Part shown: positions 1 to 64,000 of the stretch, in pieces
Position numbering within the stretch: the stretch's first letter is position 1
Layout: each line of letters begins with the position of its first letter
Assembly (NCBI GenBank): GCA_964603585.1
Contig: CAZRVK010000002.1
Span: 28,282 to 92,281 of the forward strand
Origin: an uncultured Planctomycetales bacterium
Lineage (GTDB): Bacteria > Omnitrophota > Gorgyraeia > Gygaellales > Profunditerraquicolaceae
Length of the DNA: 64,000 nucleotides
Reading direction: 5' to 3'
Program-made: the position numbers and the translations under genes
The notes under the pieces: model-generated
Told to the model about the DNA's origin: nothing
What the model saw: only the letters and a program-made list of their open reading frames with translations
The model's database searches: none

Positions 1-578
1 GCGCCCCAGGCAGATTGATTCTTTTTGCAATAATTCACTGTGGCCAATAAGGTTTTCAGGTTTAAAAGCGGTTCCCCGCCGTAAAAATCAACTACCAGAT
101 CTTTGTCATTTCCGCTTAATCCTACCAGCATATCTACAGCTTTAAAGGCGATTTGTTCGGACATTTGTCCGCAAGACTCATCTCGGGACTCCTGTGTACG
201 CTTTTGCTCCTGGAAATTGGTATTGGAGTATTTGCCATAATCGTTCCAGCAATACCGGCATCGAAGATTGCATTGTGAAGTCAAATTAAGTGTTAAATCG
301 GTAAGTGAACCGGCGATCCCTTCTTCGGGAAGTGAATCCCCGGGATCCGGCAAGGGGAAAAGTTCGGTTATTTCTGGCGGGATTTTCTCCTGATCTGCCA
401 GATTTCTGGCTTGTTCCCGGGATAATTGTTCGGCGGTTTGGCGTAATTTAACATCCCAGTTCTTTAACGCAGAGTAGGTTTCAGAGGATAAATCATAAAA
501 ATCTCCGGTTACTGTGGAAACACCGAGATAACGCCCTAATTTCTCGAAAAGATAAAGCGGGGATTTAGAATTATCCAT
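1..578 (-). CDS. Radical SAM protein, probably SPASM/anSME-like peptide- or protein-modifying type. N-terminal ~190 aa only; the 3' end lies outside the window.
   Basis: I translated the minus strand from the ATG at 578. It gives MDNSKSPLYLFEKLGRYLG...LNLTSQCNLRCRYCW (a CxxxCxxC motif at residues 103-110) and ...VVDFYGGEPLL (the GGE SAM-binding motif). An unusual ~95-aa extension precedes the Cys triad. There is no obvious SD sequence. Confidence 0.6.
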   Translation of the reverse strand, partial: MDNSKSPLYLFEKLGRYLGVSTVTGDFYDLSSETYSALKNWDVKLRQTAEQLSREQARNLADQEKIPPEITELFPLPDPGDSLPEEGIAGSLTDLTLNLTSQCNLRCRYCWNDYGKYSNTNFQEQKRTQESRDESCGQMSEQIAFKAVDMLVGLSGNDKDLVVDFYGGEPLLNLKTLLATVNYCKKNQSAWG

Positions 579-584
579 TTGCGG

Positions 585-622
585 TTAAAAAATTACCGGC
601 ACGAATGATCTTGAGTGCCGGT
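585..622 (-). terminator. Rho-independent terminator-like hairpin on the minus strand. It has an 8-bp GC-rich stem (ACCGGCAC/GTGCCGGT), a 12-nt loop and a TTTTTT run.
   Basis: Perfect inverted repeat at 595-602 / 615-622. On the minus strand it is followed by AATTTTTTAA (585-594). It lies between a 27-aa micro-ORF and the radical SAM start. Confidence 0.4.
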
Positions 623-651
623 AATAAGTAATTTAAACAACTTTCTGGTTT

Positions 652-735
652 TTACCAAAGGACCCTGCCGGAACGGCAATAACGAGAAAGCTTCTTCTTG
701 GATTTGGTATCCTTATTGATCTTCTTGGCTTTCAT
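652..735 (-). CDS. Micro-ORF of 27 aa (MKAKKINKDTKSKKKLSRYCRSGRVLW). Lys-rich small peptide of unknown role.
   Basis: Not in the ORF track (<60 aa). Strong SD (GGAGGGG) 4 nt upstream of the ATG. It sits directly upstream of the terminator hairpin and the radical SAM/SPASM-like gene. It could be a precursor-like peptide, or spurious. Confidence 0.3.
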   Translation of the reverse strand: MKAKKINKDTKSKKKLSRYCRSGRVLW

Positions 736-802
736 AACCCCTCCTTTATTGTCTTTATTTAATTTTACCAGACCAAAAAACAAATGTCAAGGATAATACC
801 GT

Positions 803-2647
803 TTAGGTTTTTTCCTTGAACCGTGTGCGTGAATTTTTAAGCGCAAATAAACCAAGGCACAGACAAATAAACAAGATCATCCCTGAAAAACCCCAAACAA
901 AAGAAGAAGGCAGATAATAAAGAACGATCTTTGTATCGGCGGGGAGAACCCTGACCCCGATCAAACCATGATAACTGAACACCTTCTTCCCGAAAGAATG
1001 CCATCCGGGGAAATAATTCTGATTAACCACCAAAATATCCTCTCGCGCGGCATTTAGATCCAATACAAGCAAATTAGGGGAAAAAATCCTGCAGCCAACC
1101 TGGCCGCTATCTCCGACCAAGTAGTATTCACCCTTATACCCGTTTTCCTGGCGGGGAATGACCTTGCTTTCGATTTGATTGCCGATGCTATCATAGCCGG
1201 ATACTACCCCTTCATTTGCCCGGATGGAATCAAACATGTTTGCATGGTTGCCACGGGTCTGGGAAAAATCATTTTGCGGGCAAACAACCTCCGTCCGGTA
1301 ATTTATCGGCCTGGCATCTATTTTAAAGATCTTATCTGCCGGCAAAAATACGCCGCCTACGACCAGGATCAAGATCCCTGTATACAGAACAACCGCACCT
1401 TGGCGCGAAAGCCTAAGTTTTCTGAATAAATCCTGAACCACCAACCCTAAGATCACCGACCAACAAATCACGAATGGGGCAAAGAACATCTGCGGTTCAC
1501 GGTATGAGCTAAAGAAAAAATGCAATATTCGCCAAAGATTAACCGGGCTATTATCTCCTAAGGCCAGGAAAAAAGATATAATCCCGATTATTAAAATAGA
1601 CAACCTTTCTTTACGCAGTAAAAAAGGGGCTGCCATCAATGCTAAAATTGTGATGAAGGGGAAATTATACCCAAGCATATGTTCATGAGAAAAGAAAACA
1701 TCCACATATAAGTTGTGGCGGGAAAAAAAGAAATGCCCCGATTCCCGTAGAAACGAACTGAATACCTCGGGACTAAGAAAAACCGGCATAGCCGGCAATT
1801 GGATATGGCGCGGTAAAAGCCGCATCAGTTCATACAAAGGTAAAAGCTTAGGCCCGGCAAGAATCAGACAAACACACAACGCCTTTATAAAAAGGATAAC
1901 CGCCCTGTATTTCTTTTCTAAGATAAATCCCCAAAGAGATTCAATGCCTAAAACCATCGTGATTATGATGAAGGCATATACCGAACCGGAATAGACGCAA
2001 TGAGCCAATAAAAACGGTATTGGCCAAAAATAAACTACTTTTTCTTTGGCCTTTTTGAAAAACCAGAGCACCCAGGGTAAAAATGAGATATTTAAGAATG
2101 TAAAGCTCCCAACATAGGCAATGATATTGAATATATTCAACACAAATACCGCACTCAATAAACTAAATGGCCGGCCGGCCCCATAAAGGCGTGATAAGGC
2201 ATATACCCCCAGCATGGCTATAAAGGCCTGTACAAGGTATACAGATATCACTCCTAGGATTGAACCTAAAAAAATAACCGGCAGAAAGAAAAAAGACAGG
2301 AAATCGGACTCTGGATGCGCTAACCACGGCAGGCCGCCACCAATATACGGGTTCCAAAAAGGTAATTGGCAATACTCCAAGACAGCCTTACGCGATAGCT
2401 CATGATAGGTAAAAACCTTGTCCCAATCGGCACGATTAATTGGATGAAAATGACCAAATACTGTAAAAAACCACGCCGCACATACAATACAGAGACAAAG
2501 AACAAAAAAACGGTCATGATCGAATTTCTTCCGTACCAGAAATATTATCTCGTTTAGGCCCTTCATGGATTGCTCTCCAGAGACATGATTACTAACCGGT
2601 ATTTTTGCCTTCGCGCATGAATTCCAGCAATAGGACAATCGCGCCAT
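803..2647 (-). CDS. YfhO-family polytopic membrane protein (GT-C-fold glycosyltransferase-like).
   Basis: More than 10 hydrophobic helices. The C-terminal soluble domain contains NQNYFPGWHSFGKKV...GVRVLPADTKIVLYYLP, resembling the YfhO C-terminal signature. The true start is probably the internal M (MKGLNEII, about 2566), which would avoid overlap with the upstream radical SAM gene. Confidence 0.55.
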   Translation of the reverse strand: MARLSYCWNSCAKAKIPVSNHVSGEQSMKGLNEIIFLVRKKFDHDRFFVLCLCIVCAAWFFTVFGHFHPINRADWDKVFTYHELSRKAVLEYCQLPFWNPYIGGGLPWLAHPESDFLSFFFLPVIFLGSILGVISVYLVQAFIAMLGVYALSRLYGAGRPFSLLSAVFVLNIFNIIAYVGSFTFLNISFLPWVLWFFKKAKEKVVYFWPIPFLLAHCVYSGSVYAFIIITMVLGIESLWGFILEKKYRAVILFIKALCVCLILAGPKLLPLYELMRLLPRHIQLPAMPVFLSPEVFSSFLRESGHFFFSRHNLYVDVFFSHEHMLGYNFPFITILALMAAPFLLRKERLSILIIGIISFFLALGDNSPVNLWRILHFFFSSYREPQMFFAPFVICWSVILGLVVQDLFRKLRLSRQGAVVLYTGILILVVGGVFLPADKIFKIDARPINYRTEVVCPQNDFSQTRGNHANMFDSIRANEGVVSGYDSIGNQIESKVIPRQENGYKGEYYLVGDSGQVGCRIFSPNLLVLDLNAAREDILVVNQNYFPGWHSFGKKVFSYHGLIGVRVLPADTKIVLYYLPSSFVWGFSGMILFICLCLGLFALKNSRTRFKEKT

Positions 2648-4082
2648 GAACTTTGTTAAAAAGCTCTCTAAAGCTCCTGGTCCGCAATAAACTTCTTAAG
2701 ATAAAACCCGGACGCAGGTAAAATAAACGGTATCCGGCATTTACCAATAAAGACAATTCTTTTTCACTGAATAGGTCTGTGCAGATCTGGGGGATATACT
2801 GTTTCTGATACCCAAGCGGGTCTTTTGCGAACTTAAGCCAGAAATCTTCTTTGATCAAACCATTAGCCAAACAATCGCTGTAGAGTTTCGTTTTAGGATA
2901 TGCGGTCAAGAACCCGAATTGCACATAATCCAGATCCAACTCCCGGGCAAATTTAAAGGTATTGTAAATATGCTCCCTGCCCTCTCCCGGAAAACCAATG
3001 ATAAAGCTGCCTACGGCCAGGATCTTGTTTTTCTTGGTCAAAGCGACTGCATTACGGATATCTGCGACACAAACCTCTTTATTTATCTTCTTTAAGAATT
3101 GATCGCTTCCGGTCTCCAAGCCATAATGTATGCGCTCACAACCCGATTTTTTTGCAATACCCAGTAGTTCATCGGTTATCATATTTACCCGGGCACGAAA
3201 ACTCCAGGTAATGGGAAGCCGAGCCTTTAATATCGCAGCAGAGATATCTATCACGCGCTGTGTATTCAGATTAAATAGATCGTCATAAAAAAAGATTTCC
3301 CGTATCCCCAAAGCCGTTATTTGCTGTAACTCCTGTAAAATGTTGCCTGTGCTTCGCGTACGATAAGTCTTTTGGGGAGAATAACAGAATATACATTGGT
3401 ATGGGCATCCCCGACTGGAAATTATAGTCGCGACCACATTTTGGCTGCCCAGGGCACAGCGATATGCATAATTATCGATCATCGAACGGTCAATGACCGG
3501 CAAAGAATCCAGGTCATCAATATACCCCCGGTTTTCATTTATATATACGCTGCCTTTATCCCGGAAACCTATCCCTTTTATTTTATCCAACGCCTTATTC
3601 TCAACCAGATTATTCACCAGCTCAAAGAATGATTGCTCACCTTCCCCTCTAATAATGAAATCTACCGAGGGTTCTTCAAGCACTTGGTGCGGATAACAAT
3701 CGACGTGATGCCCGCCGAGCACGATAACCGCATGGGGATTGACGCTCTTAACCAGCCTGGATGTCAAAACAACATCGATCATTGCCGGAGTAAAAGTGGT
3801 GATTCCGACGATATCAGGCATAAAGGCAATGATCTTCTGCTCCAGTTGGGCATATGTAAGCTTATGGACCGCAGAATCGATAACTTTGACCTCTATCTCG
3901 CCGGGAAAGTTGGTTTTTAGATAGGCGGCAATAGATAATAGGCCTAACGGAGGATACTCCCCGATGGATGCGGTGATCGCCCGGGTTTTCTCCATCCTGA
4001 ACGTATTTTGGCGGGGCGGATTTATCAATAAAACCCTGTTCGCGCCAAGCCCTTTTTTCGGGACAGTCAAATCTTCGCTCAA
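2592..4082 (-). CDS. B12-binding (class B) radical SAM enzyme.
   Basis: N-terminal cobalamin-binding Rossmann-like domain (VLLINPP...PPLGLLSIAAYL...IVLGGHH...IIRGEGE). Followed by SSRGCPYQCIFC (CxxxCxxC). Confidence 0.85.
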   Translation of the reverse strand: MSEDLTVPKKGLGANRVLLINPPRQNTFRMEKTRAITASIGEYPPLGLLSIAAYLKTNFPGEIEVKVIDSAVHKLTYAQLEQKIIAFMPDIVGITTFTPAMIDVVLTSRLVKSVNPHAVIVLGGHHVDCYPHQVLEEPSVDFIIRGEGEQSFFELVNNLVENKALDKIKGIGFRDKGSVYINENRGYIDDLDSLPVIDRSMIDNYAYRCALGSQNVVATIISSRGCPYQCIFCYSPQKTYRTRSTGNILQELQQITALGIREIFFYDDLFNLNTQRVIDISAAILKARLPITWSFRARVNMITDELLGIAKKSGCERIHYGLETGSDQFLKKINKEVCVADIRNAVALTKKNKILAVGSFIIGFPGEGREHIYNTFKFARELDLDYVQFGFLTAYPKTKLYSDCLANGLIKEDFWLKFAKDPLGYQKQYIPQICTDLFSEKELSLLVNAGYRLFYLRPGFILRSLLRTRSFRELFNKVHGAIVLLLEFMREGKNTG

Positions 4083-4086
4083 CGGT

Positions 4087-5787
4087 TTAACCTTTCTTGA
4101 CTATAAAATAAGTGTTGATACCGCCCGATATTATATTCTCGATTTTAACCTGGATCGATGAGGCGCGGCAGAAATCCAGGAATTCAGCCAAAGATAATTC
4201 GTTGTGGGAATATCTCTGTGCACTGAAAATATAGTGATCATGCAGATCATCTTTGATGATTTTCTCTAATATTTCCCGTTTTCTTGCCCCATCCGCAGAA
4301 TAAAAAACCTGGGTGTAATGGATCGGCCGGATCTCGCCTCTTGACAAATACTCGGTTGACCCAATAAAAGCGTATTCAAAAGTAACCGGCTCGCGAATAT
4401 TTCTTTCTCTAAGATACCGGACTAATTCCTGATCCATATCCCCGGGAAAAGAAAATAAATATGGCCGGGCGACTCCAACAGTAACAATTGCGGCATTAAC
4501 AATAACACAGCTGAAGACTACGGTATAAATAATGCGTCTTACCGCAGGTATCGGATAATTATAGGATAATCGGCATAAAACGGCTGCGGATGCTATGAAT
4601 AAAAACGGCAATAAATTGATATAATAGCTTTCATTCCCCGGATAGCTTATTAATGTAATCAGCGCAAGCATTGCGGCCGGAAGGAACAGGAAAAATTTGA
4701 TCTTTTTAAAAGAATGATCTTTTATCCTCATATCTTTGTAGAAAAAAATAAAGATGAGAGCCGTAAAAAGCATAATAAAGGGTTCACTGCTATAAGCCCC
4801 AAGGGCAAAAGAGGTCATAAATCCCAGGTTTTTAGGGATCTTCGCAATAATTTCAGGTAATACTTTAATAAGAGAAGCGTCTGTCGAAGCCCCATCAAGA
4901 AAACGGTTAACCAGGAATAAAACACCCCCGCCAGATCCATCAATGTTATATAAAATCACGGGCAATGCACCCAGCACCAGGAACAATCCCGCAAATAAAA
5001 GCGGCACGGATTTTAATCTAACAGGGATCTTCATGATCAATAAAATCAATACCCAAGCAGAGAGCATAAAGATAACGGTCAGTTTAATATATAACGAAAC
5101 TCCTATGATAAAGAAAAGGAAGAACAATGCCGGCAAACTGCCCTCTTTTTGCCTATACTTATAAGCCAGTAAAAGAATGCCGATTTGCGCCAGCATGATG
5201 TAATTATCGCAAAAGCGTAAATTATTTATATTGCTCAAGAATGGCAGGGATGTCGCCAACAGAAGCACAGAGAGATTCGCTTCATCCAGGCCAAAGACAT
5301 GCCTTGATAATAACCAGGTAGCAACAAGGATCAACAGCCCAACCAGGTATGCATGGACCCTAAGAAAATCAAGATTATACATATCCCTGAACAAAAGCCC
5401 ATGAACATAAAAAGAGAGGTTGCCGCTTCCTCCATTTTTCATGATCGGCAGCCGCAGAGACGGGAATTGCCAAAGATAAGAAACAAAATTCGAATTACAC
5501 ACCGCTGTTTTTAGATTGCCGATCTGTCTTATACTTGCCGAGGAATATTTATCGGGGATGTCTTTATCAAAGATAGCATACCGGGGCTTATCATCTTCTG
5601 CAAACCCGGAAACTATCCTCGGGGAAACCGTCAAAAAAGGAGCTACCTCTTCGCTTATGAAATTATTATGAAAATGAAAATAGATCAGGCAACAAAGTGC
5701 CGCATATAATAAAAGTACCCCGGATAAAAAATACTTGCTTCTAAAAAAGATCCCAAAGGATACAATAGACAAATGAGGTATTTTCAT
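4087..5787 (-). CDS. Large polytopic membrane protein with a cytoplasmic or periplasmic C-terminal domain. Possible GT-C-like glycosyltransferase.
   Basis: About 12 predicted TM helices and a Gly-rich loop (NIDGSGGGV). Its stop/start is coupled to the neighbouring genes. No firm family motif recognised. Confidence 0.4.
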   Translation of the reverse strand: MKIPHLSIVSFGIFFRSKYFLSGVLLLYAALCCLIYFHFHNNFISEEVAPFLTVSPRIVSGFAEDDKPRYAIFDKDIPDKYSSASIRQIGNLKTAVCNSNFVSYLWQFPSLRLPIMKNGGSGNLSFYVHGLLFRDMYNLDFLRVHAYLVGLLILVATWLLSRHVFGLDEANLSVLLLATSLPFLSNINNLRFCDNYIMLAQIGILLLAYKYRQKEGSLPALFFLFFIIGVSLYIKLTVIFMLSAWVLILLIMKIPVRLKSVPLLFAGLFLVLGALPVILYNIDGSGGGVLFLVNRFLDGASTDASLIKVLPEIIAKIPKNLGFMTSFALGAYSSEPFIMLFTALIFIFFYKDMRIKDHSFKKIKFFLFLPAAMLALITLISYPGNESYYINLLPFLFIASAAVLCRLSYNYPIPAVRRIIYTVVFSCVIVNAAIVTVGVARPYLFSFPGDMDQELVRYLRERNIREPVTFEYAFIGSTEYLSRGEIRPIHYTQVFYSADGARKREILEKIIKDDLHDHYIFSAQRYSHNELSLAEFLDFCRASSIQVKIENIISGGINTYFIVKKG

Positions 5788-7325
5788 TTTCGTTGGCTGA
5801 ATGTAAGATGTTTTAAATAATATAATTCCAAACCGCTAAAGGATGTCTCTTTTAAAATAAGTTCCTGGCGGGACAAGTATTCATGCAATGGCTCTGAAAC
5901 CGGGACTACCCCTTCCTGCCAGGAGCCGCAAATCAGCCAGATCCCCTTTATTTTTACTGGTAATTTTGCCAGGTCTGTAATACCGATATGCGAAGTTCGC
6001 GTTATGGCATATAAGGCCTTATCCTGTCCGGAGTAACTTTCCTGGCTATCTACCAAAAAAATGTTTTTATGTAACGGCTCTGGCAGATAATAAAAAATGG
6101 GATAAATCAGGCTTGTATGGCTAACTGCGATAATATCACCCGGACGGTATAGCGTCTTAATAACCGCCGCCAATCCGGCAACCGGCTTTTTAACCACTAC
6201 CCCCACAGACGCAGAGAATTTTTCCTCCAAATAGTAGTTTTTAAGCGAAACGGCGGAAAAAACTGCCAGGATCAGGCAAAAAATAACAAAAACGGCCCTG
6301 TATTTCCTTAAAGATTCCATGCCGTATGCCAAGAGCATGTAGAAAAATACCGAAACTGTAATAAGTGTCCTGCTCATATACACCGGCCGCAACAGCAGCG
6401 AAACAATAAGAGTAAGCAGGCATGGGATCAGAATACAGCAAAATAACCATTTTCCCGCGGCTCGCGCATTATCACGGACAATATTTATAATACTAAACAC
6501 AAGGATCGCGGCGATAAATACCCCCTGGGATAGAGACAAGCCCCGCGTATAATACCCAAAAATAAAATCCTTAAAAACGACAAAAATATCTTTGATCGTT
6601 ATTCCGGGAGACCAAAAATATTCCTGCACGCGGGCAAAATGGTCGAAAAATACTCTACCCCATGGCAAAAATAATATTACAAGAATAAAGTTTGAGATCG
6701 CCCAGGATCTTAACAGTCCTACGGATCTATTTTTCCACAGGATATACAGTACCGCGCAATTTAATCCGGCTAAGAAAAAAAATGATGCGTATTGACAGTA
6801 TAAAGAAAGGGCTCCGGAAACGACATACCCGGCCAGATTTACTTTTTTCCCGGTATGCACCAGGCGAATGGCAAAATACGCGCTAAAAAGCGACAACATA
6901 AGATATAACGAATACATCTTTACTTCTTGCGCATAATAAATTTGAAACCCTGAAATGCTCATAAAAAGCGAGGTCCAAAGAGCAATCCTGCGGCCGCAAA
7001 GATCAACGGCAATTTTATAAGCCAGTAATATAGAGCATAGGCTAAAGATCACCGAGGGGAAACGTACTACCCACTCCGCTTGCCCAAGACCGGACCAGAA
7101 ATGCATAATCAACCTGAATAAGGGGGGATGCACCCCTTCGGCAGCACCACCCAACAAATCCGGGATATCCTTCCTGGATTCAAGCAATAAGAATGCTTCA
7201 TCAAACCAAAGGGATTTTGATCCTAACATGAAGATCCTTAAAGATATAGCCGCTAAAATAATGGCTATGAAATAAGAATTCCCCCTGAATATCCTGGCAG
7301 ATTTATCAATTAAGGTGTTTATCAT
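5784..7325 (-). CDS. GT39/GT83 (ArnT/PMT-like) GT-C-family glycosyltransferase.
   Basis: N-terminal TM helix followed by a first loop carrying SLWFDEAFLL (the DE(A) catalytic-loop motif of ArnT/PMT-type polyprenyl-phosphate-sugar transferases). Then about 11 TM helices and a C-terminal soluble domain. Confidence 0.6.
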   Translation of the reverse strand: MINTLIDKSARIFRGNSYFIAIILAAISLRIFMLGSKSLWFDEAFLLLESRKDIPDLLGGAAEGVHPPLFRLIMHFWSGLGQAEWVVRFPSVIFSLCSILLAYKIAVDLCGRRIALWTSLFMSISGFQIYYAQEVKMYSLYLMLSLFSAYFAIRLVHTGKKVNLAGYVVSGALSLYCQYASFFFLAGLNCAVLYILWKNRSVGLLRSWAISNFILVILFLPWGRVFFDHFARVQEYFWSPGITIKDIFVVFKDFIFGYYTRGLSLSQGVFIAAILVFSIINIVRDNARAAGKWLFCCILIPCLLTLIVSLLLRPVYMSRTLITVSVFFYMLLAYGMESLRKYRAVFVIFCLILAVFSAVSLKNYYLEEKFSASVGVVVKKPVAGLAAVIKTLYRPGDIIAVSHTSLIYPIFYYLPEPLHKNIFLVDSQESYSGQDKALYAITRTSHIGITDLAKLPVKIKGIWLICGSWQEGVVPVSEPLHEYLSRQELILKETSFSGLELYYLKHLTFSQRK

Positions 7326-8745
7326 GTTTTTTCCACAATCTTATCCTCGGCAGGAGCATATTCATCCCCGATCTTATATAATGTAAAAATTGCTTAAAAG
7401 ACTTTATTTTAAAAACTAACCGTACTATTTGTGATAGCCTTAGATAGAAGCCGCGATTAGCCAAAGAAACATATTTGCCGATCACATCCGGGGCAAAAAC
7501 TACTCCTGCGGCCTGCGGCGGAGTTGTCCAATCCTGTTCCTCAATAAACCTGCGCCAATAGTCATCTCCTCCGGAGCGCAAAAATGAATGGTAAAGCTCG
7601 GAATCGGGAAGCATCGTAAACTGGGTAAAGTGGACGAAATCAAGCCCCAACTGCCTGGATAATTCAATATCCTTTAAAATGTCTCCCCGGCCCTGGCCGG
7701 GTAAACCCAGCATAAAGAAACCAAATGCCATTATCCCGGCATTTCTGGTAAACCTGATGACCTCTTTGGTGCGTTCAAAAGAAACCCGGGGCCTGCCTAA
7801 CTGCTCAAGGCAAGGAGAATTAAATGATTCTATTCCATACATGACCATTTTGCAACCACTACCATACATAACTTTAAGCAAATCATTATCGATACAACTA
7901 AGATGCGTCCTTATCCGCCAGGATATATCCAGGCCTTTTTCCTTTATCCCTGCACACAGCCGATAAACCCGCTGTTTATCCGCAGTAAAAATCGAATCGT
8001 AAAAGTCTATCTCCCGGACCCCGAATTCATGATAACACTGGCTGATCTCATCCAGGATATCGTCAGCACTCCTTAAGAATAAATCTCCGGGCAAAGAACA
8101 ATAGCGGCATTTGAACAAACAACCTTGGGATCCGACAATCGAGGTGAAATTCTTTCTTTCCAAAAGTGGCGAATAGTATAATTTATTATTCAGTAACCTT
8201 CTCTCCGGAAAAGGAAGCCGGCTTATATTGGATGAATCTATCGCCGCAGAATTTACGATAATATCGCCATCCCTGCGAAAACACAAGCCGGGGATCTTAT
8301 CAAGCCGGGATTTATCCATAAATGAATCCAGAAAATCCGGAAGCGTCCCTACAGCGTTGCCAATAACCCCATAATCGATCGCCTGATGCTGCATTACCTG
8401 TTTAGGATACAGCTTCATCATAGAGCCGCCCACAATGACAGGTATATCCTGATATTTCTTGATCGCCGTTATCCATTCGAGTACACCGTAAAAAGTAGGG
8501 ATGGTTAGAGTAAAAGCGGTCGCATCGGCTCCGAATTCTTTTATCCTTTCGACTATTTGCTTAAGTTTCCAATTAAGGATATTTGCATCGATAATTACAG
8601 CTTGATGCCCGGAATTATTTATAAGCGCCGCCACATAAGCCAAACTAAGCGGAGGATATCCACTCATATTCTCAAGATAACCTTGCGGCCTGAAAGTACT
8701 GTCGTAATATTGAGTGATCCTGGGATATATTAGAGCTATTCTCAT
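7306..8745 (-). CDS. B12-binding (class B) radical SAM enzyme.
   Basis: IALIYPR...PPLSLAYVAAL...VIVGG (B12 domain). GSQGCLFKCRYC (CxxxCxxC). Confidence 0.85.
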   Translation of the reverse strand: MRIALIYPRITQYYDSTFRPQGYLENMSGYPPLSLAYVAALINNSGHQAVIIDANILNWKLKQIVERIKEFGADATAFTLTIPTFYGVLEWITAIKKYQDIPVIVGGSMMKLYPKQVMQHQAIDYGVIGNAVGTLPDFLDSFMDKSRLDKIPGLCFRRDGDIIVNSAAIDSSNISRLPFPERRLLNNKLYYSPLLERKNFTSIVGSQGCLFKCRYCSLPGDLFLRSADDILDEISQCYHEFGVREIDFYDSIFTADKQRVYRLCAGIKEKGLDISWRIRTHLSCIDNDLLKVMYGSGCKMVMYGIESFNSPCLEQLGRPRVSFERTKEVIRFTRNAGIMAFGFFMLGLPGQGRGDILKDIELSRQLGLDFVHFTQFTMLPDSELYHSFLRSGGDDYWRRFIEEQDWTTPPQAAGVVFAPDVIGKYVSLANRGFYLRLSQIVRLVFKIKSFKQFLHYIRSGMNMLLPRIRLWKKHDKHLN

Positions 8746-8749
8746 TTTC

Positions 8750-10180
8750 TTAGACCTGCTTACCCTTATATGCCAAGGTTAAGGTCATATTCCTAATGAT
8801 AATAAAGAGGTTGCGTGCATAATAGAAATAGTGGCCTGAAAATAAAACTTTCCGGAATAATCGCATGATCACCGAAGGGCGCAGATAAAAAGCACAATAC
8901 GCCTTAAAAACCAACGATTTTATTTTCTTATAAGAAAACCCCTTCGGGAGATATAGTATTTCCTCTATATTTTTAGAAGTAAAATTCTCCCACTCATGAA
9001 ATATCTTTCCCCCTTCCCGCACCTTAAGATCCATAAGCCCTGTTGCCGGGAATACAATCGGGGCGCTGAAAGATGCCATATCGATATATTCTCTGGCTAA
9101 TGCAAGCGTCTCTTCTGCCGTCTGATCAGTTTCTCCCGGGGCACCGATCAGGAAATTGCCAAAAGAAATTATCCCCTGCCTGCGGGTAGCCTTAAGATTC
9201 CTTAAACTGATATCCAAGGATGATTTTTTATTTAAACGGTCTAAAACCTGCTGTGACCCTGATTCGACGCCATAAAAAATCAGTTCGCACCCGGATTTTT
9301 TCATTAACTTCAAGGTTGTTTCATTTGCAAGGTCAGGCCTGGTAACACAAAACCATTTTATCCCCAAACCTCTATCCAAAAGCTCTTGGCAAAACAGTCG
9401 GCTCCAATTATCATCAGAAGTAAATATAGCATCCAGGAAATGGAACCTCTTTACTCCATATTTATTTTTGAGAACGCTGATTTCTTCAATTACGTTTGCG
9501 ACAGACCGCCTCCTAAGCTGATCCCTCCAGACAGAATTATTGCAAAATAAACACTTATAAAAACACCCGCGGGAACTAAGAATAGGCAAAATCAGTTCAC
9601 CAGGTACAGCGCTTGAGAACAAAACATGATGCAGTGCTACCTGATAATTATTTACATTAATAAAACTGTAATCGGCAAAACCCAGTTTATCGATATCCTC
9701 AACCAGTGAGGGCAAAGGGGTAGAGATTATTTTGCCCTGGGATTTGAACATTATGCCTTTTACATCCTCCAAAGGAGAATGATTCTTGACAGCAAAACAT
9801 AAGTTTACGAAAATACTCTCCCCTTCGCCTATAACTACGCAATCGCAACAGGGTGCATCCAGGCATCTGGCGGGGGCATTCGTCGGATAAACCCCTCCCA
9901 AGACTGTAAATATGCCCGAAGAGACCTTTTTAACCTGCTCGATAACACAAAGGGCATCTTTGTGCGTAAAAGCCATGGAAGTCACCCCGACTATATCCGG
10001 CTGAAAATCTACTATGCGTTCTTTAATCTGTCCTAAACTGTATTCGCATGCATTAGCATCGATTAAAGATATCTCCTTGAAACCATTGGATTTAAGTGAA
10101 GCCCCAATATAAAGCAGCCCGAGTGGAGGGTATTTATAGCTAAAGATACTGCTTCTGGGATTGACCAGCATTATACGCAT
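8750..10180 (-). CDS. B12-binding (class B) radical SAM enzyme.
   Basis: IMLVNPR...PPLGLLYIGASL...VIGEGE (B12 domain). SSRGCFYKCLFC (CxxxCxxC). Confidence 0.85.
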   Translation of the reverse strand: MRIMLVNPRSSIFSYKYPPLGLLYIGASLKSNGFKEISLIDANACEYSLGQIKERIVDFQPDIVGVTSMAFTHKDALCVIEQVKKVSSGIFTVLGGVYPTNAPARCLDAPCCDCVVIGEGESIFVNLCFAVKNHSPLEDVKGIMFKSQGKIISTPLPSLVEDIDKLGFADYSFINVNNYQVALHHVLFSSAVPGELILPILSSRGCFYKCLFCNNSVWRDQLRRRSVANVIEEISVLKNKYGVKRFHFLDAIFTSDDNWSRLFCQELLDRGLGIKWFCVTRPDLANETTLKLMKKSGCELIFYGVESGSQQVLDRLNKKSSLDISLRNLKATRRQGIISFGNFLIGAPGETDQTAEETLALAREYIDMASFSAPIVFPATGLMDLKVREGGKIFHEWENFTSKNIEEILYLPKGFSYKKIKSLVFKAYCAFYLRPSVIMRLFRKVLFSGHYFYYARNLFIIIRNMTLTLAYKGKQV

Positions 10181-10208
10181 AACTGCCTTCTTTTTTATGA
10201 GCTTAAAG

Positions 10209-10964
10209 TTATTTGCTTATGAGCTGATTATTGATCATCGCTTCTTTAAGTTCAAGCACTTCGACAAAAGACCCGCGGTATCTATTCATTAATGTCTTTT
10301 CCTCTGGTTTTCTGTATTCTATATGCGTAAATGGAATAAAGGTGTGTACCATTTTTACAAATCCGACTCCTTGGGCGATCCAAAAGTCATACGTATGCAT
10401 ATGTTTACTGACTCCTTTAAGATCACGATAAGTATGTCTTACAAAAAAATGAAGGCACAAGAAATCCCCTGCCGCAGACTGCACCATCTCTTTGCCCAGA
10501 TAGGTTATCCCCGCTTCCACAGCCTCTTTATCCAGGAGATTGCCCTGATAATCATATATTGATTGCACCGAAAAAGAAAACTGGTTTGGGTTCATTTGTG
10601 ATGGCAGCATAAGCAGCGGGGGCGAAAATCTCCGGATGACCTTATGCGGCACCTGACCTGTCAGCTGCTGGTTCTGAAAGAACAATATCCCTGCGGGTGT
10701 ACGCACATTGGTCATCAAGCGGTCATGGTATTTACCCCGCCACAAAAAATCAAACTGCCGGCCAAGATTTCCGTCGAAAACATTTTGGACAGTAATCGAG
10801 ACAATATCTGACTCTGCATCTTCGTGGTAGAGATAGACATACTTGTCTCCTTCGTTAAGAGGGAAATACTTTATAATATCATAGGAATCCTTCCATTTCG
10901 CCAGGAAATATATGCCGAATAAAATAACCACAAACAACATGGCCGCAACACGCTTATTCTTCAT
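10209..10964 (-). CDS. Hypothetical membrane-anchored protein with an N-terminal TM helix/signal anchor. Function unknown.
   Basis: N-terminus MKNKRVAAMLFVVILFGIYFLA is hydrophobic. No recognisable domain. Embedded in the radical SAM/GT-C cluster. Confidence 0.45.
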   Translation of the reverse strand: MKNKRVAAMLFVVILFGIYFLAKWKDSYDIIKYFPLNEGDKYVYLYHEDAESDIVSITVQNVFDGNLGRQFDFLWRGKYHDRLMTNVRTPAGILFFQNQQLTGQVPHKVIRRFSPPLLMLPSQMNPNQFSFSVQSIYDYQGNLLDKEAVEAGITYLGKEMVQSAAGDFLCLHFFVRHTYRDLKGVSKHMHTYDFWIAQGVGFVKMVHTFIPFTHIEYRKPEEKTLMNRYRGSFVEVLELKEAMINNQLISK

Positions 10965-11089
10965 CTCTTATCCCTTCATTATCTTAAAAACTGTGTTTTA
11001 ATATCCTACCTATCGAACATTCTTCATAAAAAATCAGATCCCTGCCTTTAAGATTGCCCCGGATCCATACCTAAAATACAACATAAACT

Positions 11090-12778
11090 CTACTCCGCGT
11101 TAGAAAAACTGTATACCTCTATTTTATTGCCCTTCCAATAATCTTTTTGTTTAAAGTAATGTTTAAGCCAACCCAGGTAATTTAAAAGGGCATTCCTGCG
11201 CATATGTTCTATCCCAAGATAATCTTCATATGGAACAATCACCCGTAGACACTCATTCTTATTCATGCGTTGTGCAATCTGAATGGGAGAAATACTACCT
11301 ACGATCGAAGTGAAAAATACATCCGGATCCCTGCCGAAAACGGCATTATATGAAGCATAAACAGCCCCATTAACCCATTCCGTAGGCCAAACGACCCTAT
11401 CCTGCGGCGTAAGCCTTTGTTTTATATATGCCATGGCCTCTCGATAAGCAGGATTCATGTTATTAATGATTATCGCTCCAGAAGAAATCAGGTTAAACGG
11501 CACAACAAGCAGGCAAAATAAGTAGCCGATAATCCGCTTATAGAATACTGTGGATTTAATTACCTCATGAATCAATCGGGAATACACAAGGCAAACAAAA
11601 GGGATCAGCCAAATATAATGTCGAACGTTAAAATATGCTACCCCTATACGGGATAAAACATAACTAAAATAACACCAGTAAACTATTGCTATCGCAAATA
11701 CGGAGATAGTCAGTGTAATAAACGGTGGATTGGGCCTTTTTGCATGAAAAACAAGATAAAGCAGGAAAAGAAGAATGAACGGCGCTGTATAAAATGATCC
11801 GTCTCCTGCAAAGCCAAAGATGATCTTTAGAATATGCCCGGTAAAATATAATAATTTATCCTTTTCTGGATAGAAAAGCATCCCCGCCCTCATCCCGGAA
11901 GAAGCTCCAGAATAATACAGGTTTATCGGTAACAATATTGCTGGTATATGCAATATAAACAAGAAATTAAAGATAAGAAGTGCTTTCACAAACCTCAAAA
12001 GATCAACCAAACCATCCCTATATTTAGTTATCCATAGAATGACCAAAGCCAAACCTTGAGAAATAATTACCTGCAAGGCCAGCATGTGCATAAGAAAACA
12101 CGCCATCGTGGCAAGGCAATATTTCCAGATTCCCCGGTCTTTTTTTAAAATAAAAGCCTCCCAGAAGTAATAGTAACTAAGCAGACTGAAAAAAAGAAAA
12201 ACCGCGTAGCTTTCGATCCTAAGGCTATAAAAAGTAAAAAGGATATGGGTTGATAAAAATAGGACTGATAGATACGCTATTGCTCTCTTCTTGAATATTC
12301 TTAACGACAGCTTAAAGAATATATATATGGACAAACTGCTAAAGAGTATTGATACGGCCCTGGCCAGGAATGTCCAAACCCTGAATTCGATAATTGATTT
12401 GAGTTCGTTGGAAAAAATCAGCACATACAAAAACTGGTGCATCACCGTATAGCATGCTTGCGCGACTGCTGCCAGGCTAAAATGCGGTACGGGGAAAATG
12501 TTAAATGCCTCAATAGCATCTTCGCTTAGCTTGAGAATAGAGATCAGCTTTATGCAGCCTAAAATAACTATCCCAATAATGACAAAAATATCTAAGCGCC
12601 GAAAACCCTTGCCAGCAGATTTATTCTCCATCTTAGATCCTGCTGACACTGGTTTCAAATGAGCCCCGAGTAAATACAATAGGCAGGCATTCAATGCGAT
12701 CAATATTAGAAGCAGCGGAAAGTAATACATATAATACTCCGCCAGAGAAAATGAGTTTAATAAAACCTTAGATAGCAT
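11090..12778 (-). CDS. Polytopic membrane protein, paralogue A of a three-member GT-C-like (glycosyltransferase family 39-like) family.
   Basis: Shares FTFYSLRIESYAVFLFFSLLSYYYFWEAF and a C-terminal ...YWKGNKIEVYSF with the ORFs at 12768-14402 and 15814-17502. Acidic first-loop motif (LSEDAIEAF). Confidence 0.55.
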   Translation of the reverse strand: MLSKVLLNSFSLAEYYMYYFPLLLILIALNACLLYLLGAHLKPVSAGSKMENKSAGKGFRRLDIFVIIGIVILGCIKLISILKLSEDAIEAFNIFPVPHFSLAAVAQACYTVMHQFLYVLIFSNELKSIIEFRVWTFLARAVSILFSSLSIYIFFKLSLRIFKKRAIAYLSVLFLSTHILFTFYSLRIESYAVFLFFSLLSYYYFWEAFILKKDRGIWKYCLATMACFLMHMLALQVIISQGLALVILWITKYRDGLVDLLRFVKALLIFNFLFILHIPAILLPINLYYSGASSGMRAGMLFYPEKDKLLYFTGHILKIIFGFAGDGSFYTAPFILLFLLYLVFHAKRPNPPFITLTISVFAIAIVYWCYFSYVLSRIGVAYFNVRHYIWLIPFVCLVYSRLIHEVIKSTVFYKRIIGYLFCLLVVPFNLISSGAIIINNMNPAYREAMAYIKQRLTPQDRVVWPTEWVNGAVYASYNAVFGRDPDVFFTSIVGSISPIQIAQRMNKNECLRVIVPYEDYLGIEHMRRNALLNYLGWLKHYFKQKDYWKGNKIEVYSFSNAE

Positions 12779-14402
12779 TTTTAGGCGTATATAGATAGAC
12801 TTTTATTTTATTCCCCGACCATACAGATATAAGATCCAATTGCTGATTTAAAAAATCCAGGTAGGTAGGGAATAAATTACTGTTCAAATGGGATGAGCCG
12901 AAATAATCTTCCTGGAAGATGATAATCCAGAACCGCTTGAATCTTTCTTTCTTCTTTAATATATTTCCGGGGTATAATTCTCCGGAATTCTCGAAATCAA
13001 GGTTAAGCCGCCCTTTGGAATTAAATTTAATGCACATGCGTATACAGCAAGGATAACCTAAAAAATCATTTTGGTGATCGATTTGCTGGCTTATATAACC
13101 TAATGCGCCATTATAATCAGAAACCCAAAGATCGGTTATTATCTCCTGTGATTTAGACAGGTTTATACCGCCCAAAAAAATGACTAAAACCAGCCCGGCA
13201 ACCTGAAAACACCTTTTTCCTGAACGCAGCAGGCGGATCAAACCATAACTGTATAAAATGGTCAAAAACGGGACAAGCCATAAGAGCTGGCGGATATTGA
13301 AATACAGTTTTCCGGAAATCGATATCATCCGCAGAAGAAAAAATGACTCATATAAAAAACCCGCAGTTAAAATAGATACGATCATCAGGAAAAAACTTTT
13401 ATTTTCTTTTGCTAATAAATACAAGAATATAAATGCTAGCAGGCAAAAACCCAGAGCAGGAATCAAAAAATAGGTCCCGGACAATAATCTAAGGATATCG
13501 CCTAAGACAGAGGAAAGGCTCTCTTTTCCTAACAAAAAACCACCGTCTGAACGGAATGTCTTATCCCAGAGAGCAAGATATCCAAGCGGCAAATAGAGAA
13601 TAAATAAGAAGCCGCCAATAAACACCGAACGCACAAACAACAGGGATTCCCGCTTGCCAACCAGTGATCTTGCCTTTAATAACAAGATGGCGCATATCTG
13701 CCCAAAAAGAAGAAAAATCGTCAAATAATGTGTTAAAAAAGAAATGATCAAAACAACCGCGTATTTAATCTGTGCTTGCCTGAAGCCCTGGACAAAAGCC
13801 TGCCAGAAATAGTAACAGCTCAAAAGCGACAAGAAGGAAAACGCAGTATATACTTCTATCCGGCGAGAATAAAAAACAAATAAAAAATGGATATTAAGCA
13901 AAATAAATGACGATATCGCAATATCTTTCCGGTTAAACACTACAAAACATAACTTGTAAGCCAGATATGCGGTAAGAACCCCGAATACTACAGAGAAAAA
14001 ACGTAAGGAGATTAAACCATATTGCGCGCCCGCAATATTATTTATGAATTCCGAGATAATGTGGTATAGCGGCTGATGGGAACAAAAGATCATATTGGTC
14101 AGGAAACTACCGATACCGGAATGAAGGAACATAAGATTGGTGGATTCCATTATATCAAAACTCTCTCTATCTAAATTAAAACTTTTCCAGGCTGTAAAAA
14201 ATACGGCCAATAAGACAACTGTTTGGCTAAACAATAAATTTGATCCCTGCGGGGAAGTTTTAGCTGCGGCGGTGTTGTCTTTATGCAAACGCCTGTTCAA
14301 AAAGAATAATATTATCCAGTTAATAAGCAGGCCGATGACTATACCCGGCCAGTAATCCGCATAAAGTTTAACTAATTTATCGATGAAATACCGTTCATCC
14401 AT
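12768..14402 (-). CDS. Polytopic membrane protein, paralogue B of the GT-C-like family.
   Basis: FVFYSRRIEVYTAFSFLSLLSCYYFWQAF. C-terminal VWSGNKIKVYLYTP. First-loop DIMES motif. Confidence 0.55.
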   Translation of the reverse strand: MDERYFIDKLVKLYADYWPGIVIGLLINWIILFFLNRRLHKDNTAAAKTSPQGSNLLFSQTVVLLAVFFTAWKSFNLDRESFDIMESTNLMFLHSGIGSFLTNMIFCSHQPLYHIISEFINNIAGAQYGLISLRFFSVVFGVLTAYLAYKLCFVVFNRKDIAISSFILLNIHFLFVFYSRRIEVYTAFSFLSLLSCYYFWQAFVQGFRQAQIKYAVVLIISFLTHYLTIFLLFGQICAILLLKARSLVGKRESLLFVRSVFIGGFLFILYLPLGYLALWDKTFRSDGGFLLGKESLSSVLGDILRLLSGTYFLIPALGFCLLAFIFLYLLAKENKSFFLMIVSILTAGFLYESFFLLRMISISGKLYFNIRQLLWLVPFLTILYSYGLIRLLRSGKRCFQVAGLVLVIFLGGINLSKSQEIITDLWVSDYNGALGYISQQIDHQNDFLGYPCCIRMCIKFNSKGRLNLDFENSGELYPGNILKKKERFKRFWIIIFQEDYFGSSHLNSNLFPTYLDFLNQQLDLISVWSGNKIKVYLYTPKNAI

Positions 14403-14412
14403 CTATTGCCCC

Positions 14413-15768
14413 CTAAAGATACGAGGTTACTGCTGAAAATCCGGTCTTTACCAGAAACACCAGGTCTTCCATGGTTTTTATTTTCTTGAATTGTTTAAAT
14501 AAATATGCCGGCCTTAAATAGAAACGCAAAAAAGAATTCCTGGCCGTTCGCTTCACCAATTCTTGAGATGGGAAATTAGAATTGCTTTTTTGGAACTCAT
14601 CATAAAAATCAGTTCCCGGCATAAGGTAAGTGGTATTAAATTGCGCATAATCCACTCCTAACTCCAAAGCAAAATTATACAAGTCTTTTATAGTTTGTAT
14701 GCTATCCCCCAGCATGCCATACATGAAAAGCCCCAGGACCTCCATCTGCGCTTCTTTTGCCCATTTAGCTGCCTGGCGCGACTGGGCGATAGTTATCCCT
14801 TTATTTGCAATATCAAGCGATTGCTGGCTTGAACTTTCAAAACCGAAAGAAATCTGGTAACAACCCGCCCGCCTCATTAAGGTTAAAAGCTCCTTATCTA
14901 CCAGATCAACCCGGGTAGAACTCCTCCAGGAGATATCAATCTTATTGGAAATGATATATTCACACATTTTCCAGGTCAGTTCCCTGTTACTGGTACAAAC
15001 CTGGTCCCTAAAAAAGATCTCTCCGATCTTATATTTATACACGATCTCATTCAATTCTTCCTTAATGGAATCGAAATCCCGGTAACGCATCTCCCTAAGC
15101 GTATAAAGCCAGGAAGTGCAGAACCTGCACTTGCTATGCGGGCACCCCCTGCTGGTTGACATTGCCGTAACAGGATTACGCCGGTTAAAAATCGCATACC
15201 TGTATGCCTGATTATCGATCAAATCCCGGGCCGGGATCGCCAATTCTTTCATATCTACTAACCTGCGGACACCTTGAAAGATCTTCCCGTTCTGCTTGTA
15301 TGCCACATTCTCATCATACTTGCCCTGCATGATATTCTCTAACGGTAATTCGAGTTCGCCAAGAGCGACAAAATCAACACTGCCATCATCCAGGGCGATT
15401 GCAGGATCCGATATGACCGGAGGGCCGCCAAAGATTATTTTGACCCGCGCAAGACTATCCTTAATAAGGCGGGCAAGCCATTTATCCTCTTCGACACTGA
15501 AATGAGTAGTGGATAAAGCCACATAATCCGGATTTTCCCGGACCACCATTTTTACCAGCTCCGGATGCCGGATATGTTTGATGCTGGCTTCGATGATCTT
15601 GGCCTCGAACCCCTTTTTACGCAGATAACCGGCCGCATACATTAAATCCAAAGGAGGAAACGGTACATATCCCAGGATATAAGCCGCAGACCAGTCTCGA
15701 AGCAGATGTATATGCTTATTTGAATCAGGCCTGCATCCTAAAGGGTCTAAAAGCAATATCTTGGCCAT
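14413..15768 (-). CDS. B12-binding (class B) radical SAM enzyme with non-canonical CX4CX2C cluster spacing.
   Basis: ILLLDPLG...IIFGGPP...ALGELE (B12 domain). TSRGCPHSKCRFC gives C-x4-C-x2-C rather than C-x3-C-x2-C. Confidence 0.8.
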   Translation of the reverse strand: MAKILLLDPLGCRPDSNKHIHLLRDWSAAYILGYVPFPPLDLMYAAGYLRKKGFEAKIIEASIKHIRHPELVKMVVRENPDYVALSTTHFSVEEDKWLARLIKDSLARVKIIFGGPPVISDPAIALDDGSVDFVALGELELPLENIMQGKYDENVAYKQNGKIFQGVRRLVDMKELAIPARDLIDNQAYRYAIFNRRNPVTAMSTSRGCPHSKCRFCTSWLYTLREMRYRDFDSIKEELNEIVYKYKIGEIFFRDQVCTSNRELTWKMCEYIISNKIDISWRSSTRVDLVDKELLTLMRRAGCYQISFGFESSSQQSLDIANKGITIAQSRQAAKWAKEAQMEVLGLFMYGMLGDSIQTIKDLYNFALELGVDYAQFNTTYLMPGTDFYDEFQKSNSNFPSQELVKRTARNSFLRFYLRPAYLFKQFKKIKTMEDLVFLVKTGFSAVTSYL

Positions 15769-15813
15769 TTGTATTCGCTCCTCTCAATGAAATATAAACT
15801 GCTCAATCGAATA

Positions 15814-17502
15814 TTATTTACTGGTTTCGAATAAATACACCTTGATCTTGTTGCCGCTCCACACGGAATTAAAGGAAAAATTGCGTTTCAGGAAAAACAT
15901 ATGTCCTAAGAATGTCCTCTCTGGTAAATGCAAAACCCCCAAAAAATCCTCCTTTGGAATCACCACCCACAGCCTTTTGCACATACCTTTCTTAGCCAAT
16001 AATTCTTTTGGAGTGGCACTTTTAAACATACAGAAATTTTCTTTCCAGCTGCCGCTTAAGAATGAATAGGCAGTTAATCCCATCACATGATCCATCAATT
16101 TCGTGCGCCAAATAATACCATCACCAGCCCTGCTTTTTTCATTTATATATTCCAAAGCTAAACGGTAGTCAGGATTGATATTCCTAACCACTATTCTACT
16201 AGAAATAATCACATTGAAAACCATAAAGATAACGAACACGGCAATCCCGGCCTTATGAATAAATTTATTGCGGACCAAGGTCAAGAAATAAGCCCCGTAT
16301 CCATACAATAAAGCTATAAACGGCAAAAACCATATAACATGCCTTAAATTAAAATATGCCCTATCGGCGTTTAAAAGCACAAAAATTATAAAGCAAATTT
16401 CATAAACAAAAAGCAGGCCAAAAGAAACAGCCATAAGCAGGAATAAGGGGGGATTTATCCTCTTTAGTTTTATAAAAATAATGGCGCAAACAAGTATGCA
16501 TAATAATACTGCAGCCATAGAGCCGGGAGAACCCAGAAGTATTCTAACCAGGTTAAAAACGATGTTCGGGATCTCATCCTTGCTTAAATAATCAATATTT
16601 TGCCACCGGATACCCTTAAAAGACGGCCTATTCATGTAAGCGCCAAAAAGCATGATTGGTAAGTACAATATCACTGCCATAAAAACCACTGTTACCGACT
16701 TAAGATATAACAGCCAGGCCCGGGGGTTTAAAGGAGAATTTCTTCTTAATCTAAGGATCCCCAGAGTCAAAAACTGTGATGCAACAACAAACAATGCTAT
16801 ATAATGCATCAAAAAAGCCAATATCGTTGCTATAGAATATTTGAATACGCTTTCCTCCTTCGAAACAATAAATGTGTTCCAATAATAATAATAACTAAGC
16901 ATCACGAAAAACAAAAAGAAAACATATACTTCCACCCTTAAGCTGTAAAATGTAAAAAAACCGTGTGATAAGAAAATGGCCGTTGCCCAATAAGCAATAA
17001 TCCTTTTAGCGGATATAGCATATGCGAATTTAAAAAACAGGCAGGCGGACAGGAAGCTAAAGAATACTGAAACAAAGCGGGCAAGAAAAAACCAGTAATG
17101 CGGATCAATATGATATAATGCGCCATTTAGGGCAAAGGGGTAAACTATTTGGTGGCCAAACATGGAAAAGGCCTCGATCCCTTCTATTAAGCTCCCTCCC
17201 ATCCTCGGGCCGAGGCTAACAGACTCCTGTATATCAATGCTTATTTTATACAAGTTAACAGTCTTGAAAAGGGTAACTATAAATGCGGCGATCATAACTA
17301 CAAACATATCTTTACTGAATAAACCGTGTCGAACCGTTCCATCCATTGAAACTTTTGGATTATCCCTGGCGGTAACACGGCTAAGCCAATAAAATAATGC
17401 TAAATCCATGATCCCCAATGCGATGATAAAAAACAGGTAGTGGTTATAATATTCTATTATGCTCGGTGAAGGATAAGAAAAAAAAGATAAGATCTTTTCC
17501 AT
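15814..17502 (-). CDS. Polytopic membrane protein, paralogue C of the GT-C-like family.
   Basis: FTFYSLRVEVYVFFLFFVMLSYYYYWNTF. C-terminal VWSGNKIKVYLFETSK. First-loop IDIQES motif. Confidence 0.55.
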   Translation of the reverse strand: MEKILSFFSYPSPSIIEYYNHYLFFIIALGIMDLALFYWLSRVTARDNPKVSMDGTVRHGLFSKDMFVVMIAAFIVTLFKTVNLYKISIDIQESVSLGPRMGGSLIEGIEAFSMFGHQIVYPFALNGALYHIDPHYWFFLARFVSVFFSFLSACLFFKFAYAISAKRIIAYWATAIFLSHGFFTFYSLRVEVYVFFLFFVMLSYYYYWNTFIVSKEESVFKYSIATILAFLMHYIALFVVASQFLTLGILRLRRNSPLNPRAWLLYLKSVTVVFMAVILYLPIMLFGAYMNRPSFKGIRWQNIDYLSKDEIPNIVFNLVRILLGSPGSMAAVLLCILVCAIIFIKLKRINPPLFLLMAVSFGLLFVYEICFIIFVLLNADRAYFNLRHVIWFLPFIALLYGYGAYFLTLVRNKFIHKAGIAVFVIFMVFNVIISSRIVVRNINPDYRLALEYINEKSRAGDGIIWRTKLMDHVMGLTAYSFLSGSWKENFCMFKSATPKELLAKKGMCKRLWVVIPKEDFLGVLHLPERTFLGHMFFLKRNFSFNSVWSGNKIKVYLFETSK

Positions 17503-17541
17503 TTTATGTGCGCAATAAATCCCTTCTTTAAAAAGTATCCC

Positions 17542-18954
17542 TTATGCAACCTCTGGCTTAAAAATGGTCCGAGAAAAGTAAACTTTAATCACCCGCAATA
17601 ATTTCGGCAGGTGCTTTAACTTTATATGTTTAATGATCTTAAATAACCTTTTTGGATTGTATATGTATGAACTTATAAATGCCCTGACAAAGATCCTGCG
17701 CAAGGCATCCTTTTTGACCATGCAGGTATCGAAAGGATTAGTAAAAACAAAACTCTCCCAAAGGATATCATTAATTTCACCATGCAAATACAATCTCTGG
17801 AACAATTCTGAACCCGGATAAGGAACGGCGAAAGAAAATACAACATAATCCAGCGGGGATCTTCTTGCGAACTCAACGGTTAATTCCAAAGTCTGCCGGG
17901 TATCATTTGGCAATCCGAGGATAAAGAAACCGAATGTTTCAAACCCATGCCTTTTTACCATCTCGATCTTTTTTAAAACCGTCGAGGCAGATAACGGTTT
18001 TTGATTTTTCTCTAAAACTTCACTGGAAACCGATTCTATGCCAAACCCCAATTGATAACATCCTGCCTGCTTCATAACGCTTAGCAACTCATCATCCAAA
18101 GAATCCAAACGCACGCCAACAGGGGTTTTCCAGGTAATATCCAGCCCCCTTTTTATTATCTCTGTGCATATAGCTATTGCATGTCCGCGGACTTCTGTAA
18201 AATTGTCATCAATTATATTTATCTCCTTAATACCAAAATCCTTGATCAGGCACTCAATTTCATTGACCACCGCATCCGCACTGCGCAACCGTATCTTCCG
18301 GCCATGAACTGCTTGAGAACAGCAAAAACTACAGTTATGCGGACATCCTCTTGAAGTAATGACCGGTGCGGCTGGATGGCGCAAACCAAAAATATGTCCC
18401 GGGGTATCGATATAAGAAGCAGGATCGATTAATTGCCATGCGGGAGTTTCTAAAGAGTCGAGGTCCTTAATTATATTTATTCCCTCCGTCCTGATTATTT
18501 CGTTATTTTTCTTAAAAACTACTCCCGGATAACCGCTAAGGTCATTTTCTTTTAAATTATAACCATAAGATTTGACCATATCGACAAAGACTTCTTCCGC
18601 TTCCCCAATAATGCCGATATCGGCTCCTAAATCCGCCAAAGCAAACTCCGGCAAGGCGGAAATATGCGGGCCTCCAATGACGATATTGACATCGGGCTTA
18701 AGATCCTTGAGCTGCGCAATTATTCCTTTTATCTTCCCATATGAAGGGGTAAAAACGCTTAAACCGACTATAACCGGCTCTTCTGCAAGAATCTTTAAAG
18801 CCGCATCCATAGGGGTACCTTTATAGACAGACAAATTCAATATTCCTGAATCTATCCCGTTCTTTATCAAAGCAGACGCGATATAGGATATGCCTAAATA
18901 GGGCGTGTGCGAGACTGTATTTGCAGGAGGGATAACCAGGAGTATCTTATGCAT
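17542..18954 (-). CDS. B12-binding (class B) radical SAM enzyme.
   Basis: ILLVIPPAN...IVIGGPH...IIGEAE. TSRGCPHNCSFC. Confidence 0.85.
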   Translation of the reverse strand: MHKILLVIPPANTVSHTPYLGISYIASALIKNGIDSGILNLSVYKGTPMDAALKILAEEPVIVGLSVFTPSYGKIKGIIAQLKDLKPDVNIVIGGPHISALPEFALADLGADIGIIGEAEEVFVDMVKSYGYNLKENDLSGYPGVVFKKNNEIIRTEGINIIKDLDSLETPAWQLIDPASYIDTPGHIFGLRHPAAPVITSRGCPHNCSFCCSQAVHGRKIRLRSADAVVNEIECLIKDFGIKEINIIDDNFTEVRGHAIAICTEIIKRGLDITWKTPVGVRLDSLDDELLSVMKQAGCYQLGFGIESVSSEVLEKNQKPLSASTVLKKIEMVKRHGFETFGFFILGLPNDTRQTLELTVEFARRSPLDYVVFSFAVPYPGSELFQRLYLHGEINDILWESFVFTNPFDTCMVKKDALRRIFVRAFISSYIYNPKRLFKIIKHIKLKHLPKLLRVIKVYFSRTIFKPEVA

Positions 18955-18969
18955 TTTCTATGGTTTTTC

Positions 18970-20391
18970 TTAAATATCGGCGGCCACAAATCTCATAAAA
19001 ACGATGAGATTGCGCAACATAGACCGCAAGCTGCTTAACTTTAAAAAAAGCGGCAAATACCGTATAAGGGCCCGGGGACGTAAATAAAATTCCCTATAGG
19101 CTTTCTTCCGTAACCTTAGAAGATCGCTCTTTGACAAAGCTTCGGTTTCAAATACCGGATCTCCATGCCATGAATATTTACTCCAATCCAAACTCCTTAA
19201 ATAACCCTTTTTCTTAAAATAGCTGAAAGATTTTGTCCCCGGCAAAGGCGATAAATATAAATATGTTGCATAAGTCGGGTTGATTCTCTTGGAAAACTTA
19301 ATGGTGTCTTCTACCGTAGCAACCGAATCCCCTTCACAGCCAATGATAAAAGTCGCCCAAGAATTTATACCAACCTTATTTATCAACTCAAACGCTTTAC
19401 AAATGGTGGCTGTATCGATATTCTTATTGCACTTTTTTAGGACTTCATCATTGCCGCTTTCAACCCCAACCTGGATCTCGACACACCCGGACTGCTTCAT
19501 CTCGCGCAATAATTCAAGCGACATATTATCGGCCCGGCCATGGCAAATCCATTTTAGCCCCGGGAAATATTTGCGTATCCCTTGACAGAACCGGACCACC
19601 CTTTCACAAGAACCAGTAAAATCATCATCATGCAAGAATAATAATGCCGCGTTATACCGTTTAATCAGATGTTCCATCTCCTTAAAAACGTTTTCCAGGC
19701 TTCTATACCGGGTCAGGCCATTCCAAATCAGGGAACTTGAACAAAAATCGCATTTATAGTTACAACCCCGAGAAGTAATAATAGAGTGGTAATAGGGGTT
19801 TTTTACCGGATATGGATAGATATGCCGGTAGGTATTTCTCGGCAACAGCTGGCGTGCGGGAAAATCCAATACATCCAGATCAACTATCAAACTGCGTTTT
19901 TTAGTAAGAAAATCACTGCCATTTTGTCTATAAGCGATACCCATAACCCGGCTGAAATCACGGTCTAAATCCTGACAAAATATGATATCTTTAAAAGTCT
20001 CTTCTCCTTCACCTACCACACAAATATCTGCAACATCAAGGTTTTCAAACGGCAAAGCAGAAACATGCGGCCCGCCAAAAACAATAAGCGTATCAGGAAG
20101 CGATTCCCGGATAGCTTGAGCCGTTTTTCTTGCGGATCCGGCCGTAATCGTAGAAAGAGTGATCCCGACTATCTCTGGGGCAAACTTAATTACCCGACCT
20201 AATACCTGTTGATGAGACATATTCAATCCGGCAGCATCACAAATATCAACTGCCGATCCCGGGAAGTTCTTTATTATTGATGAAGCCAAATAAGCCACAC
20301 CCAAAGGCTCGCTCTTATAGTTGACGGCGCCTTTTAGCAGGCCGGGGAAATAACTGTAATTGGGATTGATCAGCTGGATCCTTTTTGGCAT
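18970..20391 (-). CDS. B12-binding (class B) radical SAM enzyme.
   Basis: IQLINPNYS...IVFGGPH...VVGEGE. TSRGCNYKCDFC. Confidence 0.85.
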   Translation of the reverse strand: MPKRIQLINPNYSYFPGLLKGAVNYKSEPLGVAYLASSIIKNFPGSAVDICDAAGLNMSHQQVLGRVIKFAPEIVGITLSTITAGSARKTAQAIRESLPDTLIVFGGPHVSALPFENLDVADICVVGEGEETFKDIIFCQDLDRDFSRVMGIAYRQNGSDFLTKKRSLIVDLDVLDFPARQLLPRNTYRHIYPYPVKNPYYHSIITSRGCNYKCDFCSSSLIWNGLTRYRSLENVFKEMEHLIKRYNAALLFLHDDDFTGSCERVVRFCQGIRKYFPGLKWICHGRADNMSLELLREMKQSGCVEIQVGVESGNDEVLKKCNKNIDTATICKAFELINKVGINSWATFIIGCEGDSVATVEDTIKFSKRINPTYATYLYLSPLPGTKSFSYFKKKGYLRSLDWSKYSWHGDPVFETEALSKSDLLRLRKKAYREFYLRPRALIRYLPLFLKLSSLRSMLRNLIVFMRFVAADI

Positions 20392-21047
20392 TTTATAAAT
20401 ACATATCCTGTAAAGCCCTGGTTGAATTCATGCTTTTGAACAAGTTCAAAGCCGTGATTCTTAAATGATCCCCAGAATTCACTACGGCAATATTGGATCT
20501 TTTTTATGATCTCCTCAAGAAAAACCACTGTTTTCAAAATGATACTGCCCTGCTTGGATCCCGGGTCCAATTCAATAACAACGAACAACCCCTTATCCTT
20601 AAGCAGTAAAGCCGCCTCGGATAACAAAAACAGCCTCTTTTTTTCGGGCATATGGTGAAAAACATTGATAGCAAGGATAGCGTCAAAGGAATCCGGCTTA
20701 AAACATAAATTGTGGTTTCCACTTACGCAACAAAATCCGCTGGTCTTACTTTTTGCGAATTTTAAAGGAATAATATCCTTATCCACTCCGACATAGCGCA
20801 CACGAGAATCCCCCTTAAATGCATCATATGCAAAACCTTCTCCACAGCCAAAATCCAAGACCCGTACTTCTTCCTGACCATACCATTGTATGGACTGTTT
20901 TAAAAAAACCTTTTCTGCGCGGATATCGCGCGTTAAGAATTGCAGCCCATAATGTATTGCCGTAAACGGATAAAAAATTGAACAACCCAACAATCTAAGA
21001 TTATTACATCCTGCAACAATATCTTTGGGGCATGAATTTTGAGACAT
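20370..21047 (-). CDS. Class I SAM-dependent methyltransferase.
   Basis: Motif I VLDFGCGEGF. Post-I acidic residue (VGVDKD). LAINVFHHMPE (motif IV-like). Confidence 0.75.
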   Translation of the reverse strand: MSQNSCPKDIVAGCNNLRLLGCSIFYPFTAIHYGLQFLTRDIRAEKVFLKQSIQWYGQEEVRVLDFGCGEGFAYDAFKGDSRVRYVGVDKDIIPLKFAKSKTSGFCCVSGNHNLCFKPDSFDAILAINVFHHMPEKKRLFLLSEAALLLKDKGLFVVIELDPGSKQGSIILKTVVFLEEIIKKIQYCRSEFWGSFKNHGFELVQKHEFNQGFTGYVFIKCQKGSS

Positions 21048-21086
21048 AAGATTTAGTGCCTAAGCGATCTTTACGGATATTCCGGA

Positions 21087-22631
21087 CTATGGATATATCC
21101 TCTCAAGATATTGCAGCACTCTTTCATTATTGACAGTTCCAACGCATTTTTGAAGTATGATCCAGCTATCTTTAAAATCCAGTGTGGTATATCCGGAATT
21201 ATTCATGAGGCCCTTTAACCTGGGGATAAATTCCGCACGGCTGACCGGATAAAAATCATCCCGGGAAAGATCCAGGAAAATATACTCCCAGGAAACATCA
21301 TCCTTTATCAGCCAATTAGACAGATCACCAAGGGATCCGCACTGGGACAAATGTGGAGCTAATGATTGCATGGTTAAACAAGCGGCCCCGGGAGGGATTT
21401 TCTTCAACATCTCCTTACCTATCGAAACATGCTGTGTCTCGACTAATGACCCCAGACTAAAGTCGCGATTAAAGGGGATCTCAAGGTCCCCGCCGGCAAA
21501 AGTGCTTTTCGGCAGGCATAGATAATGCAAGAAACAAACCTTGACCAACACTATAACCGCAAACAGGTTTGCCAATAATGCATACCGCACTTCCGCAGTA
21601 ACCGCGTTTCTTCTTGGGATGATACCTGTAAGAAAATCCAGGAATTTCTTGATCCCGAACAAACCAGCATAAATTGTAAACGCAAGCAGCATGAAATGCC
21701 CGGTCGAATGATGGTTCCTTAAGAGCAAAAACAGGGTTTCCGGGATCAAAGGGATAAGCCGGAGTGGAGACAAAAAGGCAAAAATAAACGGAAACCCGAA
21801 GAAAACAGATGGCAGCATATTAAACGGATTAAAAATATTCCTTAACACTGCCAAAGGATCCGCTTTAATACTATTCAGCACTAAAAGAAAATTGTCGTTA
21901 TACTGCCCCAAATGCAATAACCCGAAAGGAAAATCCTTTTTTGCTATCGACAGATACAATAGGACCAAAACTGCAATAATTATCAGCCAAGATGCACAGA
22001 TGAAAAATGCCACCCTGGCGAATTTCTTTTGGCCTCTAAGAAAATACAGTACCAGGCTAAACAAAAGGTTAATCACAACAACGTCTATCTTTGCCGCATT
22101 CGATAGAACAAGAAAAATAGAAAACCAGAATATACTCCCCTTTTCCAGGGATAAAAACATCCCCAGAAGAAATAATAACCCTATCGCCAGAGGCATGTAC
22201 CCCAATAAAGAACCCGTTGTGACAACCGGATGCAAAAGATACGCTACCGATAGCGCAAATGAGAGAATACGACTCTTGACGATCCCTCTGGAAAGTAAAT
22301 AAACAAAAACCGCTCCTATAGACATAAAAGAACTTTGAAACCAAAGCAAAGCCTGCGGCTTTAAGATCAAACCGTAAATATGGGCAAAAATAAAATTGAT
22401 CGGGGTAAGGATGAAAAAAATAAACGCGTATTCCGGAAGGATAAACAACTCGAACGGACTCCGCCCATAGGCTATCTTTGGATAGATATGTATGAATTGC
22501 CAGCCGAAGGTTGTAGATGAAAAAATGTTAAACTTAGCCGCATTGATAAAACCAAAGGCGGAAGCGTAAAGAATCGATAGCAATATTACACCTATCAATC
22601 CAGCATCTATCTTATGGTTATCAGACATCAC
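21087..22631 (-). CDS. Polytopic integral membrane protein of unknown family, with a C-terminal soluble domain.
   Basis: About 10-12 hydrophobic helices. The C-terminal roughly 150 aa is hydrophilic. No family motif recognised. Confidence 0.45.
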   Translation of the reverse strand: MMSDNHKIDAGLIGVILLSILYASAFGFINAAKFNIFSSTTFGWQFIHIYPKIAYGRSPFELFILPEYAFIFFILTPINFIFAHIYGLILKPQALLWFQSSFMSIGAVFVYLLSRGIVKSRILSFALSVAYLLHPVVTTGSLLGYMPLAIGLLFLLGMFLSLEKGSIFWFSIFLVLSNAAKIDVVVINLLFSLVLYFLRGQKKFARVAFFICASWLIIIAVLVLLYLSIAKKDFPFGLLHLGQYNDNFLLVLNSIKADPLAVLRNIFNPFNMLPSVFFGFPFIFAFLSPLRLIPLIPETLFLLLRNHHSTGHFMLLAFTIYAGLFGIKKFLDFLTGIIPRRNAVTAEVRYALLANLFAVIVLVKVCFLHYLCLPKSTFAGGDLEIPFNRDFSLGSLVETQHVSIGKEMLKKIPPGAACLTMQSLAPHLSQCGSLGDLSNWLIKDDVSWEYIFLDLSRDDFYPVSRAEFIPRLKGLMNNSGYTTLDFKDSWIILQKCVGTVNNERVLQYLERIYP

Positions 22632-22638
22632 TACCTGG

Positions 22639-24123
22639 CTAATTAGCAGCAGTTGCTTTTAAAAGCTTTTTCGCTAACTCCACGGGCTTATTCAACAGGT
22701 ATTCAATATACATGGCAACCAAAATATACCCTCCGTAAAAAAGCTTCCCTATGCTGGTCTTTTTCCCAAATACATACTGGAAGATTATCTTTGGCCGGAC
22801 ATAAAAGTCAAACATGGCTTTTCTTTGCAGCCCCATAAGCTCCCTGCTTGTCATCCCGGGAGGGACATAAACAAGTTCCTTGGAATCATCTGCCCAATCA
22901 TACCAGCCGGTGAATTTCTCCGGGTCTACGATCTCGCCTTTATTCCTGTAAAATTCATCGAAAAATTTAGATCCGGGATAAGGTATCGCCAGATTAAATT
23001 TGGCGATATCACAATCCAGTTCCTTTGCAAGCCTGATGGTATTAAGGCATCCTTTTCTCGTCTCTCCGGGTAGGCCAAGCATGAACAATCCTAATGTATA
23101 TATTTTCAGCTCCTTTACCACTCTCATGACCTCTCGCGCCTGATTAACCGTGGTACGCTTATTCACCGAATCAAGCATATTCTGGTCTCCAGTCTCAAAC
23201 CCGAACATAATAAGGTGTACGCCGGCCTCTTTCATACGCCGGAGGACCTCTTCATTAACTAAATCCACCCGGGTCTCGGTTATCCATTTAATGCGTTTAT
23301 GCAACCCTCTTTTTATCAATTTGTCACAAAATTCTATTCCTGACTCTACTGAAAAAGGGAAATTCGCATCCATAAAACCAAATTTCTTTACGCCATATTT
23401 AGAATACATGAATTCGATCTCATCCAGGATCTTATCCAAGTTCCTATACCTGGGCGTCGGGTAAACTTTATCCTGGGCACAAAACATACACTTAAAAGGG
23501 CATCCCCGAGAACCCAAAAGAGGCAAAGCGCGTTCTCCGTATATTATCGCCAAAGGGACTTCATTGTAATTGTCCAGATCAAAAAGATGCCAGGCAGGAT
23601 ACGGCAGGGTATCCAGATCTTCAACGGGCTTCCTGTCCGGGTTAGTTACGACTTTGCCGTTTTTTAGAAAACTTACCCCGTCGATACCATCAAACCCCCT
23701 GCCTTCTTTTAAGGCATTGACTAACTCAAGCATGGTAATTTCGCCTTCGCCGCGAACTACCACATCAGCAATCTTTTCCTCTAAAAGCTCTTTTGCAAAA
23801 ATCGTTGGATGCATCCCCCCCAAAACAATCTTTGCCTTGCTGAATCGGCGTATCTCGGGGATAAGCATCCTCACCTTCTTCATTACAGGCGTCAAACAGG
23901 AGATCCCGATGATATCCGCATCATATTCCTTGATCTGCGCTAACAATTTATCATCGCTCATCCGGGTAGCGAATTGGTCCATTACCCTGACCTGGATCCC
24001 CGCATTTTCCAATACCGCGGCGATAGTACCTATCCCGGTAGGAAGGATCGGGGCAAAAAAAACACGCAACTTAACGCTCTTCTCAACTGATCCGGTGTTG
24101 GGGTTAATCAACAGCACTTTCAT
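22639..24123 (-). CDS. B12-binding (class B) radical SAM enzyme.
   Basis: VLLINPN...IVLGGMHPT...VVRGEGE. GSRGCPFKCMFC. Confidence 0.85.
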   Translation of the reverse strand: MKVLLINPNTGSVEKSVKLRVFFAPILPTGIGTIAAVLENAGIQVRVMDQFATRMSDDKLLAQIKEYDADIIGISCLTPVMKKVRMLIPEIRRFSKAKIVLGGMHPTIFAKELLEEKIADVVVRGEGEITMLELVNALKEGRGFDGIDGVSFLKNGKVVTNPDRKPVEDLDTLPYPAWHLFDLDNYNEVPLAIIYGERALPLLGSRGCPFKCMFCAQDKVYPTPRYRNLDKILDEIEFMYSKYGVKKFGFMDANFPFSVESGIEFCDKLIKRGLHKRIKWITETRVDLVNEEVLRRMKEAGVHLIMFGFETGDQNMLDSVNKRTTVNQAREVMRVVKELKIYTLGLFMLGLPGETRKGCLNTIRLAKELDCDIAKFNLAIPYPGSKFFDEFYRNKGEIVDPEKFTGWYDWADDSKELVYVPPGMTSRELMGLQRKAMFDFYVRPKIIFQYVFGKKTSIGKLFYGGYILVAMYIEYLLNKPVELAKKLLKATAAN

Positions 24124-24142
24124 AAGGTCAGCCTTTCTTTTA

Positions 24143-25321
24143 TTAATACTTGAATATCTCTCCGCTGTTAATCTCGTTTATAAAGAATTCGTATTCAGCG
24201 ATCAATTTCCGCCTGACATTTTCGTCGATATTTATCGCTTTAGCGGCTATTTTTCGGCAATAGCCACATTCATCACAAGACTTATCCCGGCATTGCTCTT
24301 CAATAAAATAATTAATGAATCCATCTAACTTTCTGTTATCTATATTTATATGGATATCCCTGACTAGCTTACTCATTTCGATAAGCTTGAAAATATTGAT
24401 CTTTAATGGATGAAAGAAATACTTGAGTTTATGGATGAAGTTCGGGTTTTTCACCCAAAGGCTTTTTGATGGATTGGCAAACAAATCATAAAGATTACCT
24501 TCGTAACTTCTGGAGGAATATGCTTCTGTTATTAAACTTAATGCATCTGAATGCATCGTTCTATCAACTATCTTGAATCTGTCTATACCTATTCCCTCGT
24601 AAACCTTTAAATCCTCCGGCCTAATCCATGCCGTACGTATTAAATTGGCAGGGTCTTTAAGCATCGCATATCTGCACATAATACGGCAATAATCAAAAAG
24701 ATACTCCCCTGGCCGGGTTATATCTTGAGACCCGTGCGAACTGGTATTATTATGGTAAAAATACCTTGGGCAATGCTGCAGACAATCCTCGTTTACAATA
24801 AGCTGAAGCCCGCATTCTACTCCTTTTCTTATCTTCGCAAGAAGTTTAAAATCACGGTTGACTTCACCCAATGACAGTGTAATAACAGACGCGCCCAAAT
24901 CCTGCCAGAATTTTGCCTTGGCTACCGAATTTACATTCGCAAAACAGGAAACCGAAAGTTCAAACTGCGGGTATTTCAATTTGATCAACTGAAAAAGGTA
25001 AGGGCTGGTCACCACCAGTCCATCCACTCTTACTTCTAAAAGCCAATCAAGCAGCTTATGGAGCTTTTTTTGGCCTTTTATGCTCCATTCTCTGTTTCCC
25101 AAACAGGAGGCATTTAAAAGATAGAAGAACTTCCATCCTTGCTTTTGGATCTGCCCGATGTGCGCTTTGGCATAATTCCTGGATACCCCGCGGATAACAC
25201 AAGTTGCTCTTCCTCCTCCAACAAAATCCTTATCCAGTTTACCGTATACCGTGTCCACGGACGGTTTTTTTATCTTAAGGACTAAATCTTCCTGCCAATT
25301 TGTAGGTACAGTTAGTTTCAT
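24143..25321 (-). CDS. U32-family protein (peptidase U32 / UbiV-RlhA-like; putative Fe-S O2-independent hydroxylase), copy 1.
   Basis: N-terminus MKLTVPTNWQ...FVGGGRA parallels the UbiV N-terminus MKYSLGPVLWYW. The central segment aligns by eye to the UbiV TIM-barrel region. Cys-rich stretches CLQHCPRYF, CRIMC and CDECGYC. Tandem paralogue of 25338-26531. Confidence 0.55.
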   Translation of the reverse strand: MKLTVPTNWQEDLVLKIKKPSVDTVYGKLDKDFVGGGRATCVIRGVSRNYAKAHIGQIQKQGWKFFYLLNASCLGNREWSIKGQKKLHKLLDWLLEVRVDGLVVTSPYLFQLIKLKYPQFELSVSCFANVNSVAKAKFWQDLGASVITLSLGEVNRDFKLLAKIRKGVECGLQLIVNEDCLQHCPRYFYHNNTSSHGSQDITRPGEYLFDYCRIMCRYAMLKDPANLIRTAWIRPEDLKVYEGIGIDRFKIVDRTMHSDALSLITEAYSSRSYEGNLYDLFANPSKSLWVKNPNFIHKLKYFFHPLKINIFKLIEMSKLVRDIHINIDNRKLDGFINYFIEEQCRDKSCDECGYCRKIAAKAINIDENVRRKLIAEYEFFINEINSGEIFKY

Positions 25322-25337
25322 TTGTTTTTAATAATTA

Positions 25338-26531
25338 TTACTTTCTCCCACGGACGTAAAATGCTCTTCCCGAAACAATATCATCCAAAAGGCGGACCGA
25401 CAAATCCAATTTCTGCCGATAGGCATCTTCTTTCGGCAGGCGTAACGCCGAAGCAGCAACATCCTTGCAATAAGAACAACCGTCGCAATCATGCCTACAC
25501 TTACCGGAAACAAAAAAATCGAGAAATCCCTCAAGCTTTTGATTGTCCAGAAAAAAACCGTTACAATCAAGCAACTTTTGCAGTTTCTGCATCTTAAAAA
25601 TATCCGCTTTAAAAGGATGGAAGAAATATTTCAATTTATGAAACAGATAGGGTTTGGCGAATAATAAACATTTATTCTTATCCAATGTAAATAGATCAAG
25701 CAGGTTCCCTTCATATTTATTTTCGGTGTATGCTTGAACGATACTAAGGATAAATTCGGTTTTCATGATCCTATCTACGAGTTTTATACGATCTATGCCT
25801 ATCTCCTCATAATAATGAAGATCCTCCGGGCGGATCCAGCCGGAAGAAATCAACCGGTAAGGCTCCTGGAGCCGCACATGCCTGCAGGAAAGAGAGCAGT
25901 AATCAATGACAAACCCGCCGTTAGGATCATTTACTTGAGAGGCATGGCTGGTTAATCCAGCATGGTATAAATGGTATGGGCAGCCATAAAGGCATGGCAG
26001 GTTTGCAATAAGCTGCAGCCGGCAAGAAACCGCCTTCCTGATCTTACGCAAAACTTCGAAGTCACGGTTGATTTCTGTAAAAGAAAGTGTTATCTGGTCC
26101 GCACCCATATCCTGCCAATATCTTGCGCTTATAGGGTTATTTACAGCGGCCATTACAGAGACATGAACCTTTAAGGAGGGGTAACATTTCTTCACAACCT
26201 GCAAAAGATACGGTAAAGACACTGTTACGGATTCAACACCTAAAACCAACAACCAATCAAGCAATTTTTGGATGTTTTTCTGGCCTCGATGATTCCATTC
26301 CCGGTTGCCAAGACAGGATGAATTAAGCAGATAATTAAAAGCAATACCTTTTTTATGTATTGAACGAATATGCTCTGCCGCCTTCTTTCTTTGTATGACA
26401 GGGCCAAGGGCAGAAGCCCTTCCCCCCCCAAAAAAATCGGCGTGTAGTTTGCCATAGATCTGATCTATGTTCCGAACATCGAGATTTTCCAACAAATCGG
26501 TCTGCCAATTAGTAGGCACGGATAACTTCAT
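25338..26531 (-). CDS. U32-family protein (UbiV/RlhA-like), copy 2.
   Basis: MKLSVPTNWQTDLL...FFGGGRA. CLYGCPYHLYH, CSLSC and CDGCSYC. C-terminal FFHPFKADIFKM versus FFHPLKINIFKL in copy 1. Confidence 0.55.
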   Translation of the reverse strand: MKLSVPTNWQTDLLENLDVRNIDQIYGKLHADFFGGGRASALGPVIQRKKAAEHIRSIHKKGIAFNYLLNSSCLGNREWNHRGQKNIQKLLDWLLVLGVESVTVSLPYLLQVVKKCYPSLKVHVSVMAAVNNPISARYWQDMGADQITLSFTEINRDFEVLRKIRKAVSCRLQLIANLPCLYGCPYHLYHAGLTSHASQVNDPNGGFVIDYCSLSCRHVRLQEPYRLISSGWIRPEDLHYYEEIGIDRIKLVDRIMKTEFILSIVQAYTENKYEGNLLDLFTLDKNKCLLFAKPYLFHKLKYFFHPFKADIFKMQKLQKLLDCNGFFLDNQKLEGFLDFFVSGKCRHDCDGCSYCKDVAASALRLPKEDAYRQKLDLSVRLLDDIVSGRAFYVRGRK

Positions 26532-26635
26532 ATTCCCCTTTATCTTTATCGTTTATGGATAAAAATCACGTCAACATTATACCATAAAACACCTTTTGCG
26601 ATATTTAATTGTGCCCGGCTTAAAACGAAGCGGTA

Positions 26636-28081
26636 TTAATAAAGTGTCAGGTTGCGCAGGCCGAATTTAATACATTCAAAATATGTTAATCGATTGGCCT
26701 TTTTATAACGATACGCGAAAGTAACGGCAAAAACCATATGGTATAATAAATCCAGAGGTAATCGGATAAGCAGTTTCACCAGCGCCAATAATGCCGGGAA
26801 TCTTACTGCCAGATAAAAAAGTTTCTGCAGCCTTATTATTTTATCTATATCTTTATAGGAAAAATTGCTGCGCCTAAAGAATGTAGGTGAAAAACAGCCT
26901 TTATCTGTGGGATGCAAAAAGCCATTCTTAATGGAGACCTCTTCGATCTTTGTGCCCGGATAGGGCTGTAATATTGAACACCAGGGATAATCCGGTTTAA
27001 TACGGATATTGATTGCGACGGTTTTAAGCGCCCCAGACAAGGTCTCCCCGGGCAATCCAAGCATATTATTCGTCAAGATCTTGATACCGTGCCGATGCAA
27101 ACACTCTGCGGCATATAAGATTTGCTGGTCGGTAATATTCTTATTGAGAAGATTTATCCGGGAGTTTTCATCTCCCGTTTCAACCCCCATTGAAACACGG
27201 AAACAACCGCCAGTTTTGAGCATTCTTGACACATCTTCATCAACTAATGAAGCATGGACATTACAGATAAAGGGGATCCTGATGTGCTTATTGTACTCGA
27301 AAAGAAAACCCTCAAGCCATGCCTTATCATATATAAAAATATCATCATCAAAAACCACAGTTCTTAAAGGGTACCTGGTTTTTACCTGTTTTATCTCCTT
27401 GATTATATGCCCGGGGCTTCTGAATCTAAGCGGATTCCTCTCACCCTTATAAAGATCCTTTAAAACATGGTTATAACAATAATTGCAATTGAACAAACAT
27501 CCGCGAGAAGCCATAAAATGCTTTACGCCCTGCCTTTGGAAATCTTTATACTTATCATAAATAGACCGGTCTGGAATAGGCAAATGATCCAGGCAGGGGA
27601 TCAAAGGGCCCATATCATTTCGTATTATTTTATCCGATAACTTAACATAAAGACTTTTTATATGTGGATTTACCTTGCCGGCATTTAAAGAATCTGCGAG
27701 TTCAATGAGAGGGGTTTCGCCTTCCCCCCGGCAAACAGCATCAATGCCCGGCAAATCAATGATATCTGGAGCGAATGTGGGGTGGCTGCCACCAAACAAC
27801 ACAAAAACATTAGCCAGCGCTTTCAACTCTTTAGCGGTCTTGAGTGCCCAAAGATGCTCGCCAGATGAACAAGAGAAACCAACCAACCCGGGTTTCATCT
27901 GGACTATCTTCCGCAAAATATGATTTTCGGCCACACCAATAAAAACATCTACCTCATAACCCCTTGCCTTTAAAACTGCCGAAAGGGACATAACCCCGAT
28001 GTTCTCAAACCATGATCTTTGCACTAAAGCTATTCTCATTTTACAGGCAGCTAACCTCGTTATACAATAAATCCCTGTCAT
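26636..28081 (-). CDS. B12-binding (class B) radical SAM enzyme.
   Basis: IALVQRS...VLFGGSH...VCRGEGE. ASRGCLFNCNYC. Confidence 0.85.
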   Translation of the reverse strand: MTGIYCITRLAACKMRIALVQRSWFENIGVMSLSAVLKARGYEVDVFIGVAENHILRKIVQMKPGLVGFSCSSGEHLWALKTAKELKALANVFVLFGGSHPTFAPDIIDLPGIDAVCRGEGETPLIELADSLNAGKVNPHIKSLYVKLSDKIIRNDMGPLIPCLDHLPIPDRSIYDKYKDFQRQGVKHFMASRGCLFNCNYCYNHVLKDLYKGERNPLRFRSPGHIIKEIKQVKTRYPLRTVVFDDDIFIYDKAWLEGFLFEYNKHIRIPFICNVHASLVDEDVSRMLKTGGCFRVSMGVETGDENSRINLLNKNITDQQILYAAECLHRHGIKILTNNMLGLPGETLSGALKTVAINIRIKPDYPWCSILQPYPGTKIEEVSIKNGFLHPTDKGCFSPTFFRRSNFSYKDIDKIIRLQKLFYLAVRFPALLALVKLLIRLPLDLLYHMVFAVTFAYRYKKANRLTYFECIKFGLRNLTLY

Positions 28082-28161
28082 TAAAACATCTTTATTATAT
28101 AATAGTATCTAACCGCTTAAAAGTTAATCTTTCGGTTTGATCCATTGAGAATATCATTAAA

Positions 28162-29622
28162 ATGATCGACATCCTTTTAGTTCAACAATCCGCCGGCAGC
28201 TGGGAACGTCCAATCAAAAATCACATTTTGCCGCTCTCGCTTATCTCTGCGACAAGGCAAATCCCTAAGGATTTTAACATTAAACTGATAGATGTCAGGA
28301 TCCATGGCAAAAAAGCGCTCTTGCCCTATATCCGACAAAAGAATATCCTGATCGGCTTATCTGTTCTGACCGGACAATCGATCAAAAATGCTCTGGGAAT
28401 AATCCGATTTATAAAAGAGATCAACCCTTCCGCCCAAATAATCTTAGGGGGGATTCATCCAACTATTCAGCCGGAACAAACCTTAGCTTCTCCACTGGTT
28501 GATTACATCGTTACCGGACCTGGAGAAACTGCTTTAAAAGAGTTTTTAATACACAGGAGCGGGCCAAGGATAAGCAATCCGGACAACATCGAAGGCCTTG
28601 GATATAAAGACAGCGGTAAATTATTCATTAACCAGCCGTCGAAGTTGACTCCAGAAAAAATCGATTCCTTCGGTCTTCCCTCGTACGATCTCGTAGATAT
28701 CAAGCAATACCTGATTGATTATGACGGAAAACCAAGCATCCAAATAGAAAGCTCGCGCGGCTGTAATCAAAGATGTGCATTTTGTGTAAATTCCGCGCTA
28801 CGGCAAAATTGGGTTCCGTATTCCGCTGATTTCGTAATTAAGCACATTGAACACCTTTACTATACTTATGGCGTTAAAAGCTTCATTTTTATCGATTGGG
28901 ATTTCTTCACCGATTTAGAAAGGGCAAGACAAATTTGCCTGCAATTGATACAAAAGAAAATCGGGATCTCCTGGGTCTCTCAAGGGATTCATGTTAACGA
29001 ATTACTAAAGATCGATGATAAATTCATGAGATTACTTAAAGAAAGCGGATTTGTCGAATTCTGCGCTATAGGAGTCGAAAGCGGTTCAAAAAGGATCTTA
29101 AAAACAATGAATAAGGGGTATAATATGGAGGAACTTATTTCATTAAATAAGAACCTTTCCCGTTACAGAATTGCCCTAAAATACACCTTCATCATAGGTA
29201 CACCTTACGAACAATACAAAGATCTCCAGGAAACTATATCTTTAGCCCTGAAACTAAATTCAGATAATCCTTATGCGGCCAACTCCAGCTTCTATATTTA
29301 CACCCCCTATCCCGGGACAAAATTCTTTGATCAAGCGGTTAATTTGGGGTTTAACCCACCCTCAACACTGGAAGAATGGGGAGATGTCAGGGGCTGGATA
29401 ACTTCGTGGCAGCGCAACCGAGGGCCAAGGAGCAAGCTCGAAAAGATCCATTTTCTATCGTTGTTCACCACAGCAGTCTATTGGCAAAAATATCTTAAAC
29501 GTTTCAAACTGCTCAAGCCCGTTTTTCTTATATATAGTAAAATCGCCGTATTTAGATTAAAAAAAGGGTTTTTTCCCTTCATGCCGGAGTTCTTAATCTG
29601 GAAACAGCTAAGAAGGAATTAA
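28162..29622 (+). CDS. B12-binding (class B) radical SAM enzyme. Tandem paralogue 1 on the plus strand.
   Basis: ILLVQQSAGSWERP...IILGGIHPT...IVTGPGE. SSRGCNQRCAFC. Highly similar to the next ORF. Confidence 0.85.
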   Translation: MIDILLVQQSAGSWERPIKNHILPLSLISATRQIPKDFNIKLIDVRIHGKKALLPYIRQKNILIGLSVLTGQSIKNALGIIRFIKEINPSAQIILGGIHPTIQPEQTLASPLVDYIVTGPGETALKEFLIHRSGPRISNPDNIEGLGYKDSGKLFINQPSKLTPEKIDSFGLPSYDLVDIKQYLIDYDGKPSIQIESSRGCNQRCAFCVNSALRQNWVPYSADFVIKHIEHLYYTYGVKSFIFIDWDFFTDLERARQICLQLIQKKIGISWVSQGIHVNELLKIDDKFMRLLKESGFVEFCAIGVESGSKRILKTMNKGYNMEELISLNKNLSRYRIALKYTFIIGTPYEQYKDLQETISLALKLNSDNPYAANSSFYIYTPYPGTKFFDQAVNLGFNPPSTLEEWGDVRGWITSWQRNRGPRSKLEKIHFLSLFTTAVYWQKYLKRFKLLKPVFLIYSKIAVFRLKKGFFPFMPEFLIWKQLRRN

Positions 29623-29682
29623 CCACTTTGCCGTACGCGTTTATAGCACTTTTGCAGCTAAATCTAAAATCATTTTAAAATC

Positions 29683-31143
29683 ATGCTTAGCGCCTTATTG
29701 GTTCAACAGTCTTCCGGCAGCTGGGAAAAAGCCGTGTCTTCACCCACATTGCCTTTATCTTTGATTTCTGCCGCAAGACAAATCCCTAAAGAATACAAAA
29801 TCAAATTATTCGACGCCAGGATAGAAGATGAAAAAGATATCCTTGTGCATCTTAAACAGCCCGGGCTTCTTCTTGCCTTCTCGGTCCTTACCGGAGCCTC
29901 GATCAAAAATATGCTTTCGTTTGTTAAAAAAGCAAAAGCCATTAACCATAGCCTGAAAATACTTTTAGGCGGCATACATCCATCGATATTACCGGAACAG
30001 ACACTCGCTTGCCCTTTGGTGGATTATATCATTACCGGCCCGGGAGAATTACCATTAAAAGAATTGATCATCCAACGGAGTAAAAATACCGGCTTCAACC
30101 CGCGGGGGATCCCCGGTCTCGGGTTCAAAGAAGAAAACCGGATAATAATCAACCCCAAAAAACATCCAGATGCAAAAGAGATCAACAGCTGGGATCTTCC
30201 AAATTACAAGTTAGTAGAAATCAGAAAATACCTGTTCGATTACAACGGCAAACCTACTATCTATATCGAAAGTTCACGCGGCTGTAACCACACCTGTTCA
30301 TTCTGTTCAAATGTGCCTCTGCATAACAGATGGGTACCCTATCTTCCTGAACGGGTAGTAGCACATATACGCTATCTCTATGAAAATTACGGCATAAAAA
30401 GTTTTTTATTCATTGATTTGGATTTCTTCACTGATCTGGAGCGCGCCAGGCGGATTTGCGAGCTTATCATCAAAGAAAAACTCGGTATTTCCTGGCATAC
30501 CCAGGGAGTACGCGTCGCCGAACTGATGCAGATGAAAGAAGATTTTATCAATCTTTTAAAAGAAAGCGGATTCAGGGAATTCGAGGCGATCGGCGTAGAA
30601 AGCGGGTCTCAACACCTGATCAATCTGATAAAAAAAGGATTTAATGTTGCAGATCTGCCAAAACTCAATGCGTCTTTTATGAATTTCGCTATCCCTATGC
30701 GGTATAATTTTATGATCGGCTTCCCTAATGAAACATACGAAGACACAAAGCAAACCATAGACATGGCACTAACCTTGAACAGGCAAAATCCCCACGCCTC
30801 AAATTCGATGTTTTATATTTACACCCCTTACCCCGGGACAGAATTCTATCGCCAGGCAATTGAATTGGGATTTAAAGCCCCTGACAATCTCCAGGAGTGG
30901 GGAAATATCCAGGGATGGATAACTTCTCCGATACATGGGAGAAAAATACAGGATAGATTGGAAAGGATACATTTCTTGTCGATTTTCACCACAATGACAT
31001 ATTGGAGCAAATTCTTCAGGCGCTATCATATATTGTGGTTATTCTTTGCTGTCTATAGATATATCGCCCTCTTCAGGCTTAATAAGAAATTCTTCCGCTT
31101 AATGCCTGAATTCCTGATCTGGAAATTCATCCGAATGCGTTAA
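29683..31143 (+). CDS. B12-binding (class B) radical SAM enzyme. Tandem paralogue 2 on the plus strand.
   Basis: ALLVQQSSGSWEKA...ILLGGIHPS...IITGPGE. SSRGCNHTCSFC. Collinear similarity with 28162-29622 over the full length (for example YIYTPYPGT, ERIHFLS, MPEFLIWK). Confidence 0.85.
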   Translation: MLSALLVQQSSGSWEKAVSSPTLPLSLISAARQIPKEYKIKLFDARIEDEKDILVHLKQPGLLLAFSVLTGASIKNMLSFVKKAKAINHSLKILLGGIHPSILPEQTLACPLVDYIITGPGELPLKELIIQRSKNTGFNPRGIPGLGFKEENRIIINPKKHPDAKEINSWDLPNYKLVEIRKYLFDYNGKPTIYIESSRGCNHTCSFCSNVPLHNRWVPYLPERVVAHIRYLYENYGIKSFLFIDLDFFTDLERARRICELIIKEKLGISWHTQGVRVAELMQMKEDFINLLKESGFREFEAIGVESGSQHLINLIKKGFNVADLPKLNASFMNFAIPMRYNFMIGFPNETYEDTKQTIDMALTLNRQNPHASNSMFYIYTPYPGTEFYRQAIELGFKAPDNLQEWGNIQGWITSPIHGRKIQDRLERIHFLSIFTTMTYWSKFFRRYHILWLFFAVYRYIALFRLNKKFFRLMPEFLIWKFIRMR

Positions 31144-32708
31144 AAATCATCTTGCCTTATACGCACGATCCCGGCATAACTTGAAATATAAAAATACCCG
31201 TTATCCGCACAGATCGCTTCGGGAGACTGTCCGATATAATACGATCTTTCCAACTTACGGGAAGCCCTTGATAAGATATAACAATACCCGTCATTATAAC
31301 TGAAGAACACGACCTTTTGGTTATTCAAGGCATAAACCTGTCTCGCTCCAATAGGGGCCGCATAGGTATTAATTATCCCTAAATCGGGCAGCGAGAGTTC
31401 CCAAAGCCTTGTATCGCTTACTGCCGATATCAAAAGGCTGTTATGAAAGCCATCGTAGGCAAAAGAAGCTCCCTGTGATGGAAGACGGACTTTTTTAGTG
31501 ATCATAAACCGCTGCGGATCCAGTTCAAAAAGCGAGTCTTTTGCAGGAAACAGCAAAAAATAAAGCTTGCCGGTAGCGGGGATATATTGCGCCTTCCAGA
31601 TATCCCCGACATTTCCGGAAGATTCACTTTTTAAATCGATAATGCCAAGGATATTATCATTTGAAATGCTGTATTTAACTATTTTTTTTGAACGATTAAA
31701 GAAAAAAATCAGGATGTCATTCCCGTCGAAATAGAAGGTTATTAATTCTTCCTCATTCTTAAATAACCGGTTAAATTCAATTGCAAATAACTGTTTGAGG
31801 CTGTCTTTATCCACAACCTGGATCTTGGCCGGAAGCCATATCCCAATGAATATCCGGCTATTTTGATTATCGATCCTAAATGCCCTCACCCCCGATACAG
31901 GAATTGCTTTGATCTCTCGCGTCAGCAAATCTACCCTTAAAAAAGAAGGTGGATTAGTGATTTGCTGGATATCGGAAGCATACGAAACATAGGCAGAATT
32001 TCCCGAAACAACCAGATCTCGCGGCCTGGGCCAGAATCCGAATAATTTCCACCCCCACCCCTGTTTTATAAGATCATTTTCCCTTGCCCAATCTTTTATC
32101 TGGGTTAAAGGAAAAACTACTTCTACCTCTTTCTGCGCGTAAATCTTCTTGAGAGAAAACTCATTTTCTCCCGCCGCATAATAGCCAAAAACAACCAAAA
32201 CGGCAATAGATAGCGGCAGTAAAACCGTGATCGTAAAGCGCAAGATCTTTTTTCTCACCACAAAAAACGAATAAAACAAAATGTACAAACATATCATTGA
32301 TAAGGATAGCTTATAATGCACCCAAAAAAATGGTTTAAGGTATGCCGATAGGGTACTCAAGGCATATTCTGCCCCCTGGATCAACCCTGAATATTTGGGG
32401 AATAAAATGGTTGCTTCCTCACTGCGCGGGATATTTATGACAAGAAAAAAAAGAAAGACTAATATTACCGCTTTAACTAAGACTTGCAAATAGAATTTAA
32501 GGACTCCGGATTGCTTTTTGTCATAGTATTTGCTCATCAGGAATTCAAAGCAGATAAGAAGCGCTGGGAAAATGATTATTTGCAATAATGACAGCCTTGT
32601 CCTGCTGGAATATTCAAGGATAAGAAAAAGGCAGGATATGACCAAGACTCCGATAAAGAAAGGGAAAAAGATCCTGGCTGCCTGGCAGCAAAAACGGCAT
32701 AATTTCAT
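31140..32708 (-). CDS. Membrane-anchored protein. About 5 N-terminal TM helices plus a C-terminal, probably beta-rich (propeller-like), domain. Unknown function.
   Basis: N-terminal hydrophobic segments. The C-terminal roughly 330 aa is hydrophilic with repeated aromatic/Gly segments. No family motif recognised. Confidence 0.4.
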   Translation of the reverse strand: MKLCRFCCQAARIFFPFFIGVLVISCLFLILEYSSRTRLSLLQIIIFPALLICFEFLMSKYYDKKQSGVLKFYLQVLVKAVILVFLFFLVINIPRSEEATILFPKYSGLIQGAEYALSTLSAYLKPFFWVHYKLSLSMICLYILFYSFFVVRKKILRFTITVLLPLSIAVLVVFGYYAAGENEFSLKKIYAQKEVEVVFPLTQIKDWARENDLIKQGWGWKLFGFWPRPRDLVVSGNSAYVSYASDIQQITNPPSFLRVDLLTREIKAIPVSGVRAFRIDNQNSRIFIGIWLPAKIQVVDKDSLKQLFAIEFNRLFKNEEELITFYFDGNDILIFFFNRSKKIVKYSISNDNILGIIDLKSESSGNVGDIWKAQYIPATGKLYFLLFPAKDSLFELDPQRFMITKKVRLPSQGASFAYDGFHNSLLISAVSDTRLWELSLPDLGIINTYAAPIGARQVYALNNQKVVFFSYNDGYCYILSRASRKLERSYYIGQSPEAICADNGYFYISSYAGIVRIRQDDF

Positions 32709-32736
32709 CTTGCGGGTTAATCGCAGTGTAAGCGCA

Positions 32737-34305
32737 TCACGAATCGTACCATTGAGGTTTTTTCATATGCATGAAGGCCGTTACCCCTTCAAATTTCTTC
32801 CGCCTGAAGAGCGTATCGGTTATCTCGACAAACATCATCCTTGCGGTATTTACAAAAAACCACCAATATAAATTGCGTTTATGTTTGTGGGGAGAAAATA
32901 ATCCCCGAACCAGCCAATGAGGACGGTAAAGAACATAACGTTTATTTAACTCCATATTCAATTTAGCAAATTCGTCGCGCGAAATACCAGAGGTAGAACG
33001 CATGGTAGGAGTAGCCCAATCATAATTCTTAAAATCGGTTTCCTCCAGCAAGCCTTTTTCCTTTGCCTCTTGATATAAATAAGTCCCGGGTACGGGTGCT
33101 ACAGGATGGAAGGCAGGATAATCGATATCGATCTCTCTGGCATAGTCAACCAGGCTCAACATGGACTTTCGGGTATCAAACGGCAAACAGGTCACGAATG
33201 TCCCCTGCCTGAACACATGCGGATATTTTTTCTTAAAGATCATAAAAACTTCTTTTACCATTTCCCGAGTGTAAACTGATTTCTTGATCTTTCGCAGATC
33301 TTCTGTGCAGCCACGCTCCACCCCGATCAATGGATGCACTAAACCGGCTTTGACCATTTTTCCTAAAACCCCAAGCCGTTCATCCCTTAGCACAAAATCA
33401 GCCCGCAGAAAAGCCCACCAAAACAGGTCTTTATAATTGCGCTTAATGAGCTTTTCGCAGAAATCTTCCGTCCATTTACTATCCACATTAAAAGTAGGAT
33501 CAGCCCAAATAAGATACCTGCGATTATACTTATTATAAAGGATATCCACCTCTTCAAGCGTTCTTTCAACACTCTTTGTCCGATACTCCGGGTTAACCTC
33601 CAATCGGCCTTTCTCGATATTTGTATCGGTCTGCCTGCCCCAAAAAGTCCAGAGAGAACAAAAATTACACCGATCAATACAACCACGTGAATGCTCTATG
33701 GTAGCGCTCTGCGGCCAAAGGTAGCCAAAAGGCGCGTATTTACCCATTGGCATAAGATCATAAGCTGGCATCGGTAAAGAATCGAGGTCTTTTATTAAAG
33801 GCCTTATCGCGGTCTTAATGATCTTGCCGCCGTTTTTATATGCGATGCCTTGGACGTTTAAAAGGTCTGTATTATCAATTAAAGCCCGGATTAAATCTAC
33901 AACTGTCTGGTCTCCCTCAAATCTTACAATAATATCGATTGGGTATTGGGCAAAACTGTAATCCGTCATCCAGGAGAAGAAATGCCCTCCAGCCATGGTA
34001 ATCACTTTGGGATTCAACTCTTTTGCCAGCTCAAATAACTTAACCGCCTCATGATGATAAAGTGCCTCTTCTCCGGCTCCGACAATATCCGGATTCTCTT
34101 TTTGGAGGATTCCCTTCAAACTACTCCAACCGATCTTCAGAGGAGGACAGTCGATAATCTTAACTTCGACCCCGGGGACTTTTTCTCTGATAGCTGCCGC
34201 AATAGAAGGTAATCCTAAAGGCAAAAGAAAGTTATCGGATTCATTGATAAACGGCCATAAATACCTGGGGGGACGCACCAAAACCACTTTTTTAAGAGTT
34301 TTCAT
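32737..34305 (-). CDS. B12-binding (class B) radical SAM enzyme.
   Basis: HSRGCIDRCNFC. VVLVRPPRY...PLGLPSIAAAI...TMAGGHF...IVRFEGD. I placed the start at the internal MKTLKKVVLVRPP (34305). The track ORF start (34359) would overlap the upstream GT9 gene by 47 nt. Confidence 0.8.
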   Translation of the reverse strand: MKTLKKVVLVRPPRYLWPFINESDNFLLPLGLPSIAAAIREKVPGVEVKIIDCPPLKIGWSSLKGILQKENPDIVGAGEEALYHHEAVKLFELAKELNPKVITMAGGHFFSWMTDYSFAQYPIDIIVRFEGDQTVVDLIRALIDNTDLLNVQGIAYKNGGKIIKTAIRPLIKDLDSLPMPAYDLMPMGKYAPFGYLWPQSATIEHSRGCIDRCNFCSLWTFWGRQTDTNIEKGRLEVNPEYRTKSVERTLEEVDILYNKYNRRYLIWADPTFNVDSKWTEDFCEKLIKRNYKDLFWWAFLRADFVLRDERLGVLGKMVKAGLVHPLIGVERGCTEDLRKIKKSVYTREMVKEVFMIFKKKYPHVFRQGTFVTCLPFDTRKSMLSLVDYAREIDIDYPAFHPVAPVPGTYLYQEAKEKGLLEETDFKNYDWATPTMRSTSGISRDEFAKLNMELNKRYVLYRPHWLVRGLFSPHKHKRNLYWWFFVNTARMMFVEITDTLFRRKKFEGVTAFMHMKKPQWYDS

Positions 34306-34312
34306 TTTATCC

Positions 34313-35536
34313 TTATCCTGCAGTTCGGAAACAAACGGTTTGAAGTTGTGAATATACATCTTCTGGTTTAATAAACTTCAAGCATTTATTATCCCGGCAG
34401 GCCGATTCCCGGTGATTGAATGCCGAAAAACACGGTGCACAGGGAATTCCTGAATAGAAGATCCTGGTATTCCCGGATAAAGGCGCGTACACCTGTGGAC
34501 TTTCCGGGCCGAAAATAATAAATTCCTTTACCCGCGTTAATGCAGCCAAATGGGCAAGCCCGCAATCATTAGAGATAAACGCATGCGCCATGGTTAAAAG
34601 GGCCAACACTTCTTCTAATTTCGTGGCGTTAACCAGATTAATGCACCGGGCATCATTCAAACGGCACTGTATCTGATTTGCCTTGGACAAAGAACCCTGC
34701 ATACCCACAAGCACCAAATAGTTATGTTTATCAAGCAAAATATTCTCTGCCAACGAAATAAAGTTATTTAAAGGCCAGACCCGAAGAGGGATATTTTCCT
34801 CCCCGGGATTCATTAAGACAAGCCTGGACCCAGAGCTAAATCCCGCAGATAACAACATCTCCTGCATCTTTTTTTTTATCTCTTCCGGAGGATAATACTG
34901 CGGCAAAACCAACTCCTCATCTTCGATCTTACGATTAAATTCAGGGGAAGATTTATCTTCTTCTTTGACAGCATCCCAGAACGAGATAAACGATTTACTG
35001 ATATGCAATAAAGGATTATATTGTACTTTATGGGTCAATAGATCCCCTCTATATAAGCCTTCGCTACAATAACGCCAGAAACCCACTCTTTTTACTGCAC
35101 CGCTTAGATACGCAAGAATGGCGGTGAATCTGGAGAATAATTCAAGATCCAAGGCAATATCTATCCTCTCCCTGCGTAATCTACGGATAACCCGCAAAAG
35201 ATCAAGAACGAACACGCCCAAGCTGTCTTCTCTGATAGTCAACACTTCTATGGCCGGGCTAAGATTAAGAGCGCTAAAAACTTCCTGATTCTTTCGAAAA
35301 GTCAAAAAAAATATCCTTGCCCCAGGATAGGCATTTTGCACCCGATAAATAAGCGGGTAAGTCAAAATAATACTCCCCATTTCAGATAATTTGATAAAGA
35401 GCACTTTATTAAAACTACCGCCGGTGACTTTGCGGTGGAAATTTAATAAACAAAATAAATAACGTAAACCCGTGATAAAGAAACAAAACGGGATACCAAG
35501 CCAATAATCTAATTGTCGCATAAATGCGTTGGGCAT
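34313..35536 (-). CDS. Glycosyltransferase family 9 (ADP-heptose:LPS heptosyltransferase-like).
   Basis: C-terminal LVLMNPGEEN...VNATKLEEVLALLTMAHAFISNDCGLAHLAALTRVKEFIIFGPESPQVYAP matches the GT9 signature (NDSGxMHLAAAxG...FGPT). Carries an N-terminal hydrophobic extension. Confidence 0.7.
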   Translation of the reverse strand: MPNAFMRQLDYWLGIPFCFFITGLRYLFCLLNFHRKVTGGSFNKVLFIKLSEMGSIILTYPLIYRVQNAYPGARIFFLTFRKNQEVFSALNLSPAIEVLTIREDSLGVFVLDLLRVIRRLRRERIDIALDLELFSRFTAILAYLSGAVKRVGFWRYCSEGLYRGDLLTHKVQYNPLLHISKSFISFWDAVKEEDKSSPEFNRKIEDEELVLPQYYPPEEIKKKMQEMLLSAGFSSGSRLVLMNPGEENIPLRVWPLNNFISLAENILLDKHNYLVLVGMQGSLSKANQIQCRLNDARCINLVNATKLEEVLALLTMAHAFISNDCGLAHLAALTRVKEFIIFGPESPQVYAPLSGNTRIFYSGIPCAPCFSAFNHRESACRDNKCLKFIKPEDVYSQLQTVCFRTAG

Positions 35537-35675
35537 GTTAAGGAAATAACACTAAAAACGATCGTTTCGTTATATGATAACATCCCTTGAGCAAATAAAA
35601 AAGCGTTTTCTTCGATCCTGGTCACCTGCAATAGGAACAATAATGTTTGGATTTAACCCGGGTTAGCGGTAAAAT

Positions 35676-36542
35676 ATGAATATGAAAGATAGAAATAAAC
35701 TGGTGCTTTCTGCGGGCTTTAAACAGGCAAAAGGCATTACCAGAAAATACGCTAAAACCTTTTACTTCTCTTCTTTTTTTCTGCCTAAGGATAAAAGATA
35801 CGCTGCTTACTCAATCTATGCCATCTGCCGGGTAAGCGATGAAGCAGTAGACGAACCAAACAGTTGGAACGCAAATAAAATCAACCGGATCAAAGTTGAT
35901 ATTGAAAAGGTCTATACGGGCCACCCCCTGGATGATAATTTATTACTGGCTTTTCGGGAGACTATAAATAAATACAACCTGCCTAAAGAATATTTTGACC
36001 AACTGCTGGAGGGTATGTATTGCGATATAAATAAGGACCGCTACGCCGATTTTACTGAACTAAAACTCTACTGTTATAAAGTCGCCGGTGTAGTAGGGCT
36101 AATGATGCTTAGAATCCTGGGATATAACTTGGCGGCAGAAAAATATGCCATAAATCTGGGGATTGCAATGCAGCTTACTAACATCATTCGGGATATAAAA
36201 GAGGATTTCGATAGAAAAAGAGTTTACCTGCCGCAGGATGAATTGACACGATTCGGGGTCACAGAAAATGATATAGCATCCGGAAAAGTAAACCAAAAGA
36301 TGAAATCATTACTTCTATTCCAAATAAAAAGAGCCAGGGATTTCTACGCGGCAGCTAATGCCGGGATCAAATTAATCCCGGATAGGCGATCCCGTCTTGT
36401 AATTTTGTGCATGAAGGAAATCTATGCCGGGATCTTGGCAGCCATAGAAAGAAATGGCTATGATGTCTTCACAAAACGTGCACATGTAAATATATCGGAA
36501 AAGATTATTAAATCGTTTAAAATACTTAGAAAGGGAAGATAA
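35676..36542 (+). CDS. Squalene/phytoene synthase-family protein (CrtB/HpnD-like head-to-head prenyl synthase).
   Basis: YAICRVSDEAVDE (first Asp-rich motif), YCYKVAGVVGLMMLRILG, and NIIRDIKEDFDRKRVYLPQDEL (second Asp-rich region). Confidence 0.75.
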   Translation: MNMKDRNKLVLSAGFKQAKGITRKYAKTFYFSSFFLPKDKRYAAYSIYAICRVSDEAVDEPNSWNANKINRIKVDIEKVYTGHPLDDNLLLAFRETINKYNLPKEYFDQLLEGMYCDINKDRYADFTELKLYCYKVAGVVGLMMLRILGYNLAAEKYAINLGIAMQLTNIIRDIKEDFDRKRVYLPQDELTRFGVTENDIASGKVNQKMKSLLLFQIKRARDFYAAANAGIKLIPDRRSRLVILCMKEIYAGILAAIERNGYDVFTKRAHVNISEKIIKSFKILRKGR

Positions 36543-37382
36543 ATGAAAATTAACTTGGCATCCTCCGCAGGATTTTGTTCCGGGGTAAAAAGGGCTTTAA
36601 AAATAGCGCTCGAATTGTCAAAAACCGGGCAGAATATAGAGATGCTGGGGGATATCGTACACAATGAGGATGTAGTCAAAGAAATAGAAAAATCCGGGAT
36701 CAAAAAAGTAAAAATGCTTAGGAAAGGAAGTAACAAGACGCTTTTAATCCGTGCGCATGGAGCAGCTAAACGCACATTAGAAAGAGCCGCCAGATTAGGA
36801 TACAAAATCGTTGATGCCACCTGTCCAATGGTAAAAGAGATCCACCGTATCGTAAGCGAGATGGAAAAAGAAGGGTATCAGATTATTATTATCGGGGACA
36901 AAGAACACGACGAGGTGCAAGGGATCGCCGGACAGCTAAAAACAAAGGCCATGAAGATCGACACACAGAATGATATCCCCAAGAATCCCAAACACGGCTG
37001 GCAAAGGGCCTGTGTAGTCGTGCAATCAACCCAACAACTTGAGAAGGCCTTAAAGATCGTGAAAAACCTCGAGGCACGGATCAAGGAATTGAAGTTCTTC
37101 AATACTATCTGTCTGCCGACAAGGATAAAACAAGAAGAAATCAAAACCTTACCGCTAAAGAATGACGTAATCATAGTCATCGGTTCAAAGAACTCCGCGA
37201 ACAGCAAAAGATTATATGAAATTTCCCGTTCCCTGAATAAAAAGACCTATTGGGTGCAATCCAAGGATGAGATCAAGCTACGGTGGCTGAAAAAGGCGAA
37301 AACGGTAGGAATAACTTCCGGTGCATCAACTCCTGATACAACTACAAAAGAAATCATTAAGTATATCCGGTCGATCACTTAA
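36543..37382 (+). CDS. ispH: 4-hydroxy-3-methylbut-2-enyl diphosphate reductase IspH.
   Basis: SAGFCSGVKRALKIALE. HNEDVVKEIEKSGI. TCPMVKEIHR. NTICLPT (conserved Cys triad). SANSKRL. Confidence 0.85.
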   Translation: MKINLASSAGFCSGVKRALKIALELSKTGQNIEMLGDIVHNEDVVKEIEKSGIKKVKMLRKGSNKTLLIRAHGAAKRTLERAARLGYKIVDATCPMVKEIHRIVSEMEKEGYQIIIIGDKEHDEVQGIAGQLKTKAMKIDTQNDIPKNPKHGWQRACVVVQSTQQLEKALKIVKNLEARIKELKFFNTICLPTRIKQEEIKTLPLKNDVIIVIGSKNSANSKRLYEISRSLNKKTYWVQSKDEIKLRWLKKAKTVGITSGASTPDTTTKEIIKYIRSIT

Positions 37383-38820
37383 CCTGAGAAATCATATCCG
37401 CAACTATCCTCGAACTTGCAATTACCACCGGCAACCCTCCCCCGGGTTGAGTACTGGCCCCTACGAAATACATTCCTTTTATCGAATGGTCATAATTGAC
37501 CGGCCTAAAGAAAGCGCTTTGCATCAAATTATGAGCTAAACCAAAAGTAGCTCCATATTTAATATTATAACGATCAATGAAATCCTGCGGATAAAACCGA
37601 TGCTCAACTTCAATCAAATCTTCAAGGTTATCTCCAATAACCGCACTGATTTTCTCAAAAACAATTTTTCTAAGACGTTGTTCGTGCCGACTGATATCAT
37701 CCTTAAGCCCTTTCAGGTTGGGAACTGGGACCAGAATATAAACTATATCTTTTCCTTGGCATGCCAGAGAAGGATCAGTTACCGTCGGCACATGCGCATA
37801 AAAAGATGGTTCGATCGGGATTACTTTATCTTTAAATATCTGATCCAAGTTTTTATCTAAATCATTGGAAAAGAATAAGTTGTGGTGAACTAATCCCCTG
37901 ATCTTTTTCTTCAGGCCAAGATAGATCAAATAAACCGAACATGAATATTTGTAATCAACTAATTTGCGTCCCAAAAGAACATCTTGTGTATAGGCATAAT
38001 CCGCATTAGCAACTGCAATATCGGCAACAATTGTTCTGTCTGAAAGCTCTAATCGGATAGAACCTTTTTGACGCCTGACCCGTTTTACCGGAGCATTATA
38101 ATGAAATTCTACACCAAAATCCCTGGCTAATCTTTCCAAAGCAAGCGGTATTTCATACATCCCCCCAATCGGATGAAATATTTTCTGCATATGATCAGCG
38201 TAACTGATAACACTATAAAAAGCCGGGGCCTGCCGGGGAGAAACCCCCATAAACATTGCCTCAAAGGTCATAGCATAACAAAGTTTATCGCTCTTAAAGA
38301 ATTTATGTGCTAAGGCCCAATAAGACTCGAAAGCTTTTATCCTCGCGGCTAAAGACCAATAATTTGGATTTAATAAAGCGGCTGGAGAAAAGCATTTATA
38401 CAGAATAGGCCTCACAGCTTGATAGATACGGGCGGTTGCAATAATAAACTTGTCATAGGCTAAAGCCGCTCCTGGTTCTATTTTCTCCAGAGCTTCTTTA
38501 GTCTTGATAGGATCATTGTAAACAACCAAAGAGTCTTCGTCAGGATAGAAGATCTTATAATGAAGATCTAAAGCTTTGAAATTCAAGTAGTCCGGAAGGG
38601 ATTTACCACAAGATTGAAACAGTTCCTCGAAGAAATCCGGCATGAGCACAAAGGAAGGGCCCATATCGAATTTAAAGCCTTGATCTTCCAGTAAATTGTT
38701 GCGCCCGCCGCAATTAGGCAGTTTTTCATATACGGAAACTTTGAATCCGCATGATCCTAACCGGATTGCCGCAGCCAAACCGCCAACTCCTGCGCCGATA
38801 ATTGCAACTCGTTTCTTCAT
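37375..38820 (-). CDS. CrtI-family (phytoene desaturase-like) FAD-dependent oxidoreductase.
   Basis: N-terminal dinucleotide-binding motif VAIIGAGVGGLAAAIRL...VYEKLPNCGGR. About 480 aa, the typical CrtI/CrtD/CrtN size. C-terminal FVGASTQPGGGLP. Confidence 0.75.
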   Translation of the reverse strand: MKKRVAIIGAGVGGLAAAIRLGSCGFKVSVYEKLPNCGGRNNLLEDQGFKFDMGPSFVLMPDFFEELFQSCGKSLPDYLNFKALDLHYKIFYPDEDSLVVYNDPIKTKEALEKIEPGAALAYDKFIIATARIYQAVRPILYKCFSPAALLNPNYWSLAARIKAFESYWALAHKFFKSDKLCYAMTFEAMFMGVSPRQAPAFYSVISYADHMQKIFHPIGGMYEIPLALERLARDFGVEFHYNAPVKRVRRQKGSIRLELSDRTIVADIAVANADYAYTQDVLLGRKLVDYKYSCSVYLIYLGLKKKIRGLVHHNLFFSNDLDKNLDQIFKDKVIPIEPSFYAHVPTVTDPSLACQGKDIVYILVPVPNLKGLKDDISRHEQRLRKIVFEKISAVIGDNLEDLIEVEHRFYPQDFIDRYNIKYGATFGLAHNLMQSAFFRPVNYDHSIKGMYFVGASTQPGGGLPVVIASSRIVADMISQVK

Positions 38821-38823
38821 AAC

Positions 38824-39000
38824 TCAACGCATCATCGCGGCAATCTTTTTCTCAATGATTTTCTTATGCTTGTATTCTTCGTTCAACAGATCAAGCAGCA
38901 GGTCTCTAATTACGGCGTGCTGATTAGCTAATCGAGAATACAACCTTATCGAGGCATTTTCTTTTTTTAAAGCCAGCTCCAAGGCATCGGCAGGAGTCAT
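38824..39000 (-). CDS. Unannotated 58-aa ORF (MTPADALELALKKENASIRLYSRLANQHAVIRDLLLDLLNEEYKHKKIIEKKIAAMMR). Possible half ferritin/rubrerythrin-like helical protein.
   Basis: Strong SD (GGAGGG, 5-nt spacer). Its stop is 3 nt before the ATG of the CrtI-like gene, indicating translational coupling. E...Y...L and EEYKH motifs are reminiscent of a single ExxH ferritin-like half-site. Confidence 0.5.
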   Translation of the reverse strand: MTPADALELALKKENASIRLYSRLANQHAVIRDLLLDLLNEEYKHKKIIEKKIAAMMR

Positions 39001-39022
39001 CTGTTCCCTCCAATTCTTACGG

Positions 39023-40366
39023 CTATATCTTAGGCAAGTCTTTTAAGGATCGTTTGATATCTTCCAAGGGGTGGGCGTAATTCTTAAGTTCACCGTTCAT
39101 ATATTTATCATAAGAGGCCAAATCCAAAAACCCATGGCCACTAAGATTAAAAACTATACAACTTTCCTTTTTAACTTTTTTAGCAATATCAATAGCGGCC
39201 TTGATGGCATGCGAGGTTTCCGGGGCAGGGATAATCCCCTCTGTCCTGGCAAAAAGAAGTGCGGCTTTAAACACTTCCAGCTGATTATATGCTACAGCGC
39301 TGATAATCCCTTTTTCCTGCAAAGCACTGACAATAGGAGAACATCCATGGTAACGCAACCCTCCGGCATGTATCCCTGCCGGGATAAAATTATGCCCGAG
39401 AGTGAACATCTTGATCAAGGGAGTCAATGATACCGTATCACCATAATCATATCTATACATGCCTCTTGTTAAACTGGGGCAGGCAGATGGTTCCACCGCC
39501 AGGATCTTTAAGCCTGTATTGCCCAGGACATCTTTTACAAAAGGGAACACAAACCCGGCGAAATTACTGCCTCCGCCTACACAACCAATTAAATAATCCG
39601 GTTTTTCTTTAGCTAACCTTAGTTGTTTTTGTACCTCCAGCCCAATCACCGTCTGATGCAGCATTACATGGTTTAAAACACTGCCCAAAGCATAGTTGGT
39701 ATATTTATTCTTGGCGGCATCCTCCACCGCCTCGGAAATAGCGATCCCTAAACTCCCCATACAATTCGGATCGCGCTTTAAGATCAGTCTACCGCTTTCT
39801 GTAAGTTCCGAGGGAGAAGCGACAACTTCAGAACCCCAAGCACGCATCAAAGACTTACGGAAAGGCTTTTGCTGAAAACTCACCTTAACCATATAAACCC
39901 GGCAATCGAGCCCGAATACGTTACAAGCAAAACTTAATGCCGCACCCCATTGACCAGCCCCGGTTTCCGTAGATATCCGTTTTATCCCGGCCTTCTTATT
40001 ATAATAAGCCTGGGGGATTGCCGTATTGGTCTTATGGCTGCCTGTCGGAGAAGAACTTTCATCCTTATAATATATCCTTGCCTTGGTCTTTAATGCCTTT
40101 TCCAGGTTCCTTGCCCGCCTTAAAGGCGTTGGCCGCCAAAGCCTGTAAATATCAACCACTTCTTGCGGCACATCGATCCATTTTTCCTGGGACATTTCCT
40201 GTTTAATTAAACTTAAAGGGAATATCGGCCGCAGGTCATCGGCAGTTACAGGCTTAAAAGTCTTTGGGTTGACTGGAGGAGGCAATTGAAAAGGCAGATC
40301 TCCGGGAAGATTATACCAACGGCGTGGAATATCCTTCTCACTAAGAATAAACTTATAATTTTCCAT
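39023..40366 (-). CDS. trpB: Tryptophan synthase beta chain, TrpB2 type (PLP-dependent). Stand-alone.
   Basis: [43 protein letters not shown] (the TrpB PLP lysine region, with the TrpB2-type insertion pattern). GSNFAG. No trpA adjacent. Confidence 0.8.
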
Positions 40367-40483
40367 AAGTTAATTATAGTAAAAAAACAAGAAAATGCAA
40401 CTGGTTAATGTTTTTAACAAAGTATAGCTTCCAGTATATGGTTTTGTCCGGAATTATACTATAACCGCCGCGATATAAAATAA

Positions 40484-40564
40484 TTAACCTAAATTAGGCC
40501 TTCTGCCTTTATTAGCTTTTTTGGAACGCCAATTAAGCTTTCCCCTACGTTTACGTTTTCCCAT
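40484..40564 (-). CDS. 26-aa highly basic micro-ORF (MGKRKRRGKLNWRSKKANKGRRPNLG). Candidate 30S ribosomal protein bTHX.
   Basis: Strong SD (GAGGGAG, about 4 nt from the ATG). Size and RRGK[IL]xWR pattern resemble Thermus Thx ([25 protein letters not shown]). Not in the ORF track. Confidence 0.4.
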   Translation of the reverse strand: MGKRKRRGKLNWRSKKANKGRRPNLG

Positions 40565-40599
40565 GATCTCCCTCGCGAATCTCCCTGATCTAACAGGGG

Positions 40600-41259
40600 T
40601 TAGTCATATTTATAATAATACTGCGGGATATTATATGTAATATACCGCATGGCCTCAAAAATGCAAAGCCGGATTGCTTTTTCCATTGGGGTATGCATAT
40701 AAACTGCCAGGTCTTTGTTCAAGTTCACGTCATCGGAAAAATCATAGGCTATTGCCGATTGAGAATCATTTGCCTGCCCTTTCAAGCGCGTAGCTGCCAG
40801 AAGATCTCCAAATGATGTTGCTTTTACTATACGTATATCCAGGCTTAAATGGGCTTTATTTAAAGATGTCCCCAACAGTCCCCCTAACAATCCGCTGGAT
40901 GAACTCCCCCCTCCTCCTACACCTGACCTGCCACCTGATACCTGGGTCTCAAATTCAGACAACGTAATACTAATAAGTATATCTGCCTTTTGCCCGGAAG
41001 CCCGGGAAACAATTAAAAACCGGTTGCTCTCTAAAAGCTCCGTAATTAACATTTCACGCAAACCCCGGGCTATTTCATTTGTCGCCTTTGCTGATTTGAC
41101 CTCAAAATCAATTACTTCAATACTGGCCTTTGCGCCACTATAAGCAGGCGTATGCTTGAGTGCCGAACCGCTTGACCTTGACGGTTTCCAGAAAGCGACA
41201 CAACCACTTAGCATAAAAGCGGAATATATTAAAATGAACACGTATGCTATTTTCTTCAT
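40600..41259 (-). CDS. CsgG-like lipoprotein (curli production/secretion component family).
   Basis: Lipoprotein signal with lipobox (FMLSGCV). LITELLESNRFLIVSRA and DIRIVKATSFGDLLAA resemble CsgG-family conserved segments. Gly/Ser-rich loop. Confidence 0.45.
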   Translation of the reverse strand: MKKIAYVFILIYSAFMLSGCVAFWKPSRSSGSALKHTPAYSGAKASIEVIDFEVKSAKATNEIARGLREMLITELLESNRFLIVSRASGQKADILISITLSEFETQVSGGRSGVGGGGSSSSGLLGGLLGTSLNKAHLSLDIRIVKATSFGDLLAATRLKGQANDSQSAIAYDFSDDVNLNKDLAVYMHTPMEKAIRLCIFEAMRYITYNIPQYYYKYD

Positions 41260-41503
41260 TTTTAATAAAGACCTATAGATTACCTACAAGGCAGGTTAAT
41301 TCTACAATATAAAGAATGCGCGGTCAAGGTAAAAGGCAAAATACTTAACCACCATGCATACCAGCTACCACAAACCACGATGATTATTTCCCCCAAGGTA
41401 TTACAAGGCATACACTTGCAATTGAGTATTACCCAACGGATAAAAACATCCTTATTTTGTAAGCATATAAACTGTAATCGCTTGCGTAAAGCATCCGTTT
41501 GAT

Positions 41504-42157
41504 CTACTTATCCTTTGGAAAAAGTCTTATAAGATGGCTAATTTTCTTAATCATACGGTACGGCCGTTGCGACTTGATCTCAACAATACTGCTTGAACCT
41601 CCCAGAACAACCACTGACTTTACCCGTGCATTTTGAGCAGTTTGAGCATCGATAGTCATATCACCTACAAAAACTGTCTGGCGGGGTAAAACACCGAGCC
41701 TATGCATGATACGATGAAGGACTTCCGGATCAGGCTTCATATTCTTTAATTTATCTCCACAAAGCATGAAATCAAAATATTTCCGTATTTTAAGGTGCCG
41801 AACGATAATCCCAGAAAAACGCGTCGGTCGATTGGTAGCTACTGCCAGTTTATACCCTTGCCGGTATAACCTATCCAACACCTTATGTGCTCCTGGCAAT
41901 AGATGCGCCCATTTAACCAAAGAATGACGATGATGCCTGCGGTATACAATCAAGGCCTTGGATAAATCCTTGCTTTGCACAAAAGGCTTTAGTAAATTTC
42001 TGTCCCCGAAACCAACTGCCCTGCGGATCTTGAAAGCAGATTGATCCGGCAGGCCGAATTGCTGCATGGTATAATTAAAACTCTTAATGATCGCCGGATA
42101 GGCATCTACCAGGGTGCCGTCCAGGTCAAAAACCACCAGTTTAATGCCTTTTAGCAT
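41504..42157 (-). CDS. HAD-superfamily hydrolase (phosphoglycolate phosphatase-like, subfamily IA).
   Basis: Motif I VVFDLDGTLVD. Motif II VATNRP. Motif III/IV K...VFVGDMTID. Confidence 0.8.
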   Translation of the reverse strand: MLKGIKLVVFDLDGTLVDAYPAIIKSFNYTMQQFGLPDQSAFKIRRAVGFGDRNLLKPFVQSKDLSKALIVYRRHHRHSLVKWAHLLPGAHKVLDRLYRQGYKLAVATNRPTRFSGIIVRHLKIRKYFDFMLCGDKLKNMKPDPEVLHRIMHRLGVLPRQTVFVGDMTIDAQTAQNARVKSVVVLGGSSSIVEIKSQRPYRMIKKISHLIRLFPKDK

Positions 42158-42221
42158 AGAAAATATTTGAGGCAGGAAAATATTCCTGCCTCAAATTAGT
42201 TTACAAATCTTATTTGCCTTG

Positions 42222-42761
42222 TTAGTTAATCTTTCCTTCCATACCTGCCGGCTGGTTTTCTCCCGGAGGCAGCATCCCGGGGTTTAAAACATCCGCGGGG
42301 GGCGCGGGATCCATAACACCGCCTTCGGTTTTAGGATCTATGGCAGGGACGCCGGGAAGATCCAAAGACTCTTCCGGTTTTTCCATAATTATGTTCTTGG
42401 CGATATTAGACCCGTCCGTGCCGGAAGAATAATCGATGCTCAAGGTGTCTTTTGGTTTAAGCTCGGCGATCGAAGCAAAATTCTCGTAAGTAGTCGCATC
42501 ATTAACTCCGATAATGATCTCTTTCTCCACATCATTCTCATAATCCAGATATTTAACTCCGATCTTCTTGCCGGGGGTATCTACCATGCTAACTTCCCCC
42601 CAAACCCATTGAGAATCCGGAGTAGAAAAAACCGGTTGTGTCTCGGAAGCCGGGGGAACGGCATCTGTAGATACTTGGCTAAAAGCTGTGCTTGTGCTTA
42701 AAAGAAGCAGAAAAGAAATAAAAACCACTCCTAACCTCTTGCCCAGTTTCATTTTTTGCAC
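42222..42761 (-). CDS. Secreted hypothetical protein (signal peptide).
   Basis: N-terminal signal MKLGKRLGVVFISFLLLLSTSTAFSQ. Pro-rich termini. No domain recognised. Confidence 0.5.
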   Translation of the reverse strand: MQKMKLGKRLGVVFISFLLLLSTSTAFSQVSTDAVPPASETQPVFSTPDSQWVWGEVSMVDTPGKKIGVKYLDYENDVEKEIIIGVNDATTYENFASIAELKPKDTLSIDYSSGTDGSNIAKNIIMEKPEESLDLPGVPAIDPKTEGGVMDPAPPADVLNPGMLPPGENQPAGMEGKIN

Positions 42762-42839
42762 CTCCTTAAAAGTAAATCTGAATTTTTATTTTATACCACA
42801 AAATCATAAATTTGTCAATATCTCCTACACTCTCGAGAT

Positions 42840-44231
42840 CTAATGATAACCAGGGACAAAAACCAAAACTATCCAGGCAATGCAAGTAGTAAAAACCCCT
42901 ACCACTAAACCTAACCAAAACCATTGAAAGAATGTAACATGCATCTTTTTTTCTTTTTCTAAGATCCCCAAGGCAATAATATTGGCAGTTGAACCTACCA
43001 CAGTAATATTGCCTCCCAGGCAACCCCCAAAAAGCAATGCCCACCATAACGGTGCTAAATTCATATCCAAGGCCTCGAATCCCTGAACTATGGGGATAAA
43101 TGCGGCAACTAAAACCACGTTATCCAGAATACTTGAACCTATGGCGCTCATCCAGAGAATCGCGCCGGTTAAAAAATGGGGATTGTTCCCGGTGACGCCA
43201 ATTATCTTCTGCGCCAGGATATCTGTCGCGCCGGTATATTTAAGTGTCCCTGCCTGCGCAAAAAGTAGTAAAAAAAACAGCAACGACCACCATTCAACGT
43301 CTTTTTCGATGTAATCGCGCGCTTTATTTCGCTTCCACATCATAATTAAGCCGCTGGAAACAAGAGGTATCACCAAAAGCACCGTATTGACCGGCAGTCC
43401 CCAGAGGACTTCCAATCTGTGGCTGATGGAGATCACAAAAAGCGTTACGGCAAAAATCCCCAGGCTGATTTTAAGGCGAGAATCAGCAGGCACAGAGATA
43501 AGCTTGATCAATATCTCGTTATTGCCAAATTCACGCATATGCATATCCAGTTTCTTTAAATGGCTCTTATACCAGAAAATAACAATAAAAATAACAAAGA
43601 TCAAACAAACAAAAGCCAGAGGAAAAGCCTTAAACAAGAAATCCTCAAAAGTAAGCCCGGCCTTAGAAGCAATTAAGATCCCAATGGGGTTGCCTAAAAC
43701 AGTTGCGGCGCTGCCAATGTTAGTAGCCAATACGGCGATTATAAGATACGGCACAGGATTAACTTCAAAATAATCGCAAATTTCCAGGATAGCGGCAATA
43801 ATAAAAATAATGGAAGTCACTTCGTCGACCACGCAGGCAAGCAGCGCTGAACCTACGGCAACAATTACTACGAATTTCTTTGCGGTCAAATTCTTTGCCT
43901 GCAGTATCAACTGCACGATCCAGGCAAAAAATCCCTCGTTTTTCAAGAGCCCGATAATAACCATCATCCCAATGAGGAATAATATCACCTCCAGCGATGA
44001 GAACCTTATTAAGTGCTCTAAATCGATTGTCTTGGTCATCATAAGGACTGCCGTACCAAGAAAGGCAAAACTAAGGCGAAAGCTCCAGAAAAACAATGTC
44101 CCTAACATAGAAACGCAGAATATCGAGATAGATAACGCCTGGTGAGAATTCATTCCGAGGCCAACAGAGAAAATCCCCAAAAAGACTGATATGGAAATAA
44201 GCAGGAGGAATTTAAAAGCAAATGGCTTCAT
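42840..44231 (-). CDS. ArsB/NhaD-superfamily permease (anion/Na+ transporter-like).
   Basis: 12 or more TM helices. Repeated halves with a conserved G..N.GSAAT..GNP motif, typical of the ArsB/NhaD/CitT ion transporter superfamily. Confidence 0.6.
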   Translation of the reverse strand: MKPFAFKFLLLISISVFLGIFSVGLGMNSHQALSISIFCVSMLGTLFFWSFRLSFAFLGTAVLMMTKTIDLEHLIRFSSLEVILFLIGMMVIIGLLKNEGFFAWIVQLILQAKNLTAKKFVVIVAVGSALLACVVDEVTSIIFIIAAILEICDYFEVNPVPYLIIAVLATNIGSAATVLGNPIGILIASKAGLTFEDFLFKAFPLAFVCLIFVIFIVIFWYKSHLKKLDMHMREFGNNEILIKLISVPADSRLKISLGIFAVTLFVISISHRLEVLWGLPVNTVLLVIPLVSSGLIMMWKRNKARDYIEKDVEWWSLLFFLLLFAQAGTLKYTGATDILAQKIIGVTGNNPHFLTGAILWMSAIGSSILDNVVLVAAFIPIVQGFEALDMNLAPLWWALLFGGCLGGNITVVGSTANIIALGILEKEKKMHVTFFQWFWLGLVVGVFTTCIAWIVLVFVPGYH

Positions 44232-44252
44232 AATTTTAATTTAATAATATAT

Positions 44253-44690
44253 TTATAAGAACAGGAATTTCATTATGTCAACGCGGGCGATTATCCCTAC
44301 AACCTCATTATTATTGTTCAGCACCGGGATCCTCCGCGTTTTCTCTTTGATCATTATGCGCGCTATCTCAAAAATAGAAGTATCCTCACGGACCGAGATC
44401 ACCTCTGTGCGCATTATGTCTTTAACGGTCAAAAGCAACAGGGCGTTAATTCTTTCTTTTATGGTTTTCTTTGCGACATCGTAGGCAACCATGCCTATAT
44501 TATTAAGATAAGAAGGCAGGATATTGGTGAGGATCTCTTTCTCGGTGAACATCCCGACTAAATGGTTCTTCTCGTCTATCACCGGTAAACCGCTGATTTG
44601 CAGCCTTTCCAAAAGGTCCAACGCTTCCTTTGCAGACATCCCAGGAGAAATACTTTTAACCTGCTTATTCATAACCTCTTTGACCTGCAT
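44253..44690 (-). CDS. CBS-domain pair protein.
   Basis: Two CBS repeats (MSAKEALDLLERLQISGLPVID... and RTEVISVREDTSIFEIARIMIKEKTRRIPVLN). Confidence 0.75.
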   Translation of the reverse strand: MQVKEVMNKQVKSISPGMSAKEALDLLERLQISGLPVIDEKNHLVGMFTEKEILTNILPSYLNNIGMVAYDVAKKTIKERINALLLLTVKDIMRTEVISVREDTSIFEIARIMIKEKTRRIPVLNNNNEVVGIIARVDIMKFLFL

Positions 44691-44739
44691 ACCAACCTCC
44701 TGTTTGAACGGACAAAACCTCGAAACCGCCAGGATAAAG

Positions 44740-45312
44740 TCAGATCACGCTTTGGATGCGGGGATTTAACCTTAAATAGAGCGCCGCAGCTAATCCGGCC
44801 TTGATCAAATCGCCCGGAATAAACGGCAATACCCCTATCATAAGATAATTATTTATGTCGCCTCCCAGAATAAGCTTAAGCCAGATAGCGCCGGAGAAAA
44901 GCAAAATACCATCTGCAAGGCAAAACAGGCTAAACAGGCTAATAAAACTATACTTTACAGACCTGATGTAATACCCTAAGAACAAAACCGATAAAATAAA
45001 CCCAAATAAATACCCGGCTGTCGGGCCGGCCAGATATGATAAACCGCTGGAGGCTCCGCTAAATATCGGCAAACCCAAAACCCCTAAGGATATATAAGTA
45101 ATCTGGGTAATGCTCCCTAACCCCCTTCCTAAAAAAGCCCCCGACAATAAAACAAAAAAAGTCTGCAAAGTCAATGGCACAGGGGTAAAAGGTAGAGGGA
45201 TACGCACAAAAGCGCCTAAACTGATCAATGAAACAAATGATAAAACTGCAAATATCCGGCATAATGTCCTATTTACTAAGATTTCCCTGCGCAAGACTGT
45301 TTCCATAACCAA
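44740..45312 (-). CDS. bioY: Biotin transporter BioY (ECF S-component).
   Basis: PVPLTLQTFFVLLSGAFLG and overall 5-6 TM architecture match BioY. Confidence 0.7.
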   Translation of the reverse strand: MVMETVLRREILVNRTLCRIFAVLSFVSLISLGAFVRIPLPFTPVPLTLQTFFVLLSGAFLGRGLGSITQITYISLGVLGLPIFSGASSGLSYLAGPTAGYLFGFILSVLFLGYYIRSVKYSFISLFSLFCLADGILLFSGAIWLKLILGGDINNYLMIGVLPFIPGDLIKAGLAAALYLRLNPRIQSVI

Positions 45313-45410
45313 TTACCTCCTAATGATTATTAATATTGACCCCACCTACCATTATACTGAAAAAAACGAAATCGCAAAGCAATTAAACCTATTTTTAAAC
45401 CGACCCTGTT

Positions 45411-45623
45411 TTATTCCTTGGCCATCACCAGAATAACAACACCGACTAATAAAAAGAATATTCCCAGGCTTCCCTGAATCAGTATCTTAAAACTGTCAAA
45501 CCAATTCAGCAAAACCCATACACCTAATGTCAAAAACGCCAGGCCTAAAACAACTTTAACCATGACTGAAGGTAATCCTGATCCTGGTTGCGCCTCTTCT
45601 TCTTTTTTCATCTCTTCAGTCAT
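45411..45623 (-). CDS. Small two-TM membrane protein (70 aa).
   Basis: Two hydrophobic helices. Its stop abuts or overlaps the start of the LpxL-like gene, indicating coupling. Confidence 0.4.
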   Translation of the reverse strand: MTEEMKKEEEAQPGSGLPSVMVKVVLGLAFLTLGVWVLLNWFDSFKILIQGSLGIFFLLVGVVILVMAKE

Positions 45624-46573
45624 TATCTGCCTCCTTTATCACTTGGCTTACTTTTCCACCGGCGATGGATCCAACCCCATTCCGCGGGATATTTGCGTAT
45701 ATAGAATTCAATGATATCTGTGAGTTTTTGTATATTCAGAGTGATCGTTTCACTGGGGCTGGATCCTTCTTTAAGCACAATTGGCGGCTCAAAAAATATC
45801 GTATGTGTATCATCGGATTGTCTAACGATGAAACAAGGCACGATCGCCGCCTTGGTCCGCTGGGCAAAAACTACCGGACCTGTGGCTGTAGCCGCCTTTT
45901 GCCCGAAGAAATCCACAAACACCCCTGCGGTCCCGAAATTCTGATCTATGGGAATAAAAACCAGGCCGTTATTGCGTAAAAACCGTATGGTCATATCCAC
46001 ACAGGTATTTCTGGGTTGGCTGTAAATGGTTTGGACATGATACTTCCGCCGTTTATCTTCAAAGATCTTTTCGACCCGGCTATCCCGCATCGGGCGCATG
46101 ATCCCGGATGCTTTATACCCTTCTAAACTCAATCTCGCCAAAAGCAAAGGGAAATTGCCGAAATGCGCGCTCACCAAGATCACTCCATTACCGCCTGATA
46201 ATGCCGCATCTAAGTTATTCTTACCAGAAAAACCGATGCGTTGTTTTAAAAGCTGCGGTTTATCCATCATGAACATAAGCTCAACCGCAGACTTCGCCAT
46301 ATAAATAAAGCTTTTTTTTGCGATATTTTCGATCTCCTGCCGGGATTTCGCCTGGCCAAAAGCGATCTGTAAACTTTCTAAAGCGATATTTCTTTGTTTA
46401 GCCACAAAACGGTATCCCAAAGCCGCTAAATTATCGGCAAACCCGTAAAGCATGCGCCCAGGGATGAATTTAACGATAAAAGAACAAACCACCAGGGCGA
46501 TCCATGCAAAAAACCTGCCAATACTCTTATTTATTTTCTTGAAATCCATGGTTTTGATAGTATAGCAAAGCAA
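45623..46573 (-). CDS. Lipid A biosynthesis lauroyl/myristoyl acyltransferase (LpxL/LpxM/HtrB family).
   Basis: N-terminal TM helix. GNGVILVSAHFGNFPLL (HX4D-type acyltransferase region of the LpxL family). C-terminal WGWIHRRWK. Confidence 0.7.
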   Translation of the reverse strand: MLCYTIKTMDFKKINKSIGRFFAWIALVVCSFIVKFIPGRMLYGFADNLAALGYRFVAKQRNIALESLQIAFGQAKSRQEIENIAKKSFIYMAKSAVELMFMMDKPQLLKQRIGFSGKNNLDAALSGGNGVILVSAHFGNFPLLLARLSLEGYKASGIMRPMRDSRVEKIFEDKRRKYHVQTIYSQPRNTCVDMTIRFLRNNGLVFIPIDQNFGTAGVFVDFFGQKAATATGPVVFAQRTKAAIVPCFIVRQSDDTHTIFFEPPIVLKEGSSPSETITLNIQKLTDIIEFYIRKYPAEWGWIHRRWKSKPSDKGGR

Positions 46574-46587
46574 CGAAAGTTTTCAAG

Positions 46588-47073
46588 CTAAAGTTTATAT
46601 CCAGTCTTTCGTAAGAATCCGTGACGCCACTCTTTATCTTCATTGTTTTCAATACCTTTTGGCTTTAATCCATCAATTACCCCCATAATCCCACAGCCGG
46701 AATCAGTCTCGGCAATAATCACCTCTACAGGATTAGCAGTAGCACAATACACCCCGCATACTTCCGGAACACCTTTTATGGCATTAAGTAAATTGATCGG
46801 GTAAGCATTCTTAAGAAGTACCAGAAAACTATGCCCGGCACCCAAAGCAAGTAAATTTTCTTCTGCTAATTTCTTAAGATCACTGTCAGTGCCTTCTGAA
46901 CGTATCTTACATGACCCGGACGATTCAGCAAAGGCAAATCCGAATTTTATACCTGGGACATTATTGACCATAACCTCATAAAGGTCCTCCACGGTCTTAA
47001 TAAAATGGCTCTGGCCAAGGATAAGGTTAACATCATCCGGCTTATTTATCTTTACAGATTTGAATTTTAACAT
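46588..47073 (-). CDS. PF04008-type (adenosine-specific kinase-like) small protein.
   Basis: VNLILGQSHFIKTVEDLYE...VPGIKFGFAF...GAGHSFLVLLKNAYPINLLNAIK...GVIDG, which I recall as the conserved pattern of this roughly 160-aa family. Confidence 0.45.
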   Translation of the reverse strand: MLKFKSVKINKPDDVNLILGQSHFIKTVEDLYEVMVNNVPGIKFGFAFAESSGSCKIRSEGTDSDLKKLAEENLLALGAGHSFLVLLKNAYPINLLNAIKGVPEVCGVYCATANPVEVIIAETDSGCGIMGVIDGLKPKGIENNEDKEWRHGFLRKTGYKL

Positions 47074-47076
47074 TGC

Positions 47077-48570
47077 TCACTCCTTCCTTAGCTTAACTTT
47101 CACAAATCCCACGGAATTAGCGGGCACTTTCCGAGGATGCGTCTTGGCGGCAAGCAGGATAAAATCCGGATCCCCTAACAGGCTCAATGGGACATTGAGC
47201 ACGATTTCAGTTTCTCCAAAATTAAGGGTCATCCCTGCAGGCTCAATCCTTTTATCTTTATCGAACATGCGGAAACTTTTATGCTTAGTAAAAATTGTTA
47301 TCTTGGGCATTGCCGGGAAAGGAGTCTTATAACTGTACCCGAAACAATACAGCATTGTGCTAAACCTGCGGTTAAGCTCTTTAGTTTTTTCGATACGTAT
47401 CAACAAGGATCCGCCTTCTTTGGCATACTGTACGCCTAATCCGCCTTGTTTATTCTGTGGAGATGGGCTTTTTATTTGGCCCGTAAATATGTTCGATACT
47501 CCTAAGTTTTCCTTGAGCCGGGCCACCAGCCAACCCCAATCCCTGGCTTGGCTTTTACCACCCTGAAGGATCTCGCCGGTTAAATCAATTTCCGGATAAC
47601 TCCCAAACAACTCATTCCGGCGGGCAAAAGCTAAAAGATAAAAAGCGCTGGATTGGGTCTGCGATGGATACTTTAAGATTGCCTGATATTTCTTTGTCAG
47701 ATAATAAGGGCTGATCTCCTGCTTGAGCCAAGAGATCGGCTGGGTACTTAGGGGTGCCGGAGGTAAAAGCGGGAGTTTCGGATGATAATGCCTGGGTAAT
47801 GGCCAACCTAAGAAATGCACTAAATACGGGTAGATTTTTGGCCTTTGTAAATCATTACGCAAATCAGCTAAAGCTATCTCCAGGAACAAATACAGCGATT
47901 TATGGTCAACATTCACATCCGCATGATGAGAAACAAAAACTTTAGTTGGCTGAAATATCCTTATTACTTCTTTTAAATCCTCCAGGATGCTTTCCCCCTG
48001 ATAAGGCGCGCCATAAGAGAGGTTATCCTTATAAGGAACTTTCGTGATCCTTGTCAACATGCTTTTATATGAACGTTTACTGCCCCAAAAGTCCTTAAAG
48101 ATCCTGAAAGTCCCAAAATCCGGATACCCTAAGAAAACCAGATCAGACTCCTTTAAACCCAACAGATTCATTGCGTTGATCGCCTCTTTTTGACGCTTCT
48201 GCCCCATATAAATAAACCCTGTGGAGCGAAAAACAATCCGTTTTTCGGAAACAATAAAAGCAAACTCGTTGTGATCGCCATTGGTTAAATAAACAATACG
48301 GATATCCGCACCGGCACGCCTGGCTATCTGGATAACCCCGGCACAGCCTATAGCCTCATCATCGGGATGCGGAGCGAGGATCATTACCCGGTCATCTTTC
48401 GTAAACGGCTCTAAATCGCCTATTAAAGCAGGTTCAAATAAAGGGTTTTGGAATTGTTCGCAATAACCTTTGCCGAAAAAGATAATCAAGAATAATACAG
48501 ACAAAATGATCTTTTCAGCCATAATCTTAAAGTAATATCTGGTAACGCCTAAAAAAACTATATTATACAT
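47077..48570 (-). CDS. PIG-L/LmbE-family N-acetylglucosaminyl deacetylase fused to an about 250-aa C-terminal domain of unknown function. Carries an N-terminal signal/anchor.
   Basis: MILAPHPDDEAIGCAGVI...VYLTNGDHN (PIG-L zinc-binding motif). N-terminal hydrophobic segment. C-terminal half not recognised. Confidence 0.65.
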   Translation of the reverse strand: MYNIVFLGVTRYYFKIMAEKIILSVLFLIIFFGKGYCEQFQNPLFEPALIGDLEPFTKDDRVMILAPHPDDEAIGCAGVIQIARRAGADIRIVYLTNGDHNEFAFIVSEKRIVFRSTGFIYMGQKRQKEAINAMNLLGLKESDLVFLGYPDFGTFRIFKDFWGSKRSYKSMLTRITKVPYKDNLSYGAPYQGESILEDLKEVIRIFQPTKVFVSHHADVNVDHKSLYLFLEIALADLRNDLQRPKIYPYLVHFLGWPLPRHYHPKLPLLPPAPLSTQPISWLKQEISPYYLTKKYQAILKYPSQTQSSAFYLLAFARRNELFGSYPEIDLTGEILQGGKSQARDWGWLVARLKENLGVSNIFTGQIKSPSPQNKQGGLGVQYAKEGGSLLIRIEKTKELNRRFSTMLYCFGYSYKTPFPAMPKITIFTKHKSFRMFDKDKRIEPAGMTLNFGETEIVLNVPLSLLGDPDFILLAAKTHPRKVPANSVGFVKVKLRKE

Positions 48571-50164
48571 GCCGTTTTCTTAACCTCAAGATTAACTCTA
48601 TGCATAAAATCGAAAAACAGGCTATAACCAATAAATCTCCAAACCGGGTATAAAAACCAATACGGCGGCGGCAGGATAAATATAATTCTCTGGTATCATA
48701 CCCCTCAATAAACAGATTCTTTCCGGATTTATCCGCAACTAAAGAAATAATCTTGCCGGAAGGGGCGATAAAACCAGACACTCCGGTATTCGTACTGCGC
48801 ACCACAGGGACACGGTTCTCTACCGCACGGAATATGGATGCCTGTAGGTGCTGGTAAGGAGCAGAAGTTTGCTTATACCAGGCATCGTTAGTAATATTGA
48901 CCAGGAATGTTGCGCCCCTTTTAACGAACTGCCTGGATAAAACCGGAAAAAGATCTTCAAAACAGTCTAAAACTGCAAATTTGTATTGAAAATCATCCCC
49001 TTTATGATTGTCTGCAAATTTGACCGCAGAGGTAGTTTCTGTTTTCGGAAGATAAAATATGGTATACTCTTTGCCCGGCTCAATATCCCCGATCGGCGCG
49101 ATCGCGGCTAACCAGGGGAAAATATCCCTAAAAGGTATAAACTCTCCGAAAGGAACCAGGTGTAGTTTGTCATACCGCGTCAAAGTGTTTGCTCCAGGAG
49201 AAACAAGTATTGCGCTGTTGTAATACCGCTCATCCCGCAAAGTAACCGCCCCTAAAAGCAGCGGCGTATTTATTTCTGCGACTAACATTCTGACTTGCTC
49301 AAAATATTCCGGTTCCTCCTCTAAAACACACGGTAAAGCTGCTTCAGGCCAGACGATCAGCTGCGGGCGTTTAATGGAAGCCTCCCGGGTTATCCTAAAA
49401 TATTTATCCAGGATAAACCTCTTATAAAGCGGATCCCATTTCAGTTCTTGAGGAATACTGGGCTGAATGATAGAAACCTTCAATTGTTGCCCACCCGGGC
49501 TATAGTATCCTTGATACAGCCGAAAATACCCATACCCCAGGGATAAAACCAAAATCGCTATTGGAATCACGAATTTTATTTTTCTTGATTTGTAGCTCTC
49601 TCCTGGAATACGGAAGGACGGATCGAAAAAAACAGCGTATATCGAAACATTGGACATCGCTACCAGAAAAGACACTCCTAAAACACCGCTTACGTCTGCA
49701 ATCTGAATAACCGCCAGATTAGAAGACTGGGAATAGCCTAAAAGCGCCCAACCAAAGCCAGTGAACAGATGACTGCGAATGTATTCCAACAAAACCCATA
49801 TCGAGGGAATAAGAAGGAAATGACTTGTAGCAAAGAAGCGGTTTTTTGCAAGACAAAACCGTGAAACCATGATCCCGAAAAGCCCAAAATACAATGCTAA
49901 ATACAAAACCAGCACAATCGTACCGATAATGGTAACATGTACCAGCCAATAAACAGCTCCGCTCCAGAAAACAACACCGGTAAAATAAGCCAAACAAAAT
50001 GCCCGGGAAAAGGATTTATCCTTGAGTGCGATAAATAAAGGCACTAAACCAAACCATGCCGTGAACCAAAGATTGAAATTCGGAAAAGATAAAACAAGAA
50101 GGGATGCTGAAAGAAAGCAAAGCAATAAACTATTGGTTCCTTGTAATTTCAACTGCCGCAGCAT
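48563..50164 (-). CDS. lnt: Apolipoprotein N-acyltransferase Lnt.
   Basis: N-terminal about 6 TM helices plus a C-terminal CN-hydrolase domain ([15 protein letters not shown]..., [11 protein letters not shown]...NITNDAWY). Confidence 0.75.
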
Positions 50165-53079
50165 TTCTTATACTTTTTGCCTGAACCACACGGACAAGGG
50201 TCATTTCTTCCAACCTTTTCATGCGCCGCAGGAGTCGCTGGATTCTGAACCTTGGGATGATTTAACGACGGCATCTCCGGCATAGGCGCGTTTTCGGCCG
50301 GGGGTTCAAATTTGACTGCCTCTGGATGTAAAAGCTCCTGGGAAACAGAACTGAATACACCCCTAAACCTTTCCTCTTTAGGCGGGGCCAGCTTAAATAC
50401 AACCTCAACTGCCTCTTCTTCAATGTTCGAGATCATTTCCGAGAACATATTAAAACCTTCCCGTTTGTATTCGATCAAAGGATCGCGCTGGCCGTAAGCA
50501 CGCAATCCGATACCTTCCCGCAAAATATCCATCGCATACAAATGCTCTTTCCATTTAGTGTCAATTGCCTGTAAAAACACCATACGTTCTAAATGCCTCA
50601 TCAATTCCTGGCCAATCGAATTCTCCTTATCGGCATAGAATTGCTGGATATGCCCAAACAAATATTCCTTTAATCTGTCCTGTCCAAAATCATCGATTTG
50701 CTCACCGAGAACCTCAATGCCGAACTTAGCCCGGACAGCATTAGCCAGTCCCGGAATATCCCAATCTTCCCGGCCAACATTATCCTGGGTATATACATTA
50801 ACCATATCATCGATTAACTTCTCCGTAATATCCAGGATATTGTCTTTTAATGAAATCCCTTCCAAGATCTGGCGGCGCTGTGTGTAGATCACCTCCCGTT
50901 GTTTATTCATGACGTTATCATATTCCAGAAGCTGTTTTCGGATCTCGAAATTATGCTGTTCTACCCGGCGTTGTGCGACCTCAATGGATTTGCTGATCCA
51001 GGGATGCTCGATCACCTGGCCCTCCTCAAGGCCAAGCATATTCATCATCCCGATTATCTTCTCCGATCCGAAAAGACGCATTAATTCATCTTCCAGGGAA
51101 ACATAAAAACGGGATGATCCGGGATCCCCCTGCCTGCCGGAGCGCCCGCGCAACTGATTGTCAATCCTGCGGGCCTCATGGCGTTCGGTACCTAAAACAT
51201 GCAATCCGCCAAGGCCTACAACCTTAACATGCTCTGCCTCGGTTTCGGTTTTATACTTGGCTAAAAGCAAATCATACTCCGCCTGATATTCAGGGTCTTC
51301 AGGCCGGTATTTCTGGCGGGCAATACTGCGCGCAATAAAACCCGGGTTGCCGCCTAAGAGGATATCCGTCCCGCGTCCCGCCATATTGGTAGCAATAGTC
51401 ACTCCTTTATACCTTCCAGCCTGGGCTACGATCTGCGCTTCCATTTCATGGTATTTAGCATTTAAAACCTGATGCGCTATCCCTTTGCGTTTAAGCATAT
51501 CCGAAAGCCGTTCGGATTTGTCGATAGTGATCGTCCCGACTAAGACCGGTTTCCCCTGCGCGTAAAGCCCAGCGATCTCCTCAACCACAGCATTGAATTT
51601 TTCTTTTTCTGTCTTATAGATACAATCCGGGAAATTTGTTCTGATTAACGGTTTGTTCGTCGGGATCACCACTACATCTAATTTATAGATCGCCTTAAAC
51701 TCATTCGCCTCGGTAAACGCGGTCCCGGTCATCCCCGCCAGCTTCTCATACATCCGGAAATAATTCTGGAAGGTAACCGTAGCCAAAGTCTGGTTCTCTC
51801 TTTCGATCTTCATTCCTTCTTTGGCCTCTACCGCCTGGTGCAATCCGTCAGACCAACGCCTGCCTGGCATCATTCTGCCGGTAAATTCATCGACAATAAT
51901 TACCTCGCCTTCTTTAACCACATAATCCACGTCCTTCTGAAAAAACTCTTTAGCCCGCAGAGCTTGAATAGTATGGTGCCGGTATTCGATAGTATCGATA
52001 TTATGCAAGCTCTCCACCCCCCATAAGCGGGTGGCCTTTGCCTCCCCCTCTTCGCTTAAAGCAATGGTGTGGCCTTTTTCATCCGCAAGATAATCAAACC
52101 CTTTTGACAGATCAACGCCTTTATGCTTAGCATCGATCTCATCTTTTTCCGTAATCCTGCGCCCTCGTAACTGCTCGGAGATCTTCTTGGCAGTGTAATA
52201 TTTATCCGTTGCCTCTTCTGCCGGCCCGGAAATGATCAAAGGCGTACGCGCCTCATCCACCAGGATAGAATCCACTTCATCGACGATGGCATAATAAAAA
52301 GGCCTCTGCACCAGATCATCCATACTGTATTTCATATTATCACGCAAATAATCAAACCCAAACTCGTTGTTGGTGCCATAAGTGATATCACAGGCATAGG
52401 CGACTTTTCTCTGTTGATCGGACATCTCATGCTGGATCGTTCCTACGGTCAAACCCAGGAATTCGTAAACCGGCCCCATCCATTCACGGTCGCGCCGGGC
52501 AAGATAGTCATTGACTGTAACTACATGCACCCCCTTATCCAAAAGCGCGTTCAAATAAGCCGGCAGTGTGGCTACCAGGGTTTTACCTTCGCCGGTAGCC
52601 ATTTCTGCGATCCTGCCTTCATGCAAAACTATACCTCCAGCGATCTGCGAATCAAAATGACGCAAGCCAATGGTCCGCTTGGCGGTCTCCCGCACTACCG
52701 CAAAAGCCTCTGGCAATATTTGCTCAAAAACTTTATTTCTTACAAGCTTAAGCTTTTCTTTGACTTTGTCTTTCTCTTCCGGAATAGCCGAATGCAATAA
52801 TAATTCCTGCAGCTCTTTTATCTGCGGCTGTAATTTTATTGAATTTTCCGCAATATGCGCCTTGAACTGCCCGGTTTTAACCTTAAGCTCTTCGTCGGTA
52901 AGCGCACTGATCTTAGGCTCCCAGGAATTCACCTGGTCGACAATCTTAGCCATTTCTACGATCTTACTGATCGACGGGGGAGGCATATCCGGATGCAGAA
53001 CTATATGCGCCGAAGGGAACTTCTTGTTAATCTTGTTTTGTTTTTGTTTTAAAAGCTGCTGCCTAATAAAACCTAACAT
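50149..53079 (-). CDS. secA: Preprotein translocase ATPase SecA.
   Basis: Walker [25 protein letters not shown]-like [22 protein letters not shown]-terminal Zn finger [14 protein letters not shown]. Confidence 0.95.
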
Positions 53080-53082
53080 GTT

Positions 53083-54190
53083 CTAAGCCCTTTCTCTGGC
53101 CTGGGATTTCAGGTATGCTTCAATAAATTCATCTATCCCGCCGTTCATTACTTTATTGACATCCCCGGTCTCATGATCAGTGCGGTGGTCTTTGACCAAG
53201 GTATATGGCTGCATCACATAAGAACGGATCTGACTGCCCCATTCAATCTTCTTTTTTTCCGTCCCGTAATTCTTAGCCAGCTCATCTTCTTTTTTCTGCC
53301 TGGCCATTTCATAAAGCCTGGCTTTTAAGATCTTCATCGCCGTTTGCTTGTTCTGGAACTGCGAACGCTCATTTTGGCACTGGGCGACGATCCCGGAAGG
53401 GATGTGGGTGATCCTTACTGCAGAATCCGTAGTATTGACGCTTTGTCCTCCTGCCCCCTTAGAGCGGTAGACATCAATACGCAAATCACCTTCATCTATC
53501 TTTAGATCAATCCCCTCCTCGACTTCAGGAATCACATCAACCGAGGCAAAAGAAGTATGCCGGCGTTTATTGGCGTCAAAAGGAGAGATCCTTACCATCC
53601 GGTGCACGCCCCGTTCCGACTTCAAATATCCATAGGCATATTCACCAGTAATAATAGCGGTGATATTCTTTATCCCGGCTTCCTCACCCGGAAGTGTATC
53701 GATGGTCTTTATGTTAAAACCGCGGTCTAAAGACCAGCGGGTATACATGCGAAAAAGCATCGATACCCAGTCACATGACTCTGTACCTCCAGCACCGGCG
53801 TTTATGCTTAAGATCGCGTTGTTTTTATCGAATTCTCCGCTCAAAAGCGTCTTGAATTCCAGCTTATTTAATTCATCGGAAAGGAGTTCAAGGTTCCGAC
53901 TCAAATCCGCCAGTAATGAACCGTCTTCGGCGGAGGTAATATCCGCCATTTCCTTCAATTCCTGGTATTTATCATGCGCGCTCACCCAGGGCTCAACTAT
54001 ACCTTTTAAGGATTTTATCTCTTTGACTATTTTGGAAGAATTCTCGCTGTTATCCCAAAAACCGGAATCTGACATTTGCAGAGTGAGTTCCTCAATCTGC
54101 TTTTTCTTATTCTCTACATCAAAGATAACCTCTTAGTTGTTCCAGACAAATTCCCAGAGATGAAAGCTTTGATTGTATATTTTCGAGCAT
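53083..54190 (-). CDS. prfB: Peptide chain release factor 2, with a programmed +1 ribosomal frameshift. Frame 0 runs 54190-54122; frame +1 runs 54120-53083.
   Basis: Frame 0 is MLENIQSKLSSLGICLEQLRGYL followed by an in-frame UGA. The +1 frame continues DVENKKKQIEELTLQMSDSGFWDN... into the track ORF. SD-like AGAGG lies upstream of the CUU UGA slip site. GGQ motif GAGGQSVN. SPF-type recognition region. Confidence 0.9.
54119..54136 (-). promoter_or_regulatory. prfB autoregulatory +1 frameshift site (internal SD AGAGG, then CUU UGA).
   Basis: The minus strand reads ...CUA AGA GGU UAU CUU UGA UGU... Confidence 0.8.
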
Positions 54191-54208
54191 TTAAAACCTC
54201 CTGTTACT

Positions 54209-55300
54209 TTATACCTTCCGGATACCTCTTAAAGACAGGTAAAATTCCTCTTTATTATCAGAGAATGCAGCTGCTTCATCCTCACTAACCTGGCCTGCCT
54301 TAACCAATCTGACCAGGGACTGGTTAAACGATTGCATATCAAAAACCGTGCCTTCCTCGATAAACTGCGGTATTTCCCATATCTTGCCTTCTCTGATCAG
54401 CCGGCTGATAGTGGGAGTAAGCAGCATGATCTCATAGGCCGGGATACGGCCGACGGCATCCTTCAAAGGCAGAAGGCGTAAAGAAATCACCCCCTTAAGC
54501 AAAGATGCTAATTGAGTGCGGATCTGCTGGTGCTGATGAGGAGGGAAAAAATTAATGATCCTCTCTACGCTTTGGCTGGCATTAACGGTATGTAAAGTAC
54601 TTAAAACCAACACCCCAGTCTCTGCCGCAGTCAAAGCCGCAGACATAGTCTCATAATCCCGGATATTGCCAATGAATATTATGTCCGGGCTTTGCAAAGT
54701 AAATGCGCGCAGTCCAACCGCATAAGAAGAAACATCTAAACCCAATTCTCTTTGGTTGATAATGGATTTTTTATCCTGGAAGGTAAACTCCACCGGTTCT
54801 TCTATAGTTAAGACGTGTTTGGCGGTGTTTTGATTGATATACTCGATCATGCTGGCGATAGCCGTGGACTTACCACTGCCCATACTGCCGGTTAAAAGCA
54901 CTAACCCCCGTTTCTCCAGCGAAAGGCGCTTTAAAACCTCCTCCGGAAGGTTCAAATCATTAAAAGTAGCAGTGGTCTGGCGGACATTCCTGATAACAAT
55001 AGAAGGAGAATTACGCTGCATAAAAATGCTTACTCGAAAACGATGATCTAATTCGCTGGAATACAAAGCATAATCGATATCGAGATTCTTGCTAAAATAC
55101 TCTCTTTGCGTAGGGGTAGTGATGGTCTCGATTGATTTATTCACATCCGCAACGGTCAGTTTTTCTTCCGAGACATTAATGATCTTTCCGTCTAAACGCA
55201 GATGCGGAGTGCCTCCACTGCGATAAAACAGATCCGAGGCATCCCTCTGGACCATTTCCTTGAGCAAATCTTTTATTGTCATAAATCTACCTCCGTCCAT
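54209..55300 (-). CDS. pilT: Type IV pilus retraction ATPase PilT (twitching motility).
   Basis: Walker A GLVLLTGSMGSGKST. Asp/His boxes. C-terminal GKI...E of the PilT family. Confidence 0.85.
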   Translation of the reverse strand: MDGGRFMTIKDLLKEMVQRDASDLFYRSGGTPHLRLDGKIINVSEEKLTVADVNKSIETITTPTQREYFSKNLDIDYALYSSELDHRFRVSIFMQRNSPSIVIRNVRQTTATFNDLNLPEEVLKRLSLEKRGLVLLTGSMGSGKSTAIASMIEYINQNTAKHVLTIEEPVEFTFQDKKSIINQRELGLDVSSYAVGLRAFTLQSPDIIFIGNIRDYETMSAALTAAETGVLVLSTLHTVNASQSVERIINFFPPHQHQQIRTQLASLLKGVISLRLLPLKDAVGRIPAYEIMLLTPTISRLIREGKIWEIPQFIEEGTVFDMQSFNQSLVRLVKAGQVSEDEAAAFSDNKEEFYLSLRGIRKV

Positions 55301-55377
55301 TTAATACAGGAAAATCTCATACCTATTCCATGCTGATGCCCAATTTTAGGCGCCTTGCATCCTGATGAATTAGGTTA

Positions 55378-55722
55378 TTATAACATTAAATCCCGAATCT
55401 GTCTTTCCAAATTTAAAAGTAACTGTTTATTCTTACTGCCCCAGGCATACCCTCCCAATTGTCCGTTAGAACTGATCACCCGATGGCAAGGGATGATTAA
55501 CGGGTATGGATTGCGTTTTAGCAACTGCCCCACGGCCCTGGCGGCTTTCGGGGAACCGATCTTTTGGGCCACCCATTTATAAGTGCGCACCTCTCCCAAA
55601 GGAATGGATAATACCGCTTTATAGACCTTGGCCGCAAAAGGGCTCAATCGACAATCCCGGCTCATGGCTCTTGGCTCATCGTTCATACACGCCTTAATCC
55701 CCAATAGGCACCCCACAACCAA
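55378..55722 (-). CDS. Short MGMT-family protein. Only the O6-alkylguanine-DNA alkyltransferase DNA-binding/active-site domain is present.
   Basis: IPCHRVISSNGQLGGYAWG (PCHRV active-site Cys motif). Preceded by VPLGEVRTYKWVAQKIGSPKAARAVGQ (HTH). The N-terminal domain is absent. Confidence 0.75.
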   Translation of the reverse strand: MVVGCLLGIKACMNDEPRAMSRDCRLSPFAAKVYKAVLSIPLGEVRTYKWVAQKIGSPKAARAVGQLLKRNPYPLIIPCHRVISSNGQLGGYAWGSKNKQLLLNLERQIRDLML

Positions 55723-55758
55723 ACCTTATTCGCATGCATTAGTATTAAATTATCAGGA

Positions 55759-56997
55759 TTATTTCCCAAGGATATTCTTTCTTCTCAACAGATGATGATA
55801 GGAAACAGCAAAACGGTGCGCTTCATCACGGACCCGGCGGATAAGGTTCAATGCCGGGGACCCTCGCCTATACCTTAACGGCAATACCTTGCCTTGCAAG
55901 TAAATATTTTCTTTTTCCTTGGCAATACTGATCACTGTTAGCTTAAGGCCTAGATCGCGTATTGCATTATCAGCCACAGCGAGATGCTGTTTCCCCCCGT
56001 CAATCAAAACCAGGTCGGGTAAAGGGCGTTCTTCATTTATAAGACGAAAATACCGACGATAAACTACTTCGGCCATCATCTTGTAATCATCGACCTTGGA
56101 CACGGTCTTTATCTTGAACCGGCGGTAGTTATTTTTATCCGGCAGGCCGTCGTAAAAGCTGACCATCGATCCAACAGCTGATTTCCCGGAAATATTGGAG
56201 ATATCAAACCCTTCGATCCTCCGCGGCAACTTATCCAATTTCAACAGGCGCTTTAAGTCTTCTACTTCATTTAACCCGGCATCTGGCCCGGATTCCTGTA
56301 TCGCAGACAAAGCGCTTATCTGGTCCCTAAAGCGCGCTGCATCCTCAAATCTTTTTTGTTTTGCCGCAAGAGACATCTGCCGGACAAGATTAACGGATAA
56401 CTCTTCGTATCTTGACCCCAAAAACAGCCGGATATCCTCAATGATCTTCTGGTATTCTTCATGGGTAATCAAACCAATGCAAGGCGCCGGGCAAAGCTTC
56501 AAACGAAAATAAAGGCACTCCCTATCCGGCATATTCCGGCAGGTACGAAAACCGAAGATCCTGCGCGTTAAGTTAAAAACTTCCCGTAAGGCCTGGGAAT
56601 CGGTATAGGGGCCTAAGTATTGCGCAGTATCCCCCGGCAAAGGTTTTTTCCTGCGGCAGATCGAAACAACCGGGAATGCCTCGTCAGTGATTTTGATCAA
56701 CGGAAATGATTTATCATCCTTGAGGTCAATATTATACTGCGGCTGTTTTTCACTGACCAGGGCGGCTTCTAAAACTTGCGCCTGCGATTCACTCTGCGTC
56801 AGGCGATACTCTATATCGGCGATCTTAGAAACCAAGGCCTGATTCTTCCCTGACTGCGGCCGGCCAAAATAAGAAGCCACTCTCTTATGCAGGGATTTAG
56901 CCTTACCGATATAAATAACCGCTCCGGTTGCGTCCTTAAACAAATAAACCCCCGGAGCTTCTGGCAAGGCGGTTATTTTTTCTCGAAGTTTACTCAT
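55759..56997 (-). CDS. uvrC: UvrC-like excinuclease subunit. GIY-YIG, Cys-rich, UVR and RNase H-like endonuclease domains are present, but the C-terminal (HhH)2 domain is missing.
   Basis: GVYLFKDATGAVIYIGKAKSLHKRVASYF (GIY-YIG). RFEDAARFRDQISAL (UVR). EGFDISNISG...RRFKIK and RDEAHRFAVSYH (endonuclease domain). Stops at 412 aa, with no room downstream for an HhH domain. Confidence 0.75.
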   Translation of the reverse strand: MSKLREKITALPEAPGVYLFKDATGAVIYIGKAKSLHKRVASYFGRPQSGKNQALVSKIADIEYRLTQSESQAQVLEAALVSEKQPQYNIDLKDDKSFPLIKITDEAFPVVSICRRKKPLPGDTAQYLGPYTDSQALREVFNLTRRIFGFRTCRNMPDRECLYFRLKLCPAPCIGLITHEEYQKIIEDIRLFLGSRYEELSVNLVRQMSLAAKQKRFEDAARFRDQISALSAIQESGPDAGLNEVEDLKRLLKLDKLPRRIEGFDISNISGKSAVGSMVSFYDGLPDKNNYRRFKIKTVSKVDDYKMMAEVVYRRYFRLINEERPLPDLVLIDGGKQHLAVADNAIRDLGLKLTVISIAKEKENIYLQGKVLPLRYRRGSPALNLIRRVRDEAHRFAVSYHHLLRRKNILGK

Positions 56998-58549
56998 TTT
57001 TATTCCGTTTTAAAAGCAGGGACCACAACTCCTGCATTTCCCTGACCCGCAACAAGAGGCAAAATACAATATAAGAAACAACCCCTGACGCAAGTAGCAC
57101 CGCCAAATACACAGATTTCGATAAAATCCCCTGACCGGGAATAATTTGCCGGGAGAGGAAAAAACATACCCCGGCCATGGCTAAACTGGCTAAAAATATA
57201 CGTAAAACCGAAGATAAGATCCCTTTTAGATCAATCCCGTTAAGCCTGCGATTAAGGATGATAAATAACACCGCCGCAGAAATTATCCCCGATAAAGAAG
57301 TAGCCAAAGCAATCCCGGAAATCTGCATGGGAAATATCAGTACAGCATTTAAAACGATATTAAGAAAAAGCGCCAGGGCAGAAACCTTGGTCGGGGTAAC
57401 TGTGTTTTTTAAGGCAAAAAAACATGCCTGCAAAACTTTTACCGCAGCATATGCCGATAACCCCAGGGCATAAAATACAACTGCCTTTGCCGTCATTATA
57501 GTAGAGTAACTGTCGAACTGGCCCCTTTCGTAAATAACCCGTACGATCGGATAAGCTAACACCACTAGCCCCAAGGAAGCCGGAAGCATCAGAAAAAATA
57601 TTGCACGTATTCCAAAGGATAATGTATTCTTCAGGCGGTCATAGCCGCTCTCTAACGCACGTATAGAAAGTTCCGGCAGGATCGCCTGAAAAAGAGCATT
57701 ACTGAATATCCCCAAGGGAAACTGGATCAACCGATAAGAAAAATACAATACCGCCACACCGCCTTGACCGGCCAGAAACGCCAATGAACCGAATGCCGAA
57801 TCCACTAAATTATTCAATTGATATATCCCGGAACTTAAGATCCTGGGCAACATCAGTTGGCCGATGGTTTTAGCCTCCGGATGCCGGAAGCGCCGGAATA
57901 ATTGCAAACGCCATCCCTTTTTATATAATACCATTACCTGGGCCAAAAGCTGTAAGACCCCGCCCACCAACACCCCTAAAGCCAGACCCATAACCCCTTC
58001 GCCAAAAATCAGGGCAAAAACGATCATGGAAATATTCAATAAACACGGGGCAAATGCCGGGACGGAAAAATGCTTAAGGGAATTTAAAAGCGCCATGGTG
58101 TATGCTGCCAGGCAAATCAACAAACAATACGGGAACAAAACCCTGGTGAGAGATACGGTTATAGCTAATTTGTCCGCATCGGCTATAAATCCGGGGGCAA
58201 AAATACGCACTAAGAAGGGGGCAAAAGTCATCCCCAAAAGAGTAATTGTGGCAAGCACAACTAAAAGCAGATTAAGTACCACATTAGCCAAATCCCAAAA
58301 AGCCTCTTTGCTGTGTCTATCCTGGTATTGGCTGAATACAGGTACCATTGCGGCATTTGCCGCACCTTCACCCAGTAGATCACGGAATAAATTAGGGATG
58401 CGGAATGCTACAACAAAAGCATCGGCATAGGCATAAACTCCAAAAAGCCCGGCAATAACCATATCCCTGGCTAAACCAAGAATACGGGAACACAAAGTTG
58501 CAGCACCAATAATGCCGGCAGATCTGGCTATGGATTTGTGGGTTGACAT
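56990..58549 (-). CDS. murJ: Lipid II flippase MurJ.
   Basis: MSTHKSIARSAGIIGAATLCSRILGLARDMVIAGLFG is the canonical MurJ/MviN N-terminus. 14-TM architecture. Confidence 0.9.
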   Translation of the reverse strand: MSTHKSIARSAGIIGAATLCSRILGLARDMVIAGLFGVYAYADAFVVAFRIPNLFRDLLGEGAANAAMVPVFSQYQDRHSKEAFWDLANVVLNLLLVVLATITLLGMTFAPFLVRIFAPGFIADADKLAITVSLTRVLFPYCLLICLAAYTMALLNSLKHFSVPAFAPCLLNISMIVFALIFGEGVMGLALGVLVGGVLQLLAQVMVLYKKGWRLQLFRRFRHPEAKTIGQLMLPRILSSGIYQLNNLVDSAFGSLAFLAGQGGVAVLYFSYRLIQFPLGIFSNALFQAILPELSIRALESGYDRLKNTLSFGIRAIFFLMLPASLGLVVLAYPIVRVIYERGQFDSYSTIMTAKAVVFYALGLSAYAAVKVLQACFFALKNTVTPTKVSALALFLNIVLNAVLIFPMQISGIALATSLSGIISAAVLFIILNRRLNGIDLKGILSSVLRIFLASLAMAGVCFFLSRQIIPGQGILSKSVYLAVLLASGVVSYIVFCLLLRVREMQELWSLLLKRNKNE

Positions 58550-58632
58550 TTTTAGTAATTTATGCTATACATAGTGCTTAAGAAAAACCCTTCAAAATCA
58601 ATATGCGGTTACGAATTTAAGGAGAAGATACT

Positions 58633-58896
58633 ATGCCAAGACGCAGAAGTTCAATAAAAAGAAGCCGGGTGGATGAAAAGAAACACCTGCGTAATGTCCG
58701 GGTAAAAACCCGCTTAAAGAAAACATTAAAGAAATTCCAAGGATTATTAGCTGCTAAAAACAGCGCTGAAGCTAAAGCCTTTATGCATAAAGTGTTTTCC
58801 GAGTTAGACAAAGCAGCAAAAAAGAAAATCATTCACTCCAAGACTGCTGATCGTAAGAAATCTCGTATAGCCTTAAGCCTTAAAAAGGCCGCATAA
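58633..58896 (+). CDS. rpsT: 30S ribosomal protein bS20.
   Basis: MPRRRSSIKRSRVDEKKHLRNVRVKTRLKKTLKKF. Strong SD (AAGGAGAAG). Confidence 0.9.
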   Translation: MPRRRSSIKRSRVDEKKHLRNVRVKTRLKKTLKKFQGLLAAKNSAEAKAFMHKVFSELDKAAKKKIIHSKTADRKKSRIALSLKKAA

Positions 58897-59553
58897 ATTC
58901 ATTACCAGCCTTTCTAAAGCAAACTCCGGTTTTATTTTGCTGGTTTTTATATCCAAATCACAGGCCAAGAGAAGCTTAAGCCTTCTCTTGGTTTCCGCAG
59001 AGCTTGTGTTATCCCTTTCGCAGGAATAACGCAACCCGCCTAAAATGAGTTCCGGTTTTTGACCGTCCTTTAAAAGCTGATTTAGGACCTTTAACGCAGC
59101 TCCCGGAGGGCCGAGTTTTATCTGGTCAAAAAGCAGAAAAGCAGATGGATGTTCAACGGACTTAAAATGGTATACTTGCGCATACTTGGAAACAGTATTG
59201 ATAAATTCATCCCGGGATAAGGCAAGGCCTGCATCTAAAACCAAACTGATCTGGGGATAAGGCTTTTTAAAATAACGCAGAAGGTACTCCTTAACATCTG
59301 GGCGCAGGCTTTGGGCATCTTTGATCAACAATAACCTTGCCTGTCCCGCGCCAGGCAAGGCAATCAGGCGTTCCTGTAAAGTTTTCAGGTGTAATTCCCT
59401 GGCGTAGAGGATATCAAAATTAAAATCCTGGGTATCGCGGCTAAAACATGACTGTTTTATTTTCTGCAGGGTAATTTCTTTTTGAGAGGCACCTGTATCG
59501 CTGATAATATCCTGTCCAATAAACAGATGGATCATTAACGAGTTATTCACCAC
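58873..59553 (-). CDS. holA: DNA polymerase III delta subunit (HolA)-like. Short form.
   Basis: N-terminal clamp-loader delta-like pattern (IHLFIGQD..., LLLIKDAQSL). Conserved leuS-lptE-holA-type synteny with the upstream LptE-like gene. Shorter than E. coli HolA. Confidence 0.5.
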   Translation of the reverse strand: MVNNSLMIHLFIGQDIISDTGASQKEITLQKIKQSCFSRDTQDFNFDILYARELHLKTLQERLIALPGAGQARLLLIKDAQSLRPDVKEYLLRYFKKPYPQISLVLDAGLALSRDEFINTVSKYAQVYHFKSVEHPSAFLLFDQIKLGPPGAALKVLNQLLKDGQKPELILGGLRYSCERDNTSSAETKRRLKLLLACDLDIKTSKIKPEFALERLVMNLCGLFKA

Positions 59554-60116
59554 TGCTCTACAGTACGTTCGACAATCCTGCGGGCAAGGTCAGCAACAGC
59601 TTCATTTATAGCGGTAGATTCAGGCTTGGCCAAAGACCCGATCACGAAATAAGAATACTGGCCAGTAAAACCATCCTCCTTCCAGATAAGCGAACCATTC
59701 TTATTATCGATAAGCTTGATATTCACTACTAAATTCAGCCTGTATTCCGCAACATCATTGCTATCCGTATACCTTAACGGGTCGCGCCGGAAATCAATCA
59801 ATTCCCCTATTAAAACCACATCCGCCGCCTCCTTAGATACCGGCTTTAGATTACCGTCAAAAAGATATTTATTATTTACCGATTTGGTAATATCGGTTTC
59901 CAGTAATGGCCGGGAAACTTTATATTTATTGCCGGTATAAGAATCATTAGTAATATCTATCTTATTCACAAAAGGGGTAATATATATCCGCTGGTATTTA
60001 CTGGAGATCATCGAACGCGTTGTATAACCGCAGCCGGAAAGGCATGCCCCACAGGCCATAAACAGCAGGCTCAAAACCAAGAAACCGATACTTTTTACTG
60101 CTATCTTCCTCTTCAT
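59547..60116 (-). CDS. lptE: LPS-assembly lipoprotein LptE-like.
   Basis: Lipoprotein signal with lipobox (LSGCGYT). About 190 aa. Located immediately upstream of holA as in many diderms. I set the start at the internal MKRKIAVK. Confidence 0.5.
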   Translation of the reverse strand: MKRKIAVKSIGFLVLSLLFMACGACLSGCGYTTRSMISSKYQRIYITPFVNKIDITNDSYTGNKYKVSRPLLETDITKSVNNKYLFDGNLKPVSKEAADVVLIGELIDFRRDPLRYTDSNDVAEYRLNLVVNIKLIDNKNGSLIWKEDGFTGQYSYFVIGSLAKPESTAINEAVADLARRIVERTVEQW

Positions 60117-61054
60117 TTTTTCTTCTCCAACTCCTCTAAACGCAACTTTGCCTTTTGGGCCCATTCCGTATCAAAATAATTATCAATGGTATCCTGATAA
60201 TATATCTTAGCGGCTTCATAAGCCTTTTGCTTTTCATAGAAACCGGCGATCTCATAATTACTCTTTGCTTCTTTCGCCTTCAACTCCTGAATGTTCTTTT
60301 CCGCCTCACTGGATAAAACTGCGTCCGGATGCTCTTTAATAAACTCCTCAAACTTCTGTTTTGCGTCCCCAGCTGCCCCCTGGTCATATTCCGGACCGCG
60401 CGATAAAGCTGCCCGGCAGGAAGCAATTTGAAATTTCGCCGGTTCTACCCATTCACTATCCGGATACTTAGAGATCACATTACTAAAAGCATCTTCGGCT
60501 TCATAGAATCTGCTTAAACCCTTAAGCACCAGGCCCAGCTTATATTGTGTTTTGGCAGCAAGCGGGCCATACGTAGAATTTTCAATCACCTTATTGAATA
60601 TTTCTATCGCCGGGTTTTCTACCGGTAACGCCATCCCCAAAGCCTTGCGTTTAGCACCTGCCATGAAAGCCTCGCCGATCTTATATTCCTTCTCTATGAT
60701 CTCCTGAACCCTTTGTGAAAAAGGATATTTATCAATTACTTTTTGATAATCCTGGAAGGCTTCATACAAATTATCCTGCGCCTCATTAATCAGCCCAAGA
60801 TAATACTGTGCTTCTGAAGCTTCAAATGATTTCGGGTAATGCTGGACCAGTTTTTTCATTTCTTTCTTGGCCTCTTCATAACTCTTGATATCATAAAGGC
60901 TTTTAGCAAAATCAAACTGCTCTTTTGGGGTAGGTTTGACTGCGGTCTTTGGATTGATCCACTTTTTAGTCTTGGGAGTCCAGATCCAGTAAGGATAAGC
61001 AGTATTAGCCGTAAAGGCAAAAACAATAATCAGACACAAAAGTATACGTCTCAT
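60113..61054 (-). CDS. TPR-repeat periplasmic protein, BamD/YbgF-like.
   Basis: Signal peptide. Multiple TPR-like Y..A...Y..G pairs (YYLGLINEAQDNLYEAFQDYQKVIDKYP..., AKTQYKLGLVL...AEDAFSNVISKYPDSEW). Confidence 0.6.
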   Translation of the reverse strand: MRRILLCLIIVFAFTANTAYPYWIWTPKTKKWINPKTAVKPTPKEQFDFAKSLYDIKSYEEAKKEMKKLVQHYPKSFEASEAQYYLGLINEAQDNLYEAFQDYQKVIDKYPFSQRVQEIIEKEYKIGEAFMAGAKRKALGMALPVENPAIEIFNKVIENSTYGPLAAKTQYKLGLVLKGLSRFYEAEDAFSNVISKYPDSEWVEPAKFQIASCRAALSRGPEYDQGAAGDAKQKFEEFIKEHPDAVLSSEAEKNIQELKAKEAKSNYEIAGFYEKQKAYEAAKIYYQDTIDNYFDTEWAQKAKLRLEELEKKK

Positions 61055-61065
61055 AAGGTGTTATA

Positions 61066-61094
61066 AATTTATCATACCAACGGAGTTTTGTCAA
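61066..61094 (-). promoter_or_regulatory. Candidate sigma70-like promoter (TTGACA, 17 nt, TAAATT) for the TPR/BamD-like gene.
   Basis: The minus strand reads TTGACAaaactccgttggtatgaTAAATT, with the -10 ending about 11 nt before the ATG (near-leaderless). Confidence 0.2.
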
Positions 61095-61141
61095 ATATAA
61101 ACCGCGCAAAACCACTCCTCCGCAGTAAACAGAAAATCCGC

Positions 61142-62026
61142 TTAAACCGGCAAATCAGCAGGTAAGCTCTTTTTGAGATACCTGTTGATATTAGCCTTTT
61201 TGCCCTGACCAACAAGAGAATTGCAAACCCAGCAATCAGCCCTTTTTTCATCCCGGCAATCTCTGAATACCCCGCGCATCCCTTTATAAGTCACTCTGCG
61301 GTTAGGTAAACGCAGCCCGGTCACCAGCATTAAAAACTCCGTTACCGCCAATCCAGCAATCACCCCATTCAAAGAAATGACCGCCGGGTCTGGAATCCCC
61401 GGGCCTAACCCGTACCCAATTTTCTTCCGGTAGATCTTCTCTGTGGGGCTCTCCAGCTCCTGCCGGGCTGTTTCCAGGTCGATCTGGCCGGCGCATAATA
61501 AACAAAAATCTCCCGGGCAGGCTACGATCACCCTGCCGCCAAATTCCTGAAAATCATGCCGGTTGATTATTTCCGCCGCCGAATCGATCAAGGTTTTATT
61601 ATATGCGGCGGCCACCTCCGTAAGGATCAAACGCGCGCTATCATTATCCACACAGCCAAAGATTATTCCGGGCAGACGGGATAAACAATCCAGAGACTCT
61701 TGCTCCCGTAAATTTTTAAAGACCGCTTTTATCCTCGCTTTGGGGTTAATGGAATGGATTACTTTCTTTGCAACCTCGATTTTCGGGGTTTTGGCCCTTG
61801 CCTGTTTCAAGGATGCTCCAACCAGGCGGTTCAAATTCGATTTTTCTACAATATCATCATCGATTAAAAGAAAATCCCCTACCCCCAAATATGCCAGCAT
61901 CTGCACAATAAGAGAACCTGTCCCGCCCAAACCGACAACACCTACTTTAGCCTGAAGGATCTTTTTCTGGCCATTTTTTCCGAACGCCAATATCTGACGG
62001 GAAAACCTATCCTGATGCATACTCAT
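61142..62026 (-). CDS. E1-like ThiF/MoeB/HesA-family adenylyltransferase (the E1 of a Ubl conjugation operon).
   Basis: VGVVGLGGTGSLIVQMLAYLGVGDFLLIDDDIVEKSNLNRL (Rossmann/ATP motif). Two CxxC pairs (FCLLCAG, DCWVC). Confidence 0.8.
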   Translation of the reverse strand: MSMHQDRFSRQILAFGKNGQKKILQAKVGVVGLGGTGSLIVQMLAYLGVGDFLLIDDDIVEKSNLNRLVGASLKQARAKTPKIEVAKKVIHSINPKARIKAVFKNLREQESLDCLSRLPGIIFGCVDNDSARLILTEVAAAYNKTLIDSAAEIINRHDFQEFGGRVIVACPGDFCLLCAGQIDLETARQELESPTEKIYRKKIGYGLGPGIPDPAVISLNGVIAGLAVTEFLMLVTGLRLPNRRVTYKGMRGVFRDCRDEKRADCWVCNSLVGQGKKANINRYLKKSLPADLPV

Positions 62027-62496
62027 TAATTAATGATCCTGATCTCGCTTATCGGTAAAGGCTCCTTCTTCATCGGTAGCCAAACCTGCCCGGTAACATC
62101 ATTCTCGGTCCATACCAGCGCACCATAGATCTTACCCGGGAGCTTCCACCAGACATACTCTATAAATTCATTTAAACCATATTTATCGCTTGAAGACAAC
62201 TGGGCGACGCCAAAGGTACAATGCGAATGGCATTCAACCAAATCATGGTTGTTTCGCCTGGCCATAAGCATGATCTTTACTTTTTCCTTTTCTTTTAATT
62301 CAAGATGAAAACTGCTTTGGTAGTCCCAGCGGTCATTTTTTATGAGATGAATATGTTTTATATTCAAATTTATTACCCCGCCGTTTATCTGGGTATCCGA
62401 AAATAAAAAACAGCCCTGCTCATTTGCATCTTTAAAAAGATGCGGTTTTATCAAACGATAAACCCTTCTGGGGATGGAAAGTAAGACAACCATCAA
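62026..62496 (-). CDS. JAB/MPN+ (JAMM) metalloprotease (deubiquitinase-like).
   Basis: JAMM motif ECHSHCTFGVAQLSSSD (HxH...S..D). Upstream Glu. Confidence 0.65.
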   Translation of the reverse strand: MMVVLLSIPRRVYRLIKPHLFKDANEQGCFLFSDTQINGGVINLNIKHIHLIKNDRWDYQSSFHLELKEKEKVKIMLMARRNNHDLVECHSHCTFGVAQLSSSDKYGLNEFIEYVWWKLPGKIYGALVWTENDVTGQVWLPMKKEPLPISEIRIIN

Positions 62497-62879
62497 TCAG
62501 CCTCGCGCAGCCTTAGGTTAACCGCTTTAATGAAAGATACCAGGTTATCTGCCTTATGATAATCATCCACTGGCCGCCAGATCTCCGGATGCCAGGAGAA
62601 ATAACCCCAGCTCCCACCCACCGGGACATTCATGTGCTCATTGTAGTTAGAAGGGAAATTGCCGTTAACAAGCCTTAATCCAACCTCGACATAAAAACAA
62701 TCCGGTGCGACATGAGGGTAGGTAAGCGGGATCAAAAACAGCAATTTTGTACTTTTACGGTTATATCCGTTCGGCAGAGGGAAATCCGGGATCATCACCC
62801 AATCGTAATTTGCGCCATGCTCAAGATCAGGATACTTCTCTTTTAAAACCGCTATCTCCTGTATGGCTCTTTCTTGCAA
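62493..62879 (-). CDS. E2-like (UBC-fold) ubiquitin-conjugating enzyme homologue.
   Basis: YPHVAPDCFYV resembles the HPN...C catalytic segment of UBC enzymes. About 128 aa. Positioned between the Ubl and JAB genes, overlapping the JAB start by 4 nt. Confidence 0.55.
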   Translation of the reverse strand: MQERAIQEIAVLKEKYPDLEHGANYDWVMIPDFPLPNGYNRKSTKLLFLIPLTYPHVAPDCFYVEVGLRLVNGNFPSNYNEHMNVPVGGSWGYFSWHPEIWRPVDDYHKADNLVSFIKAVNLRLREAD

Positions 62880-62881
62880 AC

Positions 62882-63127
62882 TTATCCTCGCCTAAATCTG
62901 GGAGCCCGGCCATATCTATGCCCTAGTTTCAATAAAACCGTATCGGTATCGGCAAGAGTTCTCTCTGTGCCATCGGGAAACTCTTCTACAACCGGTAGAT
63001 CCGGAGGTAAGCTGGCTAATTCACGCATCTGCTTGACCGTAATGATCTTGCCGTCCCATGGCCACTCTACTCCTTCGATATTAACATAAAATTCCTTTGC
63101 TGCAGCCTTTTGTTTCGCCCGCGCCAT
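62882..63127 (-). CDS. Ubiquitin-like beta-grasp protein (81 aa) ending in a C-terminal Gly.
   Basis: MARAKQKAAAKEFYVNIEGVE...ITVKQMRELASLP...TVLLKLGHRYGRAPRFRRG, terminating with G. Size and position match the Ubl of E1-E2-JAB operons. Confidence 0.5.
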   Translation of the reverse strand: MARAKQKAAAKEFYVNIEGVEWPWDGKIITVKQMRELASLPPDLPVVEEFPDGTERTLADTDTVLLKLGHRYGRAPRFRRG

Positions 63128-63148
63128 AGCCGTTACCTCCTTTTAAAT

Positions 63149-63715
63149 TCATTCCCTGACAAACTTATCGCTTGCCCAAACCCAAGTTTCCCAATCCGGG
63201 ATAAGATTTGGGGAATAATTGCGCTGAAAAACCTTGCCGATCCTTATCCGGGGGATCACCAAAAAATCGGTTTCTATCCCATATTCGCTGGAGGCATAAA
63301 ATATTTTCGACAGCTTATTGTTCCGCAGATGATAAATGGCTATACACGAAAGGTCATCCTCCCCTTCAAAAGTAACCACCAGCCTTTCCTGCTGATCAAG
63401 ATTTAATTCGGTGAATTCGATTTTTTTTATCTTGCCGGGGACGGTTATCCGGTCTATCTCCGGGCTTTTGGCATTTTTCTTGACGGTCACAATGGTAATG
63501 CCGTCTGTGGCGGTTTTATCTTCACTTTCAACAAGCTCTTTGTTGCCATCACCATCCAGGTCCGCAGCATATTTCTTAAAAAGTGACTTGTCGGCTTTAT
63601 TAGCAGAGGATTTGTTCTGGGTGGCACAACCAGAAACCAGGAAAAATACTGAAACTAAAACGGCCAGGGGAATTGATTTCACCACTGCTCCTTCTGTCTT
63701 ATACCGCTTAAACAT
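63149..63715 (-). CDS. Lipoprotein, hypothetical.
   Basis: Signal plus lipobox LVSGCATQ. No recognised domain. Confidence 0.5.
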   Translation of the reverse strand: MFKRYKTEGAVVKSIPLAVLVSVFFLVSGCATQNKSSANKADKSLFKKYAADLDGDGNKELVESEDKTATDGITIVTVKKNAKSPEIDRITVPGKIKKIEFTELNLDQQERLVVTFEGEDDLSCIAIYHLRNNKLSKIFYASSEYGIETDFLVIPRIRIGKVFQRNYSPNLIPDWETWVWASDKFVRE

Positions 63716-63998
63716 CTTTCAAGGCCTGGGGGTGGATGTCCGAGCAAATAAATTGCGCCGCTTTCTTTAACAGAGATCTCAAATTATCCAATTCCAGGAT
63801 ATCTTCTGCCCGGGATAAGCTAAGCCACCGGAAATCAGCAATTTCTTCTTTATCCACAGTTATTTCACTGCTTGATGTTTGCGCCAGAAAATACACTGCA
63901 TGCTTTTCTATAACCTGCCCGGCAAACGGCGGCCTTTTACTTATGGTGTTATAAACCATTTCTTCTCGAAAGTTCGGGATAAATTCCACTTGGCGCAA
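63708..63998 (-). CDS. Hypothetical protein, possibly the C-terminal part of a NUDIX-like hydrolase. Likely 5'-partial at the window edge.
   Basis: EIADFRWLSLSRAEDILE resembles the C-terminal region of Nudix proteins. The ORF runs to the end of the window. Confidence 0.3.
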   Translation of the reverse strand: MRQVEFIPNFREEMVYNTISKRPPFAGQVIEKHAVYFLAQTSSSEITVDKEEIADFRWLSLSRAEDILELDNLRSLLKKAAQFICSDIHPQALKDV

Positions 63999-64000
63999 TC

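Follow-up and report, generated by a model that had tools for sequence, protein, structure and literature searches.

Three paralogous membrane proteins in a radical SAM-rich operon

What could three paralogous membrane proteins, resembling glycosyltransferases of the GT-C type, be doing in the midst of genes for cobalamin-dependent (B12) radical SAM enzymes? GT-C enzymes are familiar from N-glycosylation, O-mannosylation, lipid A modification and mycobacterial cell-wall synthesis; we know of none that works with cobalamin-dependent radical SAM enzymes. The genes lie in a stretch of 64,000 nucleotides (the window), placed by its SecA in Omnitrophota, a group which to our knowledge has no cultured model and whose cell-surface chemistry is not known.

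The three genes, termed A (11090-12778, 562 aa), B (12768-14402, 544 aa) and C (15814-17502, 562 aa), are all encoded on the minus strand, with exactly the boundaries given in a first-pass annotation of the window. Their paralogy, also proposed there, is far beyond chance (MAFFT identities of 28-32%, BLASTP E-values of 7e-47 or better). Over approximately 550 residues, BLASTP gave 31.6% identity for A and C (E 1e-72), 28.8% for B and C (E 1e-55) and 27.9% for A and B (E 7e-47). A and B share 11 nt, at the start of A and the end of B. In public data A is called as a protein of 513 aa (P0001); the 49 additional N-terminal residues of our reading align with B, C and family members from other genomes, suggesting that the public call is probably truncated. 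Among the motifs said to be common to the three proteins, the core FxFYS[LR]R[IV]E[SV]Y and the C-terminal tail W[SK]GNKI[KE]VY were indeed found in all of them, while C departs from the continuation [FL]S[LM]LS with FVMLS.

The whole radical SAM-rich operon system extends over about 35 kb, and its main minus-strand operon over about 27 kb, with gaps between genes of at most 126 nt. The latter operon opens with the B12-radical SAM gene rS_26636 (26636-28081). Further along the same strand are two U32-family paralogues (25338-26531 and 24143-25321, Pfam Peptidase_U32, mutually 47% identical by BLAST), which form a conserved core with the B12-radical SAM gene rS_22639 (22639-24123), a DUF2079 polytopic membrane protein (21087-22631, Pfam 77.6 bits), a class I SAM-dependent methyltransferase (20370-21047, Pfam Methyltransf_11/25/12) and the B12-radical SAM genes rS_18970 (18970-20391) and rS_17542 (17542-18954). 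The last of these is the upstream neighbour of C, and another, rS_14413 (14413-15768), is located directly upstream of B. Beyond A lies a gene for a 251-aa protein with an N-terminal hydrophobic anchor (10209-10964). Its direct Pfam match is weak, and it is homologous to proteins of two related loci (L004 and L012) that score above the DUF3108_like threshold; this DUF3108-like protein is presumably periplasmic. It is followed by two B12-radical SAM genes (8750-10180 and 7306-8745), each of its own orthogroup, and by two canonical GT-C proteins of the PMT_2 family, both above the Pfam cutoff (5784-7325, with a WFDE loop containing D42 and E43, 46.6 bits; 4087-5787, 31.3 bits). The last of these minus-strand genes are a further B12-radical SAM gene (2592-4082) and one for a polytopic membrane protein of 614 aa without known family (803-2647), which is a conserved cluster member. 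We considered the 803-2647 protein as another GT-C enzyme and rejected it (hhalign probability of 3% against PMT_2, no Pfam match).

Two sister B12-radical SAM genes (28162-31143, plus strand, 100% bootstrap) diverge from the main operon. They are followed on the minus strand by a protein of 522 aa that has a membrane region at its N-terminus and for which no family was found (31140-32708), another B12-radical SAM gene (32737-34359) and a GT9 heptosyltransferase-like gene (34313-35536; Pfam). Altogether, 11 genes combine the Pfam domains B12-binding and Radical_SAM. The cysteine cluster reads CX3CX2C in ten of the 11 and CX4CX2C in rS_14413. None of the cluster's radical SAM proteins reached an NCBIfam equivalog threshold; the best matches, all far below cutoffs, were to HpnJ, BchE and a 'lipid biosynthesis B12-binding/radical SAM' model. 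Neither a GtrB/DPM1-like GT2 enzyme (polyprenyl-phosphate sugar synthase) nor a flippase was found in the window's cluster. Two flanking genes that could be taken for hopanoid genes do not bear such a reading: 37375-38820 encodes a CrtI-family desaturase, 35676-36542 is CrtB/HpnD-like below the equivalog cutoffs, and both lie outside the conserved cluster.

Fold and relationship to PMT_2 proteins

An AlphaFold2 (AF2) model of C, built from an alignment of 67 sequences, had a pLDDT of 90.9. All 26 Foldseek matches of this model at E≤0.001 were GT-C proteins, and the family of A, B and C is thus predicted to have the GT-C fold, as the first-pass annotation had supposed. The proteins show a polytopic membrane fold with a conserved N-terminal helix module and an extended first external loop containing short helices. 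The best match was ArnT (GT83, PDB 5F15/5EZM; E 5e-6, TM about 0.5), the enzyme which transfers L-Ara4N from undecaprenyl phosphate to lipid A. ArnT is of similar size and, like the family, carries a small C-terminal soluble domain; however, it is only 10-11% identical to the family, the Asp of its first external loop is not conserved at the homologous family position, and arn genes are absent from the window. Unlike Pmt1, Pmt2 and Pmt4 (GT39) and STT3, AglB and PglB (GT66), the family has no MIR domain, no WWDxG motif and no large periplasmic domain of the oligosaccharyltransferase kind.

At the sequence level, B alone among the three passed the Pfam threshold for PMT_2 (30.0 bits, cutoff 26.1). 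The sole Pfam match of C was to PMT, at 19.3 bits below the cutoff of 22.7, B likewise gave a weak PMT match, and the Pfam search of A returned no match. A sequence search of the PDB yielded nothing. PMT_2 was matched by 53 of the 67 aligned relatives, and B matched the PMT_2 gene at 5784-7325 in the same window with a BLAST E-value of 7e-13. When the family was compared with canonical PMT_2 proteins by hhalign, the probability was 100% (E 5.7e-45, 455 columns) and the homology extended from end to end, with the C-terminal alpha/beta domain and the final beta-strand included. Bacterial PMT_2 (PF13231) proteins such as 5784-7325 have the same order of helices, and share with the family an invariant Arg (R142 of C), a Ser and an HxP.Y motif. 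The subfamily is an offshoot of the bacterial PMT_2 (GT39/GT83-like) group. It differs from PMT_2 proteins by an extra conserved hydrophobic helix at the N-terminus and by its tight linkage to B12-radical SAM genes.

Altered catalytic motifs

The conserved motifs of the family fall in loops that match the canonical GT-C motifs, and charge counts over the AF2 helices are roughly consistent with a periplasmic position of these motifs. None of the canonical motifs ES.W.DE, HPPLY and YSQE.R.Y is kept unaltered in any family member. In the first loop, which reads SEDAIEA, SFDIMES and SIDIQES in the three paralogues, the canonical W.DE is replaced by D.[MQI]E. An acidic loop like the DE loop of ArnT and PMT enzymes, noticed in the first-pass annotation, is therefore only partly present: the family Glu is homologous to the canonical loop Glu, while the column of the canonical catalytic Asp is occupied by Met, Gln or Ile in every family member, and the invariant Asp of the family stands two residues upstream, in the column of the canonical Trp. 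Similarly, YSQE.R.Y has become YS[RL]R.E.Y, with the two charges swapped, and HPPLY has become HQP[LF]Y.

In 14 very divergent members (A, B, C and 11 from other genomes), 20 residues do not vary, among them D90, E93, R142, R189, E191, H233 and R387 in the numbering of C. This pattern suggests an active site that has been relocated rather than decayed. Because the canonical Asp position holds Met, Gln or Ile, the usual mechanism of glycosyl transfer is not guaranteed. With its displaced Asp and reversed Arg/Glu pair, the family offers a natural experiment on the rearrangement of a GT-C active site.

Occurrence and conserved linkage in other genomes

The subfamily is rare. An exhaustive HMMER search of 1.84e9 proteins, on which this estimate rests, gave 21 representatives at E<1e-30 and, beyond these, a tail of 4,643 distant GT-C proteins; pattern scans of metagenomes and of genomes added one locus each. 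So far, the members of known taxonomy come from Omnitrophota and one Planctomycetia MAG. Any two of them are only 25-35% identical.

We then asked whether the neighbourhood with B12-radical SAM genes recurs elsewhere. In about 12 independent loci, one of them from the Planctomycetia MAG, single family members stand beside orthologues of the same B12-radical SAM types, of the methyltransferase and of the DUF3108-like protein (L003, L008-L012, L014-L016, L018 and L019). Orthologues of rS_14413 (57-58% identity) adjoin family members in L003, L009, L011 and L012, those of rS_18970 (49-55%) in L008, L009, L014, L016 and L019, and those of rS_17542 (40-42%) in L014, L018 and L019. The same is true for orthologues of the 20370-21047 methyltransferase in L009, L015 and L019 (34-36%) and of the DUF3108-like protein in L003, L009, L010 and L012 (43-58%). 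The genomic association of the family with certain B12-radical SAM orthogroups, with a methyltransferase of class I and with a DUF3108-like protein is conserved.

Other parts of the operon recur as well. L004, L005 and L012 contain orthologues of rS_22639 (48-61% identity), of the U32 pair (59-72%) and of the DUF2079 protein (39-43%; its gene directly precedes the family member in L012), together with homologues of the 803-2647 membrane protein (39-43%). In L005, the DUF3108-like domain is fused to the C-terminus of the DUF2079 protein. Synteny is seen in L012, whose cluster has one family member and also an orthologue of rS_26636 (54%). Related loci frequently include the U32 pair and genes for DUF2079, GT2 and Wzy_C; GT2 genes adjoin family members in L005, L015 and L019, and DegT aminotransferase and Acyl_transf_3 genes likewise occur in related clusters. 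When the window is compared with L012, identity amounts to 24-43% for the GT-C parts, as against 46-72% for the cytoplasmic enzymes, a pattern known from surface-glycan loci. In the literature, we found nothing relevant on this type of cluster. A link to S-layer glycosylation in Kuenenia was considered and dropped, since the text of the S-layer paper contains none of the terms 'gene cluster', 'radical SAM' and 'B12'. An anammox or ladderane origin was set aside as well, the SecA of the window pointing to Omnitrophota.

An expanded cluster instead of a repeated module

The three paralogues had been interpreted as copies of a duplicated unit, each with one or two class-B radical SAM genes immediately adjacent. 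This adjacency applies to C, which lies between 17542-18954 and 14413-15768, and to B, which adjoins 14413-15768. A has B and the DUF3108-like gene (10209-10964) as neighbours, and its nearest radical SAM gene (8750-10180) is one gene further. Duplication of a whole unit is not supported by the phylogenies. In a neighbour-joining tree, rS_17542 and rS_14413 are not sisters; each flanking radical SAM belongs to its own deep orthogroup, with orthologues in other genomes at 100% bootstrap. The family tree pairs A with C (96% bootstrap) and separates B, the copy whose upstream radical SAM is conserved in other genomes. Moreover, a single family member, in place of three, is present in related clusters. 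Most family members of other genomes have their best BLAST match in B, and by this measure it is the copy closest to the single members found there. The operon represents the expansion of a cluster with a single family member in other genomes, and not a tandem repeat of radical SAM and GT-C units. Successive rounds of sugar addition and C-methylation, as suggested along with the module, may still take place.

Possible function and alternative explanations

On balance, we consider it somewhat probable that A, B and C are rare GT-C transferases dependent on polyprenyl-phosphate sugars, acting in a pathway for a radical SAM-tailored envelope glycoconjugate. The three copies would have diverged anciently and are probably all active. 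The glycan context is given by the GT9 gene in the window and by GT2, Wzy_C, DegT and Acyl_transf_3 genes in related clusters. The lack of a GtrB/DPM1-like enzyme and of a flippase in the window's cluster weighs against this reading, as does the loss of Asp from its canonical position.

The same genes could be assigned to lipid modification. The radical SAM enzymes, the U32 pair and the methyltransferase would then remodel a membrane lipid (acyl chains of lipid A, an isoprenoid or carotenoid, an ether lipid or a membrane-spanning lipid), and the GT-C proteins would decorate its head group in the periplasm, as ArnT does with lipid A. With ArnT at the top of the Foldseek matches and HpnJ and BchE as the best radical SAM matches, lipid substrates fit equally well, the NCBIfam lipid-biosynthesis model being another of the top hits, all far under cutoffs. 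Genes of the CrtB-like, IspH and CrtI families border the cluster at 35676-38820, and an LpxL-like acyltransferase, Lnt and the GT9 gene are close by. For B12-radical SAM enzymes, modification of lipid tails is established in archaea and probable for some bacteria (PMC11214058). Nevertheless, the operon does not include the carotenoid and IspH genes, part of which are on the opposite strand. None of these genes was seen in the related clusters, which hold typical glycan genes (GT2, Wzy_C, DegT, Acyl_transf_3) instead; nor did any radical SAM pass a lipid-enzyme threshold. We regard lipid modification as unlikely.

Modification of a secreted protein or a RiPP-like peptide by the radical SAM enzymes, followed by periplasmic O-glycosylation in the manner of protein O-mannosyltransferases, would agree with the homology of the family to the PMT/PMT_2 clade and with sub-threshold matches to several NCBIfam RiPP radical SAM models. 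It seems very improbable, however, given that the 27-kb operon with its short gaps has no space for a precursor gene, that protease, leader-recognition and exporter genes were not found, and that DegT, GT2 and Wzy_C genes elsewhere indicate glycan assembly. A RiPP precursor inside the operon is in fact excluded by the gap lengths. Equally doubtful to us is that the paralogues are non-catalytic scaffolds of GT-C fold, or membrane partners presenting substrates to the radical SAM enzymes after loss of the canonical catalytic Asp. The replacement of this Asp in all family members and their fast sequence evolution (pairwise identity of 25-35%) speak for such a role, but the 20 residues invariant in 14 members, among them the new upstream Asp, the kept Glu and the swapped Arg/Glu pair, argue against it.

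Returning to the glycoconjugate pathway, its steps might proceed as follows. At the cytoplasmic face, class-B radical SAM enzymes would tailor nucleotide- or polyprenyl-linked sugar precursors, be it by C-methylation or by radical reactions of another kind. Further participants in this tailoring would be the class I methyltransferase and the U32 pair, the latter in analogy to hydroxylases that work without oxygen. After flipping of the precursors, the GT-C proteins would transfer the residues onto a periplasmic acceptor, which may be a glycoprotein or a glycan resembling LPS, O-antigen or capsule, and the DUF3108-like protein could serve as a periplasmic accessory. GenK and GenD1 are class-B radical SAM sugar C-methyltransferases of soluble antibiotic pathways and are not known to act beside GT-C membrane enzymes; the cluster's radical SAM proteins share their B12-binding and radical SAM architecture, but gave no match at the level of a family, all NCBIfam hits being far below cutoffs.

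More tentatively, and with considerable doubt, we can speculate that anaerobic Omnitrophota and their relatives possess an undescribed envelope-glycan pathway, in which C-methyl, hydroxyl or other radical modifications are added to lipid-linked sugars by up to a dozen distinct B12-radical SAM enzymes together with a U32 pair of oxygen-independent hydroxylases. A GT-C subfamily with a moved catalytic acid and a swapped Arg/Glu pair would have co-evolved to transfer these sugars, its paralogues corresponding to three tailored residues. The conserved linkage of the motif-rewired subfamily to specific B12-radical SAM orthogroups points to an unexplored oxygen-free route to cell-surface glycoconjugates. 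In the glycoconjugate pathway set out before, the three copies in one operon would provide three donor or acceptor specificities, or else form hetero-oligomers, with the 11-nt overlap of B and A in mind; paralogous GT-C enzymes can act as heterodimers, as do Pmt1-Pmt2 and EmbA-EmbB.

A divergent GT-C subfamily

Three minus-strand ORFs, A (11090-12778, 562 aa), B (12768-14402, 544 aa) and C (15814-17502, 562 aa), lie exactly where the first-pass annotation placed them. They are unambiguously paralogous, as identities over approximately 550 residues reach 31.6% for A/C (E 1e-72), 28.8% for B/C (E 1e-55) and 27.9% for A/B (E 7e-47). The core and tail motifs quoted for them are present, with a small deviation in C (FVMLS). 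In the public gene call, A comprises 513 aa and starts at Met50. The 49 upstream codons encode a hydrophobic N-terminal helix that the family has in addition to the canonical PMT_2 helices and that is kept in B, C and foreign members, which implies that the public start lies too late; judged from this conservation, gene A is probably the full 562-aa ORF, whose start overlaps B by 11 nt.

An AlphaFold model of C, based on a 67-sequence alignment from an exhaustive search, reached pLDDT 90.9 and pTM 0.92 (a 4-sequence alignment had given pLDDT 51.6). Foldseek matches of this model in the PDB at E<=0.001 were GT-C enzymes only, ArnT being the best, followed by PglB, STT3, ALG9, DPY19, AftA, Emb and Pmt4. 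The GT-C-like fold suspected earlier was thus recovered, and not a Wzy, ligase or transporter fold. The family (A, B, C and foreign relatives) is small: exhaustive HMMER searching of 1.84 billion representatives yielded 21 proteins at E<1e-30, about 10 of them full-length (350-513 bits), below which scores fall sharply into 4,643 distant relatives. The majority of the latter are Pfam PMT_2 proteins (PF13231; 53 of 67 sampled). Profile-profile comparison of 14 family members with 30 canonical PMT_2 proteins gave a probability of 100% (E 5.7e-45), the 455 aligned columns taking in the C-terminal domain. The family is of PMT_2 ancestry, although B alone scores above the Pfam PMT_2 threshold and A has no Pfam match. 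The 'GNKI.VY' tail is not unique to the family, since it represents the last beta-strand, also present in canonical proteins.

The correspondence of motifs, on which MAFFT and hhalign agree, reveals rewiring. In loop 1, canonical 'ES.W.DE' becomes '[DS].[FI]D.[MQI]E[SA]'; the Glu is kept, the canonical Asp column is non-acidic and the place of the canonical Trp is taken by an invariant Asp. 'YSQE.R.Y' becomes 'YS[RL]R.E.Y', with Glu and Arg positions swapped, and 'HPPLY' becomes 'HQP[LF]Y', with Pro replaced by Gln. Because 20 residues are invariant across 14 members otherwise 25-35% identical (all 20 are kept in A, B and C), we read the active site as apparently relocated rather than lost. 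Charge counts over the AF2 helices, from which we infer orientation rather than predict topology, are roughly compatible with periplasm-facing motifs.

Radical SAM genes and the supposed module

The region 11090-17502 had been regarded as a repeated unit of radical SAM and GT-C genes, each paralogue being immediately adjacent to a radical SAM gene. Adjacency holds for C on both sides and for B upstream, but not for A, whose neighbours are B, overlapping by 11 nt, and a DUF3108-like gene of 251 aa (10209-10964). Every radical SAM gene around the three encodes both B12-binding and Radical_SAM domains. In a neighbour-joining tree of window radical SAMs and relatives from other loci, the orthogroups (rS, named after window gene starts) rS_17542, upstream of C, and rS_14413 (14413-15768 (-)), directly upstream of B, were not sisters. 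Eight of the eleven window radical SAMs fell into separate deep orthogroups together with orthologues from other genomes (100% bootstrap), the exceptions being rS_2592, rS_29683 and rS_32737. The star-like family tree pairs A with C (96%) and leaves B separate; related clusters carry a single family member, mostly closest to B. A repeated module is therefore contradicted. The locus shows a single recent duplication of radical SAM genes, 28162/29683, which form the sole within-genome sister pair (100% bootstrap). A gap of 81 nt separates this opposite-strand pair (28162-31143 (+)) from the main operon, and the two are transcribed divergently.

None of the window radical SAMs reached NCBIfam equivalog thresholds. 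rS_14413 has a CX4CX2C iron-sulfur motif (CPHSKC[RK]FC), the other ten having CX3CX2C; the deviation is kept in three orthologues (L003 706-2067, L009 289-1704, L012 1629-2987; L numbers denote related loci elsewhere).

Conserved linkage in other genomes

The presumed co-occurrence of homologues with B12-radical SAMs is real and more specific than proposed, as defined orthogroups stand beside family members. In L003 and L011, a DUF3108-like gene (56%) and an rS_14413-type gene (58%) precede the family member. L009 has the same order (rS_14413-type, 57%), followed by genes of the MT_20370 type (class I methyltransferase, 20370-21047 in the window) and rS_18970 type (50%). The family member is followed by an rS_18970-type gene in L008 and L016 (51-55%), by rS_18970- and rS_17542-type genes in L014, and by an rS_17542-type gene (42%) in L018. 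In L015, the order is B12-radical SAMs, GT2, Wzy_C, family member and MT_20370-type gene. L019 (GCA_043826565.1) has GT2, family member, rS_18970-type (49%), rS_17542-type (40%), radical SAM and MT_20370-type genes, besides a DegT/EryC1 sugar aminotransferase, further GT2s (three in all) and a Wzy_C-TPR protein; no other gene set hints so clearly at a sugar pathway. L019 1-9804 and 16437-21469 also encode three Zn_ribbon_HMPTM-domain and two SPASM radical SAMs.

L012 is a syntenic counterpart of the window operon: rS_26636, two U32 genes, rS_22639, DUF2079 and the family member are followed by a pair of DUF3108-like genes, a gene homologous to that of the 803-2647 membrane protein, PMT_2 and rS_8750. 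L004-L007, from Planctomycetia-type MAGs, retain the U32, rS_22639, DUF2079, family, DUF3108-like, membrane-protein and PMT_2 genes, with GT2, Wzy_C and an HGD-D/BcrAD/ferredoxin trio added. This trio (2-hydroxyacyl-CoA-dehydratase-like protein, BcrAD-type ATPase activator and poly-ferredoxin), absent from the window, directly precedes the family member (L004 5951-9212, L005 6041-9928). In L003 (3816-4496) and L010 (2358-3473), a small radical SAM without a window counterpart lies downstream of the family member; it carries a hydrophobic stretch at the N-terminus and a CLLCPRLC...GFC motif, and it is similar to proteins of the activating-enzyme or AmmeMemoRadiSam type.

Extent of the locus

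The locus spans 803-35536, well past A-C, which lie within a single tightly packed minus-strand array (803-28081). It encodes 11 B12-radical SAMs, two paralogous U32 proteins, a class I methyltransferase and a GT9, together with A, B, C, two canonical PMT_2 proteins (4087-5787 and 5784-7325), DUF2079, DUF3108-like and two membrane proteins that belong to no known family. Of these, 803-2647 (-) showed no Pfam, NCBIfam or PMT_2 relation and has homologues at 39-43% identity in L004, L005 and L012; 31140-32708 (-), without a detectable family, combines a multi-helix N-terminal region with a long soluble C-terminal part. Genes outside the locus are housekeeping (SecA, RF2, Lnt, LpxL-like acyltransferase, MurJ, LptE, BamD), SecA being 72-78% identical to that of many Candidatus Omnitrophota MAGs. 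Exact window proteins were found on one NCBI contig (320 kb) and in two Logan assemblies. Directly beside the cluster (35676-38820) lie phytoene/presqualene synthase-like, IspH and CrtI-family desaturase genes, which are probably unrelated neighbours, as none was seen in any related cluster.

Possible function

Glycan-type genes (GT2, Wzy_C, DegT and Acyl_transf_3 in cluster relatives, GT9 in the window) often lie nearby. We somewhat favour a model in which family members would transfer sugars from polyprenyl-phosphate carriers onto a periplasmic acceptor, while the tailoring of these sugars, or of the glycan on its lipid carrier, would fall to the radical SAMs, the two U32 proteins and the methyltransferase in the cytoplasm; A, B and C might supply different specificities or form hetero-oligomers. 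Decoration of a lipid seems unlikely, and modification of a protein or peptide is more doubtful still, as is, to the same degree, a role of the family members as non-catalytic scaffolds. Demonstration of a radically tailored glycan would substantially raise the significance of the locus. The fold and superfamily are already known, and no description of this cluster type or GT-C subfamily was found in the published literature; what is new is the motif-rewired subfamily, its confinement to a few PVC-type lineages and the conserved way in which it is coupled to cobalamin radical SAM enzymes.

Partner proteins and divergence

In L005 (3833-6037), L006 and L004 (1728-3968), DUF2079 carries a C-terminal domain 50% identical to the window DUF3108-like protein. 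The fusion argues for a functional link between both proteins, with DUF3108-like therefore likely to work with the membrane enzymes. The two window U32 paralogues (24143-26531 (-)) are 47% identical to each other and match only the N-terminal part of Pfam and TrhP models. The block which they form with the 22639-24123 radical SAM and DUF2079 (21087-22631) is also conserved in L004, L005 and L012, where identities range from 39 to 72%. Between the window (803-28081) and L012 there is a strong disparity of rates inside one syntenic cluster: cytoplasmic enzymes are 46-72% identical (U32 62-72%, radical SAMs 46-61%), whereas GT-C-type proteins reach only 24-43% (family member 29%, PMT_2 24%), and DUF2079 and the 614-aa membrane protein (803-2647) 43%.

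Follow-up and report, generated by a model that had tools for sequence, protein, structure and literature searches.

A tandem pair of U32-family proteins from an undescribed branch, set in a B12-radical-SAM gene cluster of Omnitrophota

To our knowledge, U32 proteins are the only enzymes thought to hydroxylate with an organic oxygen donor, prephenate. We know of only three characterized systems, which act on ubiquinone precursors or RNA bases; the substrates known to us are all aromatic or heteroaromatic, and for most family members no function has been assigned. In E. coli, UbiU and UbiV (YhbU/YhbV) serve in the O2-independent ring hydroxylation of ubiquinone and form a heterodimer, each subunit of which holds a [4Fe-4S] cluster through four essential cysteines (PMC6747719). 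Prephenate is the oxygen donor for this pair, and no report describes an in vitro hydroxylase assay for any characterized U32 protein (PMC10990095). TrhP (YegQ) and RlhA (YdcP) carry out prephenate-dependent RNA hydroxylation; in RlhA, C169 and C176 are essential and additional C-terminal cysteines are also required (PMC5727448).

We analyzed a 64,000-nucleotide stretch of contig CAZRVK010000002.1 (the window), from a bacterium of the Omnitrophota. An earlier note on this DNA had described two adjacent U32 paralogues inside a radical SAM cluster, and the two genes, here A and B, lie precisely where it had placed them. Their coordinates, and those of the cysteine motifs discussed below, are as follows.

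24143..25321, minus strand: U32-subfamily paralogue A, 392 residues (open reading frame)
25338..26531, minus strand: U32-subfamily paralogue B, 397 residues (open reading frame with a PF01136 match)
24674..24784, minus strand: core cysteine motif of A, C180-x3-C184-x27-C212-x3-C216, probable [4Fe-4S] site (alignment to the TrhP and UbiU cysteines)
25884..25994, minus strand: core cysteine motif of B, C180-x3-C184-x27-C212-x3-C216 (same columns as in A)
24257..24292, minus strand: C-terminal motif of A, C344-x4-C349-x2-C352-x2-C355, probable second metal site (subfamily-specific conservation)
25467..25499, minus strand: C-terminal motif of B, C345-x3-C349-x2-C352-x2-C355 (comparison with A and family alignment)

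The co-directional genes are separated by 16 nt and encode full-length paralogues with 47% identity (E 3e-132). Both proteins begin MKL[TS]VPTNWQ, followed by F[VF]GGGRA, a start that is not signal peptide-like. The segment C180-H190 reads CLQHCPRYFYH in A and CLYGCPYHLYH in B, C212-C216 reads CRIMC and CSLSC, and C349-C355 reads CDECGYC and CDGCSYC, respectively. All motifs quoted in the earlier note were thus found in both proteins; its FFHP[LF]K..IFK, however, is not the terminus but an internal motif at residues 302-313 of about 395, within an insertion exclusive to the A/B clade. B has all of the residues that are invariant in a 53-sequence family alignment, and A likewise keeps them; the polar ones are D32, N70, E78, R156, N177, H190, H196, R234, D237 and K250.

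A search with PF01136 returned significant matches for both A (42.8 bits) and B (43.5 bits), above the gathering score of 22.4. The matches are confined to profile positions 2-67 of 233 (residues 86-150 in B), while other subfamily members match up to profile positions 3-231. Both fold into the (beta/alpha)8 barrel of the U32 type seen in 5D88, and no other Pfam family matched at E <= 1, neither Peptidase_U32_C nor DUF3656. Profile-profile alignment of the A/B subfamily with hhalign gave probabilities of 96% for TrhP (E 1.5e-9 over 234 columns), 90% for RlhA (E 1.9e-6 over 205 columns), 73% for UbiU and 1.4% for UbiV. The by-eye alignment to the UbiV barrel proposed earlier was therefore not reproduced. 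The TrhP and RlhA alignments stop at about residues 270-287 of A/B-type proteins, and a 'SHASQ'-like segment in the subfamily recalls 'SHAQT' of RlhA. Equivalog models for UbiV, UbiU and TrhP (NCBIfam NF047963, NF011996) scored 17-29 bits against cutoffs of 440-534: TrhP gave 28.5 and 28.6 bits (cutoff 534), UbiU gave 16.7 bits (cutoff 440) and UbiV gave no match. The classical U32 signature, E-x-F-x2-G-[SA]-[LIVM]-C-x4-G-x-C-x-[LIVM]-S, which we take to be PROSITE PS01276, was found by regular expression in E. coli UbiU, RlhA and TrhP but is missing from UbiV, A and B; A and B have CX3C where the signature has CX6C. With scores so far below the cutoffs, the signature missing and the PF01136 match partial, A and B are not specifically UbiV/RlhA-like. 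They are paralogous members of a distinct, previously undescribed branch of the U32 Fe-S 'oxidase' family.

Mapping of the Fe-S cysteines, as the earlier note had advised, showed that all four cysteines of TrhP (CX6CX15CX3C) have counterparts in both A and B, at C180, C184, C212 and C216, while UbiU C169 and C176 align with C180 and C184. Cysteine is found at C180, C184 and C216 in 89-90 of 90 diverse members, whereas C212, the third canonical ligand, is a cysteine in only 60 of them (67%). Judged by alignment and conservation, the four residues form a probable [4Fe-4S]-type site. C73 is a cysteine in 86 of the 90 members and may substitute as a ligand where C212 is lost. The CX3CX27CX3C spacing of A and B is atypical for U32 oxidases, compared with CX6CX16CX38C or CXnCX12CX3C in UbiU/UbiV. 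The C-terminal Cys4 is present in 53/53 close members and in 83-87 of the 90 diverse ones. It lies outside the region alignable to TrhP, RlhA and UbiU, without a Pfam match, and probably forms a second cluster or metal site in a subfamily-specific helical domain. MK0906 (PDB 5D88), a U32 'peptidase' domain from Methanopyrus, has only 247 residues, lacks this C-terminal domain and offers no cysteine opposite C180 or C184 in a phmmer alignment. A and B share the family and the TIM-barrel core with UbiU/UbiV but add the C-terminal Cys4 domain and have neither UbiT nor a fixed heterodimeric pairing. TrhP and RlhA give the best remote alignments, yet differ in having the classical signature, Peptidase_U32_C or DUF3656 and an RNA-related context.

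The two genes are flanked on both sides by B12-radical-SAM genes, in the following neighborhood.

26636..28081, minus strand: B12-binding radical SAM gene, next gene upstream of B at a distance of 104 nt (PF02310, PF04055)
22639..24123, minus strand: B12-binding radical SAM gene, next gene downstream of A at a distance of 19 nt (PF02310, PF04055)
21087..22631, minus strand: DUF2079 polytopic membrane protein, the next co-directional gene (PF09852, 77.6 bits)
20370..21047, minus strand: small SAM-dependent methyltransferase (Methyltransf_11, Pfam match)
2592..35536, no strand assigned: enclosing cluster with 11 B12-radical-SAM genes, GT-C/PMT_2-like membrane proteins, DUF2079, the methyltransferase and GT9 (Pfam scans)

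Gaps of 16, 19 and 7 nt join B, A, the radical SAM gene and the DUF2079 gene. Within the window, tblastn counted 11 B12-radical-SAM, two U32, three GT-C and one DUF2079 genes. The radical SAM protein upstream of B is generic HpnJ/BchE-like and below all NCBIfam equivalog cutoffs; that downstream of A has BchE as its best NCBIfam match (245 bits, cutoff 481). At these scores, neither was assigned to a known function. Orthologues of the downstream radical SAM gene flank A-type U32 genes in loci L004 and L010, where DUF2079 also adjoins the U32 genes. None of the other fetched loci yielded a homologue of the window methyltransferase at E 1e-5, so the hydroxylate-then-methylate scheme suggested for it earlier has no conserved counterpart in other radical SAM loci. 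Pfam scans of the window revealed no aromatic-ring-forming, chorismate or prephenate gene, and the other radical SAM loci showed none either. A promoter and terminator scan of 19-30 kb found sites no more numerous than in shuffled sequence. CrtB-like, IspH and CrtI genes adjoin the cluster; they do not recur in related loci, and a carotenoid link was treated as coincidental. An analogy to hopanoid side-chain synthesis (HpnJ-like radical SAM, GT2, deacetylase, class III aminotransferase) was dropped for want of a cyclase and of matches at equivalog level in the window.

Next, we considered the subfamily as a whole, which comprises about 900-1,800 cluster representatives and at least 565 genomic loci in many phyla. 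In the literature we found no description of it, nor of U32 with Omnitrophota or radical SAM, of DUF2079 with B12-radical-SAM, or of type III PKS with U32. The subfamily is a large, phylogenetically broad part of the U32 family, set apart by its cysteine architecture and found in three distinct genomic contexts. These contexts, counted over 80 loci and 97 subfamily genes, are mutually exclusive: a B12-radical-SAM/glycan type, a YceI/type III PKS/U32/UbiE-methyltransferase type and a type with chorismate-binding and chorismate mutase genes. The B12-radical-SAM context accounts for 46 loci, and 49/97 subfamily genes directly adjoin a B12-radical-SAM gene (gaps of -40 to +35 nt), while 26/97 adjoin another subfamily copy. 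At least two copies occur in 25 of the 46 loci; in all 34 loci outside this context the gene is single-copy, so that copy number rises only in radical SAM loci.

Type III PKS and/or UbiE-methyltransferase neighbors, often with YceI, occur in 18/80 loci (PKS in 14 of the 18, methyltransferase in 17). L091 and L093 hold a tightly packed four-gene YceI/type III PKS/U32/UbiE-methyltransferase operon, which lacks chorismate genes. Here the likeness to UbiU/UbiV is contextual: a UbiE-type methyltransferase and a lipid-binding YceI (compare UbiT) would act on a lipid-tailed phenol. SrsC is presumably a further flavin-dependent ring hydroxylase of phenolic-lipid operons, beside the HidB-type FAD oxidoreductases. 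Aerobic counterpart operons combine a methyltransferase, an FAD oxidoreductase and a type III PKS, and in alkylresorcinol/hierridin-type clusters the HidB-type enzyme has the same position relative to PKS and methyltransferase as U32 (PMC10896814). By analogy, the U32 protein would mirror the usual flavin ring hydroxylase, whose place it appears to take. The two enzyme types share neither fold nor cofactor (FAD and O2 in one, Fe-S in the other); the analogy is one of gene displacement, not homology, and covers a distant subfamily clade rather than the window's context. From the compact operon one would expect an alkylresorcinol-type phenolic lipid to be hydroxylated anaerobically.

In L087-L089 the U32 gene is fused or adjacent to GATase, chorismate-binding and CM_2 chorismate-mutase genes; L090 has a U32 gene with GATase, and L048 has chorismate-type matches. 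In L088 and L089 it follows GATase and a fused chorismate-binding and CM_2 gene, with a TPP decarboxylase, an aldehyde dehydrogenase and aminotransferases nearby. P0242 is a covalent chorismate-mutase-U32 fusion, which ties the family physically to prephenate-type chemistry; no further covalent fusion was found in the subfamily, though adjacency recurs. Another member, P0156, is fused to a SAM methyltransferase. The PKS and chorismate contexts speak for an O2-independent hydroxylase chemistry of the prephenate type in the subfamily, and they could give the field its in vitro assay. Because these clades share only about 30-40% identity with A and B and never co-occur with B12-radical-SAM genes, function in the window's clade may differ.

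We propose that A and B most likely catalyze an O2-independent two-electron oxidation or hydroxylation with a prephenate-type co-substrate, like UbiU/UbiV, TrhP and RlhA, with their Fe-S centers carrying electrons away; Fe-S binding, prephenate use and hydroxylation are here what we infer from family and context. Their place of action would be the long run of B12-radical-SAM and membrane glycosyltransferase-like genes, an operon whose probable role under anoxia is the tailoring of a membrane-associated glycoconjugate or lipid. There, each would be a tailoring enzyme with its own site or substrate, not one half of an obligate heterodimer of the UbiU/UbiV kind. We lean towards this explanation as a whole with moderate confidence. 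It is weakened by the lack of an aromatic-ring-forming or chorismate/prephenate gene in the window, by the incomplete conservation of C212, by the missing classical signature and by the short PF01136 match. The earlier idea of an O2-independent hydroxylase thus gains indirect support at the subfamily level, from the type III PKS operons, the chorismate-mutase fusions and the methyltransferase fusion, whereas its specific UbiV likeness, heterodimer and methyltransferase link fell away. With the U32 pair in it, this unusually large B12-radical-SAM cluster becomes a candidate for the oxygen-independent production of heavily tailored envelope molecules. It is conceivable, if rather unlikely, that the branch with the second Cys4 site is a general anaerobic C-H/C-X functionalization module that extends beyond aromatics, oxidizing lipid or sugar carbons beside radical methylation in the B12-radical-SAM clusters and performing 4-amino-4-deoxyprephenate-based O2-independent amination in the chorismate-linked clade. 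Either non-aromatic carbon oxidation or such amination would be new chemistry for the U32 family.

The arrangement of A and B, adjacent and co-directional with all invariant residues kept by both, is also what would be expected of an obligate heterodimeric hydroxylase with one Fe-S cluster set per subunit, like UbiU-UbiV (PMC6747719), as the earlier note had envisaged, or like B. subtilis YrrN-YrrO. The frequency of neighboring and multiple copies in radical SAM loci points the same way. However, a neighbor-joining tree of 90 members has no stable two-clade pairing, and partner combinations vary between loci: the A-type partner is B-type here, but in L004, L010 and L012 it is a degenerate copy of about 350 residues that lacks C73 and the C-terminal Cys4. 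A-type genes come in triplets in L009, and many loci interleave U32-rSAM-U32-rSAM rather than pairing U32-U32. UbiU and UbiV are strongly differentiated, whereas A and B are closely similar with identical cysteine patterns, and the single-copy state of all 34 loci outside the radical SAM context means that the fold works without a paralogous partner. We regard an obligate heterodimer as unlikely, while giving it some weight. The close association of about half of the subfamily genes with a B12-radical-SAM gene, the copy number that rises only in such loci and an extra Cys4 motif that could be an electron-transfer cluster would fit non-hydroxylase Fe-S redox or accessory partners, serving the neighboring enzymes in electron transfer or substrate presentation. 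We consider this improbable: the subfamily occurs without radical SAM genes in the 18 type III PKS/UbiE-type loci and in the chorismate-type loci, and the many invariant polar residues of the TIM barrel look like those of an active site rather than a ferredoxin. Moreover, upstream pairs show a co-divergence of rho 0.36 against a same-locus control of 0.20 +/- 0.09, and downstream pairs -0.02, while three different radical SAM orthogroups adjoin A-type genes. As co-divergence does not exceed the same-locus background and the neighboring orthogroup varies, a fixed U32:radical SAM partnership was rejected.

In L088 and L089 the genes are arranged as in a p-aminophenylalanine-like route in which U32 takes the dehydrogenase position. 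By this pathway analogy, and with the covalent fusion in P0242, a further reading arises: a prephenate-type molecule would be the substrate (decarboxylative aromatization or oxidation, in the position of PapC/prephenate dehydrogenase) and not the oxygen donor, and A and B would produce or alter an aromatic building block. As the type III PKS operons supply their own aromatic ring and no chorismate-binding or CM_2 gene lies near A and B or in the other radical SAM loci, we find this quite improbable. The database names 'U32 family peptidase' and 'collagenase-like PrtC' would make A and B peptidases or collagenases, a reading to which we give next to no credence. The source annotations are what favors this in the window, and for two U32 proteins a collagenase role was reported in the past (PMC5727448); the N-terminus, the conserved Fe-S-type cysteines and the biosynthetic operon context speak against it, as do the U32 proteins whose mechanism has been studied, all of which suggest redox enzymes (PMC6747719, PMC11574389). 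RNA hydroxylation of the TrhP/RlhA type, forming ho5U or ho5C, would agree with the best profile alignments and the 'SHASQ'-like segment, but is highly improbable given the low TrhP equivalog score, the missing U32_C and DUF3656 domains and neighborhoods that, in all three contexts, are biosynthetic and not translation-related.

A and B together span exactly 24143-26531, are separated by 16 nt and are paralogous over their full length (47% identity, E 3e-132). They form part of a long minus-strand run, read in transcription order as a B12-binding radical SAM gene (B12-rSAM), B, A, a B12-rSAM, DUF2079, a small methyltransferase, two more B12-rSAMs and onward, with intergenic gaps of 16, 19 and 7 nt from B through DUF2079.

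Features of the A/B region.
2592-35536 (~2.6-35.5 kb): enclosing cluster with 11 B12-rSAM genes, DUF2079, GT9 and several GT-C/PMT_2-like membrane proteins
22639-24123, minus: B12-rSAM, just after A in transcription order
24143-25321, minus: A, ORF of 392 aa
25338-26531, minus: B, ORF of 397 aa
26636-28081, minus: B12-rSAM, just before B in transcription order

The 11 B12-rSAM paralogues make an exceptionally dense array, interleaved with the GT-C/PMT_2-like proteins, DUF2079 and GT9. They are generic BchE/HpnJ-like proteins, and none reaches or comes near any NCBIfam equivalog cutoff. The remaining genes of the window are housekeeping genes of a diderm cell (among them SecA, RF2, MurJ, LptE, a BamD-like protein, lipid A acyltransferase and Lnt).

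Both proteins match Pfam Peptidase_U32 (PF01136; A 42.8 and B 43.5 bits, gathering score 22.4) over profile positions 2-67 of 233 only, and reach 17-29 bits against the NCBIfam equivalogs for TrhP and UbiU, which have cutoffs of 440-534. An AlphaFold2 model built from a 53-sequence alignment (pLDDT 91, pTM 0.91) matched MK0906 (5D88) best by a wide margin (Foldseek E 8e-13), to our knowledge the sole U32 domain with a solved structure. Profile-profile alignment to the E. coli proteins (NC_000913.3) gave probabilities of 96% for TrhP (E 1.5e-9, 234 columns), 90% for RlhA and 73% for UbiU. The UbiV likeness that the earlier note saw by eye was not reproduced (1.4%). The classical U32 signature (PROSITE pattern) is matched by UbiU, RlhA and TrhP and is missing from UbiV, A and B. 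Thus, the profile, structure and alignment matches, with the missing signature, identify A and B as genuine but divergent U32 proteins. All sequence motifs quoted in the earlier note occur in A/B; FFHP[LF]K..IFK, however, lies at residues 302-313 and not at the C-terminus, within an insertion exclusive to their clade.

The [4Fe-4S] cluster is bound by C169, C176, C193 and C232 in UbiU and by C39, C180, C193 and C197 in UbiV, and a CX6CX15CX3/4C motif is common to most U32 groups (Pelosi et al., PMC6747719). The four motif cysteines of TrhP align to C180, C184, C212 and C216 of A, and UbiU C169 and C176 to C180 and C184, so the U32 core motif is kept in A with its spacing changed to CX3CX27CX3C.

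Cysteines of the subfamily (numbering of A; core counts over 90 diverse members).
C73: Cys in 86/90
C170: Cys in 79/90
C180: Cys in 89/90
C184: Cys in 90/90
C212: Cys in 60/90, else Tyr, Ser or His
C216: Cys in 90/90
Second motif, Cx4Cx2Cx2C: C344-C355 in A, C345-C355 in B

Since C73 is retained in every otherwise intact member without C212, it could serve there as an alternative fourth ligand, a role comparable to that of the remote C39 in UbiV. The second motif (Cys in 53/53 close and 83-87/90 diverse members) sits in a helical C-terminal domain without a Pfam match or a counterpart in TrhP, RlhA or UbiU. Additional C-terminal cysteines have a precedent in RlhA, where they are essential (PMC5727448). 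With both the PF01136 match and the Fe-S cysteines found, the proposal of a U32 pair stands, and we consider membership of the family and possession of its Fe-S site highly probable.

A word-indexed protein search returned ~160 relatives, the minority with names being nearly all Omnitrophica/Omnitrophota proteins annotated 'U32 family peptidase' or 'collagenase-like PrtC'. In an exhaustive profile search, 876 representatives of 50%-identity clusters passed E ≤ 1e-30 and 1,833 passed E ≤ 1e-10; a scan of species-representative genomes gave at least 565 loci, in groups including Omnitrophota, Planctomycetota, Elusimicrobiota, Desulfobacterota, Binatota, Deferrimicrobia, Acidobacteriota, Nitrospinia, Armatimonadota and Actinomycetes. 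Our literature search found no paper describing these proteins. A and B are Fe-S-type U32 enzymes whose subfamily is new and widespread and is marked by the respacing of the core motif and by an additional Cys4 domain.

Our comparison of genomic contexts drew on 84 loci, whose 1,030 called ORFs were clustered, with a six-frame search as a check on key families. Among the 80 non-redundant loci, the contexts do not overlap.

Contexts of subfamily genes.
B12-rSAM genes (mean 3 per locus): 46 loci
Type III PKS and/or UbiE-type methyltransferase: 18 loci
Both: 0 loci
Neither: 16 loci

B12-rSAM genes directly adjoin 49/97 subfamily genes and another subfamily copy adjoins 26/97, at distances that mostly run from -40 to +35 nt. 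The rSAM loci also repeatedly carry rSAM-SPASM proteins, GT-C and GT2 glycosyltransferases, DegT and class III aminotransferases, an epimerase-like protein and a polysaccharide deacetylase, a repertoire typical of envelope-glycan or glycolipid clusters. In four loci (L014, L021, L022 and L060) a canonical full-length U32 gene (PF01136 96 bits, profile positions 5-223 of 233) accompanies the subfamily gene, directly upstream in L014 and L021; the gene after it encodes a 272-aa protein that lacks a Pfam hit and is UbiV-like by eye. Thus, some rSAM-type loci combine a classical U32 gene, perhaps with a partner, and the divergent subfamily. At L004/L005:14402-17421 and in L010, genes for a multi-ferredoxin-domain protein, an HGD-D subunit (2-hydroxyacyl-CoA dehydratase/benzoyl-CoA reductase-like) and a BcrAD_BadFG activator ATPase adjoin the U32/rSAM genes and represent a further radical or redox system, likewise strictly anaerobic, in this type of cluster.

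Outside the rSAM context, single-copy subfamily genes occur in operons of YceI, type III PKS, U32 and UbiE/COQ5 methyltransferase genes in Desulfuromonadales, Deferrimicrobia, Binatia, Planctomycetota and 'Deltaproteobacteria' MAGs. The operon is compact, is found in anaerobe-type MAGs and in some cases also encodes an MMPL exporter together with a small lipoprotein. A clade of ~360-aa proteins is chorismate-linked.

Loci of the two contexts.
YceI/type III PKS/U32/UbiE operon: L091:5187-9018; L093:5220-8964; L064:5156-12000; and 15 further loci (L043-L085)
Chorismate-linked clade: L087:2586-5953; L088:5721-9116; L089:5059-8368; L090:8001-9741; L048

Independent gene calls confirm the operon layout, showing 4-bp overlaps at both U32 junctions in L091, and genes abutting or ~20 bp apart in L093. 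Hierridins, the methylated, hydroxylated alkylresorcinols of aerobic planctomycetes and cyanobacteria, are products of methyltransferase/FAD-oxidoreductase/type III PKS operons, some of which also encode a lipoprotein and a protein that binds lipids (PMC10896814). The U32 protein takes the place of the O2-dependent flavoprotein in the anaerobe operons, which look like O2-independent counterparts of the hierridin/alkylresorcinol operons. In the chorismate-linked clade, P0242 is a 924-aa fusion of Anth_synt_I_N, Chorismate_bind, CM_2 (chorismate mutase fold) and a subfamily U32 domain, its gene preceded by a GATase gene with a 4-bp overlap. GATase and chorismate-binding plus CM_2 genes lie immediately upstream of stand-alone relatives in L088 and L089, beside TPP-decarboxylase, aldehyde dehydrogenase and aminotransferase genes; a GATase gene is also retained in L090, and matching hits occur in L048. 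Chemistry of the 4-amino-4-deoxyprephenate type is suggested by this arrangement, in which U32 stands in the position expected of a PapC-like dehydrogenase. UbiU/V-dependent hydroxylation has been shown to draw its oxygen from prephenate, which genetic evidence also shows RlhA and TrhP to need (PMC10990095, PMC5727448). A further fusion, P0156 (628 aa), joins the U32 domain to a C-terminal SAM methyltransferase. Other fusions also occur (P0129, P0189, P0206, P0231, P0120 and P0150, ~475-575 aa), several with a weak DUF2621-like ~90-aa tail that exceeds the Pfam cutoff in two.

The phenolic-lipid operons, chorismate-linked loci and methyltransferase fusion together single out an O2-independent hydroxylase or oxidase of the prephenate type as the best-supported putative role for the subfamily, and these contexts offer a clean experimental route to U32 mechanism. 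They favour the O2-independent hydroxylation suggested for A and B at the subfamily level, but the clades concerned are only ~30-40% identical to A/B and none co-occurs with B12-rSAM. U32 substrates known to us are all aromatic or heteroaromatic; the A/B cluster has no obvious maker of such a ring, and no chorismate, prephenate or aromatic-ring-forming gene was seen in the window. A and B are probably O2-independent oxidases or hydroxylases; we lean slightly towards a hydroxylase mechanism in this cluster and place low confidence in any specific substrate. The small methyltransferase has no homologue in the other loci, so a hydroxylate-then-methylate logic through it is not conserved; methylation by the B12-rSAMs themselves is plausible, and hydroxylation followed by glycosylation would be compatible with the GT-C-rich context.

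The pair had also been likened to the UbiU-UbiV heterodimer. Multiple copies are confined to the rSAM context (25/46 loci), all 34 loci outside it are single-copy, and the neighbour-joining tree lacks two stably paired lineages. A's clade is paired with a B-type copy in the window and with a degenerate ~350-aa copy in L004, L010 and L012; in L009 it sits in a U32-rSAM-U32-rSAM-U32-rSAM array.

Degenerate copies.
L004:7441-8493
L010:7461-8516
L012:11238-12278

These copies keep only C180, C184 and C216, with C73 and the entire C-terminal Cys4 missing; each is paired with an intact A-type copy and may be a partner without catalytic activity. Three different rSAM orthogroups adjoin A-type genes. 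A physical A:B complex is possible, although A and B are probably not an obligate UbiU/V-like heterodimer; membership of a shuffling toolkit of tailoring enzymes is the simplest reading. A mirror-tree analysis for fixed U32:rSAM partners was negative (upstream rho 0.36, same-locus control 0.20 ± 0.09; downstream rho -0.02).

Directly beside the rSAM cluster, at 35676-38820, lie a squalene/phytoene synthase-family gene, IspH (LytB) and a CrtI-family phytoene desaturase (410 bits, subfamily cutoff 238). Such carotenoid-type genes are absent among the neighbours that recur in the related loci, which makes a chance juxtaposition probable. At 53083-54075, a 330-aa release-factor ORF (PCRF and RF-1 domains) begins at PCRF profile position 12, a start that the programmed frameshift common in prfB, with a short ORF upstream, could explain. 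Finally, a ThiF-family E1-like gene, a 156-aa ORF without a Pfam hit and a Prok-E2_E gene stand in a row at 61142-62879 and form a bacterial ubiquitin-like conjugation module.

What the first reader, a model, noticed from the sequence alone, without database searches (positions are those of the whole stretch)
61142..63127. Four-gene Ubl-E2-JAB-E1 operon (Bil-like bacterial ubiquitination-like system) in a housekeeping neighbourhood
Four genes are consecutive on the minus strand and translationally coupled (overlaps of 1-4 nt):
- an 81-aa beta-grasp-like protein ending in ...RFRRG (terminal Gly);
- a 128-aa UBC-like protein with a YPHVAPDC catalytic-Cys segment;
- a JAMM/MPN+ protease (HSH...SSSD);
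- a ThiF/MoeB-type E1 with two CxxC pairs.

This is exactly the gene order of the recently described BilABCD-type antiviral Ubl conjugation systems, and of the E1-E2-JAB operons predicted by comparative genomics.

Here it is flanked by a BamD-like gene, lipoprotein genes and a Nudix-like gene rather than obvious defence genes. Its role (phage defence versus another conjugation target) is open.
Basis: partly seen in the sequence, partly recalled or inferred. Interest (0 to 1): 0.75.

Follow-up and report, generated by a model that had tools for sequence, protein, structure and literature searches.

The report
Unfused Bub-type bacterial ubiquitin-like operon
Four tightly packed genes in an Omnitrophota genome encode a complete ubiquitin-like tagging kit (tag, E2, JAB peptidase, E1) that belongs to the recently described cysteine-free "Bub" family, not the antiviral Bil family, and is a stripped-down, unfused version of it.

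Summary
The four minus-strand genes are real, intact and translationally coupled. The same Ubl-E2-JAB-E1 cassette recurs in 11 distinct metagenomic loci.

The Bil assignment does not hold:
- The E2 is Pfam Prok-E2_E. Its model matches Citrobacter BubB (TM 0.74).
- The JAB model matches the BubCD peptidase domain (TM 0.86).
- The closest solved E1 is BubCD.
- The Ubl is Multi_ubiq type.
- Profile comparison with E. aridi BilB and BilD finds nothing beyond the nucleotide-binding motif.

The "catalytic Cys" in YPHVAPDC is not at the family's nucleophile position. Profile-guided alignment puts BubB D299/S333/H335 on D60/S95/H97, all invariant in this clade. E1 Tyr205 matches BubCD Tyr370, and the E1 crossover loop has no conserved Cys. 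The likeliest mechanism is therefore Bub-like oxyester transfer.

Cys61 is lineage-specific. In sister sequences it swaps with a Cys at position 93, so a thiol role is not excluded.

Compared with published Bub types, nothing is fused, there is no BubE (DUF6527), and the Ubl is made already mature.

The cassette is mobile. It is absent from 26 loci that share the BamD-LptE-HolA block. Elsewhere it follows a CapS homologue with an HATPase_c kinase-like gene, or a CapH/CapP-like pair. Its biological role is still open.

Verdict: a new variant of a known kind, of moderate interest.

The parts
63135..63142 (-). Shine-Dalgarno-like AAGGAGGT, 7 nt upstream of the Ubl ATG. Only 21 nt separate the Ubl start from the stop of the upstream lipoprotein-like gene.
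   Evidence: Read directly from the sequence. No strong sigma-70-like site lies immediately upstream.
62882..63127 (-). Ubl (BubA-like), 81 aa. It has a single beta-grasp domain of the Multi_ubiq type and is translated already mature, ending ...APRFRRG81 with nothing after the Gly.
   Evidence: Pfam PF14452 scores 23.9 bits against a cutoff of 24.5, and the same family is flagged on homologues. A family profile hits PDB 9d59 'Multi-ubiquitin domain-containing protein' at E 1.1e-4, with ThiS next at E 0.48. The terminal G is invariant in 10 loci and never has an extension.
62493..62879 (-). E2 (BubB-like), 128 aa, TTG start. It is a truncated UBC fold. Predicted active-site triad:
- Asp60 (62700-62702)
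- Ser95 (62595-62597)
- His97 (62589-62591)

Two lineage-specific residues sit beside it: Cys61 (62697-62699) and Tyr93 (62601-62603).
   Evidence: - Pfam Prok-E2_E, 58 bits.
- phmmer hit to Citrobacter BubB, E 1.4e-7.
- AlphaFold2 model, pLDDT 89.7.
- Foldseek best match 9eae_C BubB: TM 0.74, rmsd 2.8 A, E 4e-6.
- D60, S95 and H97 are invariant in 39 homologues.
- Profile-guided alignment puts BubB D299/S333/H335 on D60/S95/H97.
62026..62493 (-). JAB/JAMM metallopeptidase (BubC-like), 155 aa counted from the ATG at 62493. Catalytic residues:
- Glu25 (62419-62421)
- His89 (62227-62229)
- His91 (62221-62223)
- Ser100
- Asp103 (62185-62187)
   Evidence: - No Pfam, PADLOC or NCBIfam hit.
- AlphaFold2 model, pLDDT 94.8.
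- Foldseek best match is the Citrobacter BubCD N-terminal peptidase domain: TMq 0.86, rmsd 1.9 A, E 4.6e-13. BRCC36, Rpn11, AMSH and Cap3 follow.
- E25, H89, S100 and D103 are invariant and H91 is nearly invariant.
61142..62026 (-). E1 (BubD-like), 294 aa, a single ThiF/MoeB-type adenylation domain.
- Nucleotide-binding motif G32-L-G-G-x-G37.
- Adenylation residues R10, N64, R67, K82 and D127.
- Structural Zn site C175/C178 and C265/C268.
- Crossover-loop Tyr205 (61412-61414) in an invariant GYGLG motif.
- No conserved Cys in the crossover loop.
   Evidence: - Pfam ThiF, 150 bits, full length.
- Best solved relative is Citrobacter BubCD, E 7e-22, with GY aligned to BubCD Y370.
- Invariant residues were read from 10 loci. 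The window's C170 is Arg, Lys or Gln in the other nine.
- All NCBIfam MoeB, ThiF and UbaA models score far below cutoff.
61066..61094 (-). Sigma-70-like promoter (TTGACA, 17 nt spacer, TAAATT, with TG) between the E1 stop and the BamD-like gene. It marks the downstream boundary of the cassette: the conserved BamD-LptE-HolA block appears to have its own promoter.
   Evidence: A 10 of 12 consensus match, read in context. This is a consensus match only, not evidence of function.

Best explanation
This is a self-contained, horizontally mobile, four-gene ubiquitin-like protein-conjugation module of the Bub ('6E', Prok-E2_E) family. All domains are encoded as separate proteins, and there is no BubE serine protease.

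Proposed mechanism:
1. The 81-aa Ubl is made in mature form, ending in Gly81.
2. The dimeric ThiF-like E1 adenylates Gly81.
3. The invariant crossover-loop Tyr205 takes the Ubl as a Ubl~Tyr oxyester.
4. The Ubl passes to Ser95 of the truncated-UBC E2, assisted by His97 and Asp60, as a Ubl~Ser oxyester.
5. The E2 transfers it to a lysine of an unknown target. No E3 is encoded.
6. The stand-alone JAB peptidase reverses the conjugation. There is no precursor for it to process.

What is shown here:
- The gene set and its conservation.
- The folds.
- Family membership of each protein.
- The presence and conservation of every catalytic residue.
- Mobility of the cassette.

What is inferred by homology with Citrobacter and E. 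coli Bub biochemistry (bioRxiv 10.1101/2024.11.21.623953):
- The oxyester chemistry.
- The order of transfer.
- Lysine as the acceptor.
- The deconjugating role of the JAB.

The biological role is most likely a phage- or stress-response function, as proposed for Bub. This has not been demonstrated even for Bub itself.
For: **Family assignment**
- E2 is Prok-E2_E. BubB is the only significant sequence hit and the only significant structural hit.
- The JAB model superposes on the BubCD peptidase domain at 1.9 A.
- The E1's best solved relative is BubCD at 7e-22, ahead of ThiF and MoeB at 1e-16 to 1e-15.
- The Ubl profile hits a solved multi-ubiquitin protein.

**Catalytic residues**
- D60, S95 and H97 are invariant in 39 E2 homologues and align to BubB D299, S333 and H335 under two family profiles.
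- Across 141 representatives of the wider family, position 95 is Ser in 125 and Cys in 14. D60 and H97 co-occur in 58.
- E1 Tyr205 is invariant in 10 loci and in two distant JAB-E1 fusions. The crossover loop has no conserved Cys.
- The JAMM ligands are intact.
- The Ubl always ends at the Gly.

**Mobility and Bub-like regulation**
- Only the four cassette genes are shared among 11 loci.
- The cassette is absent from 26 loci that are syntenic for BamD-LptE-HolA, most also MurJ.
- In L001 and L009 it directly follows a CapS homologue (PDB 9Z72, E 2.2e-7) and an HATPase_c-domain kinase-like gene, downstream of a methyltransferase and a helicase. This is the context reported for Bub operons (PMC13373217).
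- In L007 and L008 it follows an XRE-type HTH gene plus an HEAGH metallopeptidase.
Against: - Two features that define published Bub operons are missing: the fusions (BubAB and BubCD, or BubBD) and BubE/DUF6527. No DUF6527 hit is on record next to any locus.
- The E2 carries Cys61 next to Asp60. Sister sequences instead carry Cys93, two residues from Ser95.
- In the wider family, an aromatic residue at position 93 goes with a Cys at 61 or 95 (16 of 21 versus 4 of 120). The window's own E2 counts among the 16, and the test is not corrected for phylogeny. A thiol could therefore be the real nucleophile.
- The E1 keeps the MoeB/ThiF zinc site; in the alignment Citrobacter BubCD shows no CxxC at the position of the first pair (the second pair lies outside that alignment).
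- No coordinates were available, so active-site distances could not be measured.
- The Ubl fold was not modelled. Its Pfam score is just under the cutoff.
- No defence function has been shown for any Bub operon. In this window there is no regulator, integrase or defence gene nearby.
Confidence: 0.7

Rival explanations
1. A thioester variant. In this Omnitrophota clade, Cys61 (or Cys93 in the sister subgroup) is the E2 nucleophile, or a relay next to Ser95. The cascade would then run E1~Tyr (or the acyl-adenylate) to E2~Cys to Lys, a partial return to canonical thioester chemistry on a Bub scaffold.
For: - Within the clade, 37 of 39 E2s carry exactly one Cys at position 61 or 93. 27 have C61 with Y93, and 10 have C93 with N or S at 61.
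- Position 61 is next to active-site Asp60, and position 93 is two residues before Ser95 on the same predicted strand.
- Family-wide, 14 of 141 representatives have Cys at the nucleophile position 95 itself.
- W or Y at position 93 co-occurs with a Cys at 61 or 95 (Fisher p 1.8e-13, uncorrected for phylogeny).
- Cys61 recurs in five other 50%-identity clusters.
Against: - Ser95, His97 and Asp60 remain invariant even where a Cys is present.
- Two clade members have no Cys at 61 or 93: P0028 (N61/S93) and P0038 (N61/Q93).
- Most of the family has neither Cys.
- The E1 keeps Tyr and gains no Cys, even when partnered with a Cys95-type E2.
- No 3D distances were measured.
Confidence: 0.22
2. One reading: a BilABCD-type antiviral system that conjugates an ISG15-like Ubl to phage structural proteins through Cys thioesters on E1 and E2.
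For: The gene order Ubl-E2-JAB-E1 is the same as in Bil (paper text). Relatives of the cassette lie in mobile or defence-like islands.
Against: - The E1 is 294 aa, a single domain with no CYS domain. E. aridi BilD is 535 aa with an IAD-AAD-CYS architecture.
- hhalign of the E1 profile against BilD aligns only 47 residues around the nucleotide-binding loop, probability 13%.
- The E2 profile against BilB gives probability 0.3%.
- No Bil structure appears among the PDB hits, whereas Bub structures come top.
- The Ubl ends at its Gly with no tail and has one beta-grasp domain.
- Only Type II Bil sequences could be compared directly.
Confidence: 0.04
3. A sulfur-carrier or cofactor pathway of the ThiS/MoaD-ThiF/MoeB kind, with a JAB that unmasks the carrier, as in CysO-Mec+ or QbsE-QbsD.
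For: - The E1 has the MoeB/ThiF domain and its four-Cys zinc site.
- The Ubl profile weakly touches B. subtilis ThiS, E 0.48.
Against: - An E2 of the UBC fold is always present.
- The Ubl ends in RG, not GG, and needs no unmasking.
- The E1 has no rhodanese domain and no crossover-loop Cys.
- NCBIfam MoeB, ThiF and UbaA scores are 83-96 bits against cutoffs of 266-450.
- No thiamine, Moco or siderophore genes are adjacent in any locus.
Confidence: 0.03
4. A housekeeping role tied to its neighbours: Ubl tagging that regulates outer-membrane or LPS assembly (BamD, LptE) in this organism.
For: In the window the cassette is co-directional with Nudix, a lipoprotein, BamD and LptE, and only 21 nt from the upstream gene. 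No regulator or integrase is in view.
Against: - 26 relatives keep the BamD-LptE-HolA block without the cassette, and most have LeuS-ComEA-ComEC upstream instead.
- In the other 10 loci the cassette has entirely different neighbours.
- BamD has its own promoter-like site.
Confidence: 0.03

Closest known systems
Type I Bub operon (formerly '6E.1' / DUF6527; Citrobacter sp. RHBSTW-00271 BubAB-BubCD-BubE; Ye, Gong, Chambers & Corbett, bioRxiv 10.1101/2024.11.21.623953; PDB 9EA4, 9EAE, 9EAV)
   Same: - The same four domain families: Multi_ubiq Ubl, Prok-E2_E E2, JAB, and a minimal ThiF-like E1.
- The same E2 triad, Asp/Ser/His.
- The same invariant crossover-loop Tyr in the E1, with no Cys.
- The same JAMM ligands at nearly the same residue numbers (E25/H89/H91/D103 here, E28/H91/H93/D104 in BubCD).
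- Relatives of the cassette share the regulators reported for Bub operons: a CapS homologue with an adjacent GHKL/HATPase_c kinase-like gene (CapK-like by position), and a CapH/CapP-like pair.
   Different: - All four domains are separate proteins, where Bub has Ubl-E2 and JAB-E1 fusions.
- There is no BubE/DUF6527 protease.
- The Ubl is a single 81-aa beta-grasp made already mature, so the JAB cannot be a processing enzyme.
- The E1 retains the two CxxC zinc-site pairs.
- The E2 has an extra Cys (61 or 93) beside the catalytic Ser.
- The host is Omnitrophota.
Type II Bub operon (6E.2; E. coli ZDHYS365 BubA, BubBD, BubE)
   Same: The Ubl is a separate protein. The E1 has the Tyr and the E2 has the Ser.
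   Different: Type II fuses E2 to E1, usually lacks a JAB, has BubE, and pairs the Ser with Lys and His rather than His and Asp.
BilABCD, Type I (Collimonas) and Type II (Ensifer aridi, '6C/CEHH')
   Same: Four separate genes in the same order, Ubl-E2-JAB-E1. No E3. Found in mobile or defence contexts.
   Different: - A different E2 family.
- A multidomain E1 with a Cys-bearing CYS domain.
- Thioester chemistry.
- The Ubl often has a C-terminal tail or two to three beta-grasp domains.
- Profile comparison detects no similarity beyond the Rossmann loop.
Type II CBASS Cap2/Cap3
   Same: A ThiF-like adenylation domain, a truncated E2 that lacks the C-terminal helices, and a JAB (Cap3). Cap3 appears among the structural hits for the JAB.
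   Different: Cap2 is an E2-E1 fusion that conjugates a CD-NTase, not a Ubl. No CD-NTase or effector is present here. PADLOC E1-E2 models match only the nucleotide-binding part of the E1.
ThiF/MoeB with ThiS/MoaD
   Same: E1 domain architecture, zinc site and adenylation residues. A beta-grasp partner that ends in Gly.
   Different: An E2 and a JAB are present. All equivalog models score below cutoff. The partner ends in a single Gly (RG). There is no sulfur-transfer Cys or rhodanese domain.

Membership tests
Bub (6E / Prok-E2_E) ubiquitination-like operons | An E2 of the BubB / Prok-E2_E type with a truncated UBC fold | tested here: met
   PF14462 at 58 bits against a cutoff of 25. phmmer to BubB, E 1.4e-7. 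AlphaFold2 model against 9eae_C: TM 0.74, E 4e-6, the only hit below 1e-3.
Bub (6E / Prok-E2_E) ubiquitination-like operons | An invariant E2 serine at the catalytic position, with His and Asp partners (Type I: S333, H335, D299), and no catalytic Cys | tested here: inconclusive
   S95, H97 and D60 are present, invariant, and aligned to S333, H335 and D299 by family profiles. However, Cys61 (or Cys93 in sister sequences) lies beside them, so 'cysteine-free' is not strictly met.
Bub (6E / Prok-E2_E) ubiquitination-like operons | An E1 with an invariant Tyr and no Cys in the crossover loop (BubCD Y370) | tested here: met
   The GY205GLG motif is invariant in 10 loci and in two distant fusions. 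It aligns with the BubCD GY at Y370. The window's C170 is not conserved.
Bub (6E / Prok-E2_E) ubiquitination-like operons | A JAB/JAMM peptidase of the BubC type (Type I) | tested here: met
   Foldseek against 9ea4: TMq 0.86, rmsd 1.9 A, E 4.6e-13. E25, H89, H91 and D103 are conserved.
Bub (6E / Prok-E2_E) ubiquitination-like operons | A Ubl with beta-grasp domain(s) and a conserved C-terminal Gly | tested here: met
   Multi_ubiq at 23.9 bits, just under the 24.5 cutoff. Profile hit to PDB 9d59, E 1.1e-4. The terminal Gly is invariant. The fold was not modelled.
Bub (6E / Prok-E2_E) ubiquitination-like operons | Fusion architecture: BubAB plus BubCD (Type I), or BubBD (Type II) | tested here: not met
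   Four separate ORFs with their own starts and stops, in the window and in all 11 loci.
Bub (6E / Prok-E2_E) ubiquitination-like operons | A BubE (DUF6527 / PF20137) serine protease in the operon | tested here: not met
   No PF20137 hit on the immediate neighbours scanned, nor in the precomputed Pfam lists for all called genes within 5-10 kb of the cassette at 8 places. A copy elsewhere in the genome was not excluded.
Bub (6E / Prok-E2_E) ubiquitination-like operons | Association with CapW, CapH+CapP or CapK+CapS regulators and mobile or defence loci. This is frequent in Bub operons but not obligatory. | tested here: inconclusive
   Not in the window. In relatives:
- A CapS homologue (9Z72, E 2.2e-7) plus an HATPase_c gene directly upstream in L001 and L009.
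- An HTH_3 gene plus an HEAGH peptidase in L007 and L008.
- Serine recombinases, a terminase and an nSTAND gene in L001.
BilABCD (Type I/II) | A multidomain E1 (IAD-AAD-CYS) with a catalytic Cys in an inserted helical domain | tested here: not met
   The E1 is 294 aa with a single adenylation domain. hhalign against E. aridi BilD aligns 47 columns at probability 13%.
BilABCD (Type I/II) | A BilB-type E2 with a conserved Cys and His (C138, H151 in E. aridi) | tested here: not met
   hhalign of the E2 profile against BilB gives probability 0.3%. Pfam assigns Prok-E2_E instead. Type I BilB was not available for comparison.
BilABCD (Type I/II) | Gene order Ubl-E2-JAB-E1 as four separate genes | tested here: met
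BilABCD (Type I/II) | [quoted passage not shown] | not testable with these tools
   This needs infection assays.
MoeB/ThiF sulfur-carrier E1 with a ThiS/MoaD partner | Scores above the curated equivalog cutoffs, and the partner ends in GG | tested here: not met
   The best NCBIfam score is 95.8 bits against a cutoff of 266. The Ubl ends FRRG.
Type II CBASS (Cap2/Cap3) | An E2-E1 fusion (Cap2) next to a CD-NTase and an effector | tested here: not met
   E2 and E1 are separate. PADLOC E1-E2 models match only E1 residues ~6-180 (best model 20-116), and the other three proteins have no PADLOC hit. No CD-NTase is in the flanks.

The most novel reading that the evidence does not exclude
The Omnitrophota clade, together with the wider set of stand-alone Prok-E2_E proteins, may be a natural series of intermediates between thioester and oxyester ubiquitin-like conjugation.

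- The nucleophile position 95 switches between Ser and Cys across the family.
- In this clade, one Cys sits at one of two alternative positions (61 or 93) flanking a retained Ser-His-Asp triad.
- The E1 always keeps its Tyr.

If the Cys is the working nucleophile or a relay, this minimal four-protein, BubE-less system would be a mixed Tyr-oxyester to Cys-thioester cascade. It would also be a tractable model for how E2 chemistry changed during evolution.
Probability: 0.22. Interest if true: 0.7.

Novelty: new variant of a known kind. Interest (0 to 1): 0.5.

Why it matters
Bub pathways were described only in 2024-2026. They are notable for running a ubiquitin-like cascade without catalytic cysteines, and their biological role is still unknown.

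- **The published catalogue is probably incomplete.** It was assembled from DUF6527-containing operons. The form found here is fully unfused, lacks BubE, and sits in an uncultivated phylum. Related Ubl-E2-(JAB-E1) forms turned up as well. These would have been missed. A profile search finds 794 clusters of this E2 family at 50% identity. Among the 150 best-scoring, most are stand-alone E2s.
- **It offers a simple experimental system.** With four small separate proteins and a pre-matured Ubl, it is about the simplest system in which to test oxyester transfer.
- **It allows a direct test of the chemistry.** The Ser/Cys interchange at and around the nucleophile gives a handle on why and how the chemistry differs.
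- **It is a caution for annotation.** Gene order alone (Ubl-E2-JAB-E1) does not identify Bil.

Tried and rejected
- **PADLOC, NCBIfam and PHROGs** gave nothing specific for the Ubl, E2 or JAB. Only generic E1 hits appeared.
- **JAB by sequence.** Single-sequence and profile searches of the JAB against PDB sequences were not significant: BubCD at E 0.7-1.2. The fold had to be established by structure prediction.
- **A misleading pairwise alignment.** The phmmer alignment of the E2 to BubB put S333 and H335 on Gly92 and Tyr93. It locked onto a coincidental SW[HN]PEI match, so I first thought the Ser was lost. Family-profile alignment and the family-wide F-S-x-H motif corrected this.
- I repeated it with database homologues.
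- **No fifth gene.** The gene upstream of the Ubl is not conserved between loci, at 17-21% identity.
- **No viral relatives.** A scan of IMG/VR with clade-specific E2 motifs found none.
- **CapK-like and CapP-like proteins** gave no significant PDB sequence hits. Their assignment rests on Pfam HATPase_c, an HEAGH motif, and position.
- **Sequence upstream of the window.** The only contig retrieved ends about 600 nt past the window. The 320-kb NCBI contig that carries the identical RF2 was not returned.
- **Composition.** GC content shows no sign of foreign origin.
- **dN/dS** was not attempted, because divergence of 20-50% at the protein level would saturate dS.


Full report
**1. The observation**

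Four ORFs lie head to tail on the minus strand at 61142-63127.

| Gene | Coordinates | Length | Feature noted |
|---|---|---|---|
| Ubl | 62882-63127 | 81 aa | ends RFRRG |
| E2 | 62493-62879 | 128 aa | YPHVAPDC |
| JAB | 62026-62496 | 156 aa as listed | HSH...SSSD |
| E1 | 61142-62026 | 294 aa | CLLC and CWVC |

Reading the DNA gives these details:
- An AAGGAGGT ribosome-binding site lies 7 nt before the Ubl ATG.
- A 2-nt spacer separates the Ubl stop from the TTG start of the E2.
- The E2-JAB junction reads TGATG. The JAB most likely starts at the ATG at 62493, giving 155 aa, as its homologues do.
- The JAB-E1 junction reads TAATG.

So the genes are translationally coupled, with minor corrections to the stated overlaps.

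The same four genes recur in 11 distinct loci, in the same order and with nearly the same lengths. Ten of these are from other metagenome assemblies or MAGs. Protein identity to the window is 48-71% for the Ubl, 54-79% for the E2, 45-66% for the JAB and 56-70% for the E1.

**2. What each gene is**

*E2*
- It matches Pfam Prok-E2_E at 58 bits.
- Its only sequence relatives among solved structures are Citrobacter BubB chains, E 1.4e-7.
- An AlphaFold2 model built on 39 homologues is confident: pLDDT 89.7, pTM 0.84.
- Its only Foldseek match below E 1e-3 is BubB: 9eae_C, TM 0.74, rmsd 2.8 A. Eukaryotic E2s follow at weak scores.

*JAB*
- The third protein has no Pfam, NCBIfam or PADLOC hit and no significant PDB sequence hit.
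- Its model is very confident: pLDDT 94.8, pTM 0.90.
- It superposes on the N-terminal JAB domain of Citrobacter BubCD at TMq 0.86 and rmsd 1.9 A, E 4.6e-13. BRCC36, Rpn11, AMSH and Cap3 follow.
- Glu25, His89, His91, Ser100 and Asp103 are conserved. BubCD has E28, H91, H93 and D104.

*E1*
- It is a full-length ThiF domain, 150 bits.
- Its best solved relative is BubCD at E 7e-22, ahead of ThiF, MoeB and Uba4 at 1e-16 to 1e-14.
- All NCBIfam MoeB, ThiF and UbaA models score far below their cutoffs, for example 95.8 bits against 266.

*Ubl*
- It scores 23.9 bits on Multi_ubiq against a cutoff of 24.5. Homologues carry the same annotation.
- A 10-sequence profile hits PDB 9d59 'Multi-ubiquitin domain-containing protein' at E 1.1e-4. 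ThiS is the next hit, not significant.

**3. Bil or Bub?**

Bil operons have the same gene order. But their E1 is a protein of about 535 aa with an IAD-AAD-CYS architecture, and their E2 belongs to a different family with a Cys/His pair.

Profile comparison with the Ensifer aridi sequences printed in bioRxiv 10.1101/2023.09.26.559546 gave:
- probability 0.3% for the E2 against BilB;
- probability 13% for the E1 against BilD, restricted to 47 columns around the nucleotide-binding loop.

All four window proteins instead have their closest characterised relatives in the Bub family. Bub was formerly called '6E/DUF6527' and is described in bioRxiv 10.1101/2024.11.21.623953.

**4. Catalytic residues**

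The Bub paper reports that Citrobacter Bub works without catalytic cysteines. E1 Tyr370 in the crossover loop and E2 Ser333, with His335 and Asp299, carry the Ubl as oxyesters.

*E1.* In the window E1, an invariant GY205GLG motif aligns with the BubCD GY at Tyr370. The only other Cys near the loop, C170, is Arg, Lys or Gln in the nine other loci. C175/C178 and C265/C268 are invariant and correspond to the MoeB/ThiF zinc site (the zinc-site assignment rests on established knowledge of MoeB and ThiF).

*E2.* My first pairwise alignment suggested that the Ser was missing. That was an artefact. Three results correct it:
- A profile search of 1.84 billion representatives with the E2 alignment found 794 clusters at E 1e-3 or better, and 271 at 1e-10 or better.
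- Across 141 alignable representatives, the motif F-S95-x-H97 stands out. Position 95 is Ser in 125 and Cys in 14. Asp60 and His97 co-occur in 58.
- When the BubB fragment is aligned to two family profiles, D299, S333 and H335 fall on D60, S95 and H97.

All three residues are invariant in the 39 close homologues.

The Cys in YPHVAPDC (Cys61) is therefore the residue after the active-site Asp. It is not the canonical nucleophile position.

**5. The odd cysteine**

Among the 39 close homologues:

| Number | Position 61 | Position 93 |
|---|---|---|
| 27 | Cys | Tyr |
| 10 | Asn or Ser | Cys |
| 1 | Asn | Ser |
| 1 | Asn | Gln |

Position 93 lies two residues before Ser95 on the same predicted strand.

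In the wider family, Trp or Tyr at position 93 is strongly associated with a Cys at 61 or 95: 16 of 21 against 4 of 120, Fisher p 1.8e-13. This is not corrected for phylogeny. The window's own E2 is one of the 141 sequences counted and falls in the 16.

This does not overturn the Ser95 assignment. It does keep open a thiol nucleophile or relay, which I give about 0.2.

The E1 partner of a Cys95-type E2 (L046) still has the Tyr and the zinc site.

**6. How it differs from published Bub operons**

- Type I Bub is BubAB (a Ubl-E2 fusion), BubCD (a JAB-E1 fusion) and BubE. Type II is BubA, BubBD and BubE.
- Here nothing is fused.
- No DUF6527 protein is detectable beside the cassette, in the window or in any related locus.
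- The Ubl ends exactly at its invariant Gly. The JAB therefore has no precursor to cut and is most plausibly the deconjugase. That is an inference.
- The published Bub catalogue was built from DUF6527-containing operons. That would explain why this form is not described.
- Two more distant stand-alone E2s sit in Ubl-E2-(JAB-E1 fusion) operons, also without a flagged DUF6527. A graded series of architectures therefore exists.
- The underlying Pfam families (Prok-E2_E, Multi_ubiq) are older than the Bub work.

**7. Context and mobility**

*Host.* It is an Omnitrophota bacterium. The best named hits for its RF2 are Candidatus Omnitrophica, and the E2 homologues come mostly from Omnitrophota MAGs.

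*In the window.* The cassette lies between a Nudix gene plus a lipoprotein-like gene on one side and BamD(YfiO)-LptE-HolA-S20-MurJ-UvrC on the other. A sigma-70-like site lies just upstream of BamD.

*In relatives.* 26 metagenomic loci with BamD at 42-75% identity share the downstream block (LptE in 23, HolA in 18, MurJ in 12; the rest are short contigs). None has the cassette, the lipoprotein gene or the Nudix gene upstream. Most have LeuS-ComEA-ComEC there, and none of those genes occurs in the 64-kb window. The cassette therefore sits at a synteny breakpoint and is lineage-specific.

*Across the 11 cassette loci.* Only the four genes are shared. The other contexts are:
- L001 and L009: the cassette directly follows a CapS homologue (PDB 9Z72, V. 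cholerae CapS, E 2.2e-7, full length) and an HATPase_c kinase-like gene. These lie downstream of a methyltransferase and a DEAD helicase, with serine recombinases in both loci and, in L001, a terminase and an nSTAND gene nearby. This is the arrangement reported for Bub operons in PMC13373217.
- L007 and L008: an XRE-type HTH gene and an HEAGH metallopeptidase precede it, a CapH/CapP-like pair.
- L013: it lies near WYL, UDG and M78 genes.
- L045: a TIR gene is nearby.

No relatives were found in IMG/VR or PHROGs. GC content is unremarkable.

**8. Function**

By homology the module conjugates its Ubl to protein lysines and can reverse that. The regulators seen in relatives point to a DNA-damage, phage or stress response.

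No Bub operon has yet been shown to protect against phage. The copy in this window has no regulator in view and may be transcribed with its neighbours. The role stays open.

**9. Verdict**

It is a real Ubl conjugation operon, but of the Bub/6E family rather than Bil. The proposed catalytic Cys is probably not the nucleophile.
- It is a new variant of a known kind: unfused, BubE-less, with a pre-matured Ubl, a zinc-site E1, and a mobile Cys next to the catalytic Ser.
- Interest is moderate (0.5). It widens a very recently described family and offers a minimal system for testing oxyester against thioester transfer. It does not reveal a new principle.

Noticed in passing
window 7306-34359, minus strand (for example 7306-8745, 14413-15768, 17542-18954, 26636-28081, 32737-34359): There is a long co-directional array of ORFs of about 450-560 aa. 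At least five of the ten I scanned are B12-binding radical SAM paralogues. They are interspersed with membrane proteins of glycosyltransferase type (PMT_2 at 4087-5787, DUF2079 at 21087-22631) and several ORFs with no Pfam hit (803-2647, 11090-12778).
   Followed up: partly
E2 alignment A4 (window E2 residues 61 and 93) and 141 family representatives: A covarying pair. Cys61 goes with Tyr93, and Asn61 goes with Cys93. Family-wide, position 95 switches between Ser and Cys, and Trp or Tyr at position 93 is associated with a Cys at 61 or 95 (Fisher p 1.8e-13, not corrected for phylogeny).
   Followed up: partly
L001 3432-9688 and L009 3534-9679: An N6/N4 methyltransferase, a DEAD/ResIII helicase, an HATPase_c kinase-like gene and a CapS homologue lie directly upstream of the cassette. 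This is the R-M then CapK/CapS then immune-operon layout described in PMC13373217. In L001 the whole unit sits between a serine recombinase and a terminase/ParB-methyltransferase module.
   Followed up: partly
L016-L036, upstream of BamD (for example L027 1700-5911): In relatives the gene order is LeuS-ComEA-ComEC-BamD-LptE-HolA-S20-MurJ. The window's lineage has lost this upstream part, and none of the three genes is anywhere in the 64 kb. Nudix, a lipoprotein gene and the cassette sit there instead.
   Followed up: yes
L003 (GCA_042576685.1 contig JBHPEX010000011.1): A contig labelled 'Thermoproteota archaeon' carries the cassette at 77% E2 identity to the window. It also carries bacterial-looking neighbours (PEPCK, an MMPL transporter, glycosyltransferases) and V-type ATPase genes. 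The label may be a binning or taxonomy error, or this may be a real inter-domain transfer.
   Followed up: no
window 61066-61094, minus strand: A near-consensus sigma-70-like promoter with an extended -10 (TTGACA, 17 nt, TG-n-TAAATT) lies in the 87-nt gap between the E1 stop and the BamD start. No terminator-like site follows the E1.
   Followed up: no
L045 5392-6786 and L046 1811-3244: Distant relatives have an unfused Ubl and E2 but a fused JAB-E1 of 464 or 477 aa. That fusion keeps both the zinc CxxC pairs and the crossover-loop Tyr. This architecture is intermediate between the window's cassette and Type I Bub.
   Followed up: partly
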